The position numbers were made by a program, and so were the translations under genes. The notes under the pieces were generated by a model. That model did not search any database. It saw nothing but the letters and a program-made list of their open reading frames with translations, and was not told where the DNA came from. DNA of 64,000 nt, taken from an uncultured Alphaproteobacteria bacterium (GTDB lineage: Bacteria > Pseudomonadota > Alphaproteobacteria > Paracaedibacterales > JAKBAR01). Positions 1 through 64,000 of the stretch are shown piece by piece. The stretch lies in the NCBI GenBank assembly GCA_937896365.1, contig CALBMH010000060.1, positions 1,200 through 65,199 on the forward strand, read 5' to 3'. Each line of letters starts with the position of its first letter. Within the stretch, counting starts at the first letter, position 1.

Positions 1-50
1 GTGAGGTATTGCTCTTCTTCTTTTCGACACGGAGTCCGCTCATGGGTCAT
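1..50 (-). CDS. 5' end of a CDS running off the left edge (possibly a CheW-like coupling protein)
   Basis: Reverse-strand ATG at 50-48 overlaps the cheA stop (49-47) as ATGA. Visible translation is MTHERTPCRKEEEQYL. Only 16 codons are visible, so the CheW guess (acidic run then QYLT, position downstream of cheA) is weak. Confidence 0.3.
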   Translation of the reverse strand, partial: MTHERTPCRKEEEQYL

Positions 51-2647
51 GCTCTTGTTTCCATGGTACACAGTTGGTGAAGAACGCGAATAAGCGTCTG
101 CTGATCTGTCTTACGGACGAAATCGTTGAATCCTGCTTTTTTGCTTTTGAGTATTTCTTCTTCGGTATCGTTGGCTGAAAGAGCGATTACAGGAATGTGG
201 GAAAGCTCCTCGTTTGCTTTAATTTCTGCGAGGAAATCGTATCCGTTTTTATCTGGCATCTCAATATCGCTAATAATAATGTCGAAGGGATGTTTTGCTT
301 CTTTGCACATTTGAAGCCCTTGTTCAGCGCTTGATGCTGTTTTGACTACATAGCCAGAAACGCGAAGGAGAGGGGAAATTAAATTGTGGAAAAATGTACT
401 ATCATCCACCAGGAGAAGTCTCTTGACGACTCTGGGAGATAGACTATGACCGAGTCTTTCGTGCCAATGCGGATAGGCCTTTTTAAAATAAGCTTGGCAA
501 TCAATGATGATTGTTGGTGTATTGGCAATAATGGCTGTTCCAAGAGTTTCACTGTTACTACTTTCAAGCTGTATTTCTGTGGAGTCTTCGACAATCGTCA
601 TAATCTCATCAATTTTCAGAGCAAGCTTGTAGCCGCGGTCTGTAAAGATAAGAATGGGAAGAAAAGTTTCAGGATCAACATCGGTATTTGTAAAATCCAT
701 GAGGGGAATCAGCTGGTCACGGTGACGAAAGATATGTTGTCCATAAATATTTTGAATATCTTTGGCTTGTATTTCATCAATACGGCTGACAAGGGCAAGG
801 GGAACAGCTTTTGTTTTCTGATCTGATTTAAAAATAAGAATAATCGTGCTTTCTCTTACCTTTTCTGCATTGGGTGATTCTTTGGATTCAAAAGGGGAAG
901 CGTTTGTCGGGTCTAATTGGAGATCAAAGTTGTTAGGATCGAGAATGAGCACAACTTCACCGTTCCCAAGAATCGTGCTTCCTGAAAAGGTACTGATTTT
1001 CTTGAGTTTTCGCGAGAGCGGTTTAACAACTATTTCTTGGGAATCATGGATACTATCAACAATGAAGCCAAAGTGCTGATGACCTATTTGTGTGACGATG
1101 ATGTTATGCGCGCTTTTTTCAACATCGTCATGGATAGCTAAGATCTCATCAAGATAGATAAGAGGCAGAAGCTGATTACGCCAGCGCAAAAGGGGCTTGT
1201 CTTGGATAGCCTCAATAGGCTGGCTACTTTTTTTCTTAAAGCTCAAAATTTCAGTGATGGCGAGCTGGGGAATGGCAAAATGCTGTCCTGAGACACTGAC
1301 CAACAGCACTGAAATGATGGAGAGAGTGAGCGGAATCTTCATAATAAAACTACTGCCCTCACCCTTTATCGATTGCATCTCAATGGTGCCACCCAGTTTC
1401 TCGATGTTGGACCGTACGACATCCATGCCCACACCACGGCCGGAGACGTTACTCACCTGTTCTGCTGTCGAAAAACCTGGCTTAAAGATCACCTGGAGTA
1501 TTTGCTCGCTTGACATGCGCTCTGCTTCACTAACAGAAATGACATCTTTTTCAATCGCTTTACGACGAATAATCTCTGGATCAATGCCTTTCCCATCATC
1601 TGTAATCTCAATGACGATATGTCCGCCATGGTGGTAGGACTTGAGGGTAATTGTCCCTGTTTCATTTTTTCCGCATGTTCTGCGTACATTGGGCATCTCA
1701 ATACCGTGGTCCGCTGAGTTTCGTACCATATGAAGGAGGGGATCTTTGATGAGTTCTATGACTTGACGATCAAGCTCTGTATCGGAGCCTATTTGTTTCA
1801 CATTAATCTTTTTTCCAAGCTCTCTGGCGATATCACGTACAAGACGGGGGAGTTTTGTCCATGCGGTTTCGATGGGCTGCATGCGTGTTTTCATAATATT
1901 CTGCTGCAACTCTGTGGTGAGATGGCTTAAGCGCGTCAGAACATTATTTTGTGTGCTCGGTATCTCCATTTCTTCTTTTTGCTGGAACAGTTGATTGCGT
2001 GTTAAAACAAGTTCCCCCACGAGGGCCATCAAATTATCAACGATTTCAAGATTGATGCGGATACTTTGGTTTGTATGGGCGGTTGAACGATCCTCTTCTT
2101 TAGATAGCGAATTTGTTTTTATATCAGGGGCAGTCTTTTCTTCTGGAAGGGTCGGTAGTATTTGATGGGGTTTCAAGGCTGGTTCTGGTTCAGGATCGTG
2201 TGCGGGAGTGTTAGCTTCTTCACTTTCTTCACTTAATTTACCTTCTTCATTTATTGGGGAAGAAACTATCTGGGAGGTGAGACACTGGTCAAGGGCATGG
2301 AGAAGGTCATGATCATTGCCATTGGGTTCAGCGCCTTTTGATTCTATACCATCGGCAATCTGTCGAATTGTATCCAACGCGACGAGAAGTGAAGACGTGA
2401 TCAAGGAAGAGACTCTGAGCTCGCCATCACGCATTTTGCTCAAGACATTTTCAGCACGATGGGCCACTGTTTGCATGCGATAAAACCCAAGAAAGCCGCA
2501 TGTTCCTTTAATTGTATGGAGAATACGAAACGCATTGCGGATAAGCTCCATATTTTCAGGTTCTGATTCCAACGTCAGTACCACTTGCTCGAGTTCTTGC
2601 AAGTTTTCAAAGGTTTCAGAAATAAAGTCCCGTATTATATCATCCAT
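47..2647 (-). CDS. cheA: Hybrid chemotaxis histidine kinase CheA with C-terminal receiver (Hpt, dimerisation, HATPase, two CheW-like segments, REC)
   Basis: ORF 47..2767. Hpt motif HTIKGTCGFLGF; HATPase G-boxes DDGKGID and GRGVGMDVV; two CheW-like segments; REC motif LLVDDS..DIIISDIEMPDKNGYDF..ALSA. I prefer the ATG at 2647 (MDDIIRDFISETF, a typical CheA N-terminus) over the track start at 2767. Confidence 0.9.
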   Translation of the reverse strand: MDDIIRDFISETFENLQELEQVVLTLESEPENMELIRNAFRILHTIKGTCGFLGFYRMQTVAHRAENVLSKMRDGELRVSSLITSSLLVALDTIRQIADGIESKGAEPNGNDHDLLHALDQCLTSQIVSSPINEEGKLSEESEEANTPAHDPEPEPALKPHQILPTLPEEKTAPDIKTNSLSKEEDRSTAHTNQSIRINLEIVDNLMALVGELVLTRNQLFQQKEEMEIPSTQNNVLTRLSHLTTELQQNIMKTRMQPIETAWTKLPRLVRDIARELGKKINVKQIGSDTELDRQVIELIKDPLLHMVRNSADHGIEMPNVRRTCGKNETGTITLKSYHHGGHIVIEITDDGKGIDPEIIRRKAIEKDVISVSEAERMSSEQILQVIFKPGFSTAEQVSNVSGRGVGMDVVRSNIEKLGGTIEMQSIKGEGSSFIMKIPLTLSIISVLLVSVSGQHFAIPQLAITEILSFKKKSSQPIEAIQDKPLLRWRNQLLPLIYLDEILAIHDDVEKSAHNIIVTQIGHQHFGFIVDSIHDSQEIVVKPLSRKLKKISTFSGSTILGNGEVVLILDPNNFDLQLDPTNASPFESKESPNAEKVRESTIILIFKSDQKTKAVPLALVSRIDEIQAKDIQNIYGQHIFRHRDQLIPLMDFTNTDVDPETFLPILIFTDRGYKLALKIDEIMTIVEDSTEIQLESSNSETLGTAIIANTPTIIIDCQAYFKKAYPHWHERLGHSLSPRVVKRLLLVDDSTFFHNLISPLLRVSGYVVKTASSAEQGLQMCKEAKHPFDIIISDIEMPDKNGYDFLAEIKANEELSHIPVIALSANDTEEEILKSKKAGFNDFVRKTDQQTLIRVLHQLCTMETRA

Positions 2648-2915
2648 TATTAGAAAAGTATTGCAAGCGTTTCTAGATCGTCTACTGAATTGTAATTTAA
2701 TAAGATTAAGAGGATGTAAAGTTTCTATAAAAATTTTGAGATTTGGGAGCGCATCTGAGACAAACAAGGCGCATACGAGGAGAACAAAGATATCTCAGGA
2801 AAAATAATTTTGAGAAAACTTTTCTTTTTCAGCATTAACTATTTATTAAGAATTTGATTCCCACAATTAGATGGTGTTGGAAAACATAAAATTTTTATAT
2901 AGAGGGGATTTTTAG

Positions 2916-3992
2916 ATGAAAAAGAGGATTTTAATCACATCGGTGGCATTCGCATTCGTACTGTCAACAGGTTTATCATGGGCTTCAGACAGTATAAAAA
3001 TAGATACTGTCTCAGAAGACGTATTGCCAGATCAGACAGATCAGAAAAAAAAACTTGCCACATGGAGTCTTTTTCATGAGGGGGTGAGCGTGATGCTTAA
3101 ACACGCAGAAAAACAGAGTAAAAATAGCACTAGTCATGTTGAAGAATTAAAGTCTCAGCTGAGGGATGTTGAAGAGGAAAGTGATAAATTAAAACAAAAA
3201 TTTCAGCTTTATCAGAGGGTAGGGAATGCATGCAGTCTTTATGAGCAACTCGATAACATTTGTGGGGGGATACAAAAAGAGTTAGAAAAATGGAGTATAA
3301 GCCAAAACGATTCAAGTCATGCAACTAGTTTGTACAAGAGTGCTTCCGCTCTTTATACGTTACTTGTGATGTCAAGTATTTCTACACCTGCTCCTTTTGG
3401 TAAGGGAAACTATGACGTAAGTCCATTTGGTTCGAAGGCCTCTTTTTTAACAGTTGGGGAGTCTCATCTCTTTATTCCTGGTTCACGTATTGCCTCAGTA
3501 AAAAAACAGACTATCGATATTATCCATACGCGTGAAAATGAGGTTTCTTATTGGACTCTCTCGAATGGTTTTAAAGTTGGGATAAATAGTGTGGATGATA
3601 CAGTAACGATTGACGGATCAAGTACTAATGTTATCTCTTTTAAGGATAGTTCAACACTTATCCTATTTCCATCAAACAAGCGGGGTATTTTCAATAATCT
3701 GGAAAAAGAGGGTGAAGAAAAAGCTCAAGTTGATTGTTCAAAAGCGGCACAAGGAATTGCGGTATCTTATGCTCTAAGTGATGTAAAAACAGAAGAGCTC
3801 ACAGTGAATGTTCCTGGAACGATTTTGTCTGGTGTTAAGGTTATTTGTGATAATGTGAGGAAATTAGATGCGGTTGGGCAGTTGGCGCCTGTTTATAAGC
3901 TCGTGTGCGATGGTGTCGCGCAAGTGAGGAAGGATATTATGAGTGCCCTTGAAAAAGCACAAACAATAGTGAAGACTTATGAAAAAATGTAG
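2916..3992 (+). CDS. Hypothetical secreted protein with coiled-coil segment
   Basis: 358-aa ORF. Sec-type signal peptide MKKRILITSVAFAFVLSTGLSWA; heptad-like charged stretch HVEELKSQLRDVEEESDKLKQKFQLYQ; followed by a strong terminator. I recognise no family. Confidence 0.6.
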   Translation: MKKRILITSVAFAFVLSTGLSWASDSIKIDTVSEDVLPDQTDQKKKLATWSLFHEGVSVMLKHAEKQSKNSTSHVEELKSQLRDVEEESDKLKQKFQLYQRVGNACSLYEQLDNICGGIQKELEKWSISQNDSSHATSLYKSASALYTLLVMSSISTPAPFGKGNYDVSPFGSKASFLTVGESHLFIPGSRIASVKKQTIDIIHTRENEVSYWTLSNGFKVGINSVDDTVTIDGSSTNVISFKDSSTLILFPSNKRGIFNNLEKEGEEKAQVDCSKAAQGIAVSYALSDVKTEELTVNVPGTILSGVKVICDNVRKLDAVGQLAPVYKLVCDGVAQVRKDIMSALEKAQTIVKTYEKM

Positions 3993-4015
3993 AGGATTTT
4001 TGATCTCCTTTTCTG

Positions 4016-4040
4016 GACCCCAACGTGGGGTCTTTCTTTT
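4016..4040 (+). terminator. Rho-independent terminator
   Basis: 7-bp stem gacccca/tggggtc (4016-4022 and 4026-4032), 3-nt loop acg, then tttctttt (4033-4040). It lies 24 nt after the stop of 2916..3992. Confidence 0.75.
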
Positions 4041-4176
4041 ATGACCAATGATCTTCTTAAGCATTCCTATTAAGCGTTCAGCGCTTTAAGCTATTCTCAA
4101 AAAACTTTTTTGCAACAGCTTTGGCATACGAATTGCAGAGTATCTTTTATGCGGGGGAACCTTTTGACTTTGTTCG

Positions 4177-4434
4177 ATGATACATCTATGGCTTTCAATC
4201 ATGATTATTTTTTCCTCTCTCATTCTTACGGGGTGTAATCCTTTTCGCCATTTAGCTCCTGATTCAGCCGACATCCAAACCCGTTATATGGCTCGCCATG
4301 GGGAGTTGCCATCGCCCTATCCTCTTTATTGCTATCATACGTTGGCAGATAAGATGTGCTACAAAAAACCTTTGACAAAAGACGAACAACGCCTTTCAGG
4401 ATACTATGGCCCTACGCCACAACAGTATGAGTAA
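4177..4434 (+). CDS. Small putative lipoprotein
   Basis: 85-aa ORF with lipobox-like SSLILTGC after a hydrophobic N-terminus. The start is uncertain (4177 or ATG at 4201). Confidence 0.45.
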   Translation: MIHLWLSIMIIFSSLILTGCNPFRHLAPDSADIQTRYMARHGELPSPYPLYCYHTLADKMCYKKPLTKDEQRLSGYYGPTPQQYE

Positions 4435-4465
4435 ATCTCTGTAGACACACATTTGACCGCAATTC

Positions 4466-5197
4466 CTAGTCTTTATGAACATGATCATGGTGGTGATGGT
4501 AGGGTGCTACATTCGAAAGGAGGGTGCTCTTGAACAGACCTAGGTACTCAGGGTGTTTTTGAACATCTTCGGGGTGACCCGAGCAGCAAATGTGGTGATT
4601 CAGACAGAATACGGAGTCGCTTTTTGCCATGACCATATGCAAGTCATGGGACACTAGAAGCACACCACACCCTGTTTTATGCCTCACCTGGTCAATGGAC
4701 GCATACAATTCGTCTTGGGTGACGATATCGAGTCCTTGGGAAGGCTCGTCGAGAATCAGAAGGTCAGGGGTATTGAGGGTAGCTTGAATAAACAGAATTT
4801 TTTGGAGCTCCCCTCCCGACAAGAGGTGCATAGGGGTAAGAGCAAGCTTTTGCGCGTTGAACTGTGACAGGTAGTCGTCGATGGAAGATGGGCTTTTCGA
4901 AAACAGGCGAAGGAAGTCCGTGACACGAAGGGGAAGAAAACCATTGAAATGGATCTTTTGCGGCATGTAGCCCACGGTGAAAGGTTTCCTGCGGATTATT
5001 TCCCCCGTCGTGGGAGCAATGAGCCCCAAGATAATCTTAAGGAGCGTTGTCTTTCCTGCGCCGTTGGGGCCAATCAGTGTCGTGACATGTCTTTTAGAAA
5101 GAGTGAGATTGATATCGTAGAGAATTTTCTTCTCATGTGATGCCGAGTCCTTGGAGACATAGCCTAAATTCCTGAGATAAATGAGGGGGGCTGACAT
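4466..5197 (-). CDS. znuC: Zinc-type ABC transporter ATP-binding protein with His-rich C-terminal tail
   Basis: Walker A GPNGAGKTTLLK, signature LSGGELQK, Walker B LLILDEP, C-terminal YHHHHDHVHKD. The ATG at 5197 is preceded by aaggtgg at 5-nt spacing, so I prefer it to the GTG at 5206. Confidence 0.8.
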   Translation of the reverse strand: MSAPLIYLRNLGYVSKDSASHEKKILYDINLTLSKRHVTTLIGPNGAGKTTLLKIILGLIAPTTGEIIRRKPFTVGYMPQKIHFNGFLPLRVTDFLRLFSKSPSSIDDYLSQFNAQKLALTPMHLLSGGELQKILFIQATLNTPDLLILDEPSQGLDIVTQDELYASIDQVRHKTGCGVLLVSHDLHMVMAKSDSVFCLNHHICCSGHPEDVQKHPEYLGLFKSTLLSNVAPYHHHHDHVHKD

Positions 5198-5383
5198 AAA
5201 GGCCACCTTAGCATACTTGCTTTTAAAAAGGGAGAGTCATAAAGACATTCGGCGAGGAAAGGAAAAAGATTCAAGAGCGTGTGCTTTGAAACAGTGTACC
5301 CCTTTGTGTTTTCTTTTTCTCCCTTGACACATGCGACAATTTAGCCTAGTCAGAGAATGTTAATAATAAAAGTGGAATAAAAA

Positions 5384-6310
5384 ATGAAAAAAATTCTTTT
5401 GCCTTTAATGCTTTCTCTTTTCTCAACAAGTGTATTTGCTATGATTCAAAATGATGAGCAAGAGGTTTCTACACAAGAGATTTCCAAAGCAGATGCTCCT
5501 AAAAAAAGGATGAGCTGGCGCGAACAACTTCCTAGCAACCTTATCATTCATAATTTGCCTGCGAATAAAAAGCATACATTTAAAGTCACAGGCACGATTG
5601 TAGCGGACAGTCAAGAAACCCCCTTTAGTGTTGATAAGATTGAAGCTGTTTCGGCAACGACAACGGGCATCATGTGGGTAAAGCGTACAGATATTCTTAA
5701 CACTATTCAAAGTCTTCGTCTCTTTAAAAAGATTTATGGTTTAGAAGAACATCAATCCCGTATTACATCTCTTAGTGTTCTTTCTGTAGAGTATGAAGGG
5801 AATTCTGTTTCTTATACCGTTAACGAGAAAGAAAAAATCCCCTATGTTTTAAAATATGTTCAGCCAGAAAAACAAAAAGTGCAACTTGTGTCTGGTGTAA
5901 ATCCTCGATATAGTATCCTAAAAAATCAATTATCCGCTGATCACTTTTTCTTTCATTGCCAGCCTAGCTTAGATAATTATAACCTAAGAATAGACTTTGA
6001 CATAATGAAAGATGATAAACCTGTGGGGTCGAGTTTTATCGAAATTATCTCTCAAGGTGGTGCTGTGCTTTTTTCAGTTAGTGCTGAAGATATTATTTTC
6101 AAAATAACGGATGAAAGCATCATTAAATCTTTTTTCAATACATATGATCGTATGCCTTCTCTAATCTTAAAATCATATGTCCTCTCTTGTGGAAAAATCT
6201 CTAGCTACGGTCATCTGTTTTCGTTCAGCGAAAAGAAGAGGGGTCCCAATTCCCAATTTCACTCCTTATTAAATGTTGTTAATGAAAATCATATATCATA
6301 TAAATATTAA
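5384..6310 (+). CDS. Hypothetical secreted protein (orphan)
   Basis: 308-aa ORF with signal peptide MKKILLPLMLSLFSTSVFA. Followed by a 43-bp terminator module that recurs after the next gene. No family recognised. Confidence 0.6.
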   Translation: MKKILLPLMLSLFSTSVFAMIQNDEQEVSTQEISKADAPKKRMSWREQLPSNLIIHNLPANKKHTFKVTGTIVADSQETPFSVDKIEAVSATTTGIMWVKRTDILNTIQSLRLFKKIYGLEEHQSRITSLSVLSVEYEGNSVSYTVNEKEKIPYVLKYVQPEKQKVQLVSGVNPRYSILKNQLSADHFFFHCQPSLDNYNLRIDFDIMKDDKPVGSSFIEIISQGGAVLFSVSAEDIIFKITDESIIKSFFNTYDRMPSLILKSYVLSCGKISSYGHLFSFSEKKRGPNSQFHSLLNVVNENHISYKY

Positions 6311-6317
6311 AGAAATC

Positions 6318-6360
6318 AAATAAATTTTCTCAAAATGAGCCCCGCTTCGGCGGGGTTTTT
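6318..6360. repeat. 43-bp repeat copy 1 (terminator-containing module)
   Basis: aaataaattttctcaaaatgagccccgcttcggcggggttttt is identical base for base to 7044..7086. Confidence 0.95.
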
Positions 6361-6361
6361 T
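6340..6361 (+). terminator. Rho-independent terminator (GC stem, UUCG tetraloop)
   Basis: ccccgc (6340-6345), loop ttcg, gcgggg (6350-6355), then six T. Confidence 0.9.
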
Positions 6362-6434
6362 ATTATCTCCAATTTTTTCTAAGGTTCGCAATAAAATAAT
6401 TATTTACAATAGATAATGTTTGTTCTATTACAAG

Positions 6435-6460
6435 ATTGTAACTAAATATTGTAACTAAAA
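6435..6460. repeat. Two tandem 13-bp direct repeats just upstream of the RBS of 6473..7042
   Basis: attgtaactaaat (6435-6447) and attgtaactaaaa (6448-6460) match at 12 of 13 positions. They are followed by ggag (6463-6466) and the ATG at 6473. Confidence 0.8.
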
Positions 6461-6472
6461 ACGGAGTAAAAA

Positions 6473-7042
6473 ATGAAAAAACTATCTTTATTTTTAATGT
6501 CATCTTTTGTGGCAACAGCTTCTATGGCGATGCAAGACAGTGCCTTAGAGGGAGATTCTGTGCAACAACAAACTCTTTCTCCAACTTATGAGCGCGTTAT
6601 TTCAGGACAGGAAGATTTTACCTTTAAACTAAACACTCATTACGTTAATTCTCTCCCTATAAAGGTTTCTTTTACAGGGGTTTTGTCTGCTGGAGATAGA
6701 AAAGAAACTTTTGATATTAATTTTAATCATAATGTATCTTTAGCTAAAGATACACCTCTTACTCTTACAGGCGCCCAGATTATTTCATCAGCGGATCTTA
6801 GATCAGGGGATTTTATGTCTGATTGGGCAATAAAACCAACCATTCTTGCTGAAGCTTTGGCGAAACAAATCACCCCAAAACTAGAACTTCACTCCATAAA
6901 TATTCGTGTTAATGTTTACAATGGCTATAATACTTTTACATCTGCCTTTTCAGAAAACTTTTATCAAAACTCTTATTCTTTTGATATCAATGGAAAATTA
7001 GAAGGTTCTTCTATGGAAGAAAAAAAGGTTAGATATTCTTAA
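6473..7042 (+). CDS. Hypothetical secreted protein (orphan, possibly a distant paralogue of 5384..6310)
   Basis: 189-aa ORF with signal peptide MKKLSLFLMSSFVATASMA. The segment VSFTGVLSAGDRKETFDIN resembles FKVTGTIVADSQETPFSVD in the upstream protein. It carries the same 43-bp 3' module. Confidence 0.6.
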   Translation: MKKLSLFLMSSFVATASMAMQDSALEGDSVQQQTLSPTYERVISGQEDFTFKLNTHYVNSLPIKVSFTGVLSAGDRKETFDINFNHNVSLAKDTPLTLTGAQIISSADLRSGDFMSDWAIKPTILAEALAKQITPKLELHSINIRVNVYNGYNTFTSAFSENFYQNSYSFDINGKLEGSSMEEKKVRYS

Positions 7043-7043
7043 T

Positions 7044-7086
7044 AAATAAATTTTCTCAAAATGAGCCCCGCTTCGGCGGGGTTTTT
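7044..7086. repeat. 43-bp repeat copy 2 (terminator-containing module)
   Basis: Identical to 6318..6360. It starts 2 nt after the stop of 6473..7042. Confidence 0.95.
7066..7086. terminator. Rho-independent terminator between convergent genes (6473..7042 and nrdJ)
   Basis: ccccgc (7066-7071), loop ttcg, gcgggg (7076-7081), then ttttt. The A-run on the opposite side (ctcaaaat) is weaker, so function for nrdJ is less certain. Confidence 0.85.
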
Positions 7087-7118
7087 CTTTTCTACAAAGC
7101 CTTAAAAGTGGATGCTGT

Positions 7119-10100
7119 CTACGAACACCCACTGGTTGCACCGCAGGTCATACATTTAAGGCATGTACCATTACGCACCATTGTGAAATTGCCACAATCA
7201 CTGCAGGCGTCGCCTTGGTAGCCCTTGAGTTTGGCCTGGGCACGTGCATCATAGGTGCCTGTCGCTGCAGCTTTACCCATATTCAACATGACAATATTAT
7301 CATTACTGGCGAGCATTTCCTCACTTAGGGGTATTGTTACTGCTTCTCTATCAGCATCATCTGTAAAGGTTTGGTAGTCAGATCTCTCCCCAATGGTATC
7401 GGGACGAAGGTCACTTTCGGCAATTTGCACATGGGCAAGGTCATCACGTCCCAGATAGCTAATCGCAAGCTCTCGGAAAATGTAATCGAGAATGGATGTC
7501 GCCATCTTTACACGGTCATGACCGTCCACTGGGCCTGCAGGTTCAAAACGCGTAAATGTAAAGGCCTCTACGAATTCTTCCAAAGGCACGCCATATTGTA
7601 GGCCGATGGAAATTGCCATAGCAAAGTTATGCATTAAGGACCGGAAAGCAGCTCCTTCCTTGTGCATATCGATAAAAATCTCTCCAAGACGACCATCATC
7701 ATACTCACCGGTGCGGATATAAATCTTGTGTCCAGCGACCGATGCTTTTTGTGTATAGCCCGTACGACGGCTGGGGAGTTTCTGACGTTGAGAAATGAAT
7801 TTCTCGATCACTTTTTCGACAATCATGGGTGTGACAGTGGCTACTTGCTGGGTTTTGGGCATCTCTTGAATATCTTCGTCGATGAGATCATCATCCATGA
7901 CCATCGTACTAAGGGGCTGAGAGAGCTTGGAGCCATCACGATACAGGGCATTGGCTTTAAGACCAAGGCGCCAGGACATTAAGTATGCTTCCTTACAATC
8001 TTCAATAGTAGCCTTATTGGGCATATTAACAGTTTTGGAGATGGCACCCGAGATAAAAGGCTGCACCGCTGCCATCATGCGGATGTGGCTTTCAACGGAA
8101 AGATATCGCTTACCAATACGACCACAAGGATTCGCACAATCGAAGACGGGAAGATGCTCTTCCTTCAAATGGGGTGCTCCTTCGAGCGTCATGGTGCCGC
8201 AGCAGTAATTATTTGCTGCTTCAATATCTTCTTTACTAAAGCCAAGATGTGTTAGCAAATCAAAATGTGGGCTATTCATTTGTTCATCGCTAATGCCAAG
8301 CTTTTTGTAAAGCTCTTGACCAAGCGTCCAAACATTAAAAGTAAACTTAATATCAAAAGCAGACGTTAAGGCATCACGGAGTTTTTCAATATGAGCTTCA
8401 TCAAACCCTTTGCGATGAAGGAGCTCAAAATTTACGCCTGGAGCGTCATCAAGAGTGCCGTAACCAATGGCATAAGCTTTAATATCTTCAACCTGTTTCT
8501 CATTGTATCCAAGTTTTTTAAGGGCGAGGGGGACCATCTGGTTAATGATTTTGAAATAGCCGCCGCCCGCAAGCTTTTTGAATTTCACAAGAGCGAAGTC
8601 AGGCTCAATGCCTGTGGTATCACAATCCATGACAAGGCCAATGGTACCGGTAGGAGCAATACAGGAATGCTGTGCGTTACGATAACCATATTTTTCCCCA
8701 AGACTTAAGGCATCATCCCAAGCTCGTGTTGAGGCTTGAATGAGTTCAGGAAGAGGACAATCTTTTGCTATAAGAGAGACAGGGAGAATACCTAGCTGTT
8801 CATATCCTTTGAGTTCCCCATAGGCTGAGCGTCTGTGGTTACGTATCACACGGAGCATGTCCTCTTTATTCAAGTCGTAGTGCTTGAAGGTCCCCACCAT
8901 TGCCGCCATCTCTGCCGATGTTTTATAGCCCACACCTGTTAAAATGGCTGCAAGGGTTCCCCCAATGGCACGCCCTTGCGCACTATCATAGGGAATACCC
9001 ATCGCCATGAGGAGACCGCCCAGGTTAGCATAGCCAAGCCCGAGGGTTCGGAACTCATAGGAAAGTTTTGCAATTTCCTTGGAGGGAAACTGAGCCATGT
9101 AAACAGAAATTTCGAGGACAATGGTCCACATCATGACCGCATGTGTATAAGCTTCTACGTCAAAGGAACCATCATCTTTTAAAAATGTAACTAAGTTAAT
9201 GGAAGCAAGATTACACGCTGTATCATCAAGAAACATGTATTCAGAGCAGGGATTCGACGCATTGATGCGACCACTTTTGGGGCAGGTATGCCAGTCATTG
9301 ATTGTTGTATCAAATTGAATTCCAGGATCAGCGCAGGCCCACGCTGCGAAGGTAACTTCCTTCCAAAGGTCGCGAGCCCTCATTGCTTTAAAGGATTTGC
9401 GGTCTCTGCGTGCGATTAAATGCCACTCATTATCTTGAATCACTGCATCCAAAAAGTCGTTCGTCACGCGCACAGAGTTATTGGAATTCTGCCCTGACAC
9501 CGTGAGATAGGCGTCAGAATCCCAATCTGTTGTGTAGGTCTCAAAGCTTAGTTTGCGCATACCCAGTGCTGCCATTTGTAAAGCACGCTGAATATAGTTT
9601 TCGGGTATAAATATCTCACGCGCTTTTTTTATAGCTTCCCGTAGTATTGCGTTTCTTTTAGGATCGCGCGCCTCCTCAGGACTAAGGCTCTCTAAATAGC
9701 ATGCTTCGAGAATATTGTTGAGGTGTTTGTGATTAAGCTTCGACCCTGTTACAAGGGCGGCTACTTTCTGTTCTTCGATCACTTTCCAACGAATAAACTC
9801 CACGATATCGGGATGATCCATATCCACAACGACCATTTTCGCTGCTCGCCGCGTTGTTCCACCCGATTTAATTGCCCCTGCGGATCGATCGCCAATTTTG
9901 AGGAAACTCAGTAATCCTGATGATTTGCCGCCGCCGGATAAAGGTTCTCCCGCTCCGCGGATATTGGAGAAGTTCGATCCTGTGCCTGATCCGTATTTGA
10001 AGAGACGTGCCTCGCGCGTCCAGGTATCCATAATTCCACCCTCATTGACAAGATCGTCACTGACGTGTTGTATGAAACAGGCGTGGGGCTGAGGACGTTC

Positions 10101-10649
10101 ATAGGACGAAGGAGAGGCTGTAAGGGCTTCGGTTGAGGGATCTACATAGTAGTGTCCTTGGGATGGGCCGTCGATACCGTATGCCCAGTAAAGCCCTGTA
10201 TTAAACCACTGAGGTGAGTTCGGTGCAGCCCTTTGGGTTGCCAGCATATAGCACATCTCATCATAGAAAACCTGTGCCTGGCTTTCATCCTCAAAGAGCT
10301 CTTCTTTCCATCCCCAATAAGTCCAGGCTCCCACCAATCGATGAAACACTTGCTTGGCTGAGGTTTCGCTTCCAAACGTTGCATTCGGTGCTGGTACGCG
10401 ACGCCAGAGAAATTGTGGAACGTCTTCTTCTTTCACCACCACCGTCCTGCTCGGCACGCCGGCTTTACGGAAATATTTTTGAGCGAGGACGTCCGTTGCC
10501 ACTTGAGACCAACTTTCTGGCGTATCAATGTTTTTAAGGGAAAAGACAACGGACCCATCAGGATTTCTAATATCACTTGCCGTTTGATGAAAGGATACAT
10601 CTGCGTACGGATCATTAGGGGTTCGAGTAAAGTAGCGCTGAATTTTCAT
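7119..10649 (-). CDS. nrdJ: Class II (adenosylcobalamin-dependent) ribonucleotide reductase
   Basis: 1176 aa. Active-site stretch [26 protein letters not shown]; Cys-rich C-terminal tail [28 protein letters not shown] typical of long NrdJ proteins. Confidence 0.93.
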
Positions 10650-10683
10650 ACGGTCTCCTTTTAAGGCTTTGAGGGAGTTAGCA

Positions 10684-10699
10684 ACAAAATATAGTATTT
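10684..10699. promoter_or_regulatory. Candidate NrdR box 1 upstream of nrdJ
   Basis: acaaaatatagtattt matches about 12 of 16 positions of the NrdR consensus as I recall it (acaCwAtATaTwGtgt). It lies 35 nt upstream of the nrdJ ATG. Confidence 0.4.
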
Positions 10700-10714
10700 A
10701 TTAAGGAATTTCTG

Positions 10715-10730
10715 ACAAGATATAGTTTAA
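10715..10730. promoter_or_regulatory. Candidate NrdR box 2 upstream of nrdJ
   Basis: acaagatatagtttaa shares 12 of 16 positions with box 1. Start-to-start spacing is 31 bp, about three helical turns, the usual tandem NrdR-box phasing. Confidence 0.35.
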
Positions 10731-11017
10731 AACAGCACAGGGAGTGTTGTTTTTCAAGGCTTGATCTTTGAAAAAATTTATGCAGTGGAGTCTCTAGCAA
10801 CCGTTATCTTTTATTCCTTTTTGGGTGGTTTTTGGCTATCCACTATGCACGATATCCTGGATACCCTTGACGGGTACATAAGCTTTGGTGAGGAGATGCT
10901 TCCTCAAGAAAAGAAAATGGGTTCGTGGAAAGTATTATTTTTTATATGACCTCTTGCAAAGTACTAGAAAAATGCTACCTATAGGGGAGGGAAGGATGCA
11001 TTGGGAGGGTCAAACGG

Positions 11018-11368
11018 ATGAGTGCCCATGTTTATCTTCTCACCTGGTGGCGTGGGAAGCTTATTGGACAGGACAAAGATGGCAATCGCTATTATGAGGA
11101 TAGGCGCGTTCCAGTGTTCGGTAAGGCTCGGCGTTGGGTCATTTACAAAGGAATTGCTGAGGCTTCAAAAGTCTCTTCCGAGTGGTATGGATGGCTCCAT
11201 TACACGGTAGATTGTCCGCCTCTAACTGACCTTAACAAACATCAATGGCAAAAAGACCATGAGCCAAATCGGACGGGAACGGTTTTAGCCTATAAGCCTG
11301 GTAGCCTTAAGGGCTCTGGAAAATGTAGGATCTTCAAGGGTTATGAACCGTGGAAGCCGATGGGATGA
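11018..11368 (+). CDS. NDUFA12-family protein (NADH:ubiquinone oxidoreductase subunit-like)
   Basis: 116 aa. LLTWWRGKLIGQDKDGNRYYE..RRWVIY..EASKVSSEWYGWLHYT matches the alphaproteobacterial NDUFA12-like family pattern. Confidence 0.8.
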   Translation: MSAHVYLLTWWRGKLIGQDKDGNRYYEDRRVPVFGKARRWVIYKGIAEASKVSSEWYGWLHYTVDCPPLTDLNKHQWQKDHEPNRTGTVLAYKPGSLKGSGKCRIFKGYEPWKPMG

Positions 11369-11448
11369 TTGCTTTTGTGAGAAAAAGACTGGGGAATTTT
11401 TGGGTGGGTTGTGTGTAATTCTTCTGCACACGTCTCATCCTCCCTTAG

Positions 11449-12630
11449 TTATGTCATTTCTACGGCCATGGCTGTTGCTTCTCCTCCGCCAATGCAGGCT
11501 GCAGCGATACCCCGCTTAAGGCCGTGTGTGTTTAAAGCGTGAACAAGGGTTGTGAGAATACGTGCACCACTCGCTCCGATGGGATGGCCAAGGGTGCAAG
11601 CACCGCCATGATAGTTGACTTTGCTTCGATCTAAATGGAGCTCTTTGATTGCCGCCATAGCAACAACGGCAAAAGCTTCATTAATTTCAAAAAGGTCGAC
11701 TTCTTTTGATGTCCAACCAATGTGCTTAAAAATTTTTTCGATAGCACCGATGGGAGCCAGTGTGAACCACTCGGGTGCACACGCGAAGCTCGTATAACCA
11801 ACAATACGTGCGAGGGGTTTATACCCTTTTTTTTGGGCATAGCTTTCAGACATAAGATGGAGAACAGAGGCGCCATCAGCAATGGACGAAGATGTCGCAG
11901 CTGTCACGGTTCCATCCGTAGCAAATGCAGGTTTGAGTTTGCTAAACTTATCTACTTTTACCCGCATAGGCGGTTCATCCCTGTCGATAACGTTCTCGGC
12001 ATGGGGAAAGGAAACAATTTCGTTATTAAAATAGCCGTTTTGTTGGGCTTTTTGATAGTTCTCAAACGTTTTAGCAGAAAAGTGCTCTTGATCTTCTCTT
12101 GAAAAACCATATTTTTTAGCTGTTTCGTCGGCGAAACATCCCATAGCTTTGCGTGAGGTGCGATCGGCGCCCGAATGGTAGGCATCTTCCAAACCATCCC
12201 ACATCATATGATCAACAATATCGCCGTGTCCCATGCGGTAGCCCGCCCGTCCGCGCAACAAAAGATAAGGTGCATGGCTCATGGACTCCATGCCCCCCGC
12301 TAAGACGCTTTGGGCATGACCCAGTTGAATCATGTCCGCGGCGTACATCACAGCCTTCATTCCTGAACCACAGACTTTATTTATAGTCGTTGCAGGAAGA
12401 GATTTTCCAAGCCCTCCGAGAATAGCTGCTTGACGCGCAGGGGCTTGACCCATCCCAGCAGAGAGCACACAGCCTAGGATTAACTCATCAACCGCTGCGA
12501 TAGTACTTGTTTGATGGAGCCCTTTGATCACAGGAGCAGCAATTTCTGGAGCTTTTAAATGAGACAAAATCCCCTGAAAAGCTCCTATAGGTGAACGCTT
12601 GGCCGACACAATAACAACCGTCGTAGTCAT
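11449..12630 (-). CDS. Acetyl-CoA C-acetyltransferase (thiolase II)
   Basis: 393 aa. Active-site Cys context INKVCGSGMKAV; C-terminal motifs GGACTLGHPIGASGARIL and CIGGGEATAMAVE. Confidence 0.92.
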   Translation of the reverse strand: MTTTVVIVSAKRSPIGAFQGILSHLKAPEIAAPVIKGLHQTSTIAAVDELILGCVLSAGMGQAPARQAAILGGLGKSLPATTINKVCGSGMKAVMYAADMIQLGHAQSVLAGGMESMSHAPYLLLRGRAGYRMGHGDIVDHMMWDGLEDAYHSGADRTSRKAMGCFADETAKKYGFSREDQEHFSAKTFENYQKAQQNGYFNNEIVSFPHAENVIDRDEPPMRVKVDKFSKLKPAFATDGTVTAATSSSIADGASVLHLMSESYAQKKGYKPLARIVGYTSFACAPEWFTLAPIGAIEKIFKHIGWTSKEVDLFEINEAFAVVAMAAIKELHLDRSKVNYHGGACTLGHPIGASGARILTTLVHALNTHGLKRGIAAACIGGGEATAMAVEMT

Positions 12631-12718
12631 AAGTATAACAACCTACTCGTTCTCTATAGTATTTTTCAGTTATACTCCAGGGAAAGGGACCTTTGCCTGG
12701 AGTATGGCGCTAGCAATC

Positions 12719-13489
12719 TTATTTCTTGATAAGGTCAGGAGCGTACGGTTCGCTTGCACGAAGGGATTCTGGAAGCATGCCCGAACGTGTTGTATTCAGA
12801 TCACGACCACCAGCTTCAGCAATTAAATGCTCTTTTTCCTTTGCAACTTGTGCTTCGAATTTGCGGTTCATTTCAGATTTCATGATCCCCACAATCAAAG
12901 ACCAGCCAGAAAGACCACGGGCTTTGAGGTCGCTTGTATCAAACCATGCGCGTACTTTTTGAACCTCAAATGGCTTGTTCATATCGATCCTCGCCATGGC
13001 GCTACCATTAGAGTAAACCTCTTGTGTTGGCACATCCACAGCAGAGAAGAAGAGTGGAACTTCAACCATGGGAAGATTTGCATTCGCTCCAGCAGAATGA
13101 GCGACTTTGACGTAGAACATCACCTCAAGACGTGCGGGATTGTTGCTATCACAACCTACTTCGATATCCTCGATCATGATATTGGGAGAGTAGTCCCCGA
13201 CCCGTATTTCAAGCTCGCGGTTTGTCCTCAAGATCGCAGCTTCCTTTGGTGCGTTTTCTGCACAACAGCAGCCCCACGCATCTTCAGAAATGAGATCCAT
13301 GTCCGTCGATTCGAAAAGCATTTTTTTCTTACCATTTACCATAACCTGATAAACACCTTTTCCTCCCACACCGCTTGGCATGGTGTAGGTTGAACCGAGG
13401 TTAGAGGGTGTTGGTTTTTGTTCGGGTTGACAAGCCGTCATTAAAAAGGCGGCAGCTAAAAATGTTAAGGATTTTGTTGCTCTATGCAT
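12719..13489 (-). CDS. Hypothetical lipoprotein with a Cys-Cys-Cys motif
   Basis: 256 aa. Lipobox LTFLAAAFLMTAC; unusual WGCCCAE segment. No family recognised. Confidence 0.55.
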   Translation of the reverse strand: MHRATKSLTFLAAAFLMTACQPEQKPTPSNLGSTYTMPSGVGGKGVYQVMVNGKKKMLFESTDMDLISEDAWGCCCAENAPKEAAILRTNRELEIRVGDYSPNIMIEDIEVGCDSNNPARLEVMFYVKVAHSAGANANLPMVEVPLFFSAVDVPTQEVYSNGSAMARIDMNKPFEVQKVRAWFDTSDLKARGLSGWSLIVGIMKSEMNRKFEAQVAKEKEHLIAEAGGRDLNTTRSGMLPESLRASEPYAPDLIKK

Positions 13490-13652
13490 TCGAATGCTCC
13501 TTGCAAAGTTTTTGACATCGGTAGTTTAGCACTAAAAAATAAAATTTTAATCAAAATTTTAAATCTCGCACGTGTTTGCTTCTTGCTCACTGTACCTTAT
13601 TCTCAGGTATAAAGGAAAAAGGTTAACAAGTTCTTACTGCACGAAAAGAAAA

Positions 13653-15092
13653 ATGTCAGTAATTGTATGGTTTCGAAATGATCTCCGTTTATTTGATAAC
13701 CCCGCACTGCATTACGCCGCACAATACTCAAAAAAACAGCTTCATCTCGTCTACATCAGTCCCGAAAACAAGGAAGAATCCCTTGGAAGCGCGTCAAAAT
13801 GGTGGCTTCATCAGAGTCTCTTAGCGTTACAAGAAGATATTCAATCGCGCGGTGGCTCTCTTATTTTGCGTCGTGGCTCCCACCAAGATGTTCTTGAGGG
13901 CCTTGTGTATGAAACCAAAGCAAACGCTCTTTTTTGGAATAGGCGTTACGATCCTGAAGGTCTATCGTGTGATAAAAAGATAAAGGAATATTTTAAGAAT
14001 AAGGGCCTGAGCGTTTATTCATTCAATGCCTGTTTGCTTTTTGAGCCATGGGATATCAAAAACAAGTCTGGTAAACCTTTTCAAGTCTTCACGCCCTTTT
14101 GGAAAGAGTGCCAGAGGCTTTTGCAAGAACACATACCTGCTCCCACTCCTCCCGTTCTGCGTGCCCATGCTCAAAATCTTTATTCTCTGAGTGTTTTTGA
14201 TCTTTGTGGTCATCCTTCTTCCTCGCCGGATTGGTCCGCTGGACTGCGAAAGGCGTGGATCCCTGGTGAAAAAGGTGCACACAGATTATTTGATCACTTT
14301 ATTGACAATCATTTAAAGGATTATGGGAGAAAGAGGGACTATCCCTCTCTTGCCTGTACATCAAGGCTTTCACCCCATCTGCGTTTTGGTGAAATAAGTG
14401 TAAAGTGGATTGTTCATCGTTGTCACCAGCTCGCGGTAACCGAGAGTACACTGAATGAGAGTATTCATAGCTTTTTACGTGAGCTTGGTTGGCGTGAATT
14501 TGCTCATCATCTTCTTTACCACTTTCCTAACATCACGACGCATCCTCTTCGTAAGGAATTTTCTAAAATGCCTTGGGAGGACGACGAGACGGCTATGAAA
14601 GCTTGGCAAAAAGGTCAGACAGGCTACCCTCTCATTGATGCAGGTATGCGCCAATTATGGCAGACTGGATGGATGCATAACCGTGTGCGCATGCTTGTTG
14701 CCTCGTTTCTTATCAAGGATCTCCTCATTGACTGGCGTAAAGGGGCAGCATGGTTTTGGGATACCCTTGTTGATGCTGATCTGGCGAATAATACAGCAAG
14801 CTGGCAATGGGTGGCCGGATGCGGAGCTGATGCCGCACCTTACTTTCGTATTTTTAATCCGACGCTGCAAAGCCTGAAATTCGATCCTGAAGGGCACTAT
14901 ATTCGGCAGTACGTTCCAGAATTAGCAAAGTTACCCAAGGAGTTTATTCATACTCCTTGGGAAGCACCTTCTGATGTATTGAGTAAAGCCAATATCAAAT
15001 TAGATACAACATACAGTTCTCCTATTGTCGATCACGACGATTGTAGAAAAAAAGCTCTCGAGATATTCAGAACGATAAGAACTCCTCTTTAA
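13653..15092 (+). CDS. phr: Deoxyribodipyrimidine photolyase (class I CPD type)
   Basis: FAD-binding region TGYPLIDAGMRQLWQTGWMHNRVRMLVASFL..DADLANNTASWQWVAGCGADAAPYFRIFNP. The ATG at 13653 (MSVIVWFRNDLRLFDNPAL) is preferred to the GTG at 13572. Confidence 0.92.
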   Translation: MSVIVWFRNDLRLFDNPALHYAAQYSKKQLHLVYISPENKEESLGSASKWWLHQSLLALQEDIQSRGGSLILRRGSHQDVLEGLVYETKANALFWNRRYDPEGLSCDKKIKEYFKNKGLSVYSFNACLLFEPWDIKNKSGKPFQVFTPFWKECQRLLQEHIPAPTPPVLRAHAQNLYSLSVFDLCGHPSSSPDWSAGLRKAWIPGEKGAHRLFDHFIDNHLKDYGRKRDYPSLACTSRLSPHLRFGEISVKWIVHRCHQLAVTESTLNESIHSFLRELGWREFAHHLLYHFPNITTHPLRKEFSKMPWEDDETAMKAWQKGQTGYPLIDAGMRQLWQTGWMHNRVRMLVASFLIKDLLIDWRKGAAWFWDTLVDADLANNTASWQWVAGCGADAAPYFRIFNPTLQSLKFDPEGHYIRQYVPELAKLPKEFIHTPWEAPSDVLSKANIKLDTTYSSPIVDHDDCRKKALEIFRTIRTPL

Positions 15093-15253
15093 AGACGTGC
15101 CTCATCTTCCTCTTCATAGTGTTTTGGAGCAATGACGGTTAAGAGGGGTAAAAATGGATGGTTAGCGGGTTGTCTTGAGGAAACCTCTGCTGGATTTCCT
15201 CTCCAAAAAAGACTAGAACTAGCCCATATGTCTTCACAGATGATAGGGGATCA

Positions 15254-18103
15254 ATGAATAATGCTATTGTGATTCGTGGTGCCCGCGAACATAATCTCAA
15301 AAACATTCATCTAACCATTCCGCGCAATACGTTTGTTGTTATTACAGGACTTAGCGGATCGGGAAAATCTTCTTTGGCTTTTGATACGCTCTATGCTGAA
15401 GGTCAACGGCGCTATGTCGAGAGCTTGTCAGCGTATGCTCGTCAGTTCCTAGGCTTGATGCAAAAACCGGATGTCGATAGCATTGAGGGTCTTAGCCCCG
15501 CTATTGCCATTGAGCAAAAAACAACGTCGAAAAATCCTCGCTCGACAGTGGGTACAGTAACAGAGATTTACGATTATCTGCGTCTTCTTTTTGCGCGTAT
15601 TGGCATACCACACTCTCCAACAACGGGTCTTCCCATCGAAGCCCAAACGGTTAGTCAGATGGTCGATCGCTTGCAAGCGTTGCCCTTAAACACAAAGCTG
15701 ATGTTGCTTACTCCCATCGCTCAGGGGCGCAAGGGTGAGTATAAGAAGGAGTTTTTAGAATTGCGCCAAAAGGGGTTCCCGCGTGTGAGGGTGAATGGCG
15801 TGCTTTATGATCTGGACGATGTGCCTGTGCTCGATAAGAATAAAAAGCATGATATTGAAGTGGTGGTTGACCGTCTTGTCGTTCAAGAGGATATCCAGTC
15901 ACGCTTAACGGATTCTATCGAGACAGCCCTTAAAATTAGTGATGGGATCATTGTTGTTCAAAACCTCACATTGGGCGAAAGTATCATTCTCTCCAGTAAA
16001 TTTGCATGTCCTGTATCGGGTTTTAGTATCGCAGAAATAGAGCCGCGACTATTCTCTTTCAACAGTCCCTTTGGTGCCTGCACAACGTGTGGTGGTCTTG
16101 GTGTGGAGATGCAATTTGATGTCGAACGAATCATTCCTTATCCGCATTTGTCTTTACGTGAGGGAGCCATTGCCCCTTGGTCACGTGCAGAGGCAGGAAA
16201 GAAAAAAGCATCCCCCTACGAGTATTATATGAATGTTCTCGAATCATTGGCACGCGTCAAAAATTTCTCTCTTAACGTGCCTTTCGAAGATTTGCATGAC
16301 CATATTAAAAATCTTATTTTACATGGGTCAAAGAGTGAAATCATTCCCATTACATTTGATGATGGCATTCGAAAGTACACAACTCAAAAACCTTTTGAGG
16401 GTGTGATCTCTTATCTCGAGCGGAAGTTTCGTGATACGGATAGGGATCAATTTCGAGATGAGCTCATGCTCTATCAAAGTACGTCTTGTTGCCGTGCATG
16501 CAATGGTCATCGCTTGAAACCCGAGGCTCTTGCTGTAAAGATTTGTGGCAAACATATTGGTAATGTAACGCAAATGTCTATTGAGGATGCTTTGGCGTGG
16601 TTTAAACACCTTCATGGGGAGCTTACTCAAAAACAACGGGATATTGGGGAGCGTATTCTTAATGAGATCAACAATCGTCTGCACTTTCTCAACAATGTCG
16701 GTTTAGAATATCTTACTCTAGCGCGTTCTTCTGGAACGTTATCGGGGGGTGAAAATCAACGTATTCGCCTTGCTTCACAAATTGGATCAGGACTGACAGG
16801 TGTTCTCTACGTGTTGGATGAGCCATCTATTGGACTGCATCAGCGGGATAATGATCGGCTCATTGATACGCTTAAGCATCTGCGTAATCTTGGGAATTCG
16901 GTCATCGTTGTGGAGCATGACGCGGATACAATTAGGGAGTGTGATCATGTGATTGATATGGGACCAGGGGCGGGCGTGAATGGAGGAAATATCCTTTTCC
17001 AAGGCCTACCAAAGGATATGTTGGCCGATGAAGCGAGTCTGACGGGGGCCTACCTCAGTGGTCGGAAAATTATTCCTGTGCCAAGCAGACGGCGCACAGC
17101 AAAATTAGGACAGTATCTTACTCTTAAAGGAGCGACAACGAATAACTTACGCCGTGTGAGTGCGAGTATTCCTTTAGGTACGCTTACCTGTGTGACGGGG
17201 GTGTCGGGGGGTGGCAAATCGTCGCTTGTGATTGAGACTTTATACAAAGCTCTTGCAAGGCATTTTTTTGAGGCGCGTGAGCTTCCAGGTCATTATGAAA
17301 AGATAGAGGGCATTGAATACCTTGATAAGGTCATTGATATTGATCAGTCACCTATTGGTCGCACACCACGATCGAATCCTGTAACCTATATTGATTGTTT
17401 TACCAAAGTTCGAGAATGGTTTGCGGGTCTCCCCCTTGCAAAAACACGGGGTTATTTACCGGGGCGCTTTTCTTTTAATGTAAAGGGTGGACGCTGTGAA
17501 GCTTGTGAAGGTGATGGTGTTATAAAAATCGAAATGCACTTTTTGCCTGATGTCTATGTCCAGTGTGATCAATGCAAAGGTAAGCGCTTTAATCGTGAAA
17601 CCTTGGATATTACCTTTAAGGAGAAATCCATTGCGGATATCCTTGATATGACCGTGGATGAAGCGTTGGAATTTTTTAAGGACCATCCAAGGATCAGTGA
17701 GAAAATGCGAACATTGCAAGAGGTGGGGCTTGGCTATATCCATTTAGGTCAGCAAGCAACGACACTGTCGGGGGGAGAAGCACAGCGTATTAAACTCTCA
17801 AAAGAGCTTTCGAAACGCGCAACAGGCAAGACGCTCTACATACTCGATGAGCCCACGACGGGCCTTCATTTTCAAGATATTCACAAACTTCTCGAAGTCC
17901 TTCATCGTCTTGTGGACCAAGGAAATACAGTCCTTGTGATTGAACATAATCTCGATGTGATTAAAACAGCGGACTATATCATTGATATTGGTCCCGAGGG
18001 TGGTTATAAGGGAGGACGTGTGGTTGGGGTAGGAACCCCTGAAGAGATTGTCAACGTCAAGGAAAGCTTCACAGGAAAATATCTTCAGGAATATTTGGCC
18101 TAG
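15254..18103 (+). CDS. uvrA: Excinuclease ABC subunit A
   Basis: 949 aa. [28 protein letters not shown]; zinc-finger Cys clusters; second ABC module [11 protein letters not shown] and [11 protein letters not shown]. Confidence 0.97.
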
Positions 18104-18732
18104 TCAGCAATATCATCGTTAGATGAAGTAGAGTGCGGAGCTTCACTCGGGGGATCAAGTTTTTTGCGTTCGTGTTCTATCTCATACCAGTTAGTTCTTT
18201 TCCGGATCTACTTCGTCATAAATTTCCCTTGAAATACCCACCTCTGCTAAGCGCTTGTCGATAAAATTATTTTCAAAATCGTGCAAATCAGATGCGGCCT
18301 GTATGGATCTTTTTTCATGACGTTTCTTCCTATGATTAAATCCTGGATTCGTCTCCTTGATCATTAATACCGTCAGCCTGTCTTATATGATCATCAATTC
18401 TGTCTCTTATTTTCGGTATTCAGGGTCTTCAGCGCGCATACTTCTCATCTCGTTATATATACGCAAGTATTGACGCAATATGTTATAGCGCTCCTCTCTT
18501 CTTAATTTAGTTGGTTTAGATAGTGTGTTATCCAATTGAGTTGAGAGCTCTTTTCTCTCATATTGTAGTGTCGCGGCGCATGGGGTTTCTTATCCTCCCC
18601 GATGAGCCATCGGAAGCAATAACTATTTTCCAGTCCTATAAAACAAGTAGCTGAGATGTTAGAAAGCATATCGATCGTTTCATTATTCGCCGCTTTCATA
18701 AAATAGAATGTGTTGACGATATGAGGATACAA
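18104..18732 (-). pseudogene. Probable decayed gene (chain of five short reading segments in shifting frames)
   Basis: Reverse-strand translation gives consecutive hydrophilic segments of 76, at least 29, 25, 47 and 29 codons. Examples are ..EERYNILRQYLRIYNEMRSMRAEDPEYRK and HRKKRHEKRSIQAASDLHDFENNFIDKRLAEVGISREIYDEVDPEKN. Each ends in a stop and resumes in another frame, covering an otherwise empty 0.7-kb gap between uvrA and atpF. Confidence 0.4.
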
Positions 18733-18818
18733 TGGCAGTGGTTAAAAAAAGAACTAACCCTTTGCCTTTCGTAAATGCTCGTTCAAATTGTTTGTTGAGA
18801 TGTCTACAGGGCGTGAGA

Positions 18819-19298
18819 TTATTTTATTAAGAGCTGCTTTTCTAACAACCCGAGAACTTTCTTTTGAAAGGCTGATTGGTATTCTGGATTGTTAGCCATT
18901 GTAACACGCAGCTCTTGAAGGACTGCATTGACAAGATCTTGTTTTAAGGAGTAGACTCGACTGTTCCTCTCAGCATCCAAGAGAGAAAAATGATATTTCT
19001 CCCGTTCACTTATGAAGTGCTTCATCTCCTGTATGTGTAGGGTATTCATTTCCTCAATCTGTTTTTGAACGTCATAATCTTTTTTTTTGAGCGCTTCTTG
19101 GAAATTCTGTAAGTCTTGTTTAAGGGCGTTCAGGGTTAACTGGGCTTCTTCTTTTTGCTGATTGGCCAAGGCGAGAGCGTTTGCGATCCCTTGAATTTTT
19201 TGATCAAGAATCCCTTTCATTTTTTTATGACCATACTTATAAGCAAAAAAAACAAAAGTTAAAAAGCTCACGAAATAGGCAAAATTAGTGGAGAACAT
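18819..19298 (-). CDS. atpF: ATP synthase F0 subunit b
   Basis: 159 aa with one N-terminal TM helix then a long charged helix. It is the last gene of the atpI-B-E-F'-F order and overlaps the b' gene by 14 nt. Confidence 0.8.
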   Translation of the reverse strand: MFSTNFAYFVSFLTFVFFAYKYGHKKMKGILDQKIQGIANALALANQQKEEAQLTLNALKQDLQNFQEALKKKDYDVQKQIEEMNTLHIQEMKHFISEREKYHFSLLDAERNSRVYSLKQDLVNAVLQELRVTMANNPEYQSAFQKKVLGLLEKQLLIK

Positions 19299-19755
19299 AG
19301 TGCTTTCTCTCCTCAGTAGTTGTCCGGTCCAAGAGGTTGTCCAAGATATCTTTTATAAGCGTTTGTGCAAGTTCGGGTATATCTGTTTTAACTTCTCTAA
19401 TCTCTTTATCAATCGCCATAAGCGATTCTTTGCGTCGTTCAGAAAAGAGCTCCTGGAGTTTTTGCCGTTCTTTTTCTTTCTCTGCAATGATCATAGCGCG
19501 AGCCGCTTCGAGTCTATGGCGTGTTTTTTCAGCATGTTCGTGTTTGAGATGATTCATCTGTTTGGTAAGATCATTAATCTGGGCGAGATAGTTTGTTTCT
19601 CTGTCCTTTACGTCTTGAATATATTGAGAGCGTTTCTTCATAGAGCTTTGGATGCGTGGCACGGCCACCCCACTGATGACCCCTACTAAAAGGCTGAAAG
19701 ACACGACCAGCCAAAAGACCTGGGAAACAAAGTACGTTGGATCAAATTGAGGCAT
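19285..19755 (-). CDS. atpF2: ATP synthase F0 subunit b'
   Basis: 156 aa. MPQFDPTYFVSQVFWLVVSFSLL is the typical b' N-terminus, followed by a long charged helix. Confidence 0.8.
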   Translation of the reverse strand: MPQFDPTYFVSQVFWLVVSFSLLVGVISGVAVPRIQSSMKKRSQYIQDVKDRETNYLAQINDLTKQMNHLKHEHAEKTRHRLEAARAMIIAEKEKERQKLQELFSERRKESLMAIDKEIREVKTDIPELAQTLIKDILDNLLDRTTTEERKHYVLH

Positions 19756-19783
19756 TGGGTCATTGGCCTTTTTATTTCTCGTA

Positions 19784-20008
19784 TTACTTAAACAAAATGA
19801 TCATTGCGACGACGAAAGCGAGGAGTGCGATGGACTCTGTGAGTGCGAAGCCAATCATACCTACGGGAAAAATCTCGTTTTTGGCTGCTGGATTTCGCGC
19901 AATCGCATTAATAAGGTTTGAAAAAAGATTTCCAAGACCAAGACCAACTCCGAGAAGTGCAATCATTGACAAACCTGCGCCGATCATTTTTGCCGCGTTG
20001 ATATCCAT
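19784..20008 (-). CDS. atpE: ATP synthase F0 subunit c
   Basis: MDINAAKMIGAGL..ARNPAAKNEIFPVGMIGFALTESIALLAFVVAMIILF. The ATG at 20008 gives the usual 74-aa protein; the track start at 20032 would overlap atpB. Confidence 0.93.
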   Translation of the reverse strand: MDINAAKMIGAGLSMIALLGVGLGLGNLFSNLINAIARNPAAKNEIFPVGMIGFALTESIALLAFVVAMIILFK

Positions 20009-20028
20009 AAACCTAACCCTCATAAAAT

Positions 20029-20760
20029 TCAATGCAAATTCAGTGTATCATTTAAATAGATGCACGTTAACATGGTAAATACATAAGCCTGCAAAAAAGC
20101 GATTAAACACTCAAAGAGAAGCACGGCTGCATTCGTAATCACAGGGAGTAGGGCTGCAGGAAACATTTCCGTAGAAGCTAAGATGACAGTAAACCCTGCA
20201 AATATTTTAATTATAGTATGCCCTGCGACCATGTTCGCAAACAAACGGATACTAAGGCTTACAGGGCGAGAGAGATAGGAGATAATCTCAATAGGGAGAA
20301 GAATAGGGGCCACAACAAGGGGGAGATCTTTGGGGAAGAAAAGTCTCAAAAAATGGGCACCATGTTTATGGAATCCCGCCAATGTTGTGCTAATGAAGAC
20401 GATGATGGCGAGGGAGAAGGTGACAATAATATGACTTGTGAATGTAAATGCATAAGGGATGAGGCCAATATAGTTTCCTGCAAAAATAAATAAAAACAGA
20501 CAAAAAATATACGGTGCAAAGGTGAGACCTTCAGGGCCTATGGATGCTTTGACAAGATTGTTGACAAAGGTAAAACTCGCTTCTTGAATATACTGGATAT
20601 AGCCTGGGACAAGCTCTCGCTTACCCAATAGAAAAAAAGCACACAATACCATTGTCGCTAACAGCATGAAAACAGAGGCATTTGTAAAAGAGACATCATA
20701 TCCGAGCATTTGAATGGGAATAAGGGGATGGATCTCAAACTGGTGAAGCGGATCGTTCAT
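20029..20760 (-). CDS. atpB: ATP synthase F0 subunit a
   Basis: 243 aa, polytopic, with the conserved-Arg motif RPVSLSIRLFANMVAGH. Confidence 0.93.
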   Translation of the reverse strand: MNDPLHQFEIHPLIPIQMLGYDVSFTNASVFMLLATMVLCAFFLLGKRELVPGYIQYIQEASFTFVNNLVKASIGPEGLTFAPYIFCLFLFIFAGNYIGLIPYAFTFTSHIIVTFSLAIIVFISTTLAGFHKHGAHFLRLFFPKDLPLVVAPILLPIEIISYLSRPVSLSIRLFANMVAGHTIIKIFAGFTVILASTEMFPAALLPVITNAAVLLFECLIAFLQAYVFTMLTCIYLNDTLNLH

Positions 20761-20767
20761 CGATATC

Positions 20768-20962
20768 TCACTCTTCTTTTTTATGATCAGGCGGTTGTGA
20801 CGTCATCGCTTTAAAAATAGTACGACAACCCGCGAGAAAGCCCAAGATAATAAATAGAATAAGGAAAAAAGGAGTTGTTTGAAGCCACTTGTCAATCCAG
20901 TACCCTATGAGGAAACCTGTAACGATGCTCGCAATAAAATCAGTACCGAGGCGAAAGAGCAT
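20768..20962 (-). CDS. atpI: AtpI-like small membrane protein
   Basis: 64 aa with two hydrophobic helices, directly upstream of atpB. The call rests on position and topology; the N-terminus may be longer with a non-ATG start. Confidence 0.55.
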   Translation of the reverse strand: MLFRLGTDFIASIVTGFLIGYWIDKWLQTTPFFLILFIILGFLAGCRTIFKAMTSQPPDHKKEE

Positions 20963-21186
20963 AAAAAGTAATCGGATTTATTCCTAATTAAAGTCGATCT
21001 ATCTGTCGATGGAGGAGTGCACCCTTTTGGGGATGATAGCAAAGAACTTGAACGCTGTCGTTTAAAATATGAGGAATGGCTGTTTTAGGAAAGTACTCAC
21101 ATTTTGAATGACGTCTCTTCCCAAAGAAAGGGAAATAGCCTACAAACGACGTGTGCAGGGAAGAAAAGAGCGAGGGTCTTGGCAGA

Positions 21187-22338
21187 ATGTTGAAAAAAAA
21201 ATGGTTAGTCTGTGCGCCCATCGACATTAGTATTCCTAATGCATGTGTCTTGCATTTAAGAGGTGTTGTCTGTGCCCTCTTAGAAAAAGGATATGATGTC
21301 ATACTTGTTCTTCCGCAGCCGTTAGAACATCAAGAACAATTTTTGTCTCATCAAAACCTCTCCATTTTTTTTTATAAAAACCTTTTTTCAGTGCATTTTT
21401 TAGGGGTTTTTCCCATGATACGACTTCTACAGAAGACAAAAATCCTTCAAAAGGTAGAAAGGGTCTACAGTCGTATGCATCTTCTTTCTTTTTTATTGTT
21501 GGGATGGGTTCGTCTTTTCTATCCTCAGGTCCTGTGCCTGAGTGAGCATAATGGTCTTTTGGGGGATGAACTATATCAGCTGTTGCCAAGGGGGTGGCGA
21601 CGATTCTCCTTTTTGGGAAGGTGGACCCAAATATGGGATGGTCGTCTTGCCCATTATGCACGTGTTGTGACGCCTTTGATAAAAGAGGCTCTTCAGAAAA
21701 AGGGGTTATCCTCTACTCTCGTTATGCCGAATGGCACAGATACAGAGCTTTTTAAGCCTTATGAACGCCAAAACGTTCTTAAAGAGTATGGTTTGCCACA
21801 AGAACATTTCTATGTAGGGTTTATTGGAGCTGTGACGAAATGGCAAGCGTTGGATGATCTTTTCCAAGCAATAGCAAAGATCCATGATCCTCTTCATCTG
21901 ATTCTTGCGGGAGAGGGGCCCTATCTTCCGTTGTTGAAGGAAAGGATACGCGCGTCATCTGTCTCCCATCGTGTTCATTTTTTAGGTTCAATTCCTATTG
22001 AAAAAGCAGCCCATGTGATCAGTTGCTTTGATATTGCCGTGGCGCCCATGCTGCGTGAATTGTATGAAAAATCAGGGGCCTCAAAGATTAAAATTAGGGA
22101 TTATACAGCGTGCGGACGTTGTGTAATTGCTGGGAATACAGAAGATCACATGGCGCTTGAGAAACAAAGTGTTTTGTTAACTTATGCGATGGATAACGTG
22201 GACGATTTGGCAAAAAAAATAACAGAGCTTTATAAAAATCCTGAAAAGCGCACATTACTCTCACATAATGCACGTCGATATGCAGAAAATTATTTTTCAT
22301 GGACGACTATCTTCAAGCCATTATGGAAAGTTCTTTGA
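21187..22338 (+). CDS. Glycosyltransferase, GT4/group 1-like (first gene of the glycan locus)
   Basis: C-terminal GT-B pattern FVGFIGAVTKWQALDDL..LILAGEGPY..VHFLGSIP..FDIAVAPM..KIRDYTACGRCVIAG. ATG at 21187 (MLKKKWLVCAP) is preferred to GTG at 21151. Confidence 0.75.
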   Translation: MLKKKWLVCAPIDISIPNACVLHLRGVVCALLEKGYDVILVLPQPLEHQEQFLSHQNLSIFFYKNLFSVHFLGVFPMIRLLQKTKILQKVERVYSRMHLLSFLLLGWVRLFYPQVLCLSEHNGLLGDELYQLLPRGWRRFSFLGRWTQIWDGRLAHYARVVTPLIKEALQKKGLSSTLVMPNGTDTELFKPYERQNVLKEYGLPQEHFYVGFIGAVTKWQALDDLFQAIAKIHDPLHLILAGEGPYLPLLKERIRASSVSHRVHFLGSIPIEKAAHVISCFDIAVAPMLRELYEKSGASKIKIRDYTACGRCVIAGNTEDHMALEKQSVLLTYAMDNVDDLAKKITELYKNPEKRTLLSHNARRYAENYFSWTTIFKPLWKVL

Positions 22339-22359
22339 TATAAAGATAAGGACCTTTGT

Positions 22360-23538
22360 ATGAATCATTGTAACCAAACAATTATTCTTTTAAATCGGGA
22401 CTGTGCCTTTGAAAGTCCGCGCAGCATACGTATTGTCAAGTGGTTGAGGAAGATAGCGAAAATCCATGTTCTCTCTTTTCATGGAAATCGACAAAAAGAT
22501 TGCTATGGAGAAAACACTGTTGTTTATACCTTTTTTAAAATTCCGCTATCAAAACCGATGGAAAAAATAAAACGGATTTTTTTCAAGCTTATAGCGTTTT
22601 TTGCACCATGGTTTTATCGATTAATTGTTTTTCGAAAGGAAGACAAGACCTTTTTTGAAACGTTACTTTCTCAAAAAGGAGATGTGATTATCTGTCAAAG
22701 TCTTGATCTTCTTCCTTATGCTTTTTTTTATAAAGAGAAGTATAAAGATGCAAAAATTATCTTTGATGCGCGAGAATTTTATCCCCATCAAGGATATCAT
22801 TCCTTTTTGTGGCGTATTGTGTTCAAAGATTTTACGGAATGGTTATGCAAGACTTATCTTTCGCGGTGTGATCATGTAATCACGGTTTCAAAAGAAATCC
22901 AAGATCTCTATGCCCATGTTTTTCAGGTAAGGTCTATAGTAATTCCATCTTATCCATCTTATCATGATCTTTTACCTCAACCTGTATCTTTTGAACAGAT
23001 ACGCATGATTCATCATGGTAGCTGTAGCCGTCAACGTCATTTAGAAAGGATGATCGATCTTTTATCGATGCTAGATCAACGCTTTTCCCTTACCTTCATG
23101 GTGCTGAGCGATGATACCGATTATTTATACTTTTTGAAACGGTATGCTAAGGAAAAAGGGGTTTCTGATCGTCTTTTTTTTGAGAATCCTGTTCTATTCG
23201 AGGATATTATTCCAATGCTAAATGCGTACGATATTGGCCTTTATTATCTTCAAAAAACAAAGAATAAAAACCACGAATATGCTTTACCCAATAAATTTTT
23301 CGAGTATATTCAATCGCGCTTAATGCTTGTCATTTCTGATCGTCCATCGATGGCGACCTATGTTAAAAGCTATAGCTTAGGGTTAGCGGACGACAATCTT
23401 GAAAGATTAGCTATCTCTTTAAATGCAATGACAGTAAAGGATATCCAAAAATATAAAGAAAATGCTCATCAAGCAGCAGTGAAATTATGTGATGAGCATA
23501 CCAAAAATTATTTTTGCAACCTTTTAAAGAATGTATGA
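22360..23538 (+). CDS. Glycosyltransferase-like protein, paralogue A
   Basis: 392 aa. IFDAREFYP and YALPNKFFEYIQSRLMLVISD motifs are shared with 23531..24739 and 41045..42319. Confidence 0.65.
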   Translation: MNHCNQTIILLNRDCAFESPRSIRIVKWLRKIAKIHVLSFHGNRQKDCYGENTVVYTFFKIPLSKPMEKIKRIFFKLIAFFAPWFYRLIVFRKEDKTFFETLLSQKGDVIICQSLDLLPYAFFYKEKYKDAKIIFDAREFYPHQGYHSFLWRIVFKDFTEWLCKTYLSRCDHVITVSKEIQDLYAHVFQVRSIVIPSYPSYHDLLPQPVSFEQIRMIHHGSCSRQRHLERMIDLLSMLDQRFSLTFMVLSDDTDYLYFLKRYAKEKGVSDRLFFENPVLFEDIIPMLNAYDIGLYYLQKTKNKNHEYALPNKFFEYIQSRLMLVISDRPSMATYVKSYSLGLADDNLERLAISLNAMTVKDIQKYKENAHQAAVKLCDEHTKNYFCNLLKNV

Positions 23539-24739
23539 AAACATGCGCGCTCTTCTCCTGTCATGTCGACATTCTCTGCGTGATCCAAGGCCGTCGCGGA
23601 TGGTAAAAATACTCGGTGATCTTTATCAAAAGGGAACGATTCATGAGATTCACCTTTTCTCTTATGAAGAAGGAACATTCTTGAAAAAGGACTTGCAAAG
23701 AGGGGTTCCGTATTCATTTTTGAATCTTATGTCCCCTTCTTTTATAGAGAAAATTATCCAACGGGTAATGGCCATCCTTTTTCCAAAAAGAATGGCAAAA
23801 TGTTTTTTGTTTTTTCAAAAAAATGACATGAATAGGTTTAAAAATAGCACGTATGATCTCATTATTTGTCACGATCTTGTGTTATTGCCGCTAGCAACGT
23901 TTCTTAAAAAGAAATCAAAGCATGCATTTCTTATCTTTGATGCAAGGGAATTTTATCCCCTCGAATTTGAGTCCAGTTTTTTCTGGCGCCTTCAATTTAA
24001 GCGGTTATATACATTTTTATGTCAGTTCTATTTACCTTTGTGTGATGAAGTGCTCACTGTGAGCAAAGGTCTTCAGGGTCTCTATGAAAAATATTTTTCA
24101 TGCGGTACGCGTCTTTTCTATTCTTTACCTTTGTATGAGTCCCTTGAGCCTTCTCCCATTGATGATAAATGTATCCAATTGATTTATCATGGGGCGTGTA
24201 ATCCTGATCGTGGGATTCATAACTTAATTGAAATGATGGATTTTTTGCCCAAAAGCTATCATCTTACTCTTATTTTGGTGAAAGGAAGTGGATCAAAACG
24301 TTATGAGAGAAACCTTCGACGAATAGCATTTACGCGGAATGTTTCGATGATAGATCCTTTTGATCCCTCTGAAATTGTTCAAAAAACGGCGAGCTTTGAC
24401 ATTGGTTTGTGTTGTTTTCAAAGTACGACAGCCAATTTGCATCATTCCATGCCCAATAAATTATTTGAGTATATTCAATCTCGTCTTATGGTTGTCACAA
24501 CACCTCTACACGATTTGTCAGAATTTGTGATAAAAGAAGATATTGGAAGAGTCACAAAGGGGTTTTCTCCAAAAGAAATGGCAGAAACATTTCTTTCTTT
24601 ATCCGTTAAGGATATTCAACGCTATAAAAAGAATGCATCCCTGAAGGCAACTGTCTATAACTACCAAGCACAAGAAGAAGAAGTTAAAAAAATGATCGCA
24701 TCTCGTCCCTCCTTGCCTTTTCAAAGGACTCATACATGA
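23531..24739 (+). CDS. Glycosyltransferase-like protein, paralogue B
   Basis: 402 aa and colinear with paralogue A (RDPRPSRMVKIL, IFDAREFYP, HSMPNKLFEYIQSRLMVVTTP). It overlaps the upstream gene by 8 nt; an alternative ATG lies at 23543. Confidence 0.65.
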   Translation: MYENMRALLLSCRHSLRDPRPSRMVKILGDLYQKGTIHEIHLFSYEEGTFLKKDLQRGVPYSFLNLMSPSFIEKIIQRVMAILFPKRMAKCFLFFQKNDMNRFKNSTYDLIICHDLVLLPLATFLKKKSKHAFLIFDAREFYPLEFESSFFWRLQFKRLYTFLCQFYLPLCDEVLTVSKGLQGLYEKYFSCGTRLFYSLPLYESLEPSPIDDKCIQLIYHGACNPDRGIHNLIEMMDFLPKSYHLTLILVKGSGSKRYERNLRRIAFTRNVSMIDPFDPSEIVQKTASFDIGLCCFQSTTANLHHSMPNKLFEYIQSRLMVVTTPLHDLSEFVIKEDIGRVTKGFSPKEMAETFLSLSVKDIQRYKKNASLKATVYNYQAQEEEVKKMIASRPSLPFQRTHT

Positions 24740-25368
24740 GCACCGATCCTGGACGATCGTCCATTACAATCGTGGATTATGGGGTTGGAAATATCGGATC
24801 CATTGTTAATATGTTAAAACGTATTCACGTAACGTGTCATGTGGCCTCGACAAAAAGTGATCTCCAGCATGCGAAAAAAATTCTTTTGCCCGGTGTGGGT
24901 GCCTTTGATCATGGGATGACCTGTTTTAACAACAGTGGTATGAGAGAAGATGTTGAACGAAAGGTTTTAGACGATAAAATACCTACACTAGGCATTTGTG
25001 TAGGTGCGCAGATGCTTGGACGCTCCAGCGAAGAAGGGCAGGAAAAAGGCTTAGCGTGGGTTCCCATGGATACAAAAAAGTTTTCATCATCGGATCTTCG
25101 GATTCCGCATATGGGATGGAATGTTGTGAATCCTTCAAGAAAGCATGATCTTTTTCAGGGGATGGAGGGGGAATTACGTTTTTATTTTGTGCACTCCTAT
25201 TATATGAATGTGGATCATGAGGATCATTGTCTTGCACGTACGCCCTATGCCCATGATTTTGCGTCTATTGTCATAAACGGTCATATCATCGGCGTGCAGT
25301 TTCATCCTGAGAAGAGTCATCGTTTTGGGATGAATTTTTTGTATAATTTTGCTGCCTGTTCTCCTTGA
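24736..25368 (+). CDS. HisH-like glutamine amidotransferase (glycan-locus copy)
   Basis: ITIVDYGVGNIGSI, LPGVGAFDHGM, PTLGICVGAQML, GVQFHPEKSH. The ATGA overlap at 24736-24739 couples it to the upstream gene. Confidence 0.88.
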   Translation: MSTDPGRSSITIVDYGVGNIGSIVNMLKRIHVTCHVASTKSDLQHAKKILLPGVGAFDHGMTCFNNSGMREDVERKVLDDKIPTLGICVGAQMLGRSSEEGQEKGLAWVPMDTKKFSSSDLRIPHMGWNVVNPSRKHDLFQGMEGELRFYFVHSYYMNVDHEDHCLARTPYAHDFASIVINGHIIGVQFHPEKSHRFGMNFLYNFAACSP

Positions 25369-25402
25369 CCCCCTCCGTTGATTCCATCAAAAAGAGACTC
25401 AC

Positions 25403-26164
25403 ATGCTCAAAACCCGACTGATTCCCGTTTTATTACTTATCAAGGATGGGCTTTATAAAACAAAACAATTTAAAAATCCAACCTATATTGGGGATCCCAT
25501 TAATTGTGTGCGCATTTTTAATGAAAAAGAGGTGGATGAGTTGATTTTTTTGGACATTAATGCAACGCCCAATCACCAAGCGCCGCAAATTGATTTTATT
25601 AAGGATATCGCAAGTGAATGTTTTATGCCCTTTTCCTATGGGGGAGGCATTCATGATTTGTCTGTGGCAGAGCGCATTCTTGCCAATGGATCTGAAAAAA
25701 TCATTCTCAATAGCATTCTTTTTGAGGATTTATCTCTTGTAGAGGAAATGGCAAAGCGTTTTGGTTCCCAGTCGGTTGTAGCTAGTTTAGATGTGAAAAA
25801 GCGTCTTTTAGGTGGATACACCCTTTATAGTCATGGGAGTCGTATGCCACGAAAACAAGATCTTCTATTGTTTTGTAAGGATCTTGAAAATGCAGGTGTT
25901 GGTGAACTTATGATCACCTCTATCGATCGCGAGGGCACTCAAAAAGGATGTGATCTTTCGTTGATCAAATCTGTTGTGGATCAAACATCCTTGCCTGTGA
26001 TTGCCCATGGAGGGATTGGAAAACTACAAGACATGGGGGATGTGGTTCAGAAAAGTGGTGTTTCAGCCGTGGCTGCAGGGAGTTTTTTTGTCTTTCAGGG
26101 AAGACACAATGCCGTGTTGATCACTTACCCATCGCAAAGTGATTTATCAGGCATCTTTGGATGA
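25403..26164 (+). CDS. HisF-like cyclase subunit (glycan-locus copy)
   Basis: 253 aa. RLIPVLLLIKDGLYKTKQF..YIGDPINCVRIFNEKEVDELIFLDI..ITSIDREGTQKG..IAHGGIG. Confidence 0.88.
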   Translation: MLKTRLIPVLLLIKDGLYKTKQFKNPTYIGDPINCVRIFNEKEVDELIFLDINATPNHQAPQIDFIKDIASECFMPFSYGGGIHDLSVAERILANGSEKIILNSILFEDLSLVEEMAKRFGSQSVVASLDVKKRLLGGYTLYSHGSRMPRKQDLLLFCKDLENAGVGELMITSIDREGTQKGCDLSLIKSVVDQTSLPVIAHGGIGKLQDMGDVVQKSGVSAVAAGSFFVFQGRHNAVLITYPSQSDLSGIFG

Positions 26165-26263
26165 GAACTTAGCTTTTCATGCATGGAAAAGACCAATTCG
26201 TATTGCATAAATAAGAGGCGCAACTTATGATCCTTTTATTCTTATTCGTTGCTTAGCATATTT

Positions 26264-27463
26264 ATGACTTATCAAATTTGCACCCAATGCATTATGGATA
26301 CAACCGATCCTGATATTACATTTGATGATTTGGGTGTCTGTAATCATTGTAAAAATTTTGACATTATCAAAGAACATTATTGGTTTCCCCATAATGGGCA
26401 AGAGCGCTTACAAAAAATTGTCCAGGAAATCAAAGAGTATGGAAAAGACAAGGAATACGATGCGATCATTGGATTAAGTGGGGGGATTGATAGTTCTTAT
26501 TTAGCATATTGGGCAGCGAGAGAGGGCTTGAGATTACTTGCTGTACACGTCGATGGTGGCTGGAACTCAGAGCTTGCTGTTAAGAATATCGAGAATATTG
26601 TCAAAAAGCTAAACATCGATCTATATACGTTCGTTGTTGATTGGCCCGAAATGCGTGATGTTCAGCTTTCTTTTTTTAAAGCAAATGTCGCCAATCAAGA
26701 TGTCCCACAAGATCATGCCTTTTTCGCAGCTCTTTATAATTTTGCGATCCAGAAGAATATTAAGTATGTTTTGAATGGAAGTAACCTTGCGACAGAAAGT
26801 ATTTTACCCCGTGCGTGGGGCCATAATGCTATGGATATTGCCCATCTAAAAGGTATTCATAAAAGATTTGGGACCTTAATTCTTAAAAAATTCCCCCTTG
26901 TTTCATTTTTTAAATACTATATTTACTATCCTTATATTAAAAAAATGGAAGTTATTCGGCCCTTGAATTATATGGATTATAACAAAGAAAAATCCATGGA
27001 GATTATGTCCAAAGAGTTAGGGTGGACGTATTACGGGGGTAAGCACTATGAATCGCGGTTTACAAAATTTTTCCAAGCCTTTTGGTTGCCCGAAAAATTC
27101 GGGTATGACAAACGTAAAGCGCATCTGTCATCGTTGATTGTATCAGGTCAAATATCTCGCAAAGATGCTCTTAAAGAAATGGAAAAGCCTCTGTATGAGG
27201 AAAAAGAACTGGATCGTGATAAAGAATTAATTGCCAAAAAACTGGGAATTTCAAAACAAGAACTCGAAAATCTTTTCAGAGAACCCTGCCATTCGTTTAA
27301 AGATTATCCCAATAATGAGTGGAAAGTAGAGATGTTTCGAAGGCTTTTTGTTATGAAGAGCCATTTAAAAACACTGTTTTTGGCACCTCATCGTTTGATT
27401 TTCAAGGTGTTGTCCCGTTTGTATCGCTTTGTCAAAGCAATCAGTGTGTCAAAATCATCCTAA
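26264..27463 (+). CDS. N-acetyl sugar amidotransferase (WbuX/PseA-like PP-loop enzyme)
   Basis: Zn-ribbon CTQCIMDTTDPDITFDDLGVCNHC and PP-loop IGLSGGIDSSYLAY. It forms the classic trio with the hisH/hisF copies. ATG at 26264 is preferred to TTG at 26249. Confidence 0.82.
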   Translation: MTYQICTQCIMDTTDPDITFDDLGVCNHCKNFDIIKEHYWFPHNGQERLQKIVQEIKEYGKDKEYDAIIGLSGGIDSSYLAYWAAREGLRLLAVHVDGGWNSELAVKNIENIVKKLNIDLYTFVVDWPEMRDVQLSFFKANVANQDVPQDHAFFAALYNFAIQKNIKYVLNGSNLATESILPRAWGHNAMDIAHLKGIHKRFGTLILKKFPLVSFFKYYIYYPYIKKMEVIRPLNYMDYNKEKSMEIMSKELGWTYYGGKHYESRFTKFFQAFWLPEKFGYDKRKAHLSSLIVSGQISRKDALKEMEKPLYEEKELDRDKELIAKKLGISKQELENLFREPCHSFKDYPNNEWKVEMFRRLFVMKSHLKTLFLAPHRLIFKVLSRLYRFVKAISVSKSS

Positions 27464-27523
27464 AAATTCTTAGAAAATTTTTTTTATGATCGCATCGACA
27501 ATTGCATTATCAAAGGATGTTGG

Positions 27524-28318
27524 ATGTTTTTTTTAGCTCCCTTTCAATTGTGTTATCGCCATCGTTTTTTATTAGCCTATACGACGATGATGGAGCTCAG
27601 ATCCATGTACGCAGGATCCATTCTAGGCTTGATGTGGATCTTTGTGGGACCATTGTTTTTTTTGGTACTCTATTCCCTTGTCTATACAGTCATTTTTAGG
27701 ATTCAGCCAAAGGGAATGGAGATTTTTGATTACGTTTTTTATGTTTTTTGCGGTCTTCTGTCGTTTTTATCTTTTTCGTCCTCGTTGACACAAGGGGCTA
27801 GTTCTATTTCTAGGAATAAGCATGTCTTGTTGAATACGGTGTTTCCTGTGGAGCTTCTTCCTATACGAACAACCGTGATTGCCCATGTACCCTTAGGAAC
27901 GGGATTTTTCTTATTGGGAATTGCTGGTGGCTGTTTGGGGATGTTTTCATGGATGTGGTTTTTTATTCCGGTGGTTATTCTTCTTCAAATCATCGCTCTT
28001 TCGGGGGTGTCGATGATGTTCTCTTTAATCACCTTAGTGTTGAAAGATATGGAGCAGCTCCTTCCCTATATTGCCATGATTTTTATGGTGATTACCCCTA
28101 TTGCCTATACGCCGGATATGGTTCCTTTATCGTTAAAGATTATTTGCTATCTCAATCCTTTGTTTTATTTCACTCAATCCTTACAATATCTTTTTGTATT
28201 TCATCAATGGCCACCGACTTATGTGATTTTAGGACTTATTTTCATGAGTTTTTTTTCATTTTCTGTGTCTTTTTGGATTTTTCAAAGGGTCAAATCAACT
28301 TTTTATGATATGGCATAG
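27524..28318 (+). CDS. wzm: ABC-2 type polysaccharide export permease
   Basis: 264 aa with about six TM segments. N-terminal ELRSMYAGSILGLMWIFVGPL is typical of Wzm/TagG. Its stop abuts the wzt ATG. Confidence 0.85.
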   Translation: MFFLAPFQLCYRHRFLLAYTTMMELRSMYAGSILGLMWIFVGPLFFLVLYSLVYTVIFRIQPKGMEIFDYVFYVFCGLLSFLSFSSSLTQGASSISRNKHVLLNTVFPVELLPIRTTVIAHVPLGTGFFLLGIAGGCLGMFSWMWFFIPVVILLQIIALSGVSMMFSLITLVLKDMEQLLPYIAMIFMVITPIAYTPDMVPLSLKIICYLNPLFYFTQSLQYLFVFHQWPPTYVILGLIFMSFFSFSVSFWIFQRVKSTFYDMA

Positions 28319-29524
28319 ATGCATATGAAAATGGATTCTGTTGCTATAAAGGTACAAAATCTCACAAAAACATATGGACAGACGTCGTCTCTTGTGAACA
28401 TCATGAAAAGTTTTTTTTTGAGAGATTCATGCCACGAAAGTACGGCATTTAAAGCACTGGATGATGTTTCTTTTATTCTTCAAAAAGGGGAGAAAGTGGC
28501 TCTTTTAGGGCGTAATGGAGCAGGAAAAAGTACGCTTCTTAAGCATCTTTTAGGAACGTATAAACCAACGTTTGGATCCGTTTATGTACAAGGATTTCTT
28601 TATCCATTGATGCATATTGGATCGGGGTTCCACGCTCTTTTATCGGGGTATGAGAATACAAAAATGTACCTCATGAATCTTGGCCTTTATGGAAGAAACC
28701 TTAAGGTTGCTATGGATAATACGTTTGCATTTGCGGAACTTGATGACGTTTTGCATCAGCCTTTTCAAACCTATTCGTTGGGTATGAAAATGCGTCTTCA
28801 GTTTGGTGCCGCAACCTCCATCAAGCCTGATATTTTAGTTGTTGACGAAGTATTAGGGGCCGGTGATGCTTATTTTGTTCGAAAATCTGCAAAGCGTATT
28901 CATAATCTTACATCCCATGGAACGACGCTTCTTTTGGTATCCCATAACATGACCCAAGTGTTGGAATTTTGTGATCGCGCTCTTTGGCTGGAAAAAGGAA
29001 AACTTATTGCTGATGCTCCTGCATTTGAGCTTGTCAATCGCTACGAAGCTTTTTTAATGAATGGTTTTAAAGATGAGACGTCTTTTTTAGATGATGGTCG
29101 TGAAGTGTATCGATGGAAGGGAAAAAGGGGCATTTCTCTGCAATCTGTTATGATGGATCCGCTAAGAACCCAGTTTGGATCGAAGATAACGCTAAAGTTA
29201 ATCTTAAGGATTGAGCAGCAAAAAGACTATTCTTGCGAGTATTTATTGACTTTATGGAATCGCCAGGGACAGTGTATTACACGCATCCGATGGCCCATCG
29301 ATCATTTTTCAGGAAAAGAAGGAGAAGAACGTATTTTAACAGTGGCATTTGATCCTCTTATGATCCATGGTCAAACCATAGCCTTTTCTTTTTCAATTTA
29401 TGATAAAGCAGAGCAGGAGAATGCTTCTCCTTTTTTTGATATCGTGACACGTTTTTTATCATGGAATATCCCATCCTTAAACACACCTTATCTTTTACCG
29501 TCTTTCTCCGATCTATCAACTTAA
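28319..29524 (+). CDS. wzt: Polysaccharide export ABC ATPase with C-terminal extra domain (Wzt paralogue 1)
   Basis: Walker A LLGRNGAGKSTLLK, signature YSLGMKMRL, Walker B ILVVDEVLGAGD, plus a non-ABC C-terminal region of about 150 aa. Confidence 0.88.
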   Translation: MHMKMDSVAIKVQNLTKTYGQTSSLVNIMKSFFLRDSCHESTAFKALDDVSFILQKGEKVALLGRNGAGKSTLLKHLLGTYKPTFGSVYVQGFLYPLMHIGSGFHALLSGYENTKMYLMNLGLYGRNLKVAMDNTFAFAELDDVLHQPFQTYSLGMKMRLQFGAATSIKPDILVVDEVLGAGDAYFVRKSAKRIHNLTSHGTTLLLVSHNMTQVLEFCDRALWLEKGKLIADAPAFELVNRYEAFLMNGFKDETSFLDDGREVYRWKGKRGISLQSVMMDPLRTQFGSKITLKLILRIEQQKDYSCEYLLTLWNRQGQCITRIRWPIDHFSGKEGEERILTVAFDPLMIHGQTIAFSFSIYDKAEQENASPFFDIVTRFLSWNIPSLNTPYLLPSFSDLST

Positions 29525-29537
29525 AAGGATTCACTCT

Positions 29538-30356
29538 ATGATCGAATGTTTGAAGAAATGGCAAGTTGATCCGAAAAAACGCTTTTTTTTGGCAAGATTA
29601 GGGTTTTATGTTTACAAAATAGGCAATAAGCTCCATCAATTCTCGGGACATATTTTACGTTTTTTAAATGAATCCACTACCGATGATCAAACAGATTGGT
29701 TTCAAAGGGAACGCCAGTCCTTACACCGTCATATCCAAAAAATTTTATATCGTCAAAAGAAGGAATACGAAAATTATGCATATTTTCATGGATATCCCTA
29801 TCAAGGGCTAGCCATTGCGGGGGTTTATGGGGAAAGATCTACCGAGGAAAGGTTTGAAACCTATCAGCTCAAAAAATTTTTTGGGGCACAGGATACAATC
29901 CTTGATATTGGATGTAATTGTGGATTTGTTGGGATTTACACAGCCTTTCGCTTGAGTTGCCATGTGACAGGTCTTGATATAAATCCTTATATGATTGAGA
30001 TTGGTCAACAAACAGCGCGGTACCTTAGGATTTTGGATAATGTTCACTTGATGGCGCAGAGCTTTCATGATTTTAAGACCGAAACACACTATTCCGGTGT
30101 TTTTTCCTTTGCCACCCATTGGACCGATGATGAAAAATACCGTGTTCCTTTGGAAGAACATCTCAAAAGAATTCATTCACTTTTGAAAAAAGAGGGTATT
30201 CTTATTTTTGAATCCCATTGCAATGATGTGGGCCAAGAAAGTTTTTATCAAAGTTTGGAAAAGGCAAAGGAATTTTTTGATGTTCAATTTTTAACTCATT
30301 CCGATAATAAATCCCGTGAGGTTTATGTCATGCGCAGAAAAGAAATGACCGTTTAA
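29538..30356 (+). CDS. Class I SAM-dependent methyltransferase
   Basis: 272 aa. Motif I ILDIGCNCGFVG, acidic post-I residue in VTGLDIN, later LLKKEGILIFE. Confidence 0.75.
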   Translation: MIECLKKWQVDPKKRFFLARLGFYVYKIGNKLHQFSGHILRFLNESTTDDQTDWFQRERQSLHRHIQKILYRQKKEYENYAYFHGYPYQGLAIAGVYGERSTEERFETYQLKKFFGAQDTILDIGCNCGFVGIYTAFRLSCHVTGLDINPYMIEIGQQTARYLRILDNVHLMAQSFHDFKTETHYSGVFSFATHWTDDEKYRVPLEEHLKRIHSLLKKEGILIFESHCNDVGQESFYQSLEKAKEFFDVQFLTHSDNKSREVYVMRRKEMTV

Positions 30357-30383
30357 CTAACCTCCTTGACGACTCTATTGCGT

Positions 30384-31394
30384 ATGAAAAAAATTTACTT
30401 TTATGCTGGCCATCACGTGGATTTCAAGTGGGTATTTTCCACTCTCAAAGCCTGTCGAGATTTAGGGTTAAATGTTTGCTATGGCTGTGTCTATGGCATA
30501 GAGGATGTCCAACAATCGCCTTATTTTTTAAAAAATATCCCGTTTTTTTATGGGAAAGAGGCCTTAAGAGTAAAAGCCGATATTGTTATTTCAGCGTCTT
30601 CTGGGCTTTCAAAAGCATCTTTTCGGTATGGTGATTTTTTTTCCATTCATATGCCCCATTCTCTGATCAGCCTTCATATGGCTTATCCCGAAGATGCTTT
30701 TGATGATGTAGATCTTTTGTTTGCAGCGGGCCCCCATCATGGAAATGAATGGGATATGATCAATGAAAAACGTTTTTTGAAGAAAAAGCCATGGTTTGCT
30801 GTTGGGTATGGTTTTTTTGATCTCCTTCAACATGCTCTTTGCGTGCGGGCCCCCAAACGCATATTGATAGCACCTTCTTGGGGAGAGGATAATCTTTTAG
30901 AATCTTCAGCTCTTTCTCTTGCTCAGCAGCTTTTATCAGAAGGATATGACGTCATTCTGCGCCCTCATCCGTTGTTTTTTGTCGATAAAAAAGATGTCTT
31001 AGAACATCTGCAAAAAATCTGCCCAACTTTAACAATTGAATCGTCTTTGGATCAAAAAAATGATGGTTTTTATACTTCTTCTTTTTTAATCACTGATTAT
31101 TCAGGGATTGCCTTTGAATATGCTTTTTTCCATCATCGGAAAGTGATTTTTGTCGATACACCTATGAAAAAAGCCCACGATAATTGGAAAAGAGACCCCA
31201 TTTTACCTATTGAGCTGTCTTTTCGCAATCTTCTGGGTCAATCGTGTCCGAATAATTCTCATGACATCATGCAAACACTAAAACATATTGAAAAGATGCC
31301 TTTTCTTACACAAGATATGACCAAAAATTTTGTCTATCATCCTTTCTTATGTAAAATGTACGCATCGTCTATTCTAAACTCTTTGGTCCTGTGA
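30384..31394 (+). CDS. CDP-alcohol phosphotransferase-like protein (TagB/TagF family-like)
   Basis: RILIAPSWGEDNLL and FLITDYSGIAFEYAFFHHRKVIFVD resemble the Glyphos_transf signature. ATG at 30384 is preferred to TTG at 30366. Confidence 0.55.
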   Translation: MKKIYFYAGHHVDFKWVFSTLKACRDLGLNVCYGCVYGIEDVQQSPYFLKNIPFFYGKEALRVKADIVISASSGLSKASFRYGDFFSIHMPHSLISLHMAYPEDAFDDVDLLFAAGPHHGNEWDMINEKRFLKKKPWFAVGYGFFDLLQHALCVRAPKRILIAPSWGEDNLLESSALSLAQQLLSEGYDVILRPHPLFFVDKKDVLEHLQKICPTLTIESSLDQKNDGFYTSSFLITDYSGIAFEYAFFHHRKVIFVDTPMKKAHDNWKRDPILPIELSFRNLLGQSCPNNSHDIMQTLKHIEKMPFLTQDMTKNFVYHPFLCKMYASSILNSLVL

Positions 31395-32173
31395 AAGTGT
31401 CTTTTGAAAATACCCAAGTGATTATTCTAACGGCTGGAAAAGGAGAACGTCTTCGTCCTTTGACCAATCATATCCCAAAATCTCTTTTGCGGTTATTTGG
31501 GAAAACCCTTTTAGATCATAATATACAAGCTCTCTTCTCCCTTGGGTTAACACATGTCACACTTGTTACAGGGCATGGACATGCACATGTTCCACCTCAT
31601 TTCCATCGTGTGTATAACGCATCTTTTGAGACAACAAATATGGCATATTCCTTACTGGAAACGGGATGTGTAGATCCGGACAAGAATGTTCTTGTCCTTT
31701 ATGGTGATTGCGTCTATGAAGTGCGTATTCTCTATTCTCTTTTAAAAAGCGCCCATGATATTATGCTTTCTATTGATCAAAATTGGTTGAGTCTTTGGCA
31801 TCTTCGATTTGAAGACCCTTTGAGTGACTGTGAAACTCTACGCTTAGAAGGGGATTACATTGTGGACATTGGAAAAAAACCAAACCATCTTTTAGAGATG
31901 GATGGGCAGTACACCGGCCTTTTTTTTATTGCCAAAGATTGTATAGAAAACTTTCAAAGAGTCTATCACGATCTAAAACAAAGGACGGAGGATCCTAAAA
32001 AACTTTTTTTAACGGATGTATTCCAGCATTGGATTGACCAAAAAAACCCTCTTTATGCTCATCGCATTCAAGGAGGATGGCTGGAGTGTGATCAACATTC
32101 TGATATCACTTTATACGAGACTCTTTTTCAACAAAATAAATTGAAGTGTTTTTATCATGTCGACCCATCATAA
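31391..32173 (+). CDS. LicC-type nucleotidyl(cytidylyl)transferase
   Basis: 260 aa. VIILTAGKGERLRPLTNHIPKSLL, VLYGDCVY. The GTG start overlaps the upstream stop (GTGA at 31391-31394). Confidence 0.75.
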   Translation: MKVSFENTQVIILTAGKGERLRPLTNHIPKSLLRLFGKTLLDHNIQALFSLGLTHVTLVTGHGHAHVPPHFHRVYNASFETTNMAYSLLETGCVDPDKNVLVLYGDCVYEVRILYSLLKSAHDIMLSIDQNWLSLWHLRFEDPLSDCETLRLEGDYIVDIGKKPNHLLEMDGQYTGLFFIAKDCIENFQRVYHDLKQRTEDPKKLFLTDVFQHWIDQKNPLYAHRIQGGWLECDQHSDITLYETLFQQNKLKCFYHVDPS

Positions 32174-32582
32174 GTACGCACAACTTATCGATTTTCTTAT
32201 AAAAGAACGCTCAAAAATTATCCAACCAGAGTCGTGTCAAACAGGTCACTTGTGTTCTCACTTGGTTTCTTTCCCTCTTGAGGGTGTGCCGTTGATGGAA
32301 GAGCAGGAATTTTTTCTTGAAAAATTATGTTATCAAATGGATGTGAGAAAAAAATTATATAGTATTTATGATAATGATTTTCAAAAGCCTATGACTCAGG
32401 ATATGTTGTCTAGCAATCAACAGTATTATACTATTGGACTTTTAATTTTATGGGGCTTTTTTAGAAAAGATTTTAAATATCTCAATTCCGCTATGAAATA
32501 TATGGATGTTGTAGGGATACATTCATCGTTTCCAAAAATTTTTGACGTATGCCTTAAGGATTTTTTTAATGAGAACGCTTGA
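32157..32582 (+). CDS. Hypothetical protein (no recognisable motif)
   Basis: 141-aa ORF in operon register (17-nt overlap upstream, 14-nt overlap downstream). Confidence 0.45.
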   Translation: MSTHHKYAQLIDFLIKERSKIIQPESCQTGHLCSHLVSFPLEGVPLMEEQEFFLEKLCYQMDVRKKLYSIYDNDFQKPMTQDMLSSNQQYYTIGLLILWGFFRKDFKYLNSAMKYMDVVGIHSSFPKIFDVCLKDFFNENA

Positions 32583-33435
32583 TCTTGTTGTTCTTGCAGA
32601 CAGGCACTGCTCAACAAGCAAGACCTATGTGCATTACCTTTACCAACAAGGTTTTAGAGTCAGAAAAATTCTCTTGATGGATTTTGGACGCACAACACTT
32701 TTTTATGATGGATTTAAAAATTGTTTACCCTTTTCGTGGATGGAAAGTATTTCTTCTTTTTTTGCTCAAAAATCTCCACCATTTTCAAAAAGATTCCAAG
32801 AACTCTGTGATTTTTTCCAACAATTTGTTCCCCATCCCATCGATTACTCCAAAGATTTTCCTTTTGAACGCTATACCCAAAAGGTTTCTCATGTATGCGG
32901 AAAAGATATTAATGATCCTTTCATCCAGCGAGTATTGAATAACCAAAAAATTCAAACATTTTTATATACAAATGGTGGTATCGTTTCAAAAGATATTTTA
33001 GAGGTGGAAGGTCGACGTATCTTTCACGTCCATCCAGGTGTAGTGCCTTATGTGAAAGGGTCGGATGGTTTGCTATGGTCCTTTTTAATCCGGGGAAAGT
33101 TAGGGGCTAGTTGCTTTTATATGAATAGTGGTATTGATACGGGAGATATTATTCAAACAAAGGAATGGGATCTTTCTATCTTTCAGGGTTATCAAGGGCA
33201 ACCCTTTCCTCAAGAGACAATCTATCGTGCGCTTTTATACAGCTTTGATCCCCACCTAAGAGCCCAATTGTTTGCTGATGTGATGGAGAAACTTTATCCC
33301 AATCTTCAAAGTGCAATGACGAAAAAGCAACGACCCACGGAGGGTCGAACATACTATGTAATGCATCCCACCATTGTAAGCTATGCATTTAAAAAAATGG
33401 GCCTTTCCTCTATGATACATTCATCAAAAAAGTAG
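32569..33435 (+). CDS. Formyltransferase-fold protein (weak)
   Basis: IFHVHPGVVPYVKGSDGLLWSFLIRGKLGASCFYMNSGIDTGDIIQ resembles the HPSLLPxxRG..G.T.H.....DTG.I core of formyltransferases. The start is uncertain (32542 or 32569). Confidence 0.45.
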   Translation: MRTLDLVVLADRHCSTSKTYVHYLYQQGFRVRKILLMDFGRTTLFYDGFKNCLPFSWMESISSFFAQKSPPFSKRFQELCDFFQQFVPHPIDYSKDFPFERYTQKVSHVCGKDINDPFIQRVLNNQKIQTFLYTNGGIVSKDILEVEGRRIFHVHPGVVPYVKGSDGLLWSFLIRGKLGASCFYMNSGIDTGDIIQTKEWDLSIFQGYQGQPFPQETIYRALLYSFDPHLRAQLFADVMEKLYPNLQSAMTKKQRPTEGRTYYVMHPTIVSYAFKKMGLSSMIHSSKK

Positions 33436-33450
33436 TATTCTATAATCAAC

Positions 33451-36408
33451 GTGCAACTGATTATTTTAGCCGCAGGCAAACCTTACGTTGGGCAAGATCC
33501 TTCTCATTTATTGTCCTTAGCTTCTTCACAGGGAAGCCATCAACCGATTCATGTGCTGGATTGGATTGAAGAATGTTTTCGGGATGAAAAACCCGTGACT
33601 CATTGCGTGATTGGCTATCATGCATCCTCATCCTTAATCGAAGGAAATCATATCCGCTATCACATCAACCCGTTTTGGGAAAAAACGGGTGCATGTGGCT
33701 CTCTGATGCATGCGCCTTTGGATGATGATCTTTTTATTCATTATGGTGATATTCTCATCCATAAAGAAAAAATTAACGAATATCTCAAGAAACGGGATCC
33801 TCATCATATCCTTGTTGGCATTGATGAGAGTATGTCGACAAGAGAGTGTGTGCAAATGGGCAATCAATCGTTTTCTTTTATGGGATGTGCTTTTATTCCA
33901 AAAAAATATATTCATATTCTCCAACAAACCATCCACGAAGAACCATGCTTGGAACAAAAGCACATAGGCTCTCTCTTAGAAGCATTGATTAAACAAGATA
34001 TCCCCTTTCAAACCATTTCCATGGCGCATGAATGGTGTGATTTGGATGATCCTAGCCGGCTTCCTTATTTTTTTCTCGGTACAAAAGCGCAAACCCTTCA
34101 ACGTCTTTCGCCTTTCCTCAAGCATGGAAAAATTTTGCCCTTAGAAGTTATCCAACAGCACTCTTGGAGGAACAATTATGAGGAAAATCTTAAAAAAATT
34201 GATCAATCCTTAGGAAAAGGTCCGTGGATTGTCCGAAGTAGCGCACGAGAAGAAGATAGTTTTCATCAGAGTTTTGCGGGTGCATTTGATAGTTTTTTAA
34301 ATGTTCAAAAAGAAAATGCGGCAGATGCCATTTCAAAAGCGTTTGATGCCTACCCGTCTTATGATGATCACAACGAAGTCCTTATTCAACCTATGATTCA
34401 TAAGCCTATCGACATCTCAGGAGTTGTGTTTACACAGTCTATGGAGGGTGCTCCTTATTATATTGTGAACTATACCCATGAAGGCGATGATACAACAGGT
34501 ATTACCGGCGGCCATGCGAATGGACGTGTGTCGGTTGTATTGAAACATCATGTGCAAAAAGAATCTTTGGATCCCTGGATCATCAATCTCTTAGAAGCAG
34601 TTCAAGAAATCGAATATTTGATTGGGTATCATGCCCTTGATATTGAATTTTGTATCCGGCATCAAAATGTTTATATTTTACAAGTACGCCCCCTTGTGAA
34701 TAAAAAGGATGTTATCCGTGACACTCCATCTTTTCAAACATTTGAACGTCTTTTAGCTAAGGAAGCATCTTTTATAGAAAAACTTTCTAACGCTTCTAAA
34801 GATTCTCTTTTTTTTAGCATCATGTCGGATTGGAATCCTGCAGAAATGATTGGTTTTACGCCTAAACCCCTGGCTCATAGTCTTTATCAAACTCTGATTA
34901 CGGATCATATATGGGCGCAGCAGCGTTTTGAATTTGGATATCAAGATCTGCGTCATCATCCTTTAATGATGCAATTTTGTGGACATCCCTATATTGATGT
35001 GACCAAAAGTGTTCAATCCTTTTTACCAAGGGCCTTGCCCACAAGCATCATCCATAAGATTACAAATTTTTGCATCCGATATTTACAAAAGAATCCCCAC
35101 CTTCATGACAAAATAGAATTTGATATTTTGCCCACTTGTTATGGGTTTTCCTTTGAAAAATGGCACGAGCGATTTTCGTCTCTTTTGTCCCAAGAAGAAC
35201 GAAATCTTTGGAAAAAGGAGCTTATTTTGTTAACACAAAAGGCTTTTGAAAAGATTTCATCCTTTTTTGACAAATTATATCTTCTGGAAGAAAAAGCAGC
35301 ACTCCTATCCAAAGAAGATCACACTCATCATCCATGGTTTGTGATTACATCATTCATCCATCTGATTCAACAGTATGGTACTCTTCCTTTTGCTCATTTA
35401 GCACGTTGTGGTTTTATTGCTGCAACCATGATCAAAGATTTAGAAGGTTTACAGATTCTCCCAAAAGAACGTATCCACGCATTTTTAATGAGCATTGAGA
35501 CTGTGAGTTCGCAATTACAAAAAGATGCGTTTGAAACAAAAATGAAAAAAATGTCTAAACAAGATTTTTTTCATCAATATGGTCATCTTCGCCCAGGCAC
35601 ATATGATATTGATACGCCGACCTATGCTTCTCAAAAGGATATCTTTTTAGAGCCTTTAATTGAAAAGGCACAACCTTTTTTTCCAAGTGATTTTTCCTGG
35701 GAACCTCATGAAAAAGGAAGAATAGAAAACTATCTCAAAAACGATTTAAAGATATCTTTTGATGCCTTTGATACTTTTATCCGACAAGCCATTTATGGGC
35801 GTGAATATGGGAAATTTATCTTTACACGCTATCTTTCGAAATTACTTTCCTTCATCAGAGAAATTTTTTTGAAAGAAGGCGTCGAGGAGCATCTTTTACC
35901 CTTTTTGATCCTTCAAGACATCCAACAATTCTACGTGGGATCCGCTGATTTCTTTCGCGATATTTGTCGTTTAAGAGAATCATTGACCAAGCGCAAAGAA
36001 CAATATGATATCTGTATGTCTATTTTGCTCCCTCCAACTCTATCAAGAGAAGAAGACTTTTTTTCCTTCTCCTATCCAAAAGCCCAGCCTAACTTTATCA
36101 CACAAAAATCCATTACAGCCCCTTGTTATGTGCTTCCAGATCGTGTCGATGATCGTATGCTTTACTCGTTATCTGGAAAAATTATTCTTATTGAAAAAGC
36201 CGATCCTGGATTTGATTGGTTATTTAGTTACCCCATTGCGGGGCTAATTACGCTTTATGGTGGGGCCAATTCTCACATGGCCATTCGTTGTCATGAATTT
36301 GGTTTACCAGCTGCTATTGGTGTTGGAGATATTCTCTACCAATCCCTTGTCAAAGGTCATATGCTGCGTTTGGATTGCCTACAAAGAATAATGACAGTGG
36401 TGCAATGA
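33451..36408 (+). CDS. Fusion protein: nucleotidyltransferase-like N-domain plus PpsA/PPDK-family ATP-grasp and phospho-His swivel domains (candidate amide/glutamine kinase)
   Basis: 985 aa with a GTG start. N-terminus QLIILAAGKPYVG; WIVRSSAREEDSFHQSFAGAFDS (PEP/pyruvate-binding domain type); C-terminus GGANSHMAIRCHEFGLPAAIGV (mobile His domain). There is no TIM-barrel PEP-utiliser C-domain. Confidence 0.7.
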   Translation: MQLIILAAGKPYVGQDPSHLLSLASSQGSHQPIHVLDWIEECFRDEKPVTHCVIGYHASSSLIEGNHIRYHINPFWEKTGACGSLMHAPLDDDLFIHYGDILIHKEKINEYLKKRDPHHILVGIDESMSTRECVQMGNQSFSFMGCAFIPKKYIHILQQTIHEEPCLEQKHIGSLLEALIKQDIPFQTISMAHEWCDLDDPSRLPYFFLGTKAQTLQRLSPFLKHGKILPLEVIQQHSWRNNYEENLKKIDQSLGKGPWIVRSSAREEDSFHQSFAGAFDSFLNVQKENAADAISKAFDAYPSYDDHNEVLIQPMIHKPIDISGVVFTQSMEGAPYYIVNYTHEGDDTTGITGGHANGRVSVVLKHHVQKESLDPWIINLLEAVQEIEYLIGYHALDIEFCIRHQNVYILQVRPLVNKKDVIRDTPSFQTFERLLAKEASFIEKLSNASKDSLFFSIMSDWNPAEMIGFTPKPLAHSLYQTLITDHIWAQQRFEFGYQDLRHHPLMMQFCGHPYIDVTKSVQSFLPRALPTSIIHKITNFCIRYLQKNPHLHDKIEFDILPTCYGFSFEKWHERFSSLLSQEERNLWKKELILLTQKAFEKISSFFDKLYLLEEKAALLSKEDHTHHPWFVITSFIHLIQQYGTLPFAHLARCGFIAATMIKDLEGLQILPKERIHAFLMSIETVSSQLQKDAFETKMKKMSKQDFFHQYGHLRPGTYDIDTPTYASQKDIFLEPLIEKAQPFFPSDFSWEPHEKGRIENYLKNDLKISFDAFDTFIRQAIYGREYGKFIFTRYLSKLLSFIREIFLKEGVEEHLLPFLILQDIQQFYVGSADFFRDICRLRESLTKRKEQYDICMSILLPPTLSREEDFFSFSYPKAQPNFITQKSITAPCYVLPDRVDDRMLYSLSGKIILIEKADPGFDWLFSYPIAGLITLYGGANSHMAIRCHEFGLPAAIGVGDILYQSLVKGHMLRLDCLQRIMTVVQ

Positions 36409-37055
36409 TGCTTAAGATCGGACTCTCCCAACGTCTTGATTTTTATGGGCCTTATCGTGAAATACATGAATCTCTCGATCAACGATGGAGTCAGCTTTTA
36501 TGCAAGGAAAGGTATATACCCATTCCCTTGAGCAGCATTGTGCTGCTCAAGGATTTAACAGGCGCAATCAATTTTGATGGGTTTCTCTTAACAGGAGGTC
36601 CCAGTTATGGAAGTCCCCATACAGAAACCCGTGATCGATTCGAGTACGATATTCTATCCCAAGCAGCTGAAAGAAATATTCCTGTTTTAGGCGTGTGTCG
36701 TGGATTTCAAATGATGAATCGTTTTCTGGGAGGAACTCTCCAAGAACGCCCTGAGCATGTGGGAAAAACTCACGAAATATCTGTGTTTGGTGATTTTTGT
36801 ATGACGGTCAATAGTTTTCATACACGATGTGTGGATTGCTTAGGAAAGGGTTTTGAAAGTTTTGCCATATGCAACCTTGATCAGTCGATTGAGGGCGCTT
36901 TTCATCAAACATTACCATGGATAGGTATTATGTGGCACATGGAACGCGACGATCCCTTTCAGGATTTCTCATCCATGCTCCTTTACCAATTATTTCATCA
37001 ACGTTCGACAAAAGGGTTGAGAGATGCCTGCCATCGTTTTTCAAAATGTCAGTAA
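36405..37055 (+). CDS. Peptidase C26 / class I glutamine amidotransferase-like hydrolase (PuuD-like)
   Basis: IPVLGVCRGFQMMNRFLGGTL (nucleophile Cys) and IGIMWHMER (His-Glu region). The ATG at 36405 overlaps the upstream TGA (caATGAtg). Confidence 0.78.
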   Translation: MMLKIGLSQRLDFYGPYREIHESLDQRWSQLLCKERYIPIPLSSIVLLKDLTGAINFDGFLLTGGPSYGSPHTETRDRFEYDILSQAAERNIPVLGVCRGFQMMNRFLGGTLQERPEHVGKTHEISVFGDFCMTVNSFHTRCVDCLGKGFESFAICNLDQSIEGAFHQTLPWIGIMWHMERDDPFQDFSSMLLYQLFHQRSTKGLRDACHRFSKCQ

Positions 37056-38298
37056 AGTCTATCAAAAATATGCTTCTTATACCCATTCTTTCTTGGACCA
37101 AGTCGGTCTTGGATGGTGTATTAAGCACAAACCAGAATCCCTTAAAGCCTTGGATAATATCTCTTTTACGCTCAGAAAAGGTTCAAAAGTAGGTCTTTTG
37201 GGGCGTAATGGTGCCGGAAAAACAACTCTTTTAAAACTCATGACACAAAATTTTAAACCCACAAGTGGTTCCGTGATCTGCCATGGATCGGTCCAAGCAC
37301 TCATGCAAATGGGCCTTGGGTTTCACGAGGAATTGTCCGGTTGGAATAATATACGATCATCCCTTGTGTTTAATAATATCCCAAGGTGCCGATGGACAAA
37401 AACTATTGATGACATTTTGGATTTTGTCGAGCTGGATGATTTTATTCATGCCCCTTTTAAAACATACTCTCTTGGCATGAAAGCGCGTTTAGAGTTTGCT
37501 GTGGCCACATCGATTACACCGGATATTCTGATTGTGGATGAAGTCTTAGGGGCCGGTGATGGGTATTTCAGCCGAAAATCAGCGACACGCATGCACAAGC
37601 TAACTCAAAAAGGTTGTACTCTTTTGATGGTCTCCCATAGTGTTTCACAGTTAAATGAATTTTGCGATGAAGGGATATGGCTTGAAAAAGGAAAAATAGT
37701 ACATCAAGGCCCCTTAGAAAAACTTACTAAAGCTTACTTGACATCGATTGATACGCTGTCAGATTCCAATACAACATCATTATCTTTAACACGTGATTCA
37801 CCTTTTTTGATAGCACATGACATTCTCAAGGGACCTCTTACCCTCAAAGAGGATGCACTGTCGCAAGAAGAAACTATAGGATATATTTTCTTAAAAGGCT
37901 TTAATGACGGACGCTCTCCTTTTCAACCGGGAGATCGTCTTGTGATTACGTACATACCTTCATCCTTATCAACAGATACAAAGCATTTTCTAGAAAATCT
38001 TCCACAAGCACGCCAACGCTTTTTCATTTCTTTTTGGAAGGATGATCATCTCCCCCTTTTTAAAATCGCTGTTCCATCTTTTGCACAATCTTATGAGCAC
38101 ATGATGGACCCTTTCCTTTTAGGTGGGGGAGATTATTATGTGTATTGTGAAAAATACTTTTCAAAAGAAGATAAAGAAAAAATAGGATCCTTTTATCTTT
38201 ATCACGCCAATGATACCTCGCCCCCCTTGTTTTATCATCCTGTTACACTTAAAATTAATGATTGCTTTGTAAAGCAAAATTTTAATCCCCAACAATAA
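37024..38298 (+). CDS. Polysaccharide export ABC ATPase, Wzt paralogue 2, with a different C-terminal domain
   Basis: Walker A LLGRNGAGKTTLLK, YSLGMKARL, ILIVDEVLGAGD. The nucleotide-binding domain is clearly paralogous to 28319..29524; the C-terminal 170 aa or so is unrelated by eye. No second permease gene is present. Confidence 0.85.
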   Translation: MPAIVFQNVSKVYQKYASYTHSFLDQVGLGWCIKHKPESLKALDNISFTLRKGSKVGLLGRNGAGKTTLLKLMTQNFKPTSGSVICHGSVQALMQMGLGFHEELSGWNNIRSSLVFNNIPRCRWTKTIDDILDFVELDDFIHAPFKTYSLGMKARLEFAVATSITPDILIVDEVLGAGDGYFSRKSATRMHKLTQKGCTLLMVSHSVSQLNEFCDEGIWLEKGKIVHQGPLEKLTKAYLTSIDTLSDSNTTSLSLTRDSPFLIAHDILKGPLTLKEDALSQEETIGYIFLKGFNDGRSPFQPGDRLVITYIPSSLSTDTKHFLENLPQARQRFFISFWKDDHLPLFKIAVPSFAQSYEHMMDPFLLGGGDYYVYCEKYFSKEDKEKIGSFYLYHANDTSPPLFYHPVTLKINDCFVKQNFNPQQ

Positions 38299-38308
38299 GG
38301 ATCACCTT

Positions 38309-39181
38309 ATGGAAGAGTGCCAAGATTGCCATCATGACCAACTGATTAGCATCGATACTTATAAGCGTACGTGGTTTTTATGTCCGTCTTGTGGGAATGC
38401 TCGGCCATGCCAAAAATCTTTTTATTCTTTGTCTTTTCTACCCAATAAAAAATTCAAAAAGGACAAACAAAATCCCGAAGATATGTATGATTATTTTGTT
38501 CAAGACGTACATATTCAGCACTCACAAAAGGATGCAAAGCGCTTTTTTGATTGTTATGTCCATAACCGTATCGATATAAAAAATAAAGATATTCTTGATA
38601 TTAGTGGGGGAAATGGTCATTTCATTCATTTTTTTCAGCAGCATGGTGCGCGTGTTTTCATGACGGAAATGAATCAAAAGGCTATTGATTACGCCCAAAA
38701 AAAACTGGATATTCCAAGCTTTTATTATGATTTTCAAAAACATCGTTTGTCTTCGGTGATTACGCAAAAATTTGATATTATTATGTTGCGTGCAGCGATT
38801 ATGTTTTGTCGGGATCTTGATGGTCTTGTTACTGAACTTAAAAATTGTTTAAACGAAAACGGAATGATTATTATTGAGCATTCAGTAGAGCCAACTCTTG
38901 GGGTTTTAACACGTGTCCAATGCGATGAATTTAGTTATGAGATTTTAAGACAACCTCATAATGTGATCAAACTTTTTGAAAGGCATGGATTTCAGCTCGA
39001 AAAGCATGTTCATGAAACGGATCCAACCCTTTATGTTTATGATCACGACCTTTTAAATGGCTGGCTTTTTCTTCATTATTTATATGAGCTCAAAGGCGTC
39101 TTACGATTACGCAAACATCTAAACCTTTTTGCATTTCGTGCCCGCGACCGCCGCCGAAGCGTTTTTTTCTTTGTAAAGTAG
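38309..39181 (+). CDS. SAM-dependent methyltransferase with N-terminal Cys4 ribbon
   Basis: CQDCHHD..CPSCGN, then motif I ILDISGGNGHF and later MIIIEH. Confidence 0.7.
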   Translation: MEECQDCHHDQLISIDTYKRTWFLCPSCGNARPCQKSFYSLSFLPNKKFKKDKQNPEDMYDYFVQDVHIQHSQKDAKRFFDCYVHNRIDIKNKDILDISGGNGHFIHFFQQHGARVFMTEMNQKAIDYAQKKLDIPSFYYDFQKHRLSSVITQKFDIIMLRAAIMFCRDLDGLVTELKNCLNENGMIIIEHSVEPTLGVLTRVQCDEFSYEILRQPHNVIKLFERHGFQLEKHVHETDPTLYVYDHDLLNGWLFLHYLYELKGVLRLRKHLNLFAFRARDRRRSVFFFVK

Positions 39182-39191
39182 CGTCTAGACA

Positions 39192-41042
39192 ATGTGTGGA
39201 TTCGTCAGCATCATTGCTCATCAGGTTGATGAACGCATTTTACGAGGCATGCGCGACATGTTGCGTCACCGTGGGCCAGATAGTGAAGGACTTTGGATTG
39301 GAACAACGCGTGAGGGATGGAAAATTGGTCTTTCCCATCGACGGTTAAAGATTCTCGATCTTTCCGAAAACGGCGCGCAGCCTATGTGGGATGATGATCG
39401 ATTGTGCGCCATTGTTTTTAATGGGGAAATTTATAACTTCAAAGAGTTGCGCCGGTCTCTCCAGGAAAAGGGATATACTTTTCGATCACACAGTGACACG
39501 GAAGTTCTTTTAAAGGCTTATATCGCCTATGGTCTTGATTTTATCCATCACCTCAATGGGATGTTTGCCTGTACTATTTGGGATGAAAGGAAACAAGAAT
39601 TAATCGTTATCAGAGATCGCTTTGGTGAAAAACCCCTTTATTATGGGTACCTTCCAAAAGGAGGAGTGATTTTTGCATCGGAAATAAAGGCGATCGTTGC
39701 GCATCCTCAATGGAATGTCAGGATTCATGAAGCGATGCTTGATGCTTTCTTAAAAGGAGCCATGCCTTATGAATCCGATGAAACGTATCTTCGAAATATT
39801 TTTAAGGTTCCACCCTCCCACCTAATGATTTTTAATGGCAAAGGGGAACTCACTTTTAAAAAACGTTATTGGGAGCCACCTGTTTATGCGGAAAAAACCG
39901 TATGGTCCCAAGAGGACAGTGAGGAATTTTTATATCTATTACAAAAAAGTGTCAAAGACCGTTTCCAAGCAGATGTTCCCGTAGGAACATGCCTTTCGGG
40001 AGGATTAGATTCGTCCTTGATCACGTGTATTGCCTATCAAACACGCCATACAAAACCTTTTGCTGCAATTTCTGCACGCTTTCCAAAAGACCAGACATTA
40101 GATGAAGGTCCTTATATTGACGCCGTTTTGCATCACTGTAAAGGAACAGGGCTTTTTGTTACGCCATCTCCCTTAGAGCTTGTGGAGACGATGGATGATC
40201 TTCATTGGCACCAGGAAGAACCTTTTTTATCCGCATCCATGTACCTTGAATGGTGTGTTCAAAAAAAAGCAAAGGCATCTGGGATTACTGTCATGTTAGA
40301 TGGACAAGGTGCTGACGAAATTTTAGGGGGATATCAACATTATTTCCAATCATTTCAGCTAGATCTTTTGAGTGAAAAAAAATATGCATCTCTCTTAAAG
40401 GAAACATATTTATTTAACCGCCATCTTCACAAAGCATCTATCCTTTATTCAAATCCTTCCCGTCGATTTAATAAAAATATTGCATACTCCTTTTCATTCT
40501 TAGCAAAACAACATTGGAATAGGCTTCCATTTTTCGAAAATGGCGTCTTTAACAGCAAAGACATAGGGCTTTTTCGTTATCGTGTTCTCCATGGTCTTTT
40601 ATATGACATGCTTCCTTCCCAATTGCATTCTGCTGATCGTAATGGCATGGCCCATAGCATGGAAACACGTTTTCCATTTTTAGATTACCCTCTTGTGGAT
40701 TTTTGTTTAAATCTTCCAAGAGATGCTTTAATTCGAAGGGGATGGCAAAAATACATTTTAAGACAGTCAACTAAACATATCTTACCGAAAAGCATTCAAT
40801 GGAGAGCAGATAAGGTTGGGTTTGCTGCCCCCTTAGATCTATGGTTAAGGGAGGATCTAAAAAAATGGGGACATGATCTTCTACAACAACCGGATGTCAA
40901 ACATATGGCAAGTGGTCATAATATATCGCTTGAGCATGTATGGAAAAAACATCAAAAGGGTGAAGACCATTCGTGGGAAATATGGAAATGGATCAGCGCT
41001 TCCTATTGGAAAAATATCAAATGGACAAAAGCGATAGACTAA
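39192..41042 (+). CDS. Asparagine synthase (glutamine-hydrolysing)-family amidotransferase, copy 1
   Basis: N-terminal MCGF nucleophile, HRGPD, FNGEIYNF, PP-loop LSGGLDSSLI. Confidence 0.88.
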   Translation: MCGFVSIIAHQVDERILRGMRDMLRHRGPDSEGLWIGTTREGWKIGLSHRRLKILDLSENGAQPMWDDDRLCAIVFNGEIYNFKELRRSLQEKGYTFRSHSDTEVLLKAYIAYGLDFIHHLNGMFACTIWDERKQELIVIRDRFGEKPLYYGYLPKGGVIFASEIKAIVAHPQWNVRIHEAMLDAFLKGAMPYESDETYLRNIFKVPPSHLMIFNGKGELTFKKRYWEPPVYAEKTVWSQEDSEEFLYLLQKSVKDRFQADVPVGTCLSGGLDSSLITCIAYQTRHTKPFAAISARFPKDQTLDEGPYIDAVLHHCKGTGLFVTPSPLELVETMDDLHWHQEEPFLSASMYLEWCVQKKAKASGITVMLDGQGADEILGGYQHYFQSFQLDLLSEKKYASLLKETYLFNRHLHKASILYSNPSRRFNKNIAYSFSFLAKQHWNRLPFFENGVFNSKDIGLFRYRVLHGLLYDMLPSQLHSADRNGMAHSMETRFPFLDYPLVDFCLNLPRDALIRRGWQKYILRQSTKHILPKSIQWRADKVGFAAPLDLWLREDLKKWGHDLLQQPDVKHMASGHNISLEHVWKKHQKGEDHSWEIWKWISASYWKNIKWTKAID

Positions 41043-41044
41043 AC

Positions 41045-42319
41045 ATGAACAAACCTTTAGGCTGTAAAAAAGTGTGTATTGTTTCTTTTACACCTGTTTT
41101 TGATGAGCCCCGTGTGTGTCGCCAAGCGAGGGCCTTATACGAGGCAGGTGCTGATGTCACAGTAATCGGCTATAAAGGAAGGGGTAAATGCCCAAGTTTT
41201 TGGAATTTTATTGAGCTTAATCTGCATCCGCAGATATCATCATCGAAGACACCTTCTCCACTATCAAAACAAAAAAACATTCTTTTGAAGATTATGAATG
41301 TCGGCATAGTGCGTATTTCTCAATATGCCAAGCGTTTTCAAAAGTTATCTCTTCTTTTACTCAGTCGCTTTTCAAAACATGCAGCTATCTCTTTTTTTTG
41401 GAGGAATCATGAATACCAAAATGTCAAAAAAAACATTCCCCCTGTAGCAGCTGATCTTTATATTGCCCATGATTATTTCACACTTCCCATTGCCCTTTAT
41501 CTTTCTTCCATCCATCCTGGCAAAGTAGCCTTTGATGCCCATGAACATGCGACTACGCAATATGCCCATTCTTTATGGTTTCGATGGATAGAAGCACCGT
41601 ATGTTCATTCCTTACAAGAGTATCTTTTTCCCCATGTACACTGCTTTACAACCGTTTGTGATGGCATTGCTGATCTTTTAAAAAAAGAGTATCACTTACC
41701 TCAAAAACCCTTTGTGATTCGTAGCACCCCTTTTTATGAAGCACATGATTTCAAAAAAACAGATCCAAAAAATATTACCCTTCTTTATCACGGTGGTATT
41801 TCTCCTATGCGTGGTCTTGAAGAAGTGATTGAAAGCGCTCCCTCATGGCATGATCACTTAACGATGATTATGCGTGGTCATGGGGATCCACACTATATAA
41901 ATAAATTAAAAGAAATTATTAAAAATTATTCTCTTTGTAACAAAATACGTATTGAATCTTCTGTTGCTGCGTCAAGACTTGTCTCTTATGCCCATCGTGA
42001 TGCCGATATTGGATACTTTGCTCAACCACAAATTAGCCCGCAAAAACGCTATACACTTCCAAATAAATTTTTTGAATACACAATGGCGGGGCTGTGTCTT
42101 GTGGTGAACAAGGGGTATGAGATGAAAAAGCTATGTGATCATTACCAAAATGGTGTGTTTGTGAATTCCCTGACAAAGGAAGATATTGCTCATTGTCTTA
42201 ATTCTCTCACCCCAGAGGTGATTGATCGTTGTAAAGAAAAATCCCTTCACGCTGCGAAGGAGCTTTGTTTTGATCGTGAAGGTGAAAAAATGATCCAAGA
42301 ATATGCTTCTCTTTTTTAG
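41045..42319 (+). CDS. Glycosyltransferase-like protein, paralogue C
   Basis: FDAHEH and YTLPNKFFEYTMAGLCLVVNK are shared with 22360 and 23531. The ATG at 41045 lies 2 nt after the asnB-like stop and is preferred to 40973. Confidence 0.65.
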   Translation: MNKPLGCKKVCIVSFTPVFDEPRVCRQARALYEAGADVTVIGYKGRGKCPSFWNFIELNLHPQISSSKTPSPLSKQKNILLKIMNVGIVRISQYAKRFQKLSLLLLSRFSKHAAISFFWRNHEYQNVKKNIPPVAADLYIAHDYFTLPIALYLSSIHPGKVAFDAHEHATTQYAHSLWFRWIEAPYVHSLQEYLFPHVHCFTTVCDGIADLLKKEYHLPQKPFVIRSTPFYEAHDFKKTDPKNITLLYHGGISPMRGLEEVIESAPSWHDHLTMIMRGHGDPHYINKLKEIIKNYSLCNKIRIESSVAASRLVSYAHRDADIGYFAQPQISPQKRYTLPNKFFEYTMAGLCLVVNKGYEMKKLCDHYQNGVFVNSLTKEDIAHCLNSLTPEVIDRCKEKSLHAAKELCFDREGEKMIQEYASLF

Positions 42320-42333
42320 ACAATCAAAGACTT

Positions 42334-44175
42334 ATGTGCGGTTTTTCTTTCCTCTATAGTTTTTCTGATCCGTTGCTGTTGTCTTCTTTGAAAAAGATGA
42401 CGGATGTGATTCAACATAGAGGGCCGGATGGTGAAGGTTTCTATATAATTAACGATCAGGATATTTCTGAAACAGATTCATTTCATGTGGGTTTTGGTCA
42501 TCGACGCCTTAAAATCATTGACTTAAGTGAAAAGGCGCACCAACCCATGCACAGTGACTGTGGGCGTTATGTGATTGTTTTTAATGGGGAAATTTATAAT
42601 TTTAAAGAGCTACGTCAAGAGCTTGAACACAAAGGATATACCTTTCGATCATACAGTGATACAGAAGTGTTGTTAAAATCATTTGAAGCGTATAAAATAG
42701 ACTGCCTTGAAAAACTAAAGGGCATGTTCTCTTTTGTGATTTATGACATAGAAAAAAAAGAATGTTTTTTTGCACGGGATCGCTTTGGTATCAAGCCTTT
42801 TTACTATTGGTTTTCGCCCCTTGGGTTTTTTGCTGTTGCGTCTGAAATCAAACAATTGATACATCTTCCGGGTTGGAAGGCAAAGGCGAATCACGATCGT
42901 ATCAATGATTTTCTTGTCAAAGGTCTTCAAGACCATACCCATGAAACTCTGTTTGAAGGCGTTTATCAAATACCACCGGGGCACTTTTTTGAAGGAAAAC
43001 TTTTCCCCCACACACACCTTTTTACAAAACGTTATTATGAGCCCTTAGCCAAAATCCCCCAAGATTACCCTGAGCGGTCATTTTTTAGTCTTTTTCGACA
43101 ATCAATCAAAGAACACATGGAAAGCGATGTTCCCCTTGGAGCAGGGGTCTCCGGGGGTCTTGATTCGTCTTCAATTGTGTATATGATCCGTCATCTTTCT
43201 CCTCATCACTCTCTTTCTACATTTTCAACTGTATCCTCTGAAAAAGAATATGATGAGAGCATCTATATCAAAAAAGTACAACGTGACGTTGCCACATACG
43301 CTTACAATGTGGATCCATCGCTTGTGGAGAGCAAAGAACTCCTCGAAAAAATCGTTTGGTTCCATGATGAACCCTTAGGAACGCCAAGTATTCTTTCCGA
43401 ATGGTTTGTCTATGAAACCGTTCAAAAAACAAATGTAAAAGTGACCCTCGAAGGCCATGGCGCCGATGAAATACTGGGAGGATATCTTGACTTTATACCA
43501 TTTTATCTTCGTTATTTATTAAAGCAAAAGCATTTTTGTGTTTTTCTCAAAGAATGTTTCTTCATCGCCTATCGCTATCGTTGGCTTTATAAGCGATTAT
43601 TAAGGAAAATGCTCACACGTCTCAGTCTTATTTTTGGTTCAGCGTCAGCACCGTCATGGCCACAGGAATTTTTTTTAAAAAATGCTTGTGCGATGTCCCA
43701 GGCCCCGGCCAAAGGTTCATCCCCTCTTTCATGGCAGATGTATAATCTTTTTTTCCTGAGTCTTCCTAAACAACTTCATTGGGCCGATCGTGATGCCATG
43801 GCCCATAGTATCGAAGCACGTGTTCCTTTTTTAGATCATGCTTTGGTGGATTGTGTTTTGTCACAGAATCCTTTTGACGTTTTTAAGAATGGAAAAAGTA
43901 AAGCGCTGTTGCGTGAGCACATGAAGGATATCCTACCTGAAATGATTGTTAACCGGTCTTCTAAGATTGGATTTCCAAGTCTTTCTTCTTTTCAAGTATT
44001 CCATTCAGAACAATTGAAGACATTTTGTGAGGCCCATATGCCTTCTTTGTATTTTAGTGCGTCGGTTATCGAAGCAATACGGAACTGTAAGCAATATTCT
44101 TCCTCTGATCAGACATTTTTTAGGTTGTTAACACTTTTAATTTGGAAAGATATTTTTAAAGTCGATTTTTCATAA
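42334..44175 (+). CDS. Asparagine synthase-family amidotransferase, copy 2
   Basis: MCGF, HRGPD, FNGEIYNF, PP-loop VSGGLDSSSI. It is the last gene of the + strand locus. Confidence 0.88.
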   Translation: MCGFSFLYSFSDPLLLSSLKKMTDVIQHRGPDGEGFYIINDQDISETDSFHVGFGHRRLKIIDLSEKAHQPMHSDCGRYVIVFNGEIYNFKELRQELEHKGYTFRSYSDTEVLLKSFEAYKIDCLEKLKGMFSFVIYDIEKKECFFARDRFGIKPFYYWFSPLGFFAVASEIKQLIHLPGWKAKANHDRINDFLVKGLQDHTHETLFEGVYQIPPGHFFEGKLFPHTHLFTKRYYEPLAKIPQDYPERSFFSLFRQSIKEHMESDVPLGAGVSGGLDSSSIVYMIRHLSPHHSLSTFSTVSSEKEYDESIYIKKVQRDVATYAYNVDPSLVESKELLEKIVWFHDEPLGTPSILSEWFVYETVQKTNVKVTLEGHGADEILGGYLDFIPFYLRYLLKQKHFCVFLKECFFIAYRYRWLYKRLLRKMLTRLSLIFGSASAPSWPQEFFLKNACAMSQAPAKGSSPLSWQMYNLFFLSLPKQLHWADRDAMAHSIEARVPFLDHALVDCVLSQNPFDVFKNGKSKALLREHMKDILPEMIVNRSSKIGFPSLSSFQVFHSEQLKTFCEAHMPSLYFSASVIEAIRNCKQYSSSDQTFFRLLTLLIWKDIFKVDFS

Positions 44176-44229
44176 AGGGAGGGGAGAAATTTCGTGAAGC
44201 AAATCCCCTTAAAAGTGTGTGTTGTGAAT

Positions 44230-45228
44230 TTAGGCACGTGCGCGAAAATACAGCACTACTACATACGTAAATAGCACAATGGCACCGCATTGATGAAGCA
44301 GTGCGAGAGGAACAAGAACGATAGAAAGGACTGTCATGATACCCAATAGAATCTGAAGCGCGACCGCAAAAAGCAAAAGAGTCAATTCCATAAAATGCTT
44401 CGCATCTTTTAAACGCTTTATAAGCCAAATAGATATTCCTGCCGTAAAAAATGCAAGTAAACGGTGCACCCACTGCACCGTAGCAGGGTTTTCTACAAAG
44501 TTTATGTACACAGGTTGATAAAAAAGCCATTCATAAGGAATCCATTCGTCCCCCATCTTGGGAAAAGTATTATAGAGTTTGCCTGCACGAAGCCCTGCCA
44601 CGAAGGTTCCGTAAATGATTGTTAGACAGATAGCCACAAGGCTAAAAACACTCGGGATTTTTATTCTTCTGTGCAATGGAATCGCTGTTGGATTGATAGC
44701 AAATAATGCTTCGATCATAAGAAAAAGGAGAATGAACGCAAGACTCAGGTGCAACGCTAGGCGATAATGACTGACATAAGGATTATTCACAAGGCCACTC
44801 TTCACCATAAACCATCCTGCAAAACCTTGAAGTCCTCCAATGCATAAAAGAACAACAAGACGTCTTTTCAATGCAGGCTTATAGGCTTTCCAGAAAAAAA
44901 GAAAGGGAAGTAAAAAAACAATCCCAAGCAGTCTTCCCAAAAGACGGTGGCTATACTCCATGTAGAAAATAAACTTGAAATCAGAAAGCGTTAGGTCCAT
45001 GTGCTTGAGTTTATACTCGGGAAACTGCTTATAATGGTTAAATGCGTTCAGCCAATCTTCTTTTGAAAGAGGTGGAATAATGCCTGTGAGAGGTTTCCAC
45101 TCCACAATGGAAAGCCCTGCTTCTGTCAGACGTGTAGCCCCTCCTAAGAGGATCATCGCAACAACAAGAAGACAGCACAAAAAAAGCCAAACGGTTATGG
45201 GGTAGCGCAGATGATTTTCTTTGAGCAT
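44230..45228 (-). CDS. ctaA: Heme A synthase (COX15/CtaA)
   Basis: 332 aa, polytopic. GGATRLTEAGLSIVEWKPLTGIIPP and EYSHRLLGR motifs. Confidence 0.9.
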   Translation of the reverse strand: MLKENHLRYPITVWLFLCCLLVVAMILLGGATRLTEAGLSIVEWKPLTGIIPPLSKEDWLNAFNHYKQFPEYKLKHMDLTLSDFKFIFYMEYSHRLLGRLLGIVFLLPFLFFWKAYKPALKRRLVVLLCIGGLQGFAGWFMVKSGLVNNPYVSHYRLALHLSLAFILLFLMIEALFAINPTAIPLHRRIKIPSVFSLVAICLTIIYGTFVAGLRAGKLYNTFPKMGDEWIPYEWLFYQPVYINFVENPATVQWVHRLLAFFTAGISIWLIKRLKDAKHFMELTLLLFAVALQILLGIMTVLSIVLVPLALLHQCGAIVLFTYVVVLYFRARA

Positions 45229-45304
45229 GGGAAATTTCTTTTTTAATCGTGACTAAGACCTGATTGTAAAGATCATCCCAGTCAGTTGATACAAAAGAAT
45301 CCCA

Positions 45305-47068
45305 TCAACCTTTGGGGAAAGTCTCTGCAAAAATAAAAGAGTGACACTTGTGATAGAACCACTCTCTCATAGGATGAGGGATTGCGTCCTTTAGCGTTTC
45401 ATAGATTTTTTGATGATAGGTTCTAAGCCACTGAATTTCTTTTGAAGTGAGAAGTTCCCAAGCAACAAGGTGTTTATCAAACGGAATGAGGGTCAGATTC
45501 TCAAAGCCATACCATCCATCAGAAAAGTCTATGACATAGATAAGATTTTCGATGCGAATGCCATAGCATCCTTCTTTGTAGTACCCAGGCTCATTGGAGA
45601 GAATCATTCCTGGCTGTAGGGGTTCATCTCCCTGTTTACTAATGCTTTGCGGGCCTTCATGCACACTTAGAAAACTGCCAACGCCATGGCCTGTACCATG
45701 GGTATAGTTAAGTTTCTCTTGCCATAGCGCATGCCTGGCCAAGACATCCAGTTGTGCACCCGACGTTCCTTTGGGAAAAATAACCGAAGCAATAGCGCTG
45801 TGTCCCCTCAACACAAGGGTATAGTGATGCTTCATCTCCTGTGTGGGCGTTCCTATAGCAAGAGTGCGCGTTACATCGGTTGTGCCTTCCAGATATTGCC
45901 CCCCTGAGTCGATAAGAAGCAGGTCATGGGCGCTGATCGCGCGATTTGTCGTAAGTTCTGGTTTATAATGCACGATGGCACCATTTGGGCCGCTGCCTGC
46001 GATAGTAGAGAAACTCAGACAATGAAAGCCCTCTTGCTGTTGTCGTGCGTCGCGTATTTTAGAGACGATATCAAGCTCGGTAAGGCTCTTTTTCTGATGT
46101 ACCTGCTCTTCAAGCCAATACCAAAAGAAGCACCAGGCTACAGCATCTTTAATGTGCGCTTGTTTTGCTCCCTCGATTTCCACGGCATTCTTACATGCCT
46201 TCATCAAAAGACAAGGATCACGCATAGCGTGTTTTTTTGGAAATAACTGAACAACGGCTACAGGCGTTTGATAGGGGTCATAGCCTAGCGTCACATGACG
46301 TTGGGTCAGAAGAAATGTTTCGAGATCCTCTATCCTGTGGCTATGCACACCCTCTCTCTCCTGTTGTGTCTGATGCAAAAACAGATCCACGCTCTTTTGG
46401 GTTATCCAGGCAAAACCTTGAGATAGAGGTGTGTAGGGGAGATCACTCCCGCGCACATTCAAAAGCCATGCCCAAGATTCGGGGGGAAGGAGAAAAGCGT
46501 CAACGTCCTTTGTACTCAGATTCTTTCGTAGCATCTCAAGCTTTTCTAAAGCGCTCACGCCGGTGTAGAGGGGTGATTGATCAAAGAGTCTCGTCTGTGG
46601 GTGCGATGGGCGCCTTTCCCACAAACTATCCAGAAACTGGGGCATAGGATTGAGGCAAGAATAGGCTTGCTTAAAACCCTTCAGGTCTTTTTCTGTGAAA
46701 ACCCATGGGTCGAAGCCTATCACACCTTGGGGATCAGCATTCTCCTTCAGCCACTGCTTTTCGCTCCCTAAAGGATGGAGTTCGAAGAGCTTTCGATCCA
46801 CTTGTTGCCCCGCTTGGAGTGTGTAACGGCCATCCACAAACACAGCCGCTTTATCATCCAGCACGATAGCAAACCCCGCTGATCCACTGAATCCTGTGAG
46901 CCACTGAATCCACTCATCGTGCTCAACGAGATACTCACCTTGGAACATGTCCTGATGGGGAAGAAGCCATCCATCAAGGGCATGACGAAGAAGCTTCTGC
47001 CGTAGAGCGTGCAATGGCGAGAGAGGAGAGTCTGAAACAATCAACGAGAACCTACTTTTTTCTCCCAT
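45305..47068 (-). CDS. pepP: Xaa-Pro aminopeptidase (M24B, aminopeptidase P family)
   Basis: 587 aa. HGTGHGVGSFLSVHEGP, SNEPGYY, GIRIENL. Confidence 0.9.
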   Translation of the reverse strand: MGEKSRFSLIVSDSPLSPLHALRQKLLRHALDGWLLPHQDMFQGEYLVEHDEWIQWLTGFSGSAGFAIVLDDKAAVFVDGRYTLQAGQQVDRKLFELHPLGSEKQWLKENADPQGVIGFDPWVFTEKDLKGFKQAYSCLNPMPQFLDSLWERRPSHPQTRLFDQSPLYTGVSALEKLEMLRKNLSTKDVDAFLLPPESWAWLLNVRGSDLPYTPLSQGFAWITQKSVDLFLHQTQQEREGVHSHRIEDLETFLLTQRHVTLGYDPYQTPVAVVQLFPKKHAMRDPCLLMKACKNAVEIEGAKQAHIKDAVAWCFFWYWLEEQVHQKKSLTELDIVSKIRDARQQQEGFHCLSFSTIAGSGPNGAIVHYKPELTTNRAISAHDLLLIDSGGQYLEGTTDVTRTLAIGTPTQEMKHHYTLVLRGHSAIASVIFPKGTSGAQLDVLARHALWQEKLNYTHGTGHGVGSFLSVHEGPQSISKQGDEPLQPGMILSNEPGYYKEGCYGIRIENLIYVIDFSDGWYGFENLTLIPFDKHLVAWELLTSKEIQWLRTYHQKIYETLKDAIPHPMREWFYHKCHSFIFAETFPKG

Positions 47069-47344
47069 GATGATTGCATTGGGAAGTGTGATCTTTCAGT
47101 TTTTTTGGATCTCCTTGCTTTAGCTGCTGCTTTGTACAGTTTTGCTGTTTGAAAGCATTAAAATACATATTCTGACGCCGTTCTTTACTGAGAGGATTGT
47201 CTTTCATAAAGTCTGGAAGGCACATGCACTGCTCATCAGTTTTAGAAAAAAGCATAACCCAGTGTTGTTACAAAAATGCATTATAAAACGCTCCTAGTTC
47301 CTGGAAATATGTTTTTCTGTTTACTTCCCGTCAGACCGTCCAAT

Positions 47345-47623
47345 CTACGCCGCACCTTCAAGGATGGCCTCTGATGGAATCATACCAAGGGCCTGTTTAT
47401 AAAGGTCAAGGAGTTCCTCTTGCTCAGCCACTTCGTCCTGCTTCATTTTACGCAGTCTCAAGATTTGTTTCATAATCTTCGGTTCAAACCCGCTCCCCTT
47501 TGCCTCAGCAAAAACTTCTTTAATCTCTTCCATGAGGCGCGCCTTGTCTTCTTCCATGCGTTCGATTTTTTCAATGAACAGCCGTAGTTGTTGTGCTGCA
47601 ATGCCCAGATGGCTTGACATCAT
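47345..47623 (-). CDS. DUF2312 family protein (GapR-like nucleoid-associated protein)
   Basis: 92 aa. QLRLFIEKIERMEEDKARLMEEIKEVFAEAKGSGFEPKIMKQILRLRKM matches the DUF2312 pattern known from Caulobacter GapR. Confidence 0.85.
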   Translation of the reverse strand: MMSSHLGIAAQQLRLFIEKIERMEEDKARLMEEIKEVFAEAKGSGFEPKIMKQILRLRKMKQDEVAEQEELLDLYKQALGMIPSEAILEGAA

Positions 47624-47647
47624 CCTACTCCTTTGCCCTTGTGTTTT

Positions 47648-49585
47648 TTACTTTTGCTCTGGCTCCTTTTTACCTGTTTCCCTTTTTTTTGTAAACGCCC
47701 CCGTTGTGCTGTCCGTCGTCGTGGTAGAGGTGGAGGTGGTGGATGTTGTCGTTGAAGACTTTGATGCTTTCGCTGGGGGAGTAATCGAGTATATCTTCAC
47801 ACTTCCAGTGGTTTTCACAGGGGCTGTGGGTGCCGCCCTCTTCAGAGGAGACGACAGCTTCGTTGTTATCGTTGAAGGCTTAGAGGTTGTTGTTGTGGAT
47901 GTCACTGTGGTTGAAGGTTCAAGGTCAGATATTTTTTTCTTCTGGTCTTCGTCAAGTTTGACCTTGTCACCGAAAATCTCAACAAGCTGTTTGAGACCAA
48001 TATATCCACCTTCATTATAGTCTGCTTTTAGATTAGAAGCACCTTTCAGGACGAGGGATTGCAAGCTATTTTGCAGGTCTTTTATGGATGCCGGAAGCGT
48101 TTCTAAGGACTTACTGTCTGAAAGATCAAGAGTTCTTAAAGATGTGAGCTTATTAATTTCTTTTGGTAGCCGTTTAAACCCACTACGGTGTAGCTTAAGT
48201 TTTTCTAGGAGAGAGTTATTCAGACTCGAAGAATGCAAGAACATATACAGCTGGTATAGATCTTCTACAGCCCAACCCTCACTGCGAATCTCTACTGTAG
48301 GAAAGGCCCAGAAGTTTTCTGTGTTGATGATCTGGCGAACAATACCCCATAGCTTTTCTTCTTTTTTATCCCCGGTATGTCTGAGGTTCTGCTTATCCGT
48401 GGATAGTATCCATGCATTGGGAGTCATATCGACCTTAAGATAGTTTTGAGCAGCAGCCTCCTGAAATTTCTTAAGTTTTTCTCCCATGCTTTTGAGAAAT
48501 TCTTTCCTTGTTTCTTTATTAAACATGTAGATAGGATAGTCACGAAAGAACTGCGTCGCGACCCTCTTAAGGCTTGGGTACAGATCAGAAGGGTAATAGA
48601 AATGCTCTGTCTTCTCCATTGCTTTAAATATTCCAAGAGAATAATATGGCATTCCTTTAATATTACGTCCTTGGATTTCTTCCAAAGGGACATCGCTTAT
48701 GAAAGAATCTAGGCCCTCATTTCTCGATTTTTCGAAACCTTTTGCTAGACCCTCTTCGATTGTTTTCTTTTCTTTCTTTATATACTCAATATTCTTATTA
48801 ATCTGCTCTTTTATTTTATTTATCTCTTTTTCTAATGAATCTATACTTGCCTCATGAGTCTTTTTAATCTCTTCTTTTTTCGTACGAGCCCACTTTTCCG
48901 TGACTGCTTTCAATTCTTTAATGTGATCTGCTTGATCTTTCTCTAGAGTTTTCTTCTGCTCGTCTGTAAGGAGGAGGTGGGAAGGCGTGAGAAATTGGGG
49001 TCTTTCCTTTAACGTATCAATGGATTTTAGTTCTTCTTCCAAATTATCATCAATGGATTTTAGTTGTTTCTTATAATGCTGGTTCATAAGGTTTAACTGT
49101 TCTTCTGCATTCAAAGAAGATTCTTTCCACACCTTTTTTATCTTATGTTTATGATGCTCAAGAGAGGTAAGTCTGGAATCAAGATCTTCCAGGAAATTAT
49201 AGGAAGGGTCATCAAGAGCATCCAGAAGAACGAACAAATCATGGAGAACGCGAACGTGGGAATTATTCTCTAATGCATCTAGTGTAAACCCAAATGTATC
49301 CCCATCCTCCTCCTGAACGTCTGTTGCAATGTCATATACGGCGCGAAGCATGACAGTCAGCTCTTCTTCGGTGGGAGGACGGTCCAAGATTCTTTTTGGA
49401 TCCTCCCCTCCGGTTAGAAGATCAAAAATTTTTTGTGATCGTTCAAGAGAGTTATTCTGTGTTTTCTTTGTTGCTAAAATCTCTTCTAATGCAACACACC
49501 CACCACTCATCTGTTCTGCAACTGATTTTGATTTGGCACTACCAAGCAGTAACAAAAGCACTAAACAAGATATCTTTAATTTCAT
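47648..49585 (-). CDS. Secreted coiled-coil / leucine-rich-repeat protein with Thr/Ser-rich C-terminal tail
   Basis: 645 aa. Signal peptide MKLKISCLVLLLLLGSAKS; long K/E-rich helical region; LRR-like FKRLPKEINKLTSLRTLDLSDSKSLETLPASIKDLQNSLQSLVL; tail TTVTSTTTTSKPSTITT...STTTSTTSTSTTTTDSTT. Confidence 0.7.
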   Translation of the reverse strand: MKLKISCLVLLLLLGSAKSKSVAEQMSGGCVALEEILATKKTQNNSLERSQKIFDLLTGGEDPKRILDRPPTEEELTVMLRAVYDIATDVQEEDGDTFGFTLDALENNSHVRVLHDLFVLLDALDDPSYNFLEDLDSRLTSLEHHKHKIKKVWKESSLNAEEQLNLMNQHYKKQLKSIDDNLEEELKSIDTLKERPQFLTPSHLLLTDEQKKTLEKDQADHIKELKAVTEKWARTKKEEIKKTHEASIDSLEKEINKIKEQINKNIEYIKKEKKTIEEGLAKGFEKSRNEGLDSFISDVPLEEIQGRNIKGMPYYSLGIFKAMEKTEHFYYPSDLYPSLKRVATQFFRDYPIYMFNKETRKEFLKSMGEKLKKFQEAAAQNYLKVDMTPNAWILSTDKQNLRHTGDKKEEKLWGIVRQIINTENFWAFPTVEIRSEGWAVEDLYQLYMFLHSSSLNNSLLEKLKLHRSGFKRLPKEINKLTSLRTLDLSDSKSLETLPASIKDLQNSLQSLVLKGASNLKADYNEGGYIGLKQLVEIFGDKVKLDEDQKKKISDLEPSTTVTSTTTTSKPSTITTKLSSPLKRAAPTAPVKTTGSVKIYSITPPAKASKSSTTTSTTSTSTTTTDSTTGAFTKKRETGKKEPEQK

Positions 49586-49865
49586 TATATCACCTAAATC
49601 TATTCCATATATAATTTAATTATACCAAATATGATTCATAATAGGGAAAATAAGTTAACAAAATTAAAAAAAAAGTGAAAAATAAATAAGATCGTACTCT
49701 AATTTTTTATGAATATATTCGATGGAATACAAACTTTTTGGTGTTTCAAGGGGGATTCTCTAGGGATATAGCGGATACAGCCGAAAGCTCTTTCTCCTTC
49801 ATTTCTCTCAAAAAATAGCTATAATCGGTGGAAAATATTTCCCTTATGAGCAGAGTAAAGAGAAC

Positions 49866-51431
49866 ATGGATTATTTGAGCGCAAAGGCGTGGCCTTTTAT
49901 TGAGGCAAAAAAGATATTGGAGCGTTTGGGTAGTCATAAGCCTCAAAAAGGTTATGTTCTTTTTGAAACGGGGTACGGTCCATCTGGTTTGCCTCATATA
50001 GGTACATTCGGTGAGGTCTTACGCACAAGCATGGTGCGTCATGCATTTTCAAAACTCTCTGACATTCCCACGAAACTGTATTGCTTTTCCGATGATATGG
50101 ATGGTTTTCGAAAAGTGCCCGATAATGTACCGAACCAAGAAATGCTGAAGGAGTACCTTGGTAAACCCCTCACACACGTTCCCGATCCTTACGGCGAATG
50201 TGAAAGCTTTGGGCATTATAATAATGCAATGCTGCGTCGGTTTCTTGATTCTTTTGGTTTTGACTATGAGTTCCAAAGTTCGACGGAGTGGTACAAAAGT
50301 GGCCTTTTTGATCCGTATCTCAAGCTTGTTCTTTACTTCTACGACAATATTATGAAGGTGATGCTTCCAAGCCTTCGTGAAGAACGTCAGCAAACGTATA
50401 GTCCCTTCTTACCTATTTGTCCGCGTACCGGTGTTGTGCTACAGGTGCCCATTATTAAACGTGATGTTGAGGCATCTACGATTACCTATCCGGATCCTGG
50501 GACAGGTAAATATGTTGAGGTTCCTATTACAGGGGGGCATTGCAAAGTGCAATGGAAGGTGGACTGGGCTCTTCGTTGGCGCGCTTTTGATGTGGATTAT
50601 GAAATGAGTGGCAAAGACCTCGTCGATTCTGTCAGGTTGTCGAGTCAGATCTGTGATATCTTAGGTGGTAGAGCGCCCGCAACTCTTACGTATGAGCTTT
50701 TCCTTGATGAAAAGGGGCAAAAAATTTCTAAGTCCAAGGGTAACGGCCTCACCATTGACGAGTGGTTAACTTATGCACCCCAGGAAAGCTTATCCTATTA
50801 CATGTTTCAATCTCCTCACAAGGCCAAACGTTTGTACTTTGATGTTATTCCAAAATATGTGGATGAATACTTGGGGCAACGGGCTGCATATAATAGTCAA
50901 GATGAAACTGTGCGTGTCGATAGCCCTATTTATCATATTCACAGGGGTCACTGTCCGGATGTTGGCGTGCCTATCAGTTTTAATATCCTCCTTAACCTTG
51001 CATCCGTTGTGAATTGTGATGATCCGGCTATTTTATGGGGCTTTGTGAGTAAGTATGCCACGGGAGCATCGAAGGACAGCCATTCTTATTTGGATAAGCT
51101 TATTCATTATGCGGTGAAATACTATCATGATTTTGTCGCGCCCCATAAACATTATCGTGCGCCGAGTGATAAAGAGCGTCTCTCTCTTCTGGATCTTTTA
51201 ACGGAGCTTGAAAGAACGTCAGGAGACGCAGATGAGAAGGCGTTACAGACTATCGTGTTTGAGGTGGGCAAGCGTCATGATTATCCTGAGCTTCGCGCGT
51301 GGTTTAGTACACTCTATGAGGTGCTCCTTGGTCAAAAGGAAGGGCCGCGTTTTGGATCCTTTATTGCTATTTATGGTGTGGCTGAGACGGTGGCACTCAT
51401 ACGTAAGACGTTACAAGTACACACTATGTAA
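49866..51431 (+). CDS. lysK: Lysine--tRNA ligase, class I
   Basis: 521 aa. ETGYGPSGLPHIGTFGEVLRT (HIGH-type) and KISKSKGNG (KMSKS-type). Confidence 0.93.
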   Translation: MDYLSAKAWPFIEAKKILERLGSHKPQKGYVLFETGYGPSGLPHIGTFGEVLRTSMVRHAFSKLSDIPTKLYCFSDDMDGFRKVPDNVPNQEMLKEYLGKPLTHVPDPYGECESFGHYNNAMLRRFLDSFGFDYEFQSSTEWYKSGLFDPYLKLVLYFYDNIMKVMLPSLREERQQTYSPFLPICPRTGVVLQVPIIKRDVEASTITYPDPGTGKYVEVPITGGHCKVQWKVDWALRWRAFDVDYEMSGKDLVDSVRLSSQICDILGGRAPATLTYELFLDEKGQKISKSKGNGLTIDEWLTYAPQESLSYYMFQSPHKAKRLYFDVIPKYVDEYLGQRAAYNSQDETVRVDSPIYHIHRGHCPDVGVPISFNILLNLASVVNCDDPAILWGFVSKYATGASKDSHSYLDKLIHYAVKYYHDFVAPHKHYRAPSDKERLSLLDLLTELERTSGDADEKALQTIVFEVGKRHDYPELRAWFSTLYEVLLGQKEGPRFGSFIAIYGVAETVALIRKTLQVHTM

Positions 51432-51507
51432 TAAATAACTTGATTTTTTAGTTATATTGTTTTACATATTCTGACGTTAAGAAAAACTAATATAAGGATA
51501 GTCCATA

Positions 51508-52737
51508 ATGAAAAAATTAAGTTTACTTCTTGCTTCTTGCTTCTTGCTTCTTGCTTCTTCTGGCATGGTATATGCTTCCACAACGAAAACAGGCGATGCG
51601 CGATTCAATAGCTCTCTATTTAACGCTGAATCTGCAGATTTTTCTAGAATGGAGACAATTAAAACATGGGTTGCTGATAAGTATCATAATCAGACCTCGA
51701 TCATGAAGAAAGTTCAAGGTGACGTGGCGATGACTGTCCCTCAGAATCCTTTTTCGTCACATTTTGCTGAGCCCATTGTTAACAATAAGGGTGACACACG
51801 TTACTTTGGGAAAACGTTTCATACACTGAGTGCGATTGAGCTTCCTTTCCTTCAATATGTGAAGCAGATTAGCCAGACAAGATCGCCTGTGACACTTGAA
51901 ATTGCTGCTTCTATGGGGCTTGTTTCATGGAAAGTTCCTTTCTGCTTTCAAAATGGAGGAATACACTATGCCAATGAGCTGAGCAAGATAGTGTTGGATC
52001 AACGGTTCGAGCCAGTGGTTAATAGTCGTTTAGGTCATGCGAACCTCACAAAACATCTGACCTCTCTCCAGGGCGATTGTTTTACAGTACTTGATCATCT
52101 CAAAGGTAAAGTGGATGCACTCTACGTTCAGAATTTGCAGCACTTTTTCAATCCAATAACCAATGATAAATTTATGCACCTTGTTAATGATCTTCTCGCG
52201 CCTGGCGGCCGTGCGTATCTATCTGCCCACAGCTTTTTATTCCAAGACACAGAAGATGCATTGTACAAGCTTTATTGCAAGCAAAAAAAGGGGAGCGATA
52301 AATATCCTGGATTTGTCCAGTATGATGTTCAGTTTACAAATATTTTAGGGACTGAGCAGGGGCTTGAGCACACAATAACAAATCCTATACGACCAGCAGA
52401 TGATGCCCTTATTACAAAAGTAGACAAGCTAGATTCTGATAAATGCGGGGTTTTTAATGCCTTTGTTAATAACCAAGTTGTACAAGTAAAGACGCGTAAA
52501 CAAAACGTTGTTTCCAATCATTTTTCACCAACAATTTATCAAAGAACAATTGCTGATTTTCCTACACTCATCCACAAGGACTCATTCTTTATAACACAAG
52601 AAGGTGAGAGGAAAAAAGGATGGGATTGGAAAGGGAAGATTTCCCACGCAGCAGCGATTGTGGAGAAGGTTGCAGTGCCAGCGCCCGTTGCGGTAACTAC
52701 CACGACGACGACCGCTACGACCGTAAATACCCACTGA
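51508..52737 (+). CDS. Hypothetical secreted protein with weak methyltransferase-fold motifs and Thr-rich tail
   Basis: 409 aa. Signal peptide MKKLSLLLASCFLLLASSGMVYA. VTLEIAASMG, DALYVQNLQHFFNP and LLAPGGRAYLS loosely resemble class I MTase motifs I, IV and the PGG motif. The C-terminus is VAVTTTTTTATTVNTH. Confidence 0.55.
   Translation: MKKLSLLLASCFLLLASSGMVYASTTKTGDARFNSSLFNAESADFSRMETIKTWVADKYHNQTSIMKKVQGDVAMTVPQNPFSSHFAEPIVNNKGDTRYFGKTFHTLSAIELPFLQYVKQISQTRSPVTLEIAASMGLVSWKVPFCFQNGGIHYANELSKIVLDQRFEPVVNSRLGHANLTKHLTSLQGDCFTVLDHLKGKVDALYVQNLQHFFNPITNDKFMHLVNDLLAPGGRAYLSAHSFLFQDTEDALYKLYCKQKKGSDKYPGFVQYDVQFTNILGTEQGLEHTITNPIRPADDALITKVDKLDSDKCGVFNAFVNNQVVQVKTRKQNVVSNHFSPTIYQRTIADFPTLIHKDSFFITQEGERKKGWDWKGKISHAAAIVEKVAVPAPVAVTTTTTTATTVNTH
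51526..51560 (+). repeat. Heptanucleotide tandem repeat (CTTCTTG x4 plus CTTCTTC) inside the signal-peptide coding region
   Basis: Units at 51526, 51533, 51540 and 51547 are perfect; the unit at 51554 matches 6 of 7. The unit length is not a multiple of 3. Confidence 0.95.
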
Positions 52738-52748
52738 TGCTGCAAGTC

Positions 52749-52790
52749 GTCTTCTGGATGAAGCTTTCGATGCGGTCTTCTGGATGAAGC
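52749..52790. repeat. 16-bp direct repeat, period 26 bp, in a convergent intergenic region
   Basis: gtcttctggatgaagc occurs at 52749-52764 and again at 52775-52790. Confidence 0.9.
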
Positions 52791-52824
52791 ACTAACACGC
52801 TGCTTTGGGGAGGGGGGTTCCCAT

Positions 52825-53292
52825 TTATTTGATTGGGTGGGTACCATGATCTTTGGAATAGGTTTCCTCCCCGTCTTTGTTGTAATGGGACCAAGGACCT
52901 ATCTTACAGTGATGATGATAGGTCCCCTCAATGGCTATGGATCCGTCAGGATGGTAACTTTTAAATGCCCCATGCATGGTACCTTGGTGAAAAGTTTCCT
53001 GCTGAACAACGGTGCCGTTCTCATCGTAATGATAGCGCTCACCTTGTAGATGGCCTTCGTGATGATACATCGTGCTTTGAATATGACCGCTTGGGTGATA
53101 GGTTGAAGCAGGGCCGTGCAGCTTTCCTTTATGATAAGTTGCTTTGAAGATGAGGAGCCCATTACTATAGTATGTTCCTTCTCCTTCTAACTCGTTCTTC
53201 TCATTGAGCCATAAGCGGGCTGAGAGGCGCCCATGGTCATCATAGGTCAAATGTTCTCTAAGACTTCCTGTGTGTGCGCGTGAATGGCTCAT
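52825..53292 (-). CDS. His-rich MORN-variant (YwqK-like) repeat protein
   Basis: 155 aa with repeating G..(Y/F)H..G.(L/M)HG....YH..G units. There are 21 His by my count. The start lies 4 nt after the vgrG stop. Confidence 0.7.
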   Translation of the reverse strand: MSHSRAHTGSLREHLTYDDHGRLSARLWLNEKNELEGEGTYYSNGLLIFKATYHKGKLHGPASTYHPSGHIQSTMYHHEGHLQGERYHYDENGTVVQQETFHQGTMHGAFKSYHPDGSIAIEGTYHHHCKIGPWSHYNKDGEETYSKDHGTHPIK

Positions 53293-53296
53293 TAGC

Positions 53297-55435
53297 TTAA
53301 TTAATCATTGTCATAGAACCTTTGAGTGTGAGCATAGCACCTGCTGTAAATTCCCCTGCAGCGTCAGCCTTAACAGTGGTAAGTGTACCTTGGACGGTCA
53401 TCGCTGTATCCGCTTTCACAGTCGTTGTCGCTCCTTTTATCACCATGGCCGCATTGGCTTTAAACTCTCCTTGGGTTTGCGCTTCAATGGTAACACTTCT
53501 CCCCTTGAGCGTTAGATCACCTGTAGCTTGGATAGCAATAGCATCGGTTGCTTTTAGGTTAATCGATTGGGAAGTTAGGGTGATATTGTGGCCAATGGCT
53601 TCAATAAGAATGTTTCCATCATCCAGTTTAAGCGTAAAGTTGCCACTTTTTAAGTGTATGGCCTTGTCACCTTTGTCAACAGTAAGTGTGACATTGCCTT
53701 TTTGAAGGGTTGTTGACTGATCGCCTTCTTTGAGAGTGACCACACGATTCCCTTTATCCAACGTAATTAGATGATCACCTTTTACCATGTGGAGGGCATG
53801 GGTGGGAAGGTTATCGCCTTTAGCCTCATGGGTGAGGAGATAGTTTCCTTTTGTCATTGTCTTGGTCTCGTTACCCTCGTGAACAATGAGTGTGCGATCA
53901 CCTTTCATTACTTCTTGGTCGTAGTCTTTTTGTGCACGGATATACAGCTGTTCATTGTCTTTTTTGTCCTCGAAGCGAATTTCGTTGAAGGCATCTGTTG
54001 CATCCTTGGTGCTATTCGTTTTGAGTGTACTCTTTGTTTTGTCATCGGGAAGAGGGTAAGGGGGCTTGTTGTTGCCATTGTAGACGCATCCAACAACCAC
54101 AGGCCTGTCTGGATCTCCTTCAAAAAAGCTAACGATGACTTCCATGCCAATGCGAGGTATGAAGACAGATCCCCATTGTGATCCACTCCACAGCTGAGCT
54201 ACCCGAATCCAGCATGAGCTGTGATCATCGTTCGCACCGCGTTGATCCCAATAGAATTGTACTTTTATGCGACCAAACTCATCTGTATGAATCTCTTCTC
54301 CACTAGGCCCAACAACGATACCCATCTGATTGCTATGAATACGTGGTTTAGGTTTGAGATCAGGACGGTAGGGAACATTCACGGGGAAGCACGAAAAGCG
54401 ATTGGAGTAGACAACGTTACTGTTGGGGCGGAAATCGAGGAAATGCTCCACTTCATAAAGAACGTATTCAGCATTTGCATCCTCTCGAGGATGATTTTTA
54501 AGCGTAAATCTTATTCCTGGCATCATAGCGGGTACGGTACTTTTGCCGTAGAACATTTTCTTATTCCACTCAAGCTGCTCAATTTGAATCTGGTTAAGAC
54601 TTTCTCCTATCTTCATTTTGAAGAAGTTTCCAGGATAGCGATAAACCTCACCACCGTTGCCCTCCCCAGAGGTTTTAGGATAAAGTTTCGTATCAGGGGT
54701 TGTAAAATCGTAATCGGCGAGAGTTGATTTCTTGCTGACAACGCGCTGCTCAAGATGGAATTCTTGGATGCTATCGCCCCAGACACCGCTTACTTTTTTT
54801 GGAAAAAAAGGAACCGATGAGGGCGTTAAGGTACTCAACTTTGATACATCATCATGAACAACGAGTGTATCGCCACGAGGGCTGTGCAAAAAATAATAGA
54901 AAATCCCTTCTTCAGCCCACAACCGTGTTATAAAATCAAAGGCGCTTTCGCCATATTGGACACAGTACGACCGTATGAACATTCCCTTGGCAGATGCGCT
55001 GTAATCGACGTCACTCACGCCGTACTCTTCTAATAGAACCTTACACATATCGGTAGCGGATTTATTTTGGAACGCTCGATAATCTTGGTTAAAGCGCGTC
55101 ATTCCTAATTTGGGGAAAAGCTTTAGGATATAATGGGAAAATCCCGTTTCATCTTCTGTGATCCCTTGTCTTACTTCCCCAATGATGCCTGAAAAATAGC
55201 GTTCTTTGTCTTTATTATACTCAAATTTTACACTGGCAGGCTTTCCAACAAGGCTTGAAAGGTCAATATCCTTGGTTTTACTATGGGCTTCCACTGTCAC
55301 TTCAAAGAGCGTGCTAAGGCGCTCAGTGGCGTGGACACGATCCACGATTAATTTATTGGCGCCAAGCGGTGTTGTGAATTTGACGCTAAGTCTTTCCTCC
55401 TTCTCAGCGAGAGAAACAACCACTGGTATTAACAA
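53297..55435 (-). CDS. vgrG: Type VI secretion spike protein VgrG (no C-terminal toxin extension)
   Basis: 712 aa. N-terminal gp27-like region; gp5 OB-fold FYWDQRG..SCWIRVAQLWSGSQWGSVFIPRIGMEVIVSFFEGDPDRPVVVGCVYNG; C-terminal beta-helix repeats (LKSGNFTLKLDDGNILIEA..). It ends ..LKGSMTMIN. Confidence 0.92.
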   Translation of the reverse strand: MLIPVVVSLAEKEERLSVKFTTPLGANKLIVDRVHATERLSTLFEVTVEAHSKTKDIDLSSLVGKPASVKFEYNKDKERYFSGIIGEVRQGITEDETGFSHYILKLFPKLGMTRFNQDYRAFQNKSATDMCKVLLEEYGVSDVDYSASAKGMFIRSYCVQYGESAFDFITRLWAEEGIFYYFLHSPRGDTLVVHDDVSKLSTLTPSSVPFFPKKVSGVWGDSIQEFHLEQRVVSKKSTLADYDFTTPDTKLYPKTSGEGNGGEVYRYPGNFFKMKIGESLNQIQIEQLEWNKKMFYGKSTVPAMMPGIRFTLKNHPREDANAEYVLYEVEHFLDFRPNSNVVYSNRFSCFPVNVPYRPDLKPKPRIHSNQMGIVVGPSGEEIHTDEFGRIKVQFYWDQRGANDDHSSCWIRVAQLWSGSQWGSVFIPRIGMEVIVSFFEGDPDRPVVVGCVYNGNNKPPYPLPDDKTKSTLKTNSTKDATDAFNEIRFEDKKDNEQLYIRAQKDYDQEVMKGDRTLIVHEGNETKTMTKGNYLLTHEAKGDNLPTHALHMVKGDHLITLDKGNRVVTLKEGDQSTTLQKGNVTLTVDKGDKAIHLKSGNFTLKLDDGNILIEAIGHNITLTSQSINLKATDAIAIQATGDLTLKGRSVTIEAQTQGEFKANAAMVIKGATTTVKADTAMTVQGTLTTVKADAAGEFTAGAMLTLKGSMTMIN

Positions 55436-55525
55436 TCCTTTACATTTTACTCAATATTTACAGATTTATATCGAGAAAACAACCCTTGCAATTCGGGGTG
55501 TCCTGTTTTATATAGTGGGTATCGT

Positions 55526-55600
55526 TGGGGTATAGCCAAGCGGTAAGGCATCGGTTTTTGGTACCGACATTCCTAGGTTCGAATCCTAGTACCCCAGCCA
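55526..55600 (+). tRNA. tRNA-Gln (anticodon UUG)
   Basis: 75-nt cloverleaf folded by hand. Acceptor TGGGGTA/TACCCCA; D-arm GCC-AAGCGGTAA-GGC; anticodon stem TCGGT/ACCGA with loop TTTTGGT (TTG at 34-36); T-arm CTAGG-TTCGAAT-CCTAG; discriminator G; encoded CCA. It is close to E. coli tRNA-Gln. Confidence 0.95.
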
Positions 55601-55759
55601 TCTTTTCTGTTTCTTTTTTGAAGCTCCGTAAGCTCTTTCTAAGTAATCCGCTTGTCAACTCCTCACATGAAAATATTATTCTATTTGAGGGTGTTAATCT
55701 TTTATTAAGATTTGTCTTGTTAGAGTTTTTAAAGGTAATTAATAATACCTCCTTAGTGA

Positions 55760-56782
55760 ATGCGAAAAATACTCCTTTTTTCAACAATATTAAGTACGAT
55801 AACATGCCTCACAGCACAAGATATTCCTTTTGAGGCTTACAAAGCCAAAGTGAGGGAACAAAGGTCTGATAAAGCGAGCTTTCTCAAAAAGGATAAAATG
55901 AAGATAAAGAGGCGCTCTTCTCCGAGAAAAATGACGCTTTGGACGCAATATTATTATGCTCGTTTTAAGGATCGTATGGGTGTCACACCACTGCGTGGTC
56001 AATATAACTACGAGTTCCTTGGCGCACACTATAAAGTGAAACCGTGGCTGCACTTAGGTGGGTTTTTTACTCTTTCGCAGAGTTACAGCAAAAAGACTTC
56101 TCCTTATACAAGTACTTTTGGTGTGAGGCAGGAAATTGCTGCACGTGCACGGCTCTACGAAGTCGGGTTTAATCCTTATCTTGGGTGGCAAGCTACAAAG
56201 CATTTCTATATTGACGCAACCTTTGGTGTGTATTATGGCAATAACAAAGTGCAGAGAAACCTAGCTGATGCCAATGCAGGCGGGGAGAATCCAACACCCC
56301 CAGAAACAACGACCATAGCAACGCCAAAATCCCATCGTCTGTCAGGAGGCCTATTTGTCACTTATACGCGCCCTTTCAAAAAAGTCTATATTCAAGGGCA
56401 ATTTGGATATAACCATTCAACCATTAAACGTTATGGTTATCAAATAAGAGGTACCTTTACAGATCCTGCTGAGAGCGTGGGTAGGAAAACATTTGTTATC
56501 GGGACGCTAAGCGGCATAGCCCGCTTCGGGTATCTGAGTAGTATTCATATGAATCCTTATATCGAGGTAGGAGCGAATACCTATACGAATAAGGTTGAGT
56601 ATCTGCAAGAAACTCTTACAGAGTCACCAAGAAAACGCAATCCCTGGGGATATATGATTGGGGCAGGGATTCGATTTTCTTCCAAAAAGGGCCTCAGTTC
56701 TGGTATCTATGCGAGACAGTATCAAGGACATACGCGCCTAAAATCCAATATATTTGCTGTGGACTTGAATGTTTCATTATAA
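55760..56782 (+). CDS. Outer-membrane beta-barrel protein (autotransporter beta-domain-like, no passenger)
   Basis: 340 aa. Signal peptide MRKILLFSTILSTITCLTA, then alternating aromatic/Gly beta-strand pattern (YEVGFNPYLGW, FYIDATFGVYYG, LSGGLFVTY, YIQGQFGYNH, GYMIGAGIRF). Confidence 0.5.
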   Translation: MRKILLFSTILSTITCLTAQDIPFEAYKAKVREQRSDKASFLKKDKMKIKRRSSPRKMTLWTQYYYARFKDRMGVTPLRGQYNYEFLGAHYKVKPWLHLGGFFTLSQSYSKKTSPYTSTFGVRQEIAARARLYEVGFNPYLGWQATKHFYIDATFGVYYGNNKVQRNLADANAGGENPTPPETTTIATPKSHRLSGGLFVTYTRPFKKVYIQGQFGYNHSTIKRYGYQIRGTFTDPAESVGRKTFVIGTLSGIARFGYLSSIHMNPYIEVGANTYTNKVEYLQETLTESPRKRNPWGYMIGAGIRFSSKKGLSSGIYARQYQGHTRLKSNIFAVDLNVSL

Positions 56783-56797
56783 AGTAAAGGAAATTAG

Positions 56798-57088
56798 ATG
56801 TTTAAACTTATTTTATCTTTTTTATTGTCTTTGGGGACAAATCTCCAGGCCTTAACCCCTATGTTTCCGGTGGATGGAGGAGACGAGTCGATTGCTGAAC
56901 CTGGTTTTTCAGGTGAAGAGGGTCAAGAAAATGATCTCGACACGGTTGAAAGCCCCGGATTCGTCTATAGTGAGATGAATCCGGGTGCAACGGGGGATGT
57001 GAATGAGCCAATCATTCCACCCTCTCCGCCACAGCCACCTCTTCCGCCGCTCCCTCCCGTGCCGGATCCGGATCTTGAGCCTCTTTAG
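56798..57088 (+). CDS. Small acidic secreted protein with polyproline C-terminus
   Basis: 96 aa. Signal-like MFKLILSFLLSLGTNLQA, D/E-rich middle, C-terminal IIPPSPPQPPLPPLPPVPDPDLEPL. It starts 15 nt after the barrel gene stop. Confidence 0.5.
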   Translation: MFKLILSFLLSLGTNLQALTPMFPVDGGDESIAEPGFSGEEGQENDLDTVESPGFVYSEMNPGATGDVNEPIIPPSPPQPPLPPLPPVPDPDLEPL

Positions 57089-57160
57089 AGATTCCGAGTG
57101 GTGCTATAACTTAATGGGGTGTGTTCTATTGAATCCTTGACGAGAAATCTTTTTGAAGTT

Positions 57161-58045
57161 TTAGCTCAATCGCGTCATCACATACGTAGGATGTGCATCG
57201 TAGATACGATAAAGAGCGTGGGCTTCTTCGGGAGTTTTAAGGCGGTGGATGCCGCTTAGGATAAAAAGAGAATCGATATGGGCATTCTTAGCTCCCTTAA
57301 TATCTGTACGCAGTGAGTCTCCGATCATAAGAACCTTTGTAAGATCTTTAGCGCCAATACAATCAAGGAGTCTGTTATATGTATTTGGGGAAGGTTTCCC
57401 ATGATAGCGCACAGTGCCGCCCATCTTTTCATACTCTTTAGCAATACGTCCTGCACAGATGGCCTCCTTATCATCGTAAAGCACAACCAAATCAGGATTA
57501 GCACAAACCATAGGAAGCTTGCGTGCGATACCGATCTGAAGATCAGGAACGTACCGTTCGAGGGTATCTTCGAAGAAAAGCGTACCTGTGTTCAAAATAA
57601 AATCAGCCTCATCGATGGGACTGGATTGATAATCATTCTCCAAGCCTGTATAAAGGCTCTTATCCTTTTCGGGACCCATGTGATAGAGCTTGTTGCCAAG
57701 GTTTTGATAATAAGTGTCCGGACGATTCTTAAGATGTTCAAAAGTCTCTTCGCCTGATGTGGAAATATCACTATAGAGATGGCGTGGCACCCCTCGCTCA
57801 ACGAGCTGAGCTATGGCTGCTACTTTACGGCGGGGGGCGTTGGAGAGAAAATAGACCGGCTTTTGTCGCTCTTTAAGATGGCTTAAAATCTCAATGGCAC
57901 TAGGAAAAGCTTGATTTCCATTATGGACAACGCCCCACAGGTCAATAATAAAAAAGTCGTAGCGACTAAAAACTTCACGCAGACTTTGAAGGGCTTGCAC
58001 TGGTTTTTGGGATTGTATCTTTTGAGCGGGAAGGGTCATCATCAT
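57161..58045 (-). CDS. HAD-superfamily hydrolase, subfamily IIA
   Basis: FFIIDLWGVVHNG (DxWGV motif), YFLSNAPR, MIGDSLRTDIKGA. The MMM start cluster at 58045/58042/58039 is preferred to the track start at 58168. Confidence 0.82.
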   Translation of the reverse strand: MMMTLPAQKIQSQKPVQALQSLREVFSRYDFFIIDLWGVVHNGNQAFPSAIEILSHLKERQKPVYFLSNAPRRKVAAIAQLVERGVPRHLYSDISTSGEETFEHLKNRPDTYYQNLGNKLYHMGPEKDKSLYTGLENDYQSSPIDEADFILNTGTLFFEDTLERYVPDLQIGIARKLPMVCANPDLVVLYDDKEAICAGRIAKEYEKMGGTVRYHGKPSPNTYNRLLDCIGAKDLTKVLMIGDSLRTDIKGAKNAHIDSLFILSGIHRLKTPEEAHALYRIYDAHPTYVMTRLS

Positions 58046-58421
58046 TATTATTCTCTTTTTTCTCAGGGATTGACTGGGAAACCTCAGGTTTCGGTGGTTC
58101 TCGGGATGGGGGCGAGGTTGTCGAGAAATTCTCCACAATCCACTGCGCTGCCTTGAATCCATTATCACAGGATTGCCTGGAAAGATAGATTTCTTTGATA
58201 TCCTGTGATTTTTTTAATACGCTTAAAGCGACCTCAAGGTTCAAAATAATCTTTTGGAATGTTACTTCCACTTCTTTATCCGAAAAAGCCAAGAGGGCTT
58301 TTTTAAGGAAATCGATATGGGCCTCACACCGTTTCATCGCTACTTCTTGTGTGAGAGAGAGGGCAGGGGTGTAGCAACAAAAAAACCCTAAACCTAGAAA
58401 AAAAGCGTGGATTTTTATCAC
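57975..58421 (-). CDS. Hypothetical small secreted protein with disordered C-terminus
   Basis: 148 aa. Signal-like MIKIHAFFLGLGFFCCYTPALS; P/S/K/D-rich tail. The 3' end overlaps the HAD gene start by about 70 nt in another frame. Confidence 0.4.
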   Translation of the reverse strand: MIKIHAFFLGLGFFCCYTPALSLTQEVAMKRCEAHIDFLKKALLAFSDKEVEVTFQKIILNLEVALSVLKKSQDIKEIYLSRQSCDNGFKAAQWIVENFSTTSPPSREPPKPEVSQSIPEKKENNNDDDPSRSKDTIPKTSASPSKSA

Positions 58422-58457
58422 TGGTCTAGTTCCTCCAAAAATTTCATCACCAGCCCC

Positions 58458-59912
58458 CTAGTTCTTCCAGAAACTAGGTAAGAACAGAACAAGAATTGTC
58501 AAAAGCTCGAGCCGACCGAGAAGCATACCGATCATAAGGCCAAGCTTTGGCCCCATGGTAAGAGATGAAAATGATCCTGAAGGTCCAATCACTTTTCCAA
58601 CACCGACGCCAAGATTACTCATAGCCCCGACGGCTCCTGTAAAAGCCGTTGTAAAGTCTAAATCAAAAAAGCTTAGAATTAATGCCAAGATAAATGTGCA
58701 CATGATATATAAAGTCATAAAAATAAATATCGACAAAGAGATGTTTTCAGAAAGTTTTTGCCCTTTGAAAGTGGGAATATAAACGCCGTGAACACGACGT
58801 AGTTGCCTGAGATGGGAGAGAGCAAAACTGAAAAAAATCTGTACACGAAAGATTTTAATTCCCCCACTTGTGGAGCCTGTACACCCGCCGATCATCCCCA
58901 AAATCACCATCAGCATTCCTGGAAAACTACCCCAGACTGTATAATCAGCAATGAAAAATCCCGTTGTTGTCGTAATGGAAATAACACTAAAAAACCCCTG
59001 TCTAAGAGCGACAAGGAATGTGACATTATTCATGCTAAAATGCCATAAGCTAAGAAGGGTGCCCGAGAGGAGAAGAGTGATTAAGTAAACGCGGTATTGG
59101 GGGTCACGTATAAGACTTTGTGCATCTTTTTGCCAGGCTTTTACATAAAGAATGAGTGTTCCCCCTCCCAAAGTCATAAAAACCATCAGTACAAGTTCTA
59201 TTTGCCAGCTATGAAAGGCTTGAATCGACGTATCACGCGTGCTTAATCCCCCTGTGGAGAGCGTCGCCATGGAATGACACACGGCATTGAAAAAGTCCAT
59301 ACCGGCCATATAAAGAAAAAAAAGACAAAGAAGCGTGAGTGTGGAGTAAACAGCAAAAATCCCTGTGGCTATTTGAGATACACGGGGAAGAATTTTTTCA
59401 GAACGATCGGAAAATTCACTCCTAAAAAGATGCATCCCACCTATACGCAAAATCGGGAAAATAATCATCGCCATAACGATAATCCCGATGCCTCCCAACC
59501 ATTGCAGCATGGCGCGCCACAAAAGAATGGATTTTGGCATGCTATCCAAGCCTATCAAAATTGTGGCTCCCGTTGTGGTAAGAGCCGATGTGGCCTCAAA
59601 GAGAGCATCCGTAAAGACGATATGCAATGAACTGAAATAAAAGGGAAGTGATGATACAAGAGAGCCAACAATCCACAAAGTCGTCGTAAACAGAAAAGCT
59701 TCTCGCACACCAAGAGCGATGGCGTGATGAGGTTGATTGGATACGAAGAGCAATGTTCCTGCCAGGCCACAAATGAAACTTGACACAGCAAACTCTTGCC
59801 AGTGATGGCCTTCATAAAAAAAATAATCTAAGGAAAGCGGTGCAAGCATTAAAGCCGCTATTAACGACAATAAGATACCTAGAAGGAATAAAACAGTGCG
59901 CACATCTAACAT
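58458..59912 (-). CDS. trkH: Potassium uptake protein TrkH
   Basis: 484 aa, polytopic, with repeated pore-loop motifs (SALTTTGATI, LSTGGLST, ITTTTGF, GSTSGGIKIFR). Confidence 0.9.
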   Translation of the reverse strand: MLDVRTVLFLLGILLSLIAALMLAPLSLDYFFYEGHHWQEFAVSSFICGLAGTLLFVSNQPHHAIALGVREAFLFTTTLWIVGSLVSSLPFYFSSLHIVFTDALFEATSALTTTGATILIGLDSMPKSILLWRAMLQWLGGIGIIVMAMIIFPILRIGGMHLFRSEFSDRSEKILPRVSQIATGIFAVYSTLTLLCLFFLYMAGMDFFNAVCHSMATLSTGGLSTRDTSIQAFHSWQIELVLMVFMTLGGGTLILYVKAWQKDAQSLIRDPQYRVYLITLLLSGTLLSLWHFSMNNVTFLVALRQGFFSVISITTTTGFFIADYTVWGSFPGMLMVILGMIGGCTGSTSGGIKIFRVQIFFSFALSHLRQLRRVHGVYIPTFKGQKLSENISLSIFIFMTLYIMCTFILALILSFFDLDFTTAFTGAVGAMSNLGVGVGKVIGPSGSFSSLTMGPKLGLMIGMLLGRLELLTILVLFLPSFWKN

Positions 59913-60023
59913 GAGGAAGGTGCTTCACGCCTCACTCAAAAGACTTTTACTGAAATGTAAGCTAAATAGGATAAACATACAAATGAATTCGAAATTTGGT
60001 ATCCCTGCATGAAAAGAAGAGCC

Positions 60024-62045
60024 TTATGCCCATGGTCTCGTATATTTGGGGGTAATGATTTTGATCGAACCATCCGAAAGCCAGATACCGTAGATATCTT
60101 GTTTGAGGTTGCCTCGATGAATAAGGCGGATACCACGCCGGTGAAGTGTTGCTTCACACTGTTTGGGAAGATACCCTGTCGTGATGTAGGCAGTCAGGGT
60201 TGTGTCCCCACAAAGATTATCCATTGTTTTTTGGGACGGTCGTCGGAGGTTGTTGTCGATCAGAACGATACTTCCCCATTGTACAATTGGTTTTTTCCAC
60301 ACCTCACGTTTCTTTAAACCCAAGTGCTTTTGCCAGATGTCCTGTTCAAACCAACCCTTTTCACCTGAGACAAAGAGCGTATCATCTCGTTTATAAGCAA
60401 TGACATTTTTAGAAATGAGAATATCGGGTGTGGGATTAATGCTAAATCCAACAAATCCTCCTATAATGCCTACGATACCCATATAGCGTATTTTTGTGTG
60501 CCATAAACAGAGCCATAGCCCTCCTGCAACGCACAAGAGAAGTGCCCACAAAGGTGGAGAAGGAATCAGGATCGCTGCTCCTGGAAGACTCGCAGTAAAA
60601 GAGGCAATCCCTCTAAGGAGCCGCAGATTCATATCAAAAACAGATAATATCCACTCGCTCCCTCCCCACAAAAGAGAAGTAGTCGCAAGAAATGCTGAGG
60701 GCATAACAAGTATACCCGTTAAAGGAATCGCAAGAACATTTCCAATAACAGCTTGCAGGGTGAAACGGTTGAAAAAGAAAATAGTGAAGGGCGTTGTAGC
60801 AAGGGTTGCGATAATTGTTGTTATAACGATGCCTGTAACATACGAAAATCCTTTGTGTATAAGGTTCCCGTAGCGACTCCATTCATAAAGGGTTTTCCAA
60901 CCCGACTCATAAAAAGCAATGAGGGCTGTAACAGCGGCGAAAGAAAGTTGAAAGCTTGCGGATAAAAGGCTTTCAGGTTTGATGATCAAAATAGCAAAAG
61001 CGGCAAACGCGAGGAGACGCATGGAAAGTGCTTGGCGGTCTAGTATAATTGCTATCATGGCCAAACTTGTCATCATAAAAGCCCGTTGGACGGGATAGCC
61101 TGAGCCTGAAATGAGCAAATAGCAAAAGGTCATGACAATGACGCTAAAAGCAGATATCTTTTTTATGGGAAAGCGCTCTACTACAGGAGGAATCAGTGCA
61201 AGGCTTCCTCGAAGGAGAAAGAAGACAAATCCTGCGATAATGCTTAAGTGAAGTCCTGAAATCGCCAAAATATGAGCAATGCCTGCGTCGACGAAGTTCT
61301 GGCGTACGTCTTTTGAAATAAAAGACCGGTCCCCTGTAATTAAAGCTGCGGCAATACCTGAAGTGTCTTTGGGGAGCTTTTGAGTCAGTGTTTGAGTCAG
61401 GAGGGCTCTGTAATAAGATAATTTTTCTTGGAGATCTGCTTGGGGGGGTAGGCTTATTTCTATAATATTTTTAACACTCCCTTGTGCGGATAACCCCTCA
61501 AAATAAGCATGACGCTTAAGATCAAGGCCGTTGGTATAGATAGCCCCTTGGAAAGGAAAGAGTGTTGCCTTGAGGATTACCATTATTCCAGGAGATAGAT
61601 CATGATTATGAGCTTTGAGCAGCGATTTATTTACTTTGAGACGTACTTTTTTAATCCTATCCCACGAGACATCTGGATAAGCATTCGTTCCATTTTTGAA
61701 CACGAGATTATGAAGAACAAAGCGAACAAAATTCTCCTTATCCTCCACATCCAAGAGAGTTCCTTGCATTGTGATGTCCTTGAGAAAATCATCGACCCTA
61801 TAGGTCTCCAGCTGATGGGTACGCCAAAAAGCGAGACAAAAGCCAAAGATAAGGAATGCTGCGCTGTGTAATCCATAGCTTTTAAGCGTATAAGCATTGC
61901 CGAGAAAGCCTGTGAAAGCGATAGAGAGAATAGCATAAACAAAGATTTGCTTTGGCTCGAACGGCAAGGAAAAGTAAACGCCTATTCCAACGCCAAGAGC
62001 GACAGGTAACCATAAGAATCTGCGTTTGGGGCTTTCGTTGAACAT
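60024..62045 (-). CDS. comEC: ComEC/Rec2 family DNA-internalisation channel protein
   Basis: 673 aa, polytopic. Hallmark IAHILAISGLHLSIIAG. Confidence 0.85.
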   Translation of the reverse strand: MFNESPKRRFLWLPVALGVGIGVYFSLPFEPKQIFVYAILSIAFTGFLGNAYTLKSYGLHSAAFLIFGFCLAFWRTHQLETYRVDDFLKDITMQGTLLDVEDKENFVRFVLHNLVFKNGTNAYPDVSWDRIKKVRLKVNKSLLKAHNHDLSPGIMVILKATLFPFQGAIYTNGLDLKRHAYFEGLSAQGSVKNIIEISLPPQADLQEKLSYYRALLTQTLTQKLPKDTSGIAAALITGDRSFISKDVRQNFVDAGIAHILAISGLHLSIIAGFVFFLLRGSLALIPPVVERFPIKKISAFSVIVMTFCYLLISGSGYPVQRAFMMTSLAMIAIILDRQALSMRLLAFAAFAILIIKPESLLSASFQLSFAAVTALIAFYESGWKTLYEWSRYGNLIHKGFSYVTGIVITTIIATLATTPFTIFFFNRFTLQAVIGNVLAIPLTGILVMPSAFLATTSLLWGGSEWILSVFDMNLRLLRGIASFTASLPGAAILIPSPPLWALLLCVAGGLWLCLWHTKIRYMGIVGIIGGFVGFSINPTPDILISKNVIAYKRDDTLFVSGEKGWFEQDIWQKHLGLKKREVWKKPIVQWGSIVLIDNNLRRPSQKTMDNLCGDTTLTAYITTGYLPKQCEATLHRRGIRLIHRGNLKQDIYGIWLSDGSIKIITPKYTRPWA

Positions 62046-62060
62046 GTGTTGTGGTTTAAT

Positions 62061-63551
62061 CTATTTGCACACCATGGACCACTTAATTTCCTTGGGTGTA
62101 TTGGCATTGAGCTCAAAGAGCGCAAAGAGAATAAGATCATTGCTACCCAAACACGTGGTGAGGTCAATGGTGATTTCATCAATTCCAGAGAAATGGAGCC
62201 TGTACCGGTTTCCTTTAGGATGAACAAGGGTTACTGATTTCGCATCGTGGGAAATGTGCGCTTGGAGTTTTTTGTCCAAGATAAAACGAAGAGAGCCATA
62301 AGCTTTTTGATTCACGCGCACTTTTTCACAAACCCGTAAATCGGTCTCTTTTGACACATAAAGCTCACGGGCTTGGAGATGATTTATGTCGTGAAGTTTG
62401 AGCTCAATGAAGGCATGATCATCGTCTTGTTGCTTATACGTGTGTGCCATAGAGCGGCTGTGAAAAGGGTGACCTTTTTGATTTTCAAGAATAACATCAC
62501 AATATTTTATCAGACGATCTTTTCCATGGGACCATTCAAACTGTAAATTTCCAGAAGACTGTAAAGGGTGGTTATGATAGCGGGTACGCAGGATCAGTAT
62601 ATTATTTTTAATGTGAAGACGTTCGAAACCTGCTTCTTCAGAACGAAGAGGATGGCGCCCCCTTACATCAGACAAAGCTAAGACCGTGTCGACCATAGGT
62701 GAAGAATACTGGCTAATTCCTGAGAGGGAAGATAATCTACCATCACCATGCCTAAAAAATCTGAGTGGTGGGACCATCTTTGTAATGACTTGTTGGAGCC
62801 TTGGAACGCGTTCCCCATTGTGGGTGAGGCGCATAAAATTACGAAGCTCAATGAGATGTTTTAAGATAGCAAGCTGGGGATCGACTTCTGAGGTTATAAA
62901 AAAACCATCCTTGAAGAGTGTGTTTTGAAGGTGCATGTGAAGGTGTTGAAGGTATGTACTATACTTTTTGTCGAGGGGAAAGCCATACGCTAAAGCGGCT
63001 AAGATCAAGCCCTTGAGCGCTGAAATCGATTCGTAACTGGGAGAAAGGGTGAGAGCAGAGGTATGTAAAAATGTGAATTGGTGATAAAAACTTTTGTAAA
63101 AGACACGCAGGAAAGCTTCATCAGCACTTTGGCCGAAGAATTCAAAATGGTGCAACCAATGTGACAGCCGTTCTCCCAAAATATGCGGTTGCCAGCCTAT
63201 ATGTTTGTAACTTGTTTGTTCTTTGATCCATGTGAGAATGCTTGATCGGATGAAACGTCGGCTCTGGTTATCACCTATGGTGCGAAGATCGCACAGCCAT
63301 GAAAACGAATGAAAATAAGGAGATTCTTTTGTTTCTGTGTCGTGCCATATTGTTTTTTGGGGATGACTGACCATACCTCCAAAACGATCAAGAAGCAGAT
63401 GGGCGCGTACGAAGTCTCCTGGCCATGGGTTGTTAGGGATAGACTTGAAAGAAAGTGTCGTTAGGTGAGATGATCTTAGAAAGAACGCAAAAGGGCTCGT
63501 ATTCACATATCTTTTGAAGCGAAAGAGAAGAGAAGCAGGAAGATCATCCAT
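62061..63551 (-). CDS. Heparinase II/III-like family protein
   Basis: 496 aa. N-terminal NNPWPGDFVRAHLLLD..FSWLCDLR and WQPHILGERLSHWL resemble the alphaproteobacterial heparinase II/III-like family. The call comes from memory of the family pattern only. Confidence 0.55.
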   Translation of the reverse strand: MDDLPASLLFRFKRYVNTSPFAFFLRSSHLTTLSFKSIPNNPWPGDFVRAHLLLDRFGGMVSHPQKTIWHDTETKESPYFHSFSWLCDLRTIGDNQSRRFIRSSILTWIKEQTSYKHIGWQPHILGERLSHWLHHFEFFGQSADEAFLRVFYKSFYHQFTFLHTSALTLSPSYESISALKGLILAALAYGFPLDKKYSTYLQHLHMHLQNTLFKDGFFITSEVDPQLAILKHLIELRNFMRLTHNGERVPRLQQVITKMVPPLRFFRHGDGRLSSLSGISQYSSPMVDTVLALSDVRGRHPLRSEEAGFERLHIKNNILILRTRYHNHPLQSSGNLQFEWSHGKDRLIKYCDVILENQKGHPFHSRSMAHTYKQQDDDHAFIELKLHDINHLQARELYVSKETDLRVCEKVRVNQKAYGSLRFILDKKLQAHISHDAKSVTLVHPKGNRYRLHFSGIDEITIDLTTCLGSNDLILFALFELNANTPKEIKWSMVCK

Positions 63552-63578
63552 GGAGTTTTATCAAGGTACGCAAAGAGT

Positions 63579-64000
63579 TTAAAAAGATTTAAAGTGTTGA
63601 ATGGCTTTTATATAGCTGGACTGCTTAAAGATAGCGCTTCCTGCCACGAGAACATTGGCTCCTGCTTCAACAATACGAGGGGCTGTCTCAGAAGTAAGGC
63701 CCCCATCAACGGCAAGATCGCAGCTAAGCTCCCTTTCGTCCAAGTAGTTGCGTACTTCGCGTATGCGTGCTAAGGAAGACAGAATAAAATCTTGCCCTCC
63801 AAATCCAGGATTAACACTCATGATGAGGATATAATCCAACATATCGATGACGGGATAAAGAAAGTCCAAGGGGGTTGCTGGGTTGAGAGCTAATCCCGTT
63901 TTGAGTTGTCTCTCTTTTATCTTGCTAAGGCTTCGATGGAGATGTTTTGTCGATTCAGGATGAATGATCAACGTATCAGCGCTGGCTGCGAACATATCAA
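63579..64000 (-). CDS. rpe: Ribulose-phosphate 3-epimerase (C-terminal part; N-terminus beyond the right edge)
   Basis: MSVNPGFGGQDFI, LAVDGGL, GANVLVAGSAIF. The reading frame stays open to position 64000. Confidence 0.9.
   Translation of the reverse strand, partial: DMFAASADTLIIHPESTKHLHRSLSKIKERQLKTGLALNPATPLDFLYPVIDMLDYILIMSVNPGFGGQDFILSSLARIREVRNYLDERELSCDLAVDGGLTSETAPRIVEAGANVLVAGSAIFKQSSYIKAIQHFKSF

Follow-up and report, generated by a model that had tools for sequence, protein, structure and literature searches.

Gene content of the locus

The operon under study lies in a 64-kb stretch of DNA (the window), which comprises the following genes and features. The ORF and Pfam check located all described open reading frames where the original prediction had placed them. 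The genes around the operon are consistent with an alphaproteobacterial origin.

27524..28318, + strand, Wzm permease (Pfam ABC2_membrane)
28319..29524, + strand, Wzt ATPase (Pfam ABC_tran; C-terminal domain of the Wzt_C carbohydrate-binding type)
29538..30356, + strand, class I SAM methyltransferase MT1 (Pfam Methyltransf_25/31/11)
30366..31394, + strand, TagF-like CDP-X phosphotransferase (Pfam Glyphos_transf, 30.2 bits; gathering score, 22.1)
31391..32173, + strand, 260-aa stand-alone nucleotidyltransferase (Pfam NTP_transferase; intact LTAGKGERLRPLT...PK signature)
32157..32582, + strand, 141-aa ORF, conserved accessory
32542..33435, + strand, formyltransferase-like 297-aa protein, conserved accessory (weak Formyl_trans_N matches)
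33451..36408, + strand, 985-aa fusion protein with a GTG start, containing QLIILAAGKPYVG, WIVRSSAREEDSFHQSFAGAFDS and GGANSHMAIRCHEFGLPAAIGV
33451..34065, + strand, N-terminal nucleotidyltransferase-like domain (N-domain) of the fusion (AF2 and Foldseek fold; family HMM)
36274..36276, + strand, codon of the catalytic His942 of the fusion protein
36405..37055 (open frame from 36375), + strand, C26/class I amidotransferase-fold hydrolase (Pfam Peptidase_C26/GATase, 73 bits), containing IPVLGVCRGFQMMN and IGIMWHMER
36696..36698, + strand, codon of the triad residue Cys98 of the hydrolase
37024..38298, + strand, second Wzt-type ABC ATPase (NCBIfam and Pfam ABC_tran/Wzt)
38309..39181, + strand, class I SAM methyltransferase MT2 (Pfam)

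Related loci were surveyed as the 80 nearest to the query (the best 80 of at least 593), and the resulting proportions are biased because these loci are the most query-like. They covered at least 10 phyla and showed three common architectures of the kinase: unfused with an APS-kinase (Cj1415-like) neighbor, fused to an APS-kinase, and fused to a nucleotidyltransferase-like domain (NT-fused) as in the window. The fusion is not rare but a common arrangement. Its identical full-length architecture recurred in more than 100 homologues (coverage 97-100%), so that a chance fusion is ruled out.

Wzm and Wzt form the exporter of the glycan, which is the presumed target of the decoration. The C-terminus of this Wzt was 30% identical to that of the Wzt of locus L002 (E 6e-28), and the latter matched Pfam Wzt_C with 30.5 bits. 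The hydrolase gene and the gene for the second Wzt-type ATPase share 32 nt, and similarity searches with the 174-aa C-terminal extension of this ATPase found nothing. The pair of this ATPase and MT2 also followed the hydrolase in loci L001 and L002, and in locus L034 an MT2 homologue was paired with a Wzt-like gene upstream of the kinase. Pfam assigned both predicted SAM methyltransferases to class I. Of the 45 NT-fused loci, 20 had the formyltransferase-like gene and eight the 141-aa ORF; HxHxGxxP...G...D was invariant in 14 members of the formyltransferase-like family.

Kinase, hydrolase, and cytidylyltransferase

The 985-aa protein had been described as a three-part fusion of a nucleotidyltransferase-like N-domain, an ATP-grasp region and a swivel-His domain without a TIM barrel, and Pfam and AF2/Foldseek agreed on this layout: a nucleotidyltransferase fold (residues 1-205), ATP-grasp (~207-420), a helical substrate domain (~425-860) and a swivel-His domain (~870-985). 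Pfam matched PPDK_N (aa 238-329) and PEP-utilizers (aa 909-976), and neither the Pfam search nor structure comparison found the PEP-utilizers_C TIM barrel in the fusion protein. The PDB fold closest to the full-length AF2 model (pLDDT 85.2) was that of Listeria rifampin phosphotransferase (E 5e-24, ~870 columns). Residues 207-983 matched NCBIfam PRK05849, which we take to be the Cj1418 L-glutamine-kinase family, with 756 bits (cut-off 501), placing the protein outside the PpsA and PPDK families; its homologues carry the JGI name 'glutamine kinase'. The same model matched APS-kinase-fused forms with 938 bits and an unfused homologue from Campylobacterota with 957 bits, and the NT-fused kinases formed a clade separate from the Campylobacter-type clade. 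The swivel His was invariant in the family alignment, and together with the central-domain motifs MxDWNPAE and HLRPGTY it was conserved in all three architectures. Residues ~207-985 are predicted to form an L-glutamine-kinase-type, rifampin-phosphotransferase-like enzyme lacking a TIM barrel.

The TGA stop of the fusion gene (36406-36408) overlaps the ATG of the C26 gene at 36405 as ATGA (36405-36408), as originally noted, and an ENA gene call on an identical contig also starts this 216-aa protein at 36405. Its best family was NCBIfam NF045546, the Cj1417 equivalog, at 121.8 bits (E 4e-35), which is below the curated cut-off of 250 and 27 orders of magnitude ahead of the runner-up family (E 4e-8); PuuD was weaker. 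NF045546 was also the best family for all 17 sampled C26 members. The triad of Cys98, His178 and Glu180, the last two within MWHMER, is intact, and triad and family-specific residues were invariant in 17 aligned members. We predict that this protein is a gamma-glutamyl-CDP-amidate (CDP-L-glutamine) hydrolase. The original prediction had C. jejuni Cj1417 releasing phosphoramidate; this requires correction, as Cj1417 converts CDP-L-glutamine to cytidine diphosphoramidate and glutamate (10.1101/2024.11.05.622173; 10.64898/2026.02.12.704994).

The 260-aa protein was confirmed as cytidylyltransferase-like by its NTP_transferase match and by homologues (34-37% identity) that JGI names L-glutamine-phosphate cytidylyltransferase; it is predicted to be a CTP:phosphoglutamine cytidylyltransferase in the role of Cj1416. 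Among the best 80 of at least 593 loci, a C26 homologue was found in 74, mostly directly after the kinase, and the cytidylyltransferase in 75, normally as the third gene in the order kinase, hydrolase, cytidylyltransferase. For these three enzymes, the proposed signature was supported by both family matches and linkage.

An ordinary central-metabolic function, with a PEP synthase or pyruvate phosphate dikinase beside a PuuD-type gamma-glutamyl-GABA hydrolase, was refuted and has a negligible probability. Generic RefSeq names ('PEP-utilizing enzyme' and 'gamma-glutamyl-gamma-aminobutyrate hydrolase family protein') would accord with it, but the TIM-barrel PEP/pyruvate domain is absent, no PEP-synthase model scored above 78 bits (cut-offs, 600-1000), PuuD scored 22 bits against 266, and the genes sit inside a glycan operon.

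The N-terminal nucleotidyltransferase-like domain

The N-domain sequence itself gave zero Pfam matches. Its AF2 model (pLDDT 93.7) matched the nucleotidyltransferase folds of MurU, PntC, GlmU and IPCT in Foldseek, and an HMM of its family matched the 260-aa cytidylyltransferase of the window (77.7 bits, E 7.6e-24) and the stand-alone cytidylyltransferases of 75 loci (68-116 bits). Judged from its sequence, the N-domain is paralogous to the cytidylyltransferase of this pathway and has been remodelled. Nucleotidyltransferases hold the NTP phosphates with a canonical Arg and a canonical Lys, both required for NTP chemistry. In the window's N-domain, the Arg of GxGxR is gone through a 5-residue deletion ('LAAGK-----PYVG') and Ser replaces the Lys of 'PK'. 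The Arg was found in 70 of 71 stand-alone enzymes versus 0 of 44 N-domains, and the Lys in 72 of 73 versus 0 of 44.

The N-domain might nevertheless be an active second nucleotidyltransferase that makes another nucleotide-linked donor or cytidylylates phosphoglutamine, in which case the protein would be bifunctional and the domain would stand in for the missing Cj1415 step. We consider this conceivable but doubtful. The fold is confident, and the domain may still be catalytic because it retains acidic and aromatic residues from the core of active enzymes (YxD, WxE), with N73, S84, Y98, D100, D125 and W195, common to active paralogues, all in place. Of the 44 N-domains, 31 have a basic residue after GAG, and the kinase N-terminus holds either an N-domain or an APS-kinase, the two almost never co-occurring. 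Against such activity, both phosphate-holding residues are missing from every N-domain compared, the N-domain of the window and those closest to it have lost a segment of ~27 residues conserved in active paralogues, and an intact stand-alone cytidylyltransferase was retained in every NT-fused locus with enough sequence. Moreover, regulation of active nucleotidyltransferases by inactive paralogues is an established pattern (GMPPA/GMPPB; the large subunit of ADP-glucose pyrophosphorylase). A nucleotide-binding regulatory or scaffolding domain is more likely than a second cytidylyltransferase, and the N-domain is more likely an addition to, not a substitute for, the Cj1416-like enzyme, a role predicted for the 260-aa protein.

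Proposed transfer step and pathway

The APS-kinase-like (Cj1415-like) gene reported as missing was indeed absent from all frames of the 64-kb window; it could lie elsewhere in the genome. Of the 45 NT-fused loci, 3 had an APS-kinase and 30 a TagF-like CDP-X phosphotransferase; among the 36 others, the numbers were 32 and 4, respectively. No TagF-like gene was found within 10 kb in the other 15 NT-fused loci, in one of which (L037) a CDP-alcohol phosphotransferase adjoins. The predicted TagF-like gene at 30384, an alternative in-frame ATG start, was supported by its Glyphos_transf score above the gathering score, and its family profile aligned at E 4e-5 with the domain that binds the donor in TagF (3l7j) and TarL (8va1). 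In Vibrio alfacsensis pYa108 (RefSeq), consecutive genes encode the kinase, the C26 protein, the cytidylyltransferase and a 'CDP-glycerol glycerophosphotransferase family protein'. Cultured relatives that carry this module are V. alfacsensis 04Ya108 and Bosea sp. UC22_33. Searched with the N-domain nucleotidyltransferase profile, the window yielded no further candidate that could supply the TagF-like enzyme with a CDP donor. In C. difficile, FtaB is a nucleotidyltransferase, FtaC a methyltransferase whose substrate is the CDP-linked donor, and FtaD a TagF-like phosphotransferase (10.64898/2026.02.12.704994; PMC10714395), and FtaD provides a precedent for CDP-amino acids as direct donors (10.64898/2026.02.12.704994). 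The donor is CDP-glycerol for TagF and CDP-N-methylthreonine for FtaD; by analogy, the enzyme of the window is predicted to be a phosphoramidate transferase using cytidine diphosphoramidate.

From homology and gene linkage, the first three steps of the established C. jejuni cytidine-diphosphoramidate pathway appear to be encoded here. The kinase part of the fusion, acting like rifampin phosphotransferase, would phosphorylate L-glutamine; the separate cytidylyltransferase would convert phosphoglutamine and CTP to CDP-L-glutamine; and the C26 hydrolase would take off glutamate to leave cytidine diphosphoramidate. This compound may be the direct donor for the TagF-like enzyme in a route that has no Cj1415-type 3'-kinase. 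The TagF-like enzyme would attach the phosphoramidate to a hydroxyl group of a sugar in the glycan that Wzm/Wzt exports, and CMP would be released. MT1 is a candidate methyltransferase of phosphoramidate or of the CDP-linked donor and may act on the donor or after transfer; its homologues were confined to NT-fused loci (9 of 45), adjoining the TagF-like gene, kinase or hydrolase in seven of eight loci besides the window. The N-domain would be a nucleotide-binding regulatory or scaffolding part.

The TagF-like enzyme could instead belong with the 260-aa nucleotidyltransferase to a conventional glycerol- or ribitol-phosphate module of the teichoic-acid kind that has no connection with the kinase and hydrolase, but this is very improbable. 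The Glyphos_transf match and the RefSeq names of relatives ('CDP-glycerol glycerophosphotransferase family' and 'phosphocholine cytidylyltransferase family') speak for such a module, but members of the 260-aa family come after kinase and hydrolase in 75 of 80 loci, with or without a TagF-like gene, JGI names it for L-glutamine-phosphate, and supply genes for glycerol-3-phosphate or ribitol-phosphate were not seen in the conserved neighborhood. It is less improbable, though still unlikely, that the same enzyme families yield another end product, through phosphorylation of another amide or amine or as a group other than (O-methyl) phosphoramidate. Variants include N-formylated or N-methylated phosphoramidate, made with the help of MT2 and the formyltransferase-like protein, and phosphoglutamine itself from CDP-L-glutamine, for which FtaD offers a parallel. 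Substrate specificity is not readable from sequence, the NT-fused clade stands apart, the C26 protein scores under its equivalog cut-off, and the formyltransferase-like protein, with His and Asp intact, and its 141-aa partner accompany the module. Conversely, the central-domain motifs of the kinase and the family-specific invariant residues of the hydrolase are common to Campylobacter-type loci, the near-universal presence of the hydrolase argues for glutamate removal, and more than half of the NT-fused loci lack the formyltransferase-like gene.

Taken as a whole, the cytidine-diphosphoramidate route with direct TagF-like transfer, methylation and an N-domain of non-catalytic type is moderately probable. 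Compared with Campylobacter, it would use one enzyme fewer, the Cj1415-type 3'-kinase, and another transfer enzyme. The operon most likely builds a phosphoramidate (N-P) decoration for a surface sugar polymer, with kinase, hydrolase and cytidylyltransferase as the three core enzymes, as in Campylobacter, and most likely represents a widespread variant of that system.

The kinase, hydrolase and cytidylyltransferase of the window

The open reading frames of the locus lie where the original prediction had placed them. Three of these constitute the module considered here (kinase, C26 hydrolase, and cytidylyltransferase):

33451..36408, + strand: fusion protein, GTG start, 985 aa, containing the three motifs quoted in the original prediction
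36405..37055, + strand: C26 hydrolase, Pfam Peptidase_C26/GATase (Peptidase_C26, 73 bits)
31391..32173, + strand: 260-aa enzyme, a stand-alone nucleotidyltransferase, Pfam NTP_transferase

The TGA stop of the fusion ORF (36406-36408) shares ATGA with the ATG of the C26 gene at 36405, which bears out the predicted overlap, and an independent ENA gene call on an identical contig begins the C26 protein (216 aa) at the same ATG. Pfam assigned PPDK_N to aa 238-329 and the PEP-utilizers swivel domain to aa 909-976 of the fusion protein and showed it to be devoid of the PEP-utilizers_C TIM barrel. The best PDB fold of the full-length AF2 model (pLDDT 85.2) was the Listeria rifampin phosphotransferase (Foldseek, ~870 columns, E 5e-24), in agreement with a PDB sequence search (phmmer E 2e-9). 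Because of these Pfam, AF2, and PDB matches, the fusion protein as modeled is a kinase of three parts (an ATP-grasp domain, a helical substrate domain, and the swivel His) with a nucleotidyltransferase-fold domain (residues 1-205; N-domain) in front of it, in line with the N-domain, ATP-grasp, and swivel parts originally proposed. Rifampin phosphotransferase (RPH; 5hv1, 5fbs) is the closest solved structure, sharing the ATP-grasp and helical domains, the swivel phospho-His, and the lack of a TIM barrel, whereas it is only 14-17% identical in sequence, differs in its substrate domain, and lacks a nucleotidyltransferase domain. The swivel residue, His942 in GGANSHMAIR, was invariant in 20/20 aligned homologues, and the motif NSH[MAL]AI was found in 70 of 79 kinases, spanning all three architectures described below.

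The NCBIfam model NF004508/PRK05849 matched aa 207-983 with 756 bits (cut-off 501). An unfused homologue from Sulfuricurvum (Campylobacterota), whose locus also encodes an APS-kinase, a C26 protein, and a nucleotidyltransferase, scored 957 bits against PRK05849. We take PRK05849 to be the Cj1418 family, in line with the JGI name of its members; several homologues, fused and unfused, are named "glutamine kinase" by JGI. A literature search on PRK05849 returned nothing, and the best 120 matches to the Sulfuricurvum query included no Campylobacter entries. Together, the PRK05849 model and the JGI names support the prediction of the kinase part as an L-glutamine kinase of the Cj1418 type (EC 2.7.3.13).

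For the C26 protein, the best NCBIfam model was NF045546, the Cj1417 equivalog for gamma-glutamyl-CDP-amidate hydrolase, which aligned over its whole length with 121.8 bits (E 4e-35), below the curated cut-off of 250 bits. The next family was ~27 orders of magnitude weaker (E 4e-8). Cys98, His178, and Glu180, along with a set of family-specific residues, were invariant in 17 C26 family members, so that the swivel His and the Cys-His-Glu triad, named in the original prediction as residues to be checked, are both conserved. The best NF045546 E-value over these 17 members, which include the Sulfuricurvum protein, was 6e-46; judged from E-values rather than per-member scores, this suggests that none of them reaches 250 bits. 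Since even this sample, with its Campylobacterota locus carrying the full Cj1415-18-type set, gave nothing better, the NF045546 cut-off appears narrower than the functional family. The C26 protein is therefore supported, by its best family though below the cut-off, as a predicted gamma-glutamyl-CDP-amidate hydrolase (Cj1417 type).

Two more ordinary explanations were weighed. A metabolic PEP synthase accompanied by a PuuD-type hydrolase was ruled out by Pfam, the NCBIfam scores, and the fold match of the full-length model: PEP-synthase, PigC, and rifamycin-phosphotransferase models scored <80 bits with the kinase (cut-offs 600-1300), and PuuD gave E 7e-5 with the C26 protein. A gene-calling or frameshift artefact behind the fusion was likewise ruled out because the full-length architecture recurs in >100 homologues.

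The 260-aa enzyme has an intact GxGxR...PK signature (LTAGKGERLRPLT...IPKSLL); across the stand-alone family, the Arg of GxGxR was present in 70/71 members and the Lys of PK in 72/73. Homologues with 34-37% identity carry the JGI name "L-glutamine-phosphate cytidylyltransferase", and the enzyme is supported as a predicted CTP:phosphoglutamine cytidylyltransferase (Cj1416 type). A further fusion within the same pathway was observed in a 395-aa protein (P0270), in which the cytidylyltransferase is joined to the C26 hydrolase (PF00483 + PF07722).

The N-terminal domain of the fusion protein

The N-terminal 205 residues alone had no Pfam match, and relatives of the domain barely reached NTP_transf_3. 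An AF2 model built from a 47-sequence alignment (pLDDT 93.7) gave as best PDB folds MurU, glucose-1-phosphate thymidylyltransferase, the phosphonate cytidylyltransferase PntC, GlmU, and inositol-phosphate cytidylyltransferase. An HMM of the N-domain matched stand-alone cytidylyltransferases over their full length (68-116 bits across loci), including the window's own gene 31391 (77.7 bits, E 7.6e-24), its only match in the window. Because of this full-length profile match, the N-domain is assigned as a paralogue of the pathway's own cytidylyltransferase.

The signature of the active enzymes has been remodeled in this paralogue. A five-residue deletion removes GxR in 44/44 N-domains, and the position of the PK Lys is occupied by Ser, Ala, Pro, Thr, or another non-basic residue in all 44. 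The N-domain accordingly lacks the intact GxGxR...PK signature and was not classed as a cytidylyltransferase member. Approximately 27 residues conserved in the active paralogues are missing from the N-domain of the window and its closest relatives, and the core residues N73, S84, Y98, D100, D125, and W195 are retained in common with the active enzymes. The stand-alone cytidylyltransferase gene was retained in every locus with a nucleotidyltransferase-fused (NT-fused) kinase for which enough sequence was available.

In GlmU/RmlA-type enzymes, the Arg and Lys of the signature keep the phosphates of the NTP and the departing pyrophosphate in place. Ordinary cytidylyl transfer by the N-domain is considered unlikely because these residues have been lost. 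Inactive nucleotidyltransferase paralogues are known to regulate active ones, as in GMPPA with GMPPB and in the large subunit of ADP-glucose pyrophosphorylase. These resemble the N-domain in being paralogues of a pathway enzyme that retain the fold along with some of the ligand pocket and have lost catalytic residues of the signature loop; they differ in being separate subunits, whereas the N-domain is part of the same polypeptide as the pathway's first enzyme, and both binding and regulation are putative here. By this analogy, the N-domain more likely binds nucleotide in a regulatory or scaffolding capacity than catalyzes cytidylyl transfer.

Three kinase architectures across genomes

Kinase relatives were scanned in one genome per GTDB species, which yielded at least 593 loci in many phyla; the best 80, ranked by similarity to the NT-fused query, were analyzed with 10-kb flanks. 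The highest kinase identity to that of the window in this GTDB representative set was 37%. An exhaustive profile search of 1.84 billion representatives gave 1445 clusters (50% identity) at E <= 1e-30. A C26 homologue was present in 74/80 loci and a homologue of the 260-aa enzyme in 75/80. The commonest gene order was kinase, C26, and nucleotidyltransferase, with C26 directly after the kinase in most loci.

Three architectures of the kinase were found: unfused, APS-kinase-fused, and NT-fused. Unfused kinases (~775 aa) occurred in 20 loci, 16 of which have an adjoining stand-alone gene of the APS_kinase family; the other 4 are truncated or frameshifted contigs, and 2 of these group with NT-fused kinases in the tree. 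An APS-kinase was fused to the kinase N-terminus in 16 loci, mostly from Acidobacteriota (L043, L047-L049, L054, L056, L057, L062, L063, L066, L067, L069, L070, L077, L079, and L080); in L056, APS_kinase scored 117.6 bits and PRK05849 938 bits. NT-fused kinases were found in 45 loci, including the window, from at least 10 phyla. The proportions of the three architectures are not representative because the sample consists of the 80 loci most like an NT-fused query, and the contrasts between types within it still stand.

Genes within 10 kb of the kinase in NT-fused and other loci
Gene; NT-fused loci; other loci
APS-kinase; 3/45; 32/36
TagF-like gene; 30/45; 4/36
Formyltransferase-like gene; 20/45; 4/36

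No APS-kinase was detected in any frame of the window by P-loop scan, jackhmmer, or six-frame tblastn, and the absence of a Cj1415-type P-loop equivalent noted in the original prediction holds. That absence and the domain fusion, the two departures from Campylobacter singled out at the outset, are real and correlated across genomes, as the APS-kinase counts in the table indicate. In a neighbor-joining tree of the kinase domains, unfused and APS-kinase-fused kinases formed one clade with NT-fused kinases outside it; since the tree separates them in this manner, the split is read as old, not sporadic. Three hybrid loci, L031, L032 (Rheinheimera), and L059, combine an NT-fused kinase with a stand-alone APS-kinase.

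Bosea sp. UC22_33 (L001) and a Pseudobdellovibrionaceae MAG (L002) contain nearly the whole cluster of the window in the same order. Cultured strains carrying the NT-fused module include, besides this Bosea strain, Vibrio alfacsensis 04Ya108, Legionella septentrionalis, Paenalcaligenes hominis, and Pseudomonas canadensis. NT-fused modules were located on plasmids of Vibrio alfacsensis, Roseovarius, and Pseudohalocynthiibacter, and unfused modules on plasmids of Azospirillum, Agrobacterium vitis, and Cupriavidus. The module resides on plasmids or chromids in L082 (V. alfacsensis pYa108), L083 (Azospirillum lipoferum 4B AZO_p6), and L084, the last of which is conjugative. RefSeq names for the module are generic, such as "PEP-utilizing enzyme" and "gamma-glutamyl-gamma-aminobutyrate hydrolase family protein".

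A 365-aa protein family without a Pfam match, specific to the APS-kinase-fused type, accompanies the kinase in 14/16 APS-kinase-fused loci and is a candidate transferase for a 3'-phosphorylated donor. The notion of a PAPS-like logic, in which APS-kinase-type loci would regularly contain transferases of the sulfotransferase fold, was dropped as unsupported: sulfotransferase-like neighbors were sporadic and found near both APS-kinase-type and NT-fused loci, and the 365-aa family showed no similarity to the sulfotransferase-domain protein of Azospirillum. In Azospirillum, that protein follows the unfused kinase; ahead of the kinase lie a methyltransferase and an 846-aa protein bearing the annotation adenylyl-sulfate kinase.

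Proposed pathway, glycan cluster, and related systems

Homology and linkage support a pathway in which the glutamine amide N would be phosphorylated by the kinase in an ATP-dependent manner via phospho-His942, the resulting phosphoglutamine cytidylylated to CDP-L-glutamine by the 260-aa enzyme, and CDP-L-glutamine hydrolyzed to cytidine diphosphoramidate and glutamate by the C26 protein. These three steps are the reactions reported for Cj1418, Cj1416, and Cj1417 (PMC11800397, PMC6429109, 10.1101/2024.11.05.622173, 10.64898/2026.02.12.704994). Because no Cj1415-type kinase is present, the donor would be unphosphorylated cytidine diphosphoramidate, from which a TagF-like enzyme may pass phosphoramidate to a hydroxyl of a sugar, liberating CMP. 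Pfam matches (NTP_transferase, methyltransferase, and Glyphos_transf) agreed with the original assignment of a cytidylyltransferase-like gene, two SAM methyltransferases, and a TagF-like gene to the locus:

30366..31394, + strand: TagF-like gene, Pfam Glyphos_transf 30.2 bits (gathering score 22.1)
29538..30356: MT1, class I SAM methyltransferase (Pfam)
38309..39181: MT2, class I SAM methyltransferase (Pfam)

The profile of the TagF-like family aligned to residues 499-638 of TagF (3l7j) and to TarL (E 4e-5), in the CDP-glycerol-binding domain. The segments GYxRxD, APSW, R(P)H, and SDxSG are common to the family and TagF/TarL; this is a match of the donor domain. Apart from the 260-aa enzyme, the N-domain profile revealed no nucleotidyltransferase in the window able to supply a CDP donor to the TagF-like enzyme. 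In one NT-fused locus without a TagF-like gene, a CDP-alcohol phosphotransferase adjoins the module. MT1, the TagF-like gene, and the nucleotidyltransferase gene are consecutive in the window, and in the 80-locus sample MT1 homologues were restricted to NT-fused loci, where they adjoin a module gene in all but one. Even for C. jejuni, the methyltransferase of O-methyl phosphoramidate (MeOPN) has yet to be established (PMC11800397).

The module lies within a ~23-kb glycan cluster (about 21151..44175) between atpB and an alphaproteobacterial-type ctaA, which contains glycosyltransferases, a HisH/HisF/WbpG-like amidotransferase trio, two AsnB-like amidotransferases, Wzm, and two Wzt paralogues. 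The trio (24736..27463) is of the type making acetamidino sugars, and the two AsnB-like glutamine amidotransferases lie within 39192..44175; amide or amidine groups are probably abundant in the glycan. Two Wzt-type ATPases (28319..29524 and 37024..38298) accompany a single Wzm (27524..28318) in one operon. At its C-terminus, the first Wzt shares homology (E 6e-28) with a domain from the syntenic L002 locus that matches Pfam Wzt_C. The C26 gene and the second Wzt gene share 32 nt, and a methyltransferase gene comes after the latter; the second Wzt has a 174-aa C-terminal extension with no match in the PDB, Pfam, or its L002 counterpart. The second Wzt and methyltransferase genes follow the hydrolase gene as a pair in L001 and L002 and lie together upstream of the kinase gene in L034. 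A 141-aa ORF and a formyltransferase-like protein (32157..33435) form another conserved pair, accompanying the module in 8-20 NT-fused loci; the latter has an invariant HxHxGxxP...D in which His replaces the usual Asn, and in Rheinheimera the corresponding region lies inside a longer protein (~475 aa). Promoter and terminator scans of the window were at chance level, and the reading as a single operon is based on overlapping and closely spaced genes. The flanking genes and the G+C content of the window (~36-47%) are consistent with a low-GC alphaproteobacterium:

7119..10649: B12-dependent ribonucleotide reductase
20029..20760: atpB
44230..45228: alphaproteobacterial-type heme A synthase (ctaA), below cut-off
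49866..51431: class I lysyl-tRNA synthetase
55526..55600: tRNA-Gln

In C. jejuni, the transferases of MeOPN are Cj1421 and Cj1422, and Cj1415 is a cytidine diphosphoramidate 3'-kinase. The window shares with that pathway the three core families, the catalytic His and Cys-His-Glu triad, a surface-glycan locus with methyltransferases, and, in most relatives, the gene order kinase, hydrolase, and cytidylyltransferase. In contrast to C. jejuni, it lacks a Cj1415-type kinase (APS-kinase is missing in 42/45 NT-fused loci), its kinase carries the remodeled cytidylyltransferase paralogue, its hydrolase scores below the NCBIfam Cj1417 equivalog cut-off, its candidate transferase is TagF-like, and its glycan is exported via Wzm/Wzt rather than a Kps-type capsule system. 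Overall, the comparisons of sequence and gene content support a phosphoramidate-type pathway related to MeOPN biosynthesis, as originally proposed.

In the flagellin Type A system of Clostridioides difficile (FtaA-D; CD0241-CD0244), CDP-threonine is the product of FtaB; FtaC is a methyltransferase that acts on this CDP-linked donor, and GlcNAc receives the substituted phosphate from the TagF-like FtaD (10.64898/2026.02.12.704994; PMC10714395). As proposed for the window, a nucleotidyltransferase provides a CDP-linked small-molecule donor, a SAM methyltransferase able to act on that donor is present, and CMP is set free when a TagF-like enzyme places the substituted phosphate on a hydroxyl of a sugar; the corresponding genes are adjacent in the window (29538, 30366, and 31391). 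Unlike the proposed donor, that of Fta is CDP-(N-methyl)threonine, no amide is hydrolyzed, and neither a PPDK-like kinase nor a C26 hydrolase is involved. Fta may be viewed as a close precedent for the logic of the transfer proposed for the window.

In E. coli O9a, the C-terminal carbohydrate-binding domain of Wzt recognizes a methyl phosphate cap installed by WbdD. The window resembles this system in its Wzm/Wzt export with a Wzt_C-type domain and in the interleaving of the methyltransferases and second Wzt with phosphoramidate genes, and methyl phosphoramidate and methyl phosphate are close chemical analogues, whereas a WbdD-like kinase/methyltransferase is missing. A methyl phosphoramidate cap read by the Wzt of the window is an attractive idea, by analogy and as speculation.

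Combining these lines, we put forward a model that we consider possible rather than probable. NT-fused loci would represent a second, widespread, Cj1415-independent route to phosphoramidate-decorated glycans, with unphosphorylated cytidine diphosphoramidate as the direct donor for phosphotransferases of the TagF (or CDP-alcohol) type; the fused pseudo-cytidylyltransferase domain would sense a CDP-linked intermediate and control the ATP-costly glutamine kinase; and, in the window, methyl phosphoramidate could be a non-reducing-end cap read by the carbohydrate-binding domain of Wzt. If true, such a cap would be the nitrogen analogue of the methyl-phosphate terminator of E. coli O9a.

The fusion protein is not new because it is common in public databases under generic or KO-derived names. 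To our knowledge, an NT-fused variant that lacks APS-kinase, is linked to a TagF-like gene, and bears a degenerate cytidylyltransferase paralogue on its kinase had not been recognized before, and a search of the searchable library found no paper describing it. In Campylobacter, O-methyl phosphoramidate acts as a receptor for phage and modulates invasion as well as resistance to serum. It is regarded as a Campylobacter speciality: a 2022 review called the glutamine kinase "C. jejuni-specific" (PMC9561416), and surveys of the modification have been confined to Campylobacter species (PMC3907429). The many kinase-bearing loci found here, one genome being taken per GTDB species, suggest that the predicted P-N-forming module is widespread beyond Campylobacter. 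Phosphoramide groups of unexplained origin are present in the LPS of Xanthomonas campestris and Shewanella (PMC8042644, PMC3210612), and the module offers a possible biosynthetic explanation for them. The split between the APS-kinase type and the NT-fused/TagF type provides a concrete hypothesis on how phosphoramidate may be transferred.

Follow-up and report, generated by a model that had tools for sequence, protein, structure and literature searches.

Does a heptanucleotide repeat inside the signal-peptide codons of a secreted-protein gene serve as a slipped-strand switch for that gene? The locus that raises this question lies in a 64-kb stretch of DNA (here called the window, i.e., all 64,000 nucleotides that were analyzed), in which tandem copies of CTTCTTG begin only a few codons after the start codon of a 409-amino-acid (aa) protein. 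A previous sequence-only reading of the window had proposed the repeat as a candidate for phase variation. Our analysis supports that proposal in part; the array is a real repeat made by slippage and a credible candidate for phase variation.

The array and its reading frame

The array, its gene (here called the host gene), and the features immediately downstream are as follows.

51494 to 51498, + strand: AAGGA, a Shine-Dalgarno-like motif spaced 9 nt from the ATG at 51508 (direct reading)
51508 to 52737, + strand: host gene, 409 aa, with a Sec-type signal peptide, an uncharacterized domain predicted to have a class I S-adenosylmethionine (SAM)-methyltransferase fold, and a Thr-rich C-terminal tail
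51508 to 51576, + strand: signal-peptide codons 1 to 23, MKKLSLLLASCFLLLASSGMVYA (sequence reading and homolog N termini)
51526 to 51559, + strand: heptanucleotide array, four CTTCTTG units plus CTTCTT, 4.9 perfect units (direct reading and Tandem Repeats Finder)
52806 to 52823, + strand: terminator-like hairpin with a T-rich tail behind it, in the gap that separates the host gene from the convergent MORN gene
52825 to 53292, - strand: MORN-repeat protein, 155 aa, 5 nt downstream of the VgrG gene
53297 to 55435, - strand: VgrG gene with Phage_GPD, Phage_base_V, and Gp5_trimer_C domains

Direct reading of the sequence gave four perfect CTTCTTG units (51526 to 51553) followed by CTTCTTC (51554 to 51560), the C at position 51560 standing in place of G and setting the end of the array. 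Tandem Repeats Finder reported the same repeat (51526 to 51559; period, 7; 4.9 copies; 100% matches), and its score of 68 was the top repeat score of the whole 64-kb window. These results confirm the original description of the repeat, i.e., four perfect units and one imperfect unit covering codons 7 to 18 of the open reading frame (ORF) at 51508 to 52737.

The sequence-only reading had cautioned that a signal peptide rich in Leu, Ala, and Ser can produce such a repeat by chance. In favor of an origin as a chance by-product of peptide composition and codon bias, CTT is the Leu codon used most often (35%) and the signal peptide has a low-complexity sequence. However, the probability of the observed codons given the peptide LLASCFLLLASS was 2.3e-7 (calculated from the codon usage of 23 long ORFs of the same window), and the codons of the array include the minority choices TGC (36%) and TTC (24%). 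The perfect self-match at lag 7 extended over 27 nt, while no other lag between 1 and 12 gave a match longer than 11 nt in the whole 64 kb. The 14-mer CTTCTTGCTTCTTG, with at most one mismatch, had four matches in the window, all of them within the array (0.09 expected), and this count was equaled in none of 100 shuffles. An internal control for codon choice in signal peptides is provided by the ORF at 6473 to 7042 (+ strand), which encodes a 189-aa secreted protein beginning with MKKLSLFLMSSFVATASMA followed by MQDS; its first six residues (MKKLSL) match those of the host protein, and its DNA is free of any repeat. The chance explanation is thus effectively refuted, and the caveat fails with it. 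The periodicity belongs to the DNA and is not explained by the peptide, and the array was therefore made by slippage; its perfection suggests recent or continuing turnover.

The array lies in coding sequence. The AAGGA before the ATG at 51508 and the signal peptides of the full-length homologs, all of which begin with M-x-K-K and a hydrophobic stretch, indicate that the start codon is right and that the array is not part of a 5' untranslated region. The N terminus of the host protein (MKKLSLLLASCFLLLASSGMVYA followed by STTK) is a typical Sec signal peptide, the hydrophobic core of which is built mostly by the array, and cleavage probably occurs after VYA according to the -3/-1 rule. The idea that the array pairs with the Shine-Dalgarno region of the transcript was rejected, since the fold of 51470 to 51590 (z-score, +1.25) was no stabler than those of shuffled sequences. 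A scan of the 76-nt gap upstream of the gene revealed no sigma-70 promoter; the host gene may be cotranscribed with the lysyl-tRNA synthetase gene or driven by a weak promoter.

Since the unit is 7 nt long, the gain or loss of a single unit breaks the reading frame. We simulated the allele products in silico, counting full units and adding the terminal CTTCTT. Alleles with 1, 4, or 7 full units were the only ones to keep the frame from the ATG, with products of 402, 409, and 416 aa and signal peptides of 16, 23, and 30 residues, respectively, while out-of-frame alleles overall yielded peptides of 29 to 77 aa. The present allele (4 units) encodes 409 aa; loss of one unit (3 units) leaves 63 aa, and gain of one unit (5 units) leaves 36 aa. 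The predictions that a change of one unit would shift the frame and truncate the protein and that a change of three units would alter the hydrophobic core by seven residues are both borne out in silico, the latter by the addition or removal of the residues LLASCFL. Read across its three frames, CTTCTTG spells L-L-A-S-C-F-L (one frame spells L-A-S-C), so that each in-frame length stays hydrophobic.

Our best explanation, in which we place moderate confidence, is that the array is a working, slippage-prone ON/OFF switch of the host gene. A slipped-strand microsatellite would have arisen in the source lineage within the codons of the Sec signal-peptide hydrophobic core, and the gene, predicted to encode an exported methyltransferase-fold protein, is currently in frame (i.e., ON). 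A replication slip of one 7-nt unit would place the ATG out of frame and yield a 36- or 63-aa peptide without the enzyme domain (i.e., OFF). A further slip would restore the frame, making the switch reversible and stochastic, with a low to moderate frequency, and the 1-, 4-, and 7-unit states would all keep a plausible signal peptide (16, 23, or 30 residues). We infer both an appreciable slip rate at the host locus itself and the usefulness of switching to the organism.

The in-frame lengths also invite a different reading, in which three-unit steps of LLASCFL tune the length of the signal peptide and thereby export efficiency or localization. In one variant, 7 units are predicted to create a canonical lipobox (L-A-S-C at Cys18). 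The series of 16-, 23-, and 30-residue signal peptides and the L-A-S-C frame are in line with such tuning, and the number of in-frame heptamers can tune protein activity in neuO (PMC13001214). Single-unit slips are nevertheless the usual kind, and a single-unit slip is what we saw in the palsa_971 genome described below; a three-unit change requires either intermediate OFF states or a slip of several units at once, which is rarer. We consider length tuning improbable.

The host protein, its relatives, and its neighborhood

Searches of Pfam, NCBIfam, and PDB sequences with the host protein gave no matches. An AlphaFold model based on 23 homologs (pLDDT, 86.9; pTM, 0.84; low confidence at residues 12 to 28) was used for a fold search, and nearly all of the top 50 PDB matches were class I SAM-dependent methyltransferases (E values down to 1e-8; probability, 1.00; target-normalized TM scores, 0.45 to 0.63). 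The model and its PDB matches thus have a Rossmann-like methyltransferase fold in common, and we predict that the host protein represents an uncharacterized family with a class I methyltransferase fold. At the site where motif I is expected (by inferred placement), the family conserves E-I-A-A-S-x-G rather than GxGxG, so that methyltransferase activity stays a prediction. One distant family member carries PF08242. Some members of the family are fused to ankyrin repeats, a hint that the family may take part in interaction with hosts.

The host protein has only one exact copy in a collection of 5.8 billion clustered proteins, and the next relatives showed at most 48% identity. The best named relatives belong to Candidatus Odyssella acanthamoebae, a metagenome-assembled genome (MAG) of Paracaedibacteraceae, and alphaproteobacterial MAGs. 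Judging only from these names, the source organism is likely a relative of amoeba symbionts. A literature search found no papers mentioning both Paracaedibacter and phase variation.

Neither a heptamer repeat nor a remnant of one was present in the two homologs that were read at the DNA level (P0010 and P0002). In the host protein, 40 residues precede a conserved Glu, while its homologs of simple architecture mostly have 33 to 36 (range, 26 to 40), which places its N terminus among the longest of this set. This length would fit the addition, in this lineage only, of seven residues (three units) to a 1.9-unit seed. Two or more slips would be needed for such a gain, probably by way of out-of-frame alleles.

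Other alleles of the locus were sought in public data. Outside the window, the gene turned up on a single contig (ENA ERZ650258; 3.5 kb), which matches the window at 100% identity over 3,514 nt, and the three assemblies or sources with the gene, which probably represent the same sample, give identical proteins. An OFF allele would be called from an internal start and would join the 90% identity cluster of the host protein; the cluster has one member, and no such allele is there. JGI metagenomes yielded no matches to the locus, either with both flanks separated by a gap of 20 to 50 nt or with the right flank alone, and the window contains no paralogs of the host gene. The source is probably a metagenome assembly, and the second contig has about 3.6x coverage according to its record name, so an assembly or sequencing artifact deserves consideration. 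However, the 34-nt array is shorter than a read, it is identical in two separate assemblies, and the ORF runs through it intact and in frame; we regard an artifact as very improbable.

The neighbors of the host gene are a gene for a class I lysyl-tRNA synthetase, a gene for a secreted leucine-rich-repeat protein, and the MORN-repeat gene, which follows the VgrG gene and whose product is possibly a cargo or adaptor of type VI secretion. In the gap from the host stop codon to the convergent MORN gene, immediately ahead of the hairpin at 52806 to 52823, the perfect 16-nt direct repeat GTCTTCTGGATGAAGC occurs at 52749 to 52764 and at 52775 to 52790 (26 nt apart). Thr/Ser-rich tails end both the 645-aa secreted leucine-rich-repeat protein (47648 to 49585, - strand; TTTSTTSTSTTTT...) and the host protein (52680 to 52737, + strand; TTTTTTATTVNTH), and they may be a shared linker or modification region. 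Farther away, a small autotransporter beta-domain ORF lies at 55760 to 56782. A long block of same-strand genes from about 21000 to 44000 has a G+C content of 0.36 to 0.41 (0.42 to 0.47 elsewhere in the window); its contents include two asparagine-synthase-like genes and a phosphoenolpyruvate (PEP)-utilizing enzyme, and the block may be a surface-polysaccharide cluster.

CTTCTTG arrays in other genomes

A search of 185,579 species genomes for three CTTCTTG units listed more than 120 loci from many phyla, all of them in organisms other than the source. Arrays of 3 to 15 units were widespread among the matches listed, and most of them sat outside credible genes. One Vicinamibacterales MAG carried arrays on at least nine contigs (L009, L013, L015, L031, L038, L042, L045, L105, and L109), and further loci were found in Okeania, Microcoleus, and Flavobacterium; these loci look like a dispersed heptamer-repeat family. 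A set of apparently N-terminal arrays in high-G+C genomes (L002, L007, L032, L045, L081, and L113) seemed to belong to spurious antisense ORFs and was left uncounted. Among the matches listed, at least three arrays in sense orientation lie in the signal-peptide codons of real genes, and these belong to three other phyla. They are given here by contig position, together with the second allele of one of them.

3709 to 3739 (L027): Nitrospinae multihaem cytochrome c, 4.4 units
817 to 846 (L083): Anaerolineae family-5 solute-binding protein, 4.3 units
5650 to 5800, - strand (L076): 1185-aa Bacteroidota protein (MAG palsa_971), about 5 units
1466 to 1540 (L124 and L125): 4-unit allele of the palsa_971 array

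The palsa_971 array is polymorphic, with 5 units in L076 and L126 and 4 units in L124 and L125. When aligned with L076, L124 and L125 each showed a single 7-nt gap, located in the array, and no mismatches over 6,516 and 5,493 nt, respectively. Translation from the ATG gives 1185 aa at 5 units (ON) and 37 aa at 4 units (OFF); four contigs have the ON form, and three have the OFF form. The corresponding protein cluster holds two N-terminal forms, i.e., the 1185-aa protein, which starts with MKTNYEFKILASCFLLLASCYSFAQ and ends with ...VRAFF, and a 1171-aa protein called from a TTG inside the array. The 1185-aa protein had no Pfam or NCBIfam match. These alleles show that a CTTCTTG array of 4 to 5 units in a signal peptide slips by one unit in nature and toggles its gene. 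The 1171-aa form suggests that gene callers hide OFF alleles by picking alternative starts inside the repeat, such as this TTG. The earlier concern that about five units are few for high-frequency slippage is weakened by the 4- and 5-unit alleles of palsa_971. Against a switch at the host locus, 4.9 units lie at the low end of characterized switches.

The same comparisons bear on whether the array at the host locus is an incidental, effectively static microsatellite. According to this explanation, a few past slips expanded a two-unit seed where changes of length are tolerated, and the array now mutates too rarely, and without selection, to act as a switch. Several observations point in this direction and against the ON/OFF switch. 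The array has only 4.9 units and is the sole repeat of its kind in the window, where the self-match scan at lags 1 to 12 revealed no second contingency-type repeat and no sign of a phasome; the remaining simple repeats in the 64 kb are A/T runs of 8 to 9 and one (AAG)4. The Nitrospinae cytochrome array (4.4 units) is identical in 27 contigs. The repeat-free DNA of the homologs P0010 and P0002 and the position of most other listed arrays outside credible genes agree with a static repeat as well. On the other side stand the perfection of the array, with the turnover that it suggests, and the palsa_971 array, a 4- to 5-unit repeat of the same heptamer that varies with no other difference in 6.5 kb. 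We judge a static microsatellite to be a substantial possibility, yet doubtful.

A broader reading is that the host locus is one of a recurrent, cross-phylum class of CTTCTTG contingency repeats in signal peptides, with array length additionally deciding between soluble and lipid-anchored export. Because L-L-A-S-C-F-L is spelled over the three frames, every in-frame length would, in this reading, be a working signal peptide, and the L-A-S-C of one frame is the lipobox. We regard this combined proposal as unlikely; if it were true, switching of this kind would occur in environmental and endosymbiotic bacteria beyond the classic pathogens. As for the ON/OFF switch itself, if the array slips, the locus would represent repeat-driven phase variation of an exported methyltransferase-fold protein. 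The recurrence of CTTCTTG in signal peptides of three other phyla, together with the palsa_971 polymorphism, suggests that uncultured environmental bacteria may use short repeats compatible with signal peptides as a switching device that has been overlooked.

Comparison with known phase-variation systems

Surveys of putative phase-variable repeats have used a cutoff of at least three units for unit lengths of 6 to 9 nt (PMC2651432; PMC5953494), and the host array, with 4.9 units, lies above it. The array is a perfect tandem repeat in the 5' coding region, and its unit length is not a multiple of three. The genome of Haemophilus influenzae Rd is without a heptamer repeat of at least three units (PMC2651432).

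The opa genes of Neisseria carry CTCTT pentamers as coding repeats in the leader-peptide region, where slipped-strand mispairing occurs (PMC3960869; bioRxiv 10.1101/2020.09.16.300947). Like opa, the host gene has a pyrimidine-rich repeat, with a unit length that is not a multiple of three, inside the signal-peptide codons of an exported protein, and the number of units decides (in silico for the host gene) whether the ATG and the mature protein share a reading frame. The unit differs, however (7 nt, CTTCTTG, versus 5 nt, CTCTT), and the host gene is a single locus rather than a member of a gene family, with a predicted methyltransferase fold in place of the Opa beta-barrel. Among opa genes, those with 1 to 4 repeats were scored as nonvariable and the variable ones had 5 to 24 (PMC5953494), compared with 4.9 units in the host array. 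With a unit other than CTCTT, the host locus lies outside the Opa family and would be opa-like only in its working.

A heptanucleotide (AAGACTC) occurs in the 5' coding region of neuO in Escherichia coli K1, which is ON when the number of units is divisible by three, with every three units adding seven N-terminal residues (PMC13001214). Array size in neuO varies between 3 and 53 units (most commonly 20), and measured switching gave 93% ON and 2 to 5% neighboring lengths (PMC13001214). The host array resembles that of neuO in being a heptamer in the 5' coding region that permits a full-length protein only at fitting unit numbers (in silico for the host gene). Unlike the host array, the repeats of neuO, a phage-borne gene, encode a cytoplasmic N-terminal extension and not a signal peptide. 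Heptamers are also accepted as mediators of phase variation at hmw1a and hmw2a of H. influenzae and in Neisseria (CATTTCT) (PMC2651432; PMC5953494). The hmw heptamers, unlike the host array, are promoter repeats situated about 100 bp upstream, where they affect transcription, and their arrays are longer (13 to 38 units).

Another close parallel is the palsa_971 array, which shares the CTTCTTG unit, a size of 4 to 5 units, and a position in the hydrophobic core of a signal peptide (MKTNYEFKILASCFLLLASC...). It belongs to an unrelated phylum and an unrelated protein, and the ON/OFF polymorphism was seen in palsa_971 only. The host locus thus stands outside the opa and neuO families and, if it works by the mechanism proposed here, would be another case of a repeat-driven translational switch.

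Follow-up and report, generated by a model that had tools for sequence, protein, structure and literature searches.

The vgrG gene and the adjoining gene for a 155-aa MORN_2 repeat protein analysed here form a new member of a known vgrG-MORN_2 module, an arrangement already present in the literature. We interpret the locus as the spike module of a canonical T6SS and, with moderate confidence, the MORN_2 protein as most likely a TseF-like passenger carried on VgrG. The identities of both genes, the retention of the pair at different genomic sites in relatives, and the recurrence of the order vgrG-MORN_2(-DUF4280) across phyla were all observed directly in this analysis. Throughout, the window refers to the whole 64-kb stretch of DNA that was analysed.

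The vgrG (tssI) gene (53297..55423, minus strand) encodes a T6SS spike protein of 708 aa, as assigned from Pfam, NCBIfam and the N-termini of orthologues. Pfam matches comprised Phage_GPD (265.7 bits), Phage_base_V (55.2 bits) and Gp5_trimer_C (55.0 bits), and the NCBIfam models TIGR03361 (TssI/VgrG; 560.7 bits vs a cut-off of 186) and TIGR01646 (378 bits vs a cut-off of 122) were both exceeded, whereas NF033848 (VgrG-related family) remained below threshold at 55.7 bits vs a cut-off of 275. The product is a canonical T6SS VgrG in which a gp27-like region and a gp5 OB-fold are followed by a beta-helix at the C-terminus, and it terminates in the beta-helix sequence ...LTLKGSMTMIN without an effector extension, as is typical of unextended VgrGs. 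Both the architecture and the lack of an extension had been recognised in a preliminary description of this DNA, and Pfam and TIGR03361 supported that assignment; the further idea that the gene might belong to a non-canonical contractile system was not supported, given the TIGR03361 score, far above threshold, and homologues that adjoin clpV in standard T6SS clusters. We also sought a C-terminal signature peculiar to MORN-linked VgrGs and observed that the ...LKGG.VKIN ending occurs in MORN-negative loci too.

The gene had previously been placed at 53297..55435, that is, from an alternative upstream TTG start at 55435 that gives a 712-aa ORF, 90 bp from the neighbouring tRNA gene. An exact database look-up of this 712-aa ORF returned no record, and the protein was recorded only from the GTG start (P0001). 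Translation probably starts at the GTG at 55423, since the resulting 708-aa product matched database protein P0001 (708 aa) at 100%, orthologues share the N-terminus MVVSL..., and an AAGGA motif lies 12 nt upstream. Thus the gene itself stands as described, while its distance to the tRNA is more probably 102 bp.

The MORN_2 gene (52825..53292, minus strand) encodes a TseF/YwqK-type repeat protein, a designation based on Pfam MORN_2 (57.3 bits vs a cut-off of 29.6), an AlphaFold2 model and gene position. The model (pLDDT 91.4) has 12 strands arranged in six beta-hairpin repeats, and a PDB Foldseek search with it recovered SET7/9 MORN, TbMORN1 and OspA-type sheets, which are generic beta-hairpin repeat folds only. 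Because its N-terminus (MSHSRAHTGSLREH...) is hydrophilic, the protein is predicted to lack a Sec signal. Its sole unusual feature is histidine richness: 21 of 155 residues (13.5%) are His, and most of these recur at one position of the repeat, following its conserved Tyr. An exact database look-up of the 155-aa protein gave no match and a word-indexed homologue search gave 2. A profile search was rejected as a route to orthologues, as the best 150 of its 29,344 matches were all long multi-repeat MORN_2 proteins (724–1450 aa). Scanning metagenomes with the MORN alignment recovered 15 generic MORN_2 repeat proteins (≤35% identity), none of them near vgrG and none a member of the compact His-rich clade. 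The MORN_2 repeat family at large is widespread away from vgrG, which says nothing on the orthologous group. PADLOC defence models matched neither VgrG nor the MORN protein.

Only 4 nt separate the vgrG stop from the MORN ATG, with both genes on the minus strand and no ORF between them, which confirmed the co-oriented arrangement noted earlier; given this spacer, the MORN gene is probably linked to vgrG both translationally and transcriptionally. The intergenic region between vgrG and the divergent tRNA-Gln (55424..55525, minus strand) presumably holds the promoter of the pair, and a Shine-Dalgarno-like AAGGA lies within it at 55440..55436; a minus-strand promoter consensus scan of this region yielded no strong match. 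The tRNA-Gln(ttg) gene (55526..55600, plus strand) is the sole tRNA in the window, and the coordinates of class I lysK (49866..51431, identified by Pfam) agree with the prior placement of the pair between lysK and this tRNA. Directly after the MORN stop lies a G+C-rich stem-loop (52806..52823), a possible terminator with a T-run on the plus strand only, which separates the MORN gene from a convergent gene whose 409-aa product carries a signal peptide and matched nothing in Pfam.

Almost every ORF of at least 120 aa in the 64-kb window was scanned with Pfam, which identified a polysaccharide operon of 23 kb along with housekeeping genes and no other T6SS genes. Profile searches of all window ORFs of at least 40 aa detected no ClpV, second VgrG, DUF4280 or second MORN protein, and no resemblance to canonical PAAR (PF05488) was seen when the sequences of the small intergenic ORFs were read by eye. 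As far as it was testable, the initial statement that the 64 kb holds no other T6SS gene, PAAR or toxin was thus borne out by the Pfam and local profile searches. The content of the window, including class I LysRS, paired ATP synthase b/b' genes and CtaA, fits Alphaproteobacteria.

The vgrG-MORN pair recurred in both of the nearest VgrG lineages whose downstream DNA could be read. In one (loci L002, L003, L004 and L007), VgrG was 55% and MORN 53% identical to the window proteins, and in the other (L005) these values were 58% and 40%; MORN orthologues lay directly downstream of orthologous vgrG in L002/L007 and in L005. The nearest named VgrGs were from 'Alphaproteobacteria bacterium' MAGs (61–62% identity), followed by Paracaedibacteraceae or Odyssella (~40%), and the taxonomic placement rests on these neighbours; no VgrG from the GTDB representatives scanned was 100% identical to that of the window. 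In the relatives, the pair occurs elsewhere in the genome, in unrelated neighbourhoods (pheS/acetyltransferase; sfsA/putA) without a tRNA. Conservation of the pair in three lineages with unrelated neighbourhoods suggests that selection acts on the pair as such. Both window ORFs are intact, and their divergence from the orthologues is typical of genes under selection.

A survey of 80 VgrG loci from GTDB species representatives (73 informative, with ±10 kb flanks) showed that vgrG is immediately followed by a MORN_2 ORF in 20/73, spread over many phyla, and gave no MORN matches elsewhere in the flanks. ClpV was directly upstream of vgrG in half of the MORN-positive loci (10/20), and a DUF4280 (PAAR-like) gene came next in 11/20, compared with 0/53 MORN-negative loci; the layout clpV-vgrG-MORN-DUF4280 was frequent among MORN-positive loci. 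This full order was found in Pseudomonas (L046, L061, L064 and L071; MORN 180–181 aa), and stand-alone vgrG-MORN pairs were found in Paracaedibacter symbiosus, Odyssella and two Paracaedibacteraceae MAGs (L009–L011, L025). In Xylophilus (L033), a stop-to-stop ORF of 919 codons that looked like a VgrG-MORN fusion was discarded as an artefact, as its frame differs from that of vgrG, the DNA is high in G+C and the ORF contains no Pfam VgrG domain. Neither in the window nor in the three orthologous lineages was a toxin gene or domain detected beside the pair, and the remaining MORN-positive loci inspected had none either.

The pair had been framed as an anomaly, a view that is at odds both with these survey counts and with published descriptions of vgrG-MORN_2 (PMC5379069, PMC8356804, PMC8163844). 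In Paracaedibacteraceae, Bodocaedibacteraceae and Caedimonadaceae, T6SS core genes occupy at least 4 loci, one of which is [ywqK-vgrG] (PMC8163844); YwqK adjoins VgrG in all diplonemid endosymbionts studied (Holosporaceae; 10.1101/719211), and a T6SS is reported in almost all Holosporineae (PMC11909080). Since dispersed T6SS genes are the norm in Holosporales-type genomes (PMC8163844), the lone vgrG of the window is not anomalous, and more generally a vgrG without T6SS neighbours in a Holosporales-like alphaproteobacterium should not be taken for an orphan.

According to the passenger reading, vgrG would supply the trimeric spike, and the 155-aa MORN_2 protein, probably co-transcribed and produced as a cytoplasmic protein that lacks a signal peptide, would most likely bind this spike and be expelled with it on sheath contraction. 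Such a passenger, being non-toxic, could do without an immunity gene. Genes for the remaining T6SS parts (tssA-C, E-G, K-M, plus hcp if there is one) would lie at other places in the genome, the usual situation in Holosporales-type alphaproteobacteria. Counting against this explanation, the likeness to the Pseudomonas TseF-like proteins is weak and repeat-driven, and the window clade is without the adjacent DUF4280 and clpV of other phyla.

The position of the MORN_2 gene, fixed between vgrG and DUF4280, together with the restriction of DUF4280 to MORN-positive loci, would also suit a spike accessory or adaptor, i.e. a quasi-core factor that aids assembly or loading at the tip of VgrG, perhaps by bringing in the PAAR-like DUF4280 cap or a different effector encoded elsewhere, and that need not itself be secreted. 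Retention across many phyla and in highly reduced endosymbiont genomes (10.1101/719211) is more like an accessory than a variable effector, and the binding of VgrG3 by TseF fits equally well (PMC5379069). However, the appearance of TseF in the supernatant is H3-T6SS-dependent (PMC5379069), and neither the window clade nor the Paracaedibacteraceae have an adjacent DUF4280; we regard such a role as possible and somewhat unlikely. The known adaptor families DUF4123, DUF1795 and DUF2169 have folds unrelated to MORN_2, which also speaks against it. The earlier suggestion of a cargo or adaptor accordingly survives in both of its forms, with a TseF-like passenger as the most likely one and an accessory role as its rival, while the novelty attached to it does not, as the module is documented. 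An immunity function, with the MORN_2 protein acting as a YwqK-type antidote to a toxin encoded elsewhere or left as an orphan after toxin loss, appears very unlikely to us. It has in its favour the database annotation 'toxin-antitoxin system YwqK family antitoxin', the Pfam MORN_2 repeat, which it shares with B. subtilis YwqK, and the use of this label for the MORN/YwqK protein in endosymbiont papers (PMC8163844, 10.1101/719211). In those papers, however, the label reflects annotation transfer and not experiment, and the one VgrG-linked member studied by experiment is reported to be secreted (PMC5379069). There is no adjacent toxin for the protein to neutralise: no ORF intervenes, VgrG is unextended, the downstream 409-aa gene is convergent, and the same lack of a toxin gene or domain, with VgrGs that end in a plain beta-helix, extends to the three orthologous lineages and the other MORN-positive loci inspected. 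A decaying remnant would not be expected to keep one toxin-less arrangement across phyla, and the proposal of a toxin-deleted remnant with a retained immunity gene fails on the same observation, as the pair is toxin-less in three divergent lineages (VgrG 55–58%, MORN 40–53% identity) as well as across phyla.

The proximity of the tRNA gene, a slightly higher G+C content (0.43–0.47 vs 0.38–0.43 in the flanks) and the different genomic sites of the pair in relatives could be explained by horizontal acquisition of a vgrG islet at tRNA-Gln, perhaps non-functional without a T6SS or serving a non-T6SS contractile system; we judge this highly improbable. Islands that target tRNA genes integrate at the tRNA 3' end, whereas here it is the 5' side of tRNA-Gln that faces vgrG. 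There is no integrase or transposase among the ORFs, and a search for a tRNA-derived direct repeat found none. The intact state and divergence of both ORFs, noted above, also speak against this reading, as do the profile scores, which identify a T6SS VgrG and not a member of the VgrG-related family (NF033848). The tRNA-linked island of the preliminary description is hence not supported, since the pair is on the 5' side, integrase and repeat are lacking, G+C is only slightly raised, and the pairs of relatives have no tRNA beside them.

The presence of vgrG-MORN_2 in 20/73 loci and the confinement of DUF4280 to MORN-positive loci argue that the 'YwqK antitoxin/immunity' label applied by annotators and in endosymbiont papers is probably wrong for the vgrG-linked positional class. 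A broader proposal, which we put forward as a speculation and consider rather unlikely, is that VgrG-linked MORN_2 proteins are a conserved part that associates with the spike in a single large T6SS lineage, kept from free-living proteobacteria to tiny endosymbiont genomes, and are neither immunity proteins nor Pseudomonas-specific iron effectors; the compact His-rich variant of this alphaproteobacterial clade could then be a metal-binding or pH-sensing form delivered on the spike. As a discovery the pair matters little, given that such a layout has been published before.

Compared to known systems, the window protein resembles B. subtilis YwqK in its MORN_2 repeats and in being a small cytoplasmic protein. 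B. subtilis YwqK, however, is defined by its adjacent cognate toxin YwqJ (LXG) in a type VII-secretion context, whereas the window protein has no toxin and is partnered with a T6SS spike. Orphan vgrG islands such as those of P. aeruginosa likewise consist of a vgrG without T6SS genes nearby followed by a co-oriented partner gene; unlike them, the window has no toxin-immunity pair, no DUF4123/DUF1795/DUF2169 adaptor and no PAAR.

Within T6SS clusters, the closest experimental parallel is the end of the P. aeruginosa H3-T6SS, vgrG3(PA2373)-tseF(PA2374, 178 aa, MORN_2)-PA2375(DUF4280) (PMC5379069; PMC7376260; PMC5014421), in which PA2375 is the DUF4280 protein (PMC7376260); the gene order in the Pseudomonas loci that we surveyed is the same as this published layout. 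The presence of TseF in the supernatant depends on clpV3, hsiB3C3 and hcp3, VgrG3 is retained by GST-TseF, and tseF-vgrG synteny in diverse bacteria was already noted by Lin et al. 2017 (PMC5379069), while a 2025 review calls the effector role of TseF contentious (PMC12133291). As in VgrG3-TseF, the gene for a small cytoplasmic MORN_2-repeat protein that lacks a signal peptide comes directly after an unextended vgrG in the same orientation, and a toxin or immunity gene is missing. Unlike the H3 locus, the window has neither a clpV before the pair nor a DUF4280 gene after it; its MORN protein has 155 aa vs 178 aa in TseF and 13.5% His vs about 3%, and the PQS/OMV/FptA iron pathway of TseF is Pseudomonas-specific and unlikely to apply to it. 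The window protein aligned with the 181-aa protein of Pseudomonas locus L064 at 29% identity over 87 aa (E = 7e-14) in several shifted, repeat-driven registers, and the window-clade profile scored Pseudomonas MORN proteins at 92–99 bits, values from which, in a repeat family, homology beyond the shared repeat is not separable; a homologue search via the Pseudomonas protein returned no named TseF among its matches. Orthology to TseF, as gauged against Pseudomonas TseF-like proteins, would rest mainly on gene position.

T6SS-b of P. phymatum (subtype i4a) contains a vgrG-YwqK-PAAR-like segment (PMC8356804), and Rhodoferax locus L030 reproduces its whole published layout (PAAR-like, solute-binding protein, dicarboxylate symporter, racemase). 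Like the window, P. phymatum has vgrG followed by a YwqK/MORN_2 gene, but there the pair lies inside a complete T6SS cluster and is followed by DUF4280, and the window has neither. The [ywqK-vgrG] locus of Holosporales-type genomes differs from ours in its proteins, as the Paracaedibacteraceae-type VgrG is only ~40% identical to the window VgrG and its MORN partner has 216–230 aa vs 155 aa, and the organism of the window is assigned to none of the families concerned. The locus matches in setting: the host is alphaproteobacterial, the pair stands alone among unrelated genes, and the remaining T6SS genes are elsewhere, as would presumably be the case in the organism of the window.

The larger gene of the pair (53297..55435, minus strand) matched Phage_GPD (265.7 bits), Phage_base_V (55.2 bits) and Gp5_trimer_C (55.0 bits). 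Its product scored 560.7 bits on TIGR03361 (TssI/VgrG; cut-off 186) and just 55.7 bits on the 'VgrG-related' model NF033848 (cut-off 275), and is therefore a standard T6SS spike protein, ending in beta-helix sequence (...AGAMLTLKGSMTMIN) as most unextended VgrGs do. Translation likely starts at the GTG at 55423, which has AAGGA 12 nt upstream and is where the 100% identical database copy P0001 (708 aa) begins; the N-termini of all VgrG orthologues read MVVSL/MASP. A spacer of 4 nt separates the vgrG stop codon from the 155-aa MORN_2 gene (52825..53292, minus strand; 57.3 bits, cut-off 29.6). The preliminary description had the pair standing without any other T6SS gene, and this held in the window, where local searches of every ORF of at least 40 aa found no ClpV, second VgrG, DUF4280 (PAAR-like) or second MORN protein.

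Relatives were compared in two VgrG lineages, the closest for which the DNA downstream of vgrG could be read. VgrG was 55% identical to that of the window in the lineage of database protein P0008 (loci L002, L003, L004 and L007) and 58% identical in that of P0003 (L005), and a MORN homologue lay directly after it in both (53% and 40% identical, respectively). The nearest VgrGs (61–62% identity) came from MAGs labelled Alphaproteobacteria, and those of Paracaedibacteraceae and Odyssella were ~40% identical. As vgrG and the MORN gene were intact and had diverged to a comparable extent between lineages, the pattern is that of a selected two-gene unit and not of a decayed toxin islet, which argues against the earlier reading of a remnant that had lost its toxin.

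The neighbourhood of the pair was not conserved, its flanks being entirely different in the two lineages. In one, the pair sat between pheS with an acetyltransferase gene and a polysaccharide synthesis gene; in the other, its neighbours were sfsA and putA; and no tRNA gene lay beside it in either. In the window, vgrG and tRNA-Gln(ttg) (55526..55600, plus strand), the single tRNA of the window, are divergent, so that vgrG lies at the 5' end of the tRNA. Islands integrate at the 3' end of tRNA genes. Neither an integrase nor a repeat of the tRNA sequence was found, and the suggested tRNA-linked island was not borne out; G+C was 0.43–0.47 across the pair and 0.38–0.43 in the flanks. The different sites occupied in different lineages imply that the pair moved or that the genomes were rearranged, and nothing connects this with the tRNA-Gln of the window.

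Otherwise the window is taken up by housekeeping genes and a polysaccharide biosynthesis operon. Class I lysK lies at 49866..51431, and housekeeping genes include cheA, class II ribonucleotide reductase, thiolase, photolyase, uvrA, ATP synthase F0 genes, ctaA, M24 peptidase, trkH and comEC. This ~23-kb operon of roughly 23 co-oriented genes (21151..44175, plus strand), for the modification of polysaccharide or LPS, encodes several glycosyltransferases, two ABC transporter ATPases, hisH/hisF-like and NAD-synthase-like proteins, two asparagine synthase paralogues, methyltransferases and a 985-aa PEP-utilising-enzyme-like protein. Convergent with the MORN gene is a gene (51508..52737, plus strand) for a 409-aa protein with a clear signal peptide and a Thr-rich C-terminal tail (TTTTTTATT), which had no match in Pfam and NCBIfam searches and is possibly secreted or surface-exposed. 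The short intergenic region between these two genes holds a perfect 16-nt direct repeat (GTCTTCTGGATGAAGC; 52749..52764 and 52775..52790, 26 nt apart). About 3 kb from the pair, a 645-aa protein (47648..49585, minus strand) gave a weak, below-cut-off LRR_14 match (27.8 bits); in Holosporaceae endosymbionts, LRR proteins have been noted close to genes for T6SS effectors (George et al., 10.1101/719211). On the far side of tRNA-Gln, genes for a 340-aa protein comprising hardly more than an autotransporter beta-domain (55760..56782, plus strand; 29.3 bits) and a 96-aa proline-rich protein with a signal peptide (56798..57088, plus strand) were both also present on an independent ENA contig (L001).

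The wider distribution was surveyed in one genome per GTDB species, using an alignment of the closest VgrGs as query and keeping the best 80 loci, whose six-frame ORFs were searched with a profile of three MORN orthologues, a ClpV query and a DUF4280 query. In 73 loci the sequence extended at least 600 nt beyond vgrG, and 20 of these had a MORN_2 ORF directly downstream of it; no MORN match occurred elsewhere in the ±10 kb flanks. Hosts included Pseudomonas, Rhodoferax, Variovorax, Xylophilus, Polyangium and Nitrospina. Half of the MORN-positive loci (10/20) had ClpV directly upstream of vgrG, confirmed in five by Pfam AAA_2, ClpB_D2-small and Clp_N. Within 2.5 kb of vgrG, DUF4280 was encoded at 11 of the 20 loci with a MORN_2 gene (L018, L021, L023, L030, L033, L035, L046, L048, L061, L064 and L071) and at 0 of the 53 without one; this confinement suggests that vgrG-MORN_2-DUF4280 is a three-gene spike unit. 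Adjacent DUF4280 was missing in the window clade and Paracaedibacteraceae. In four further hosts (Paracaedibacter symbiosus, Odyssella and two MAGs of Paracaedibacteraceae), the pair stood alone amid unrelated genes, as in the window, with neighbours such as an OmpA-like protein, a metallo-beta-lactamase-fold protein and an RND efflux pump. In Candidatus Paracaedibacter symbiosus (L011), a patatin-like phospholipase gene (13905..15017), conceivably encoding a T6SS effector, lies ~1.2 kb downstream of the pair, beyond a convergent metallo-beta-lactamase-fold gene.

The AlphaFold2 model of the MORN protein was confident (mean pLDDT 91.4) and had twelve strands forming six hairpins. Its structural neighbours were single-layer beta-sheets, among them OspA, parts of Rhs shells and the MORN repeats of SET7/9 and of Trypanosoma MORN1; model and neighbours gave the fold alone and indicated no catalytic site. 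The sole standout feature of the pair is composition: histidine makes up 21 of the 155 residues (13.5%), compared to 9.9% and 8.8% in two orthologues (L002 8316..8744; L005 2360..2839) and 1.3–4.6% in twelve other VgrG-linked MORN proteins. Seven histidines are invariant across the three orthologues, and most come immediately behind the conserved aromatic residue (Tyr/Phe) in each repeat (TYH, MYHH, RYH, TFH, SYH, TYHHH), a recurrence that would line them up along the sheet and might conceivably relate to metal binding.

Release of P. aeruginosa TseF (PA2374) into the supernatant was sharply reduced in clpV3, hsiB3C3 and hcp3 mutants, GST-TseF retained VgrG3 and VgrG1b, and TseF homologues in diverse bacteria mostly co-localised with a vgrG (Lin et al. 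2017, PMC5379069). Given these experiments, the absence of a signal peptide from the MORN protein and the absence of a toxin gene or domain beside the MORN gene in any inspected locus, the best reading is of a passenger that would bind VgrG and leave the cell with the spike. A role as an immunity protein appears very improbable, as it stems from annotation transfer from B. subtilis YwqK and the adjacent toxin that defines such proteins was not found. A spike accessory or adaptor is somewhat less improbable, though still unlikely: the constant location of the MORN gene between vgrG and DUF4280, the confinement of DUF4280 to MORN-positive loci and the survival of the gene in very reduced genomes would all suit such a role at least as well as that of a passenger. 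The TseF effector story has itself been termed contentious in a recent review (PMC12133291).

Similarity between the window MORN protein and Pseudomonas TseF-like proteins was weak and repeat-driven, so that assignment to the TseF family depends on the type of repeat, the size of the protein and the place of its gene. Since the gene after tseF, PA2375, encodes a DUF4280 PAAR-like protein (PMC7376260, PMC5014421), the clpV-vgrG-MORN-DUF4280 order found here in four Pseudomonas species equals the P. aeruginosa H3 layout. In T6SS-b of Paraburkholderia phymatum, vgrG is likewise followed by a 'YwqK family antitoxin' gene and then by a PAAR-like gene (PMC8356804). The Rhodoferax saidenbachensis locus (L030 7103..16246) runs clpV-vgrG-MORN_2-DUF4280 and continues with genes for a solute-binding protein, a sodium:dicarboxylate symporter and an Asp/Glu racemase, matching the published P. 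phymatum order down to the transporter and racemase genes; the extended block from clpV to racemase is therefore conserved across Burkholderiales genera. T6SS occurs in almost all Holosporineae genomes (PMC11909080, a 2025 review), and in every diplonemid endosymbiont studied, vgrG has a YwqK-family gene as its neighbour (George et al., bioRxiv 10.1101/719211). In Bodocaedibacteraceae, Paracaedibacteraceae and Caedimonadaceae, the T6SS core genes are spread in a conserved arrangement over at least four loci, among them [ywqK-vgrG] (Midha et al., PMC8163844). The vgrG-MORN_2 pair of the window adds to a module that is already known.
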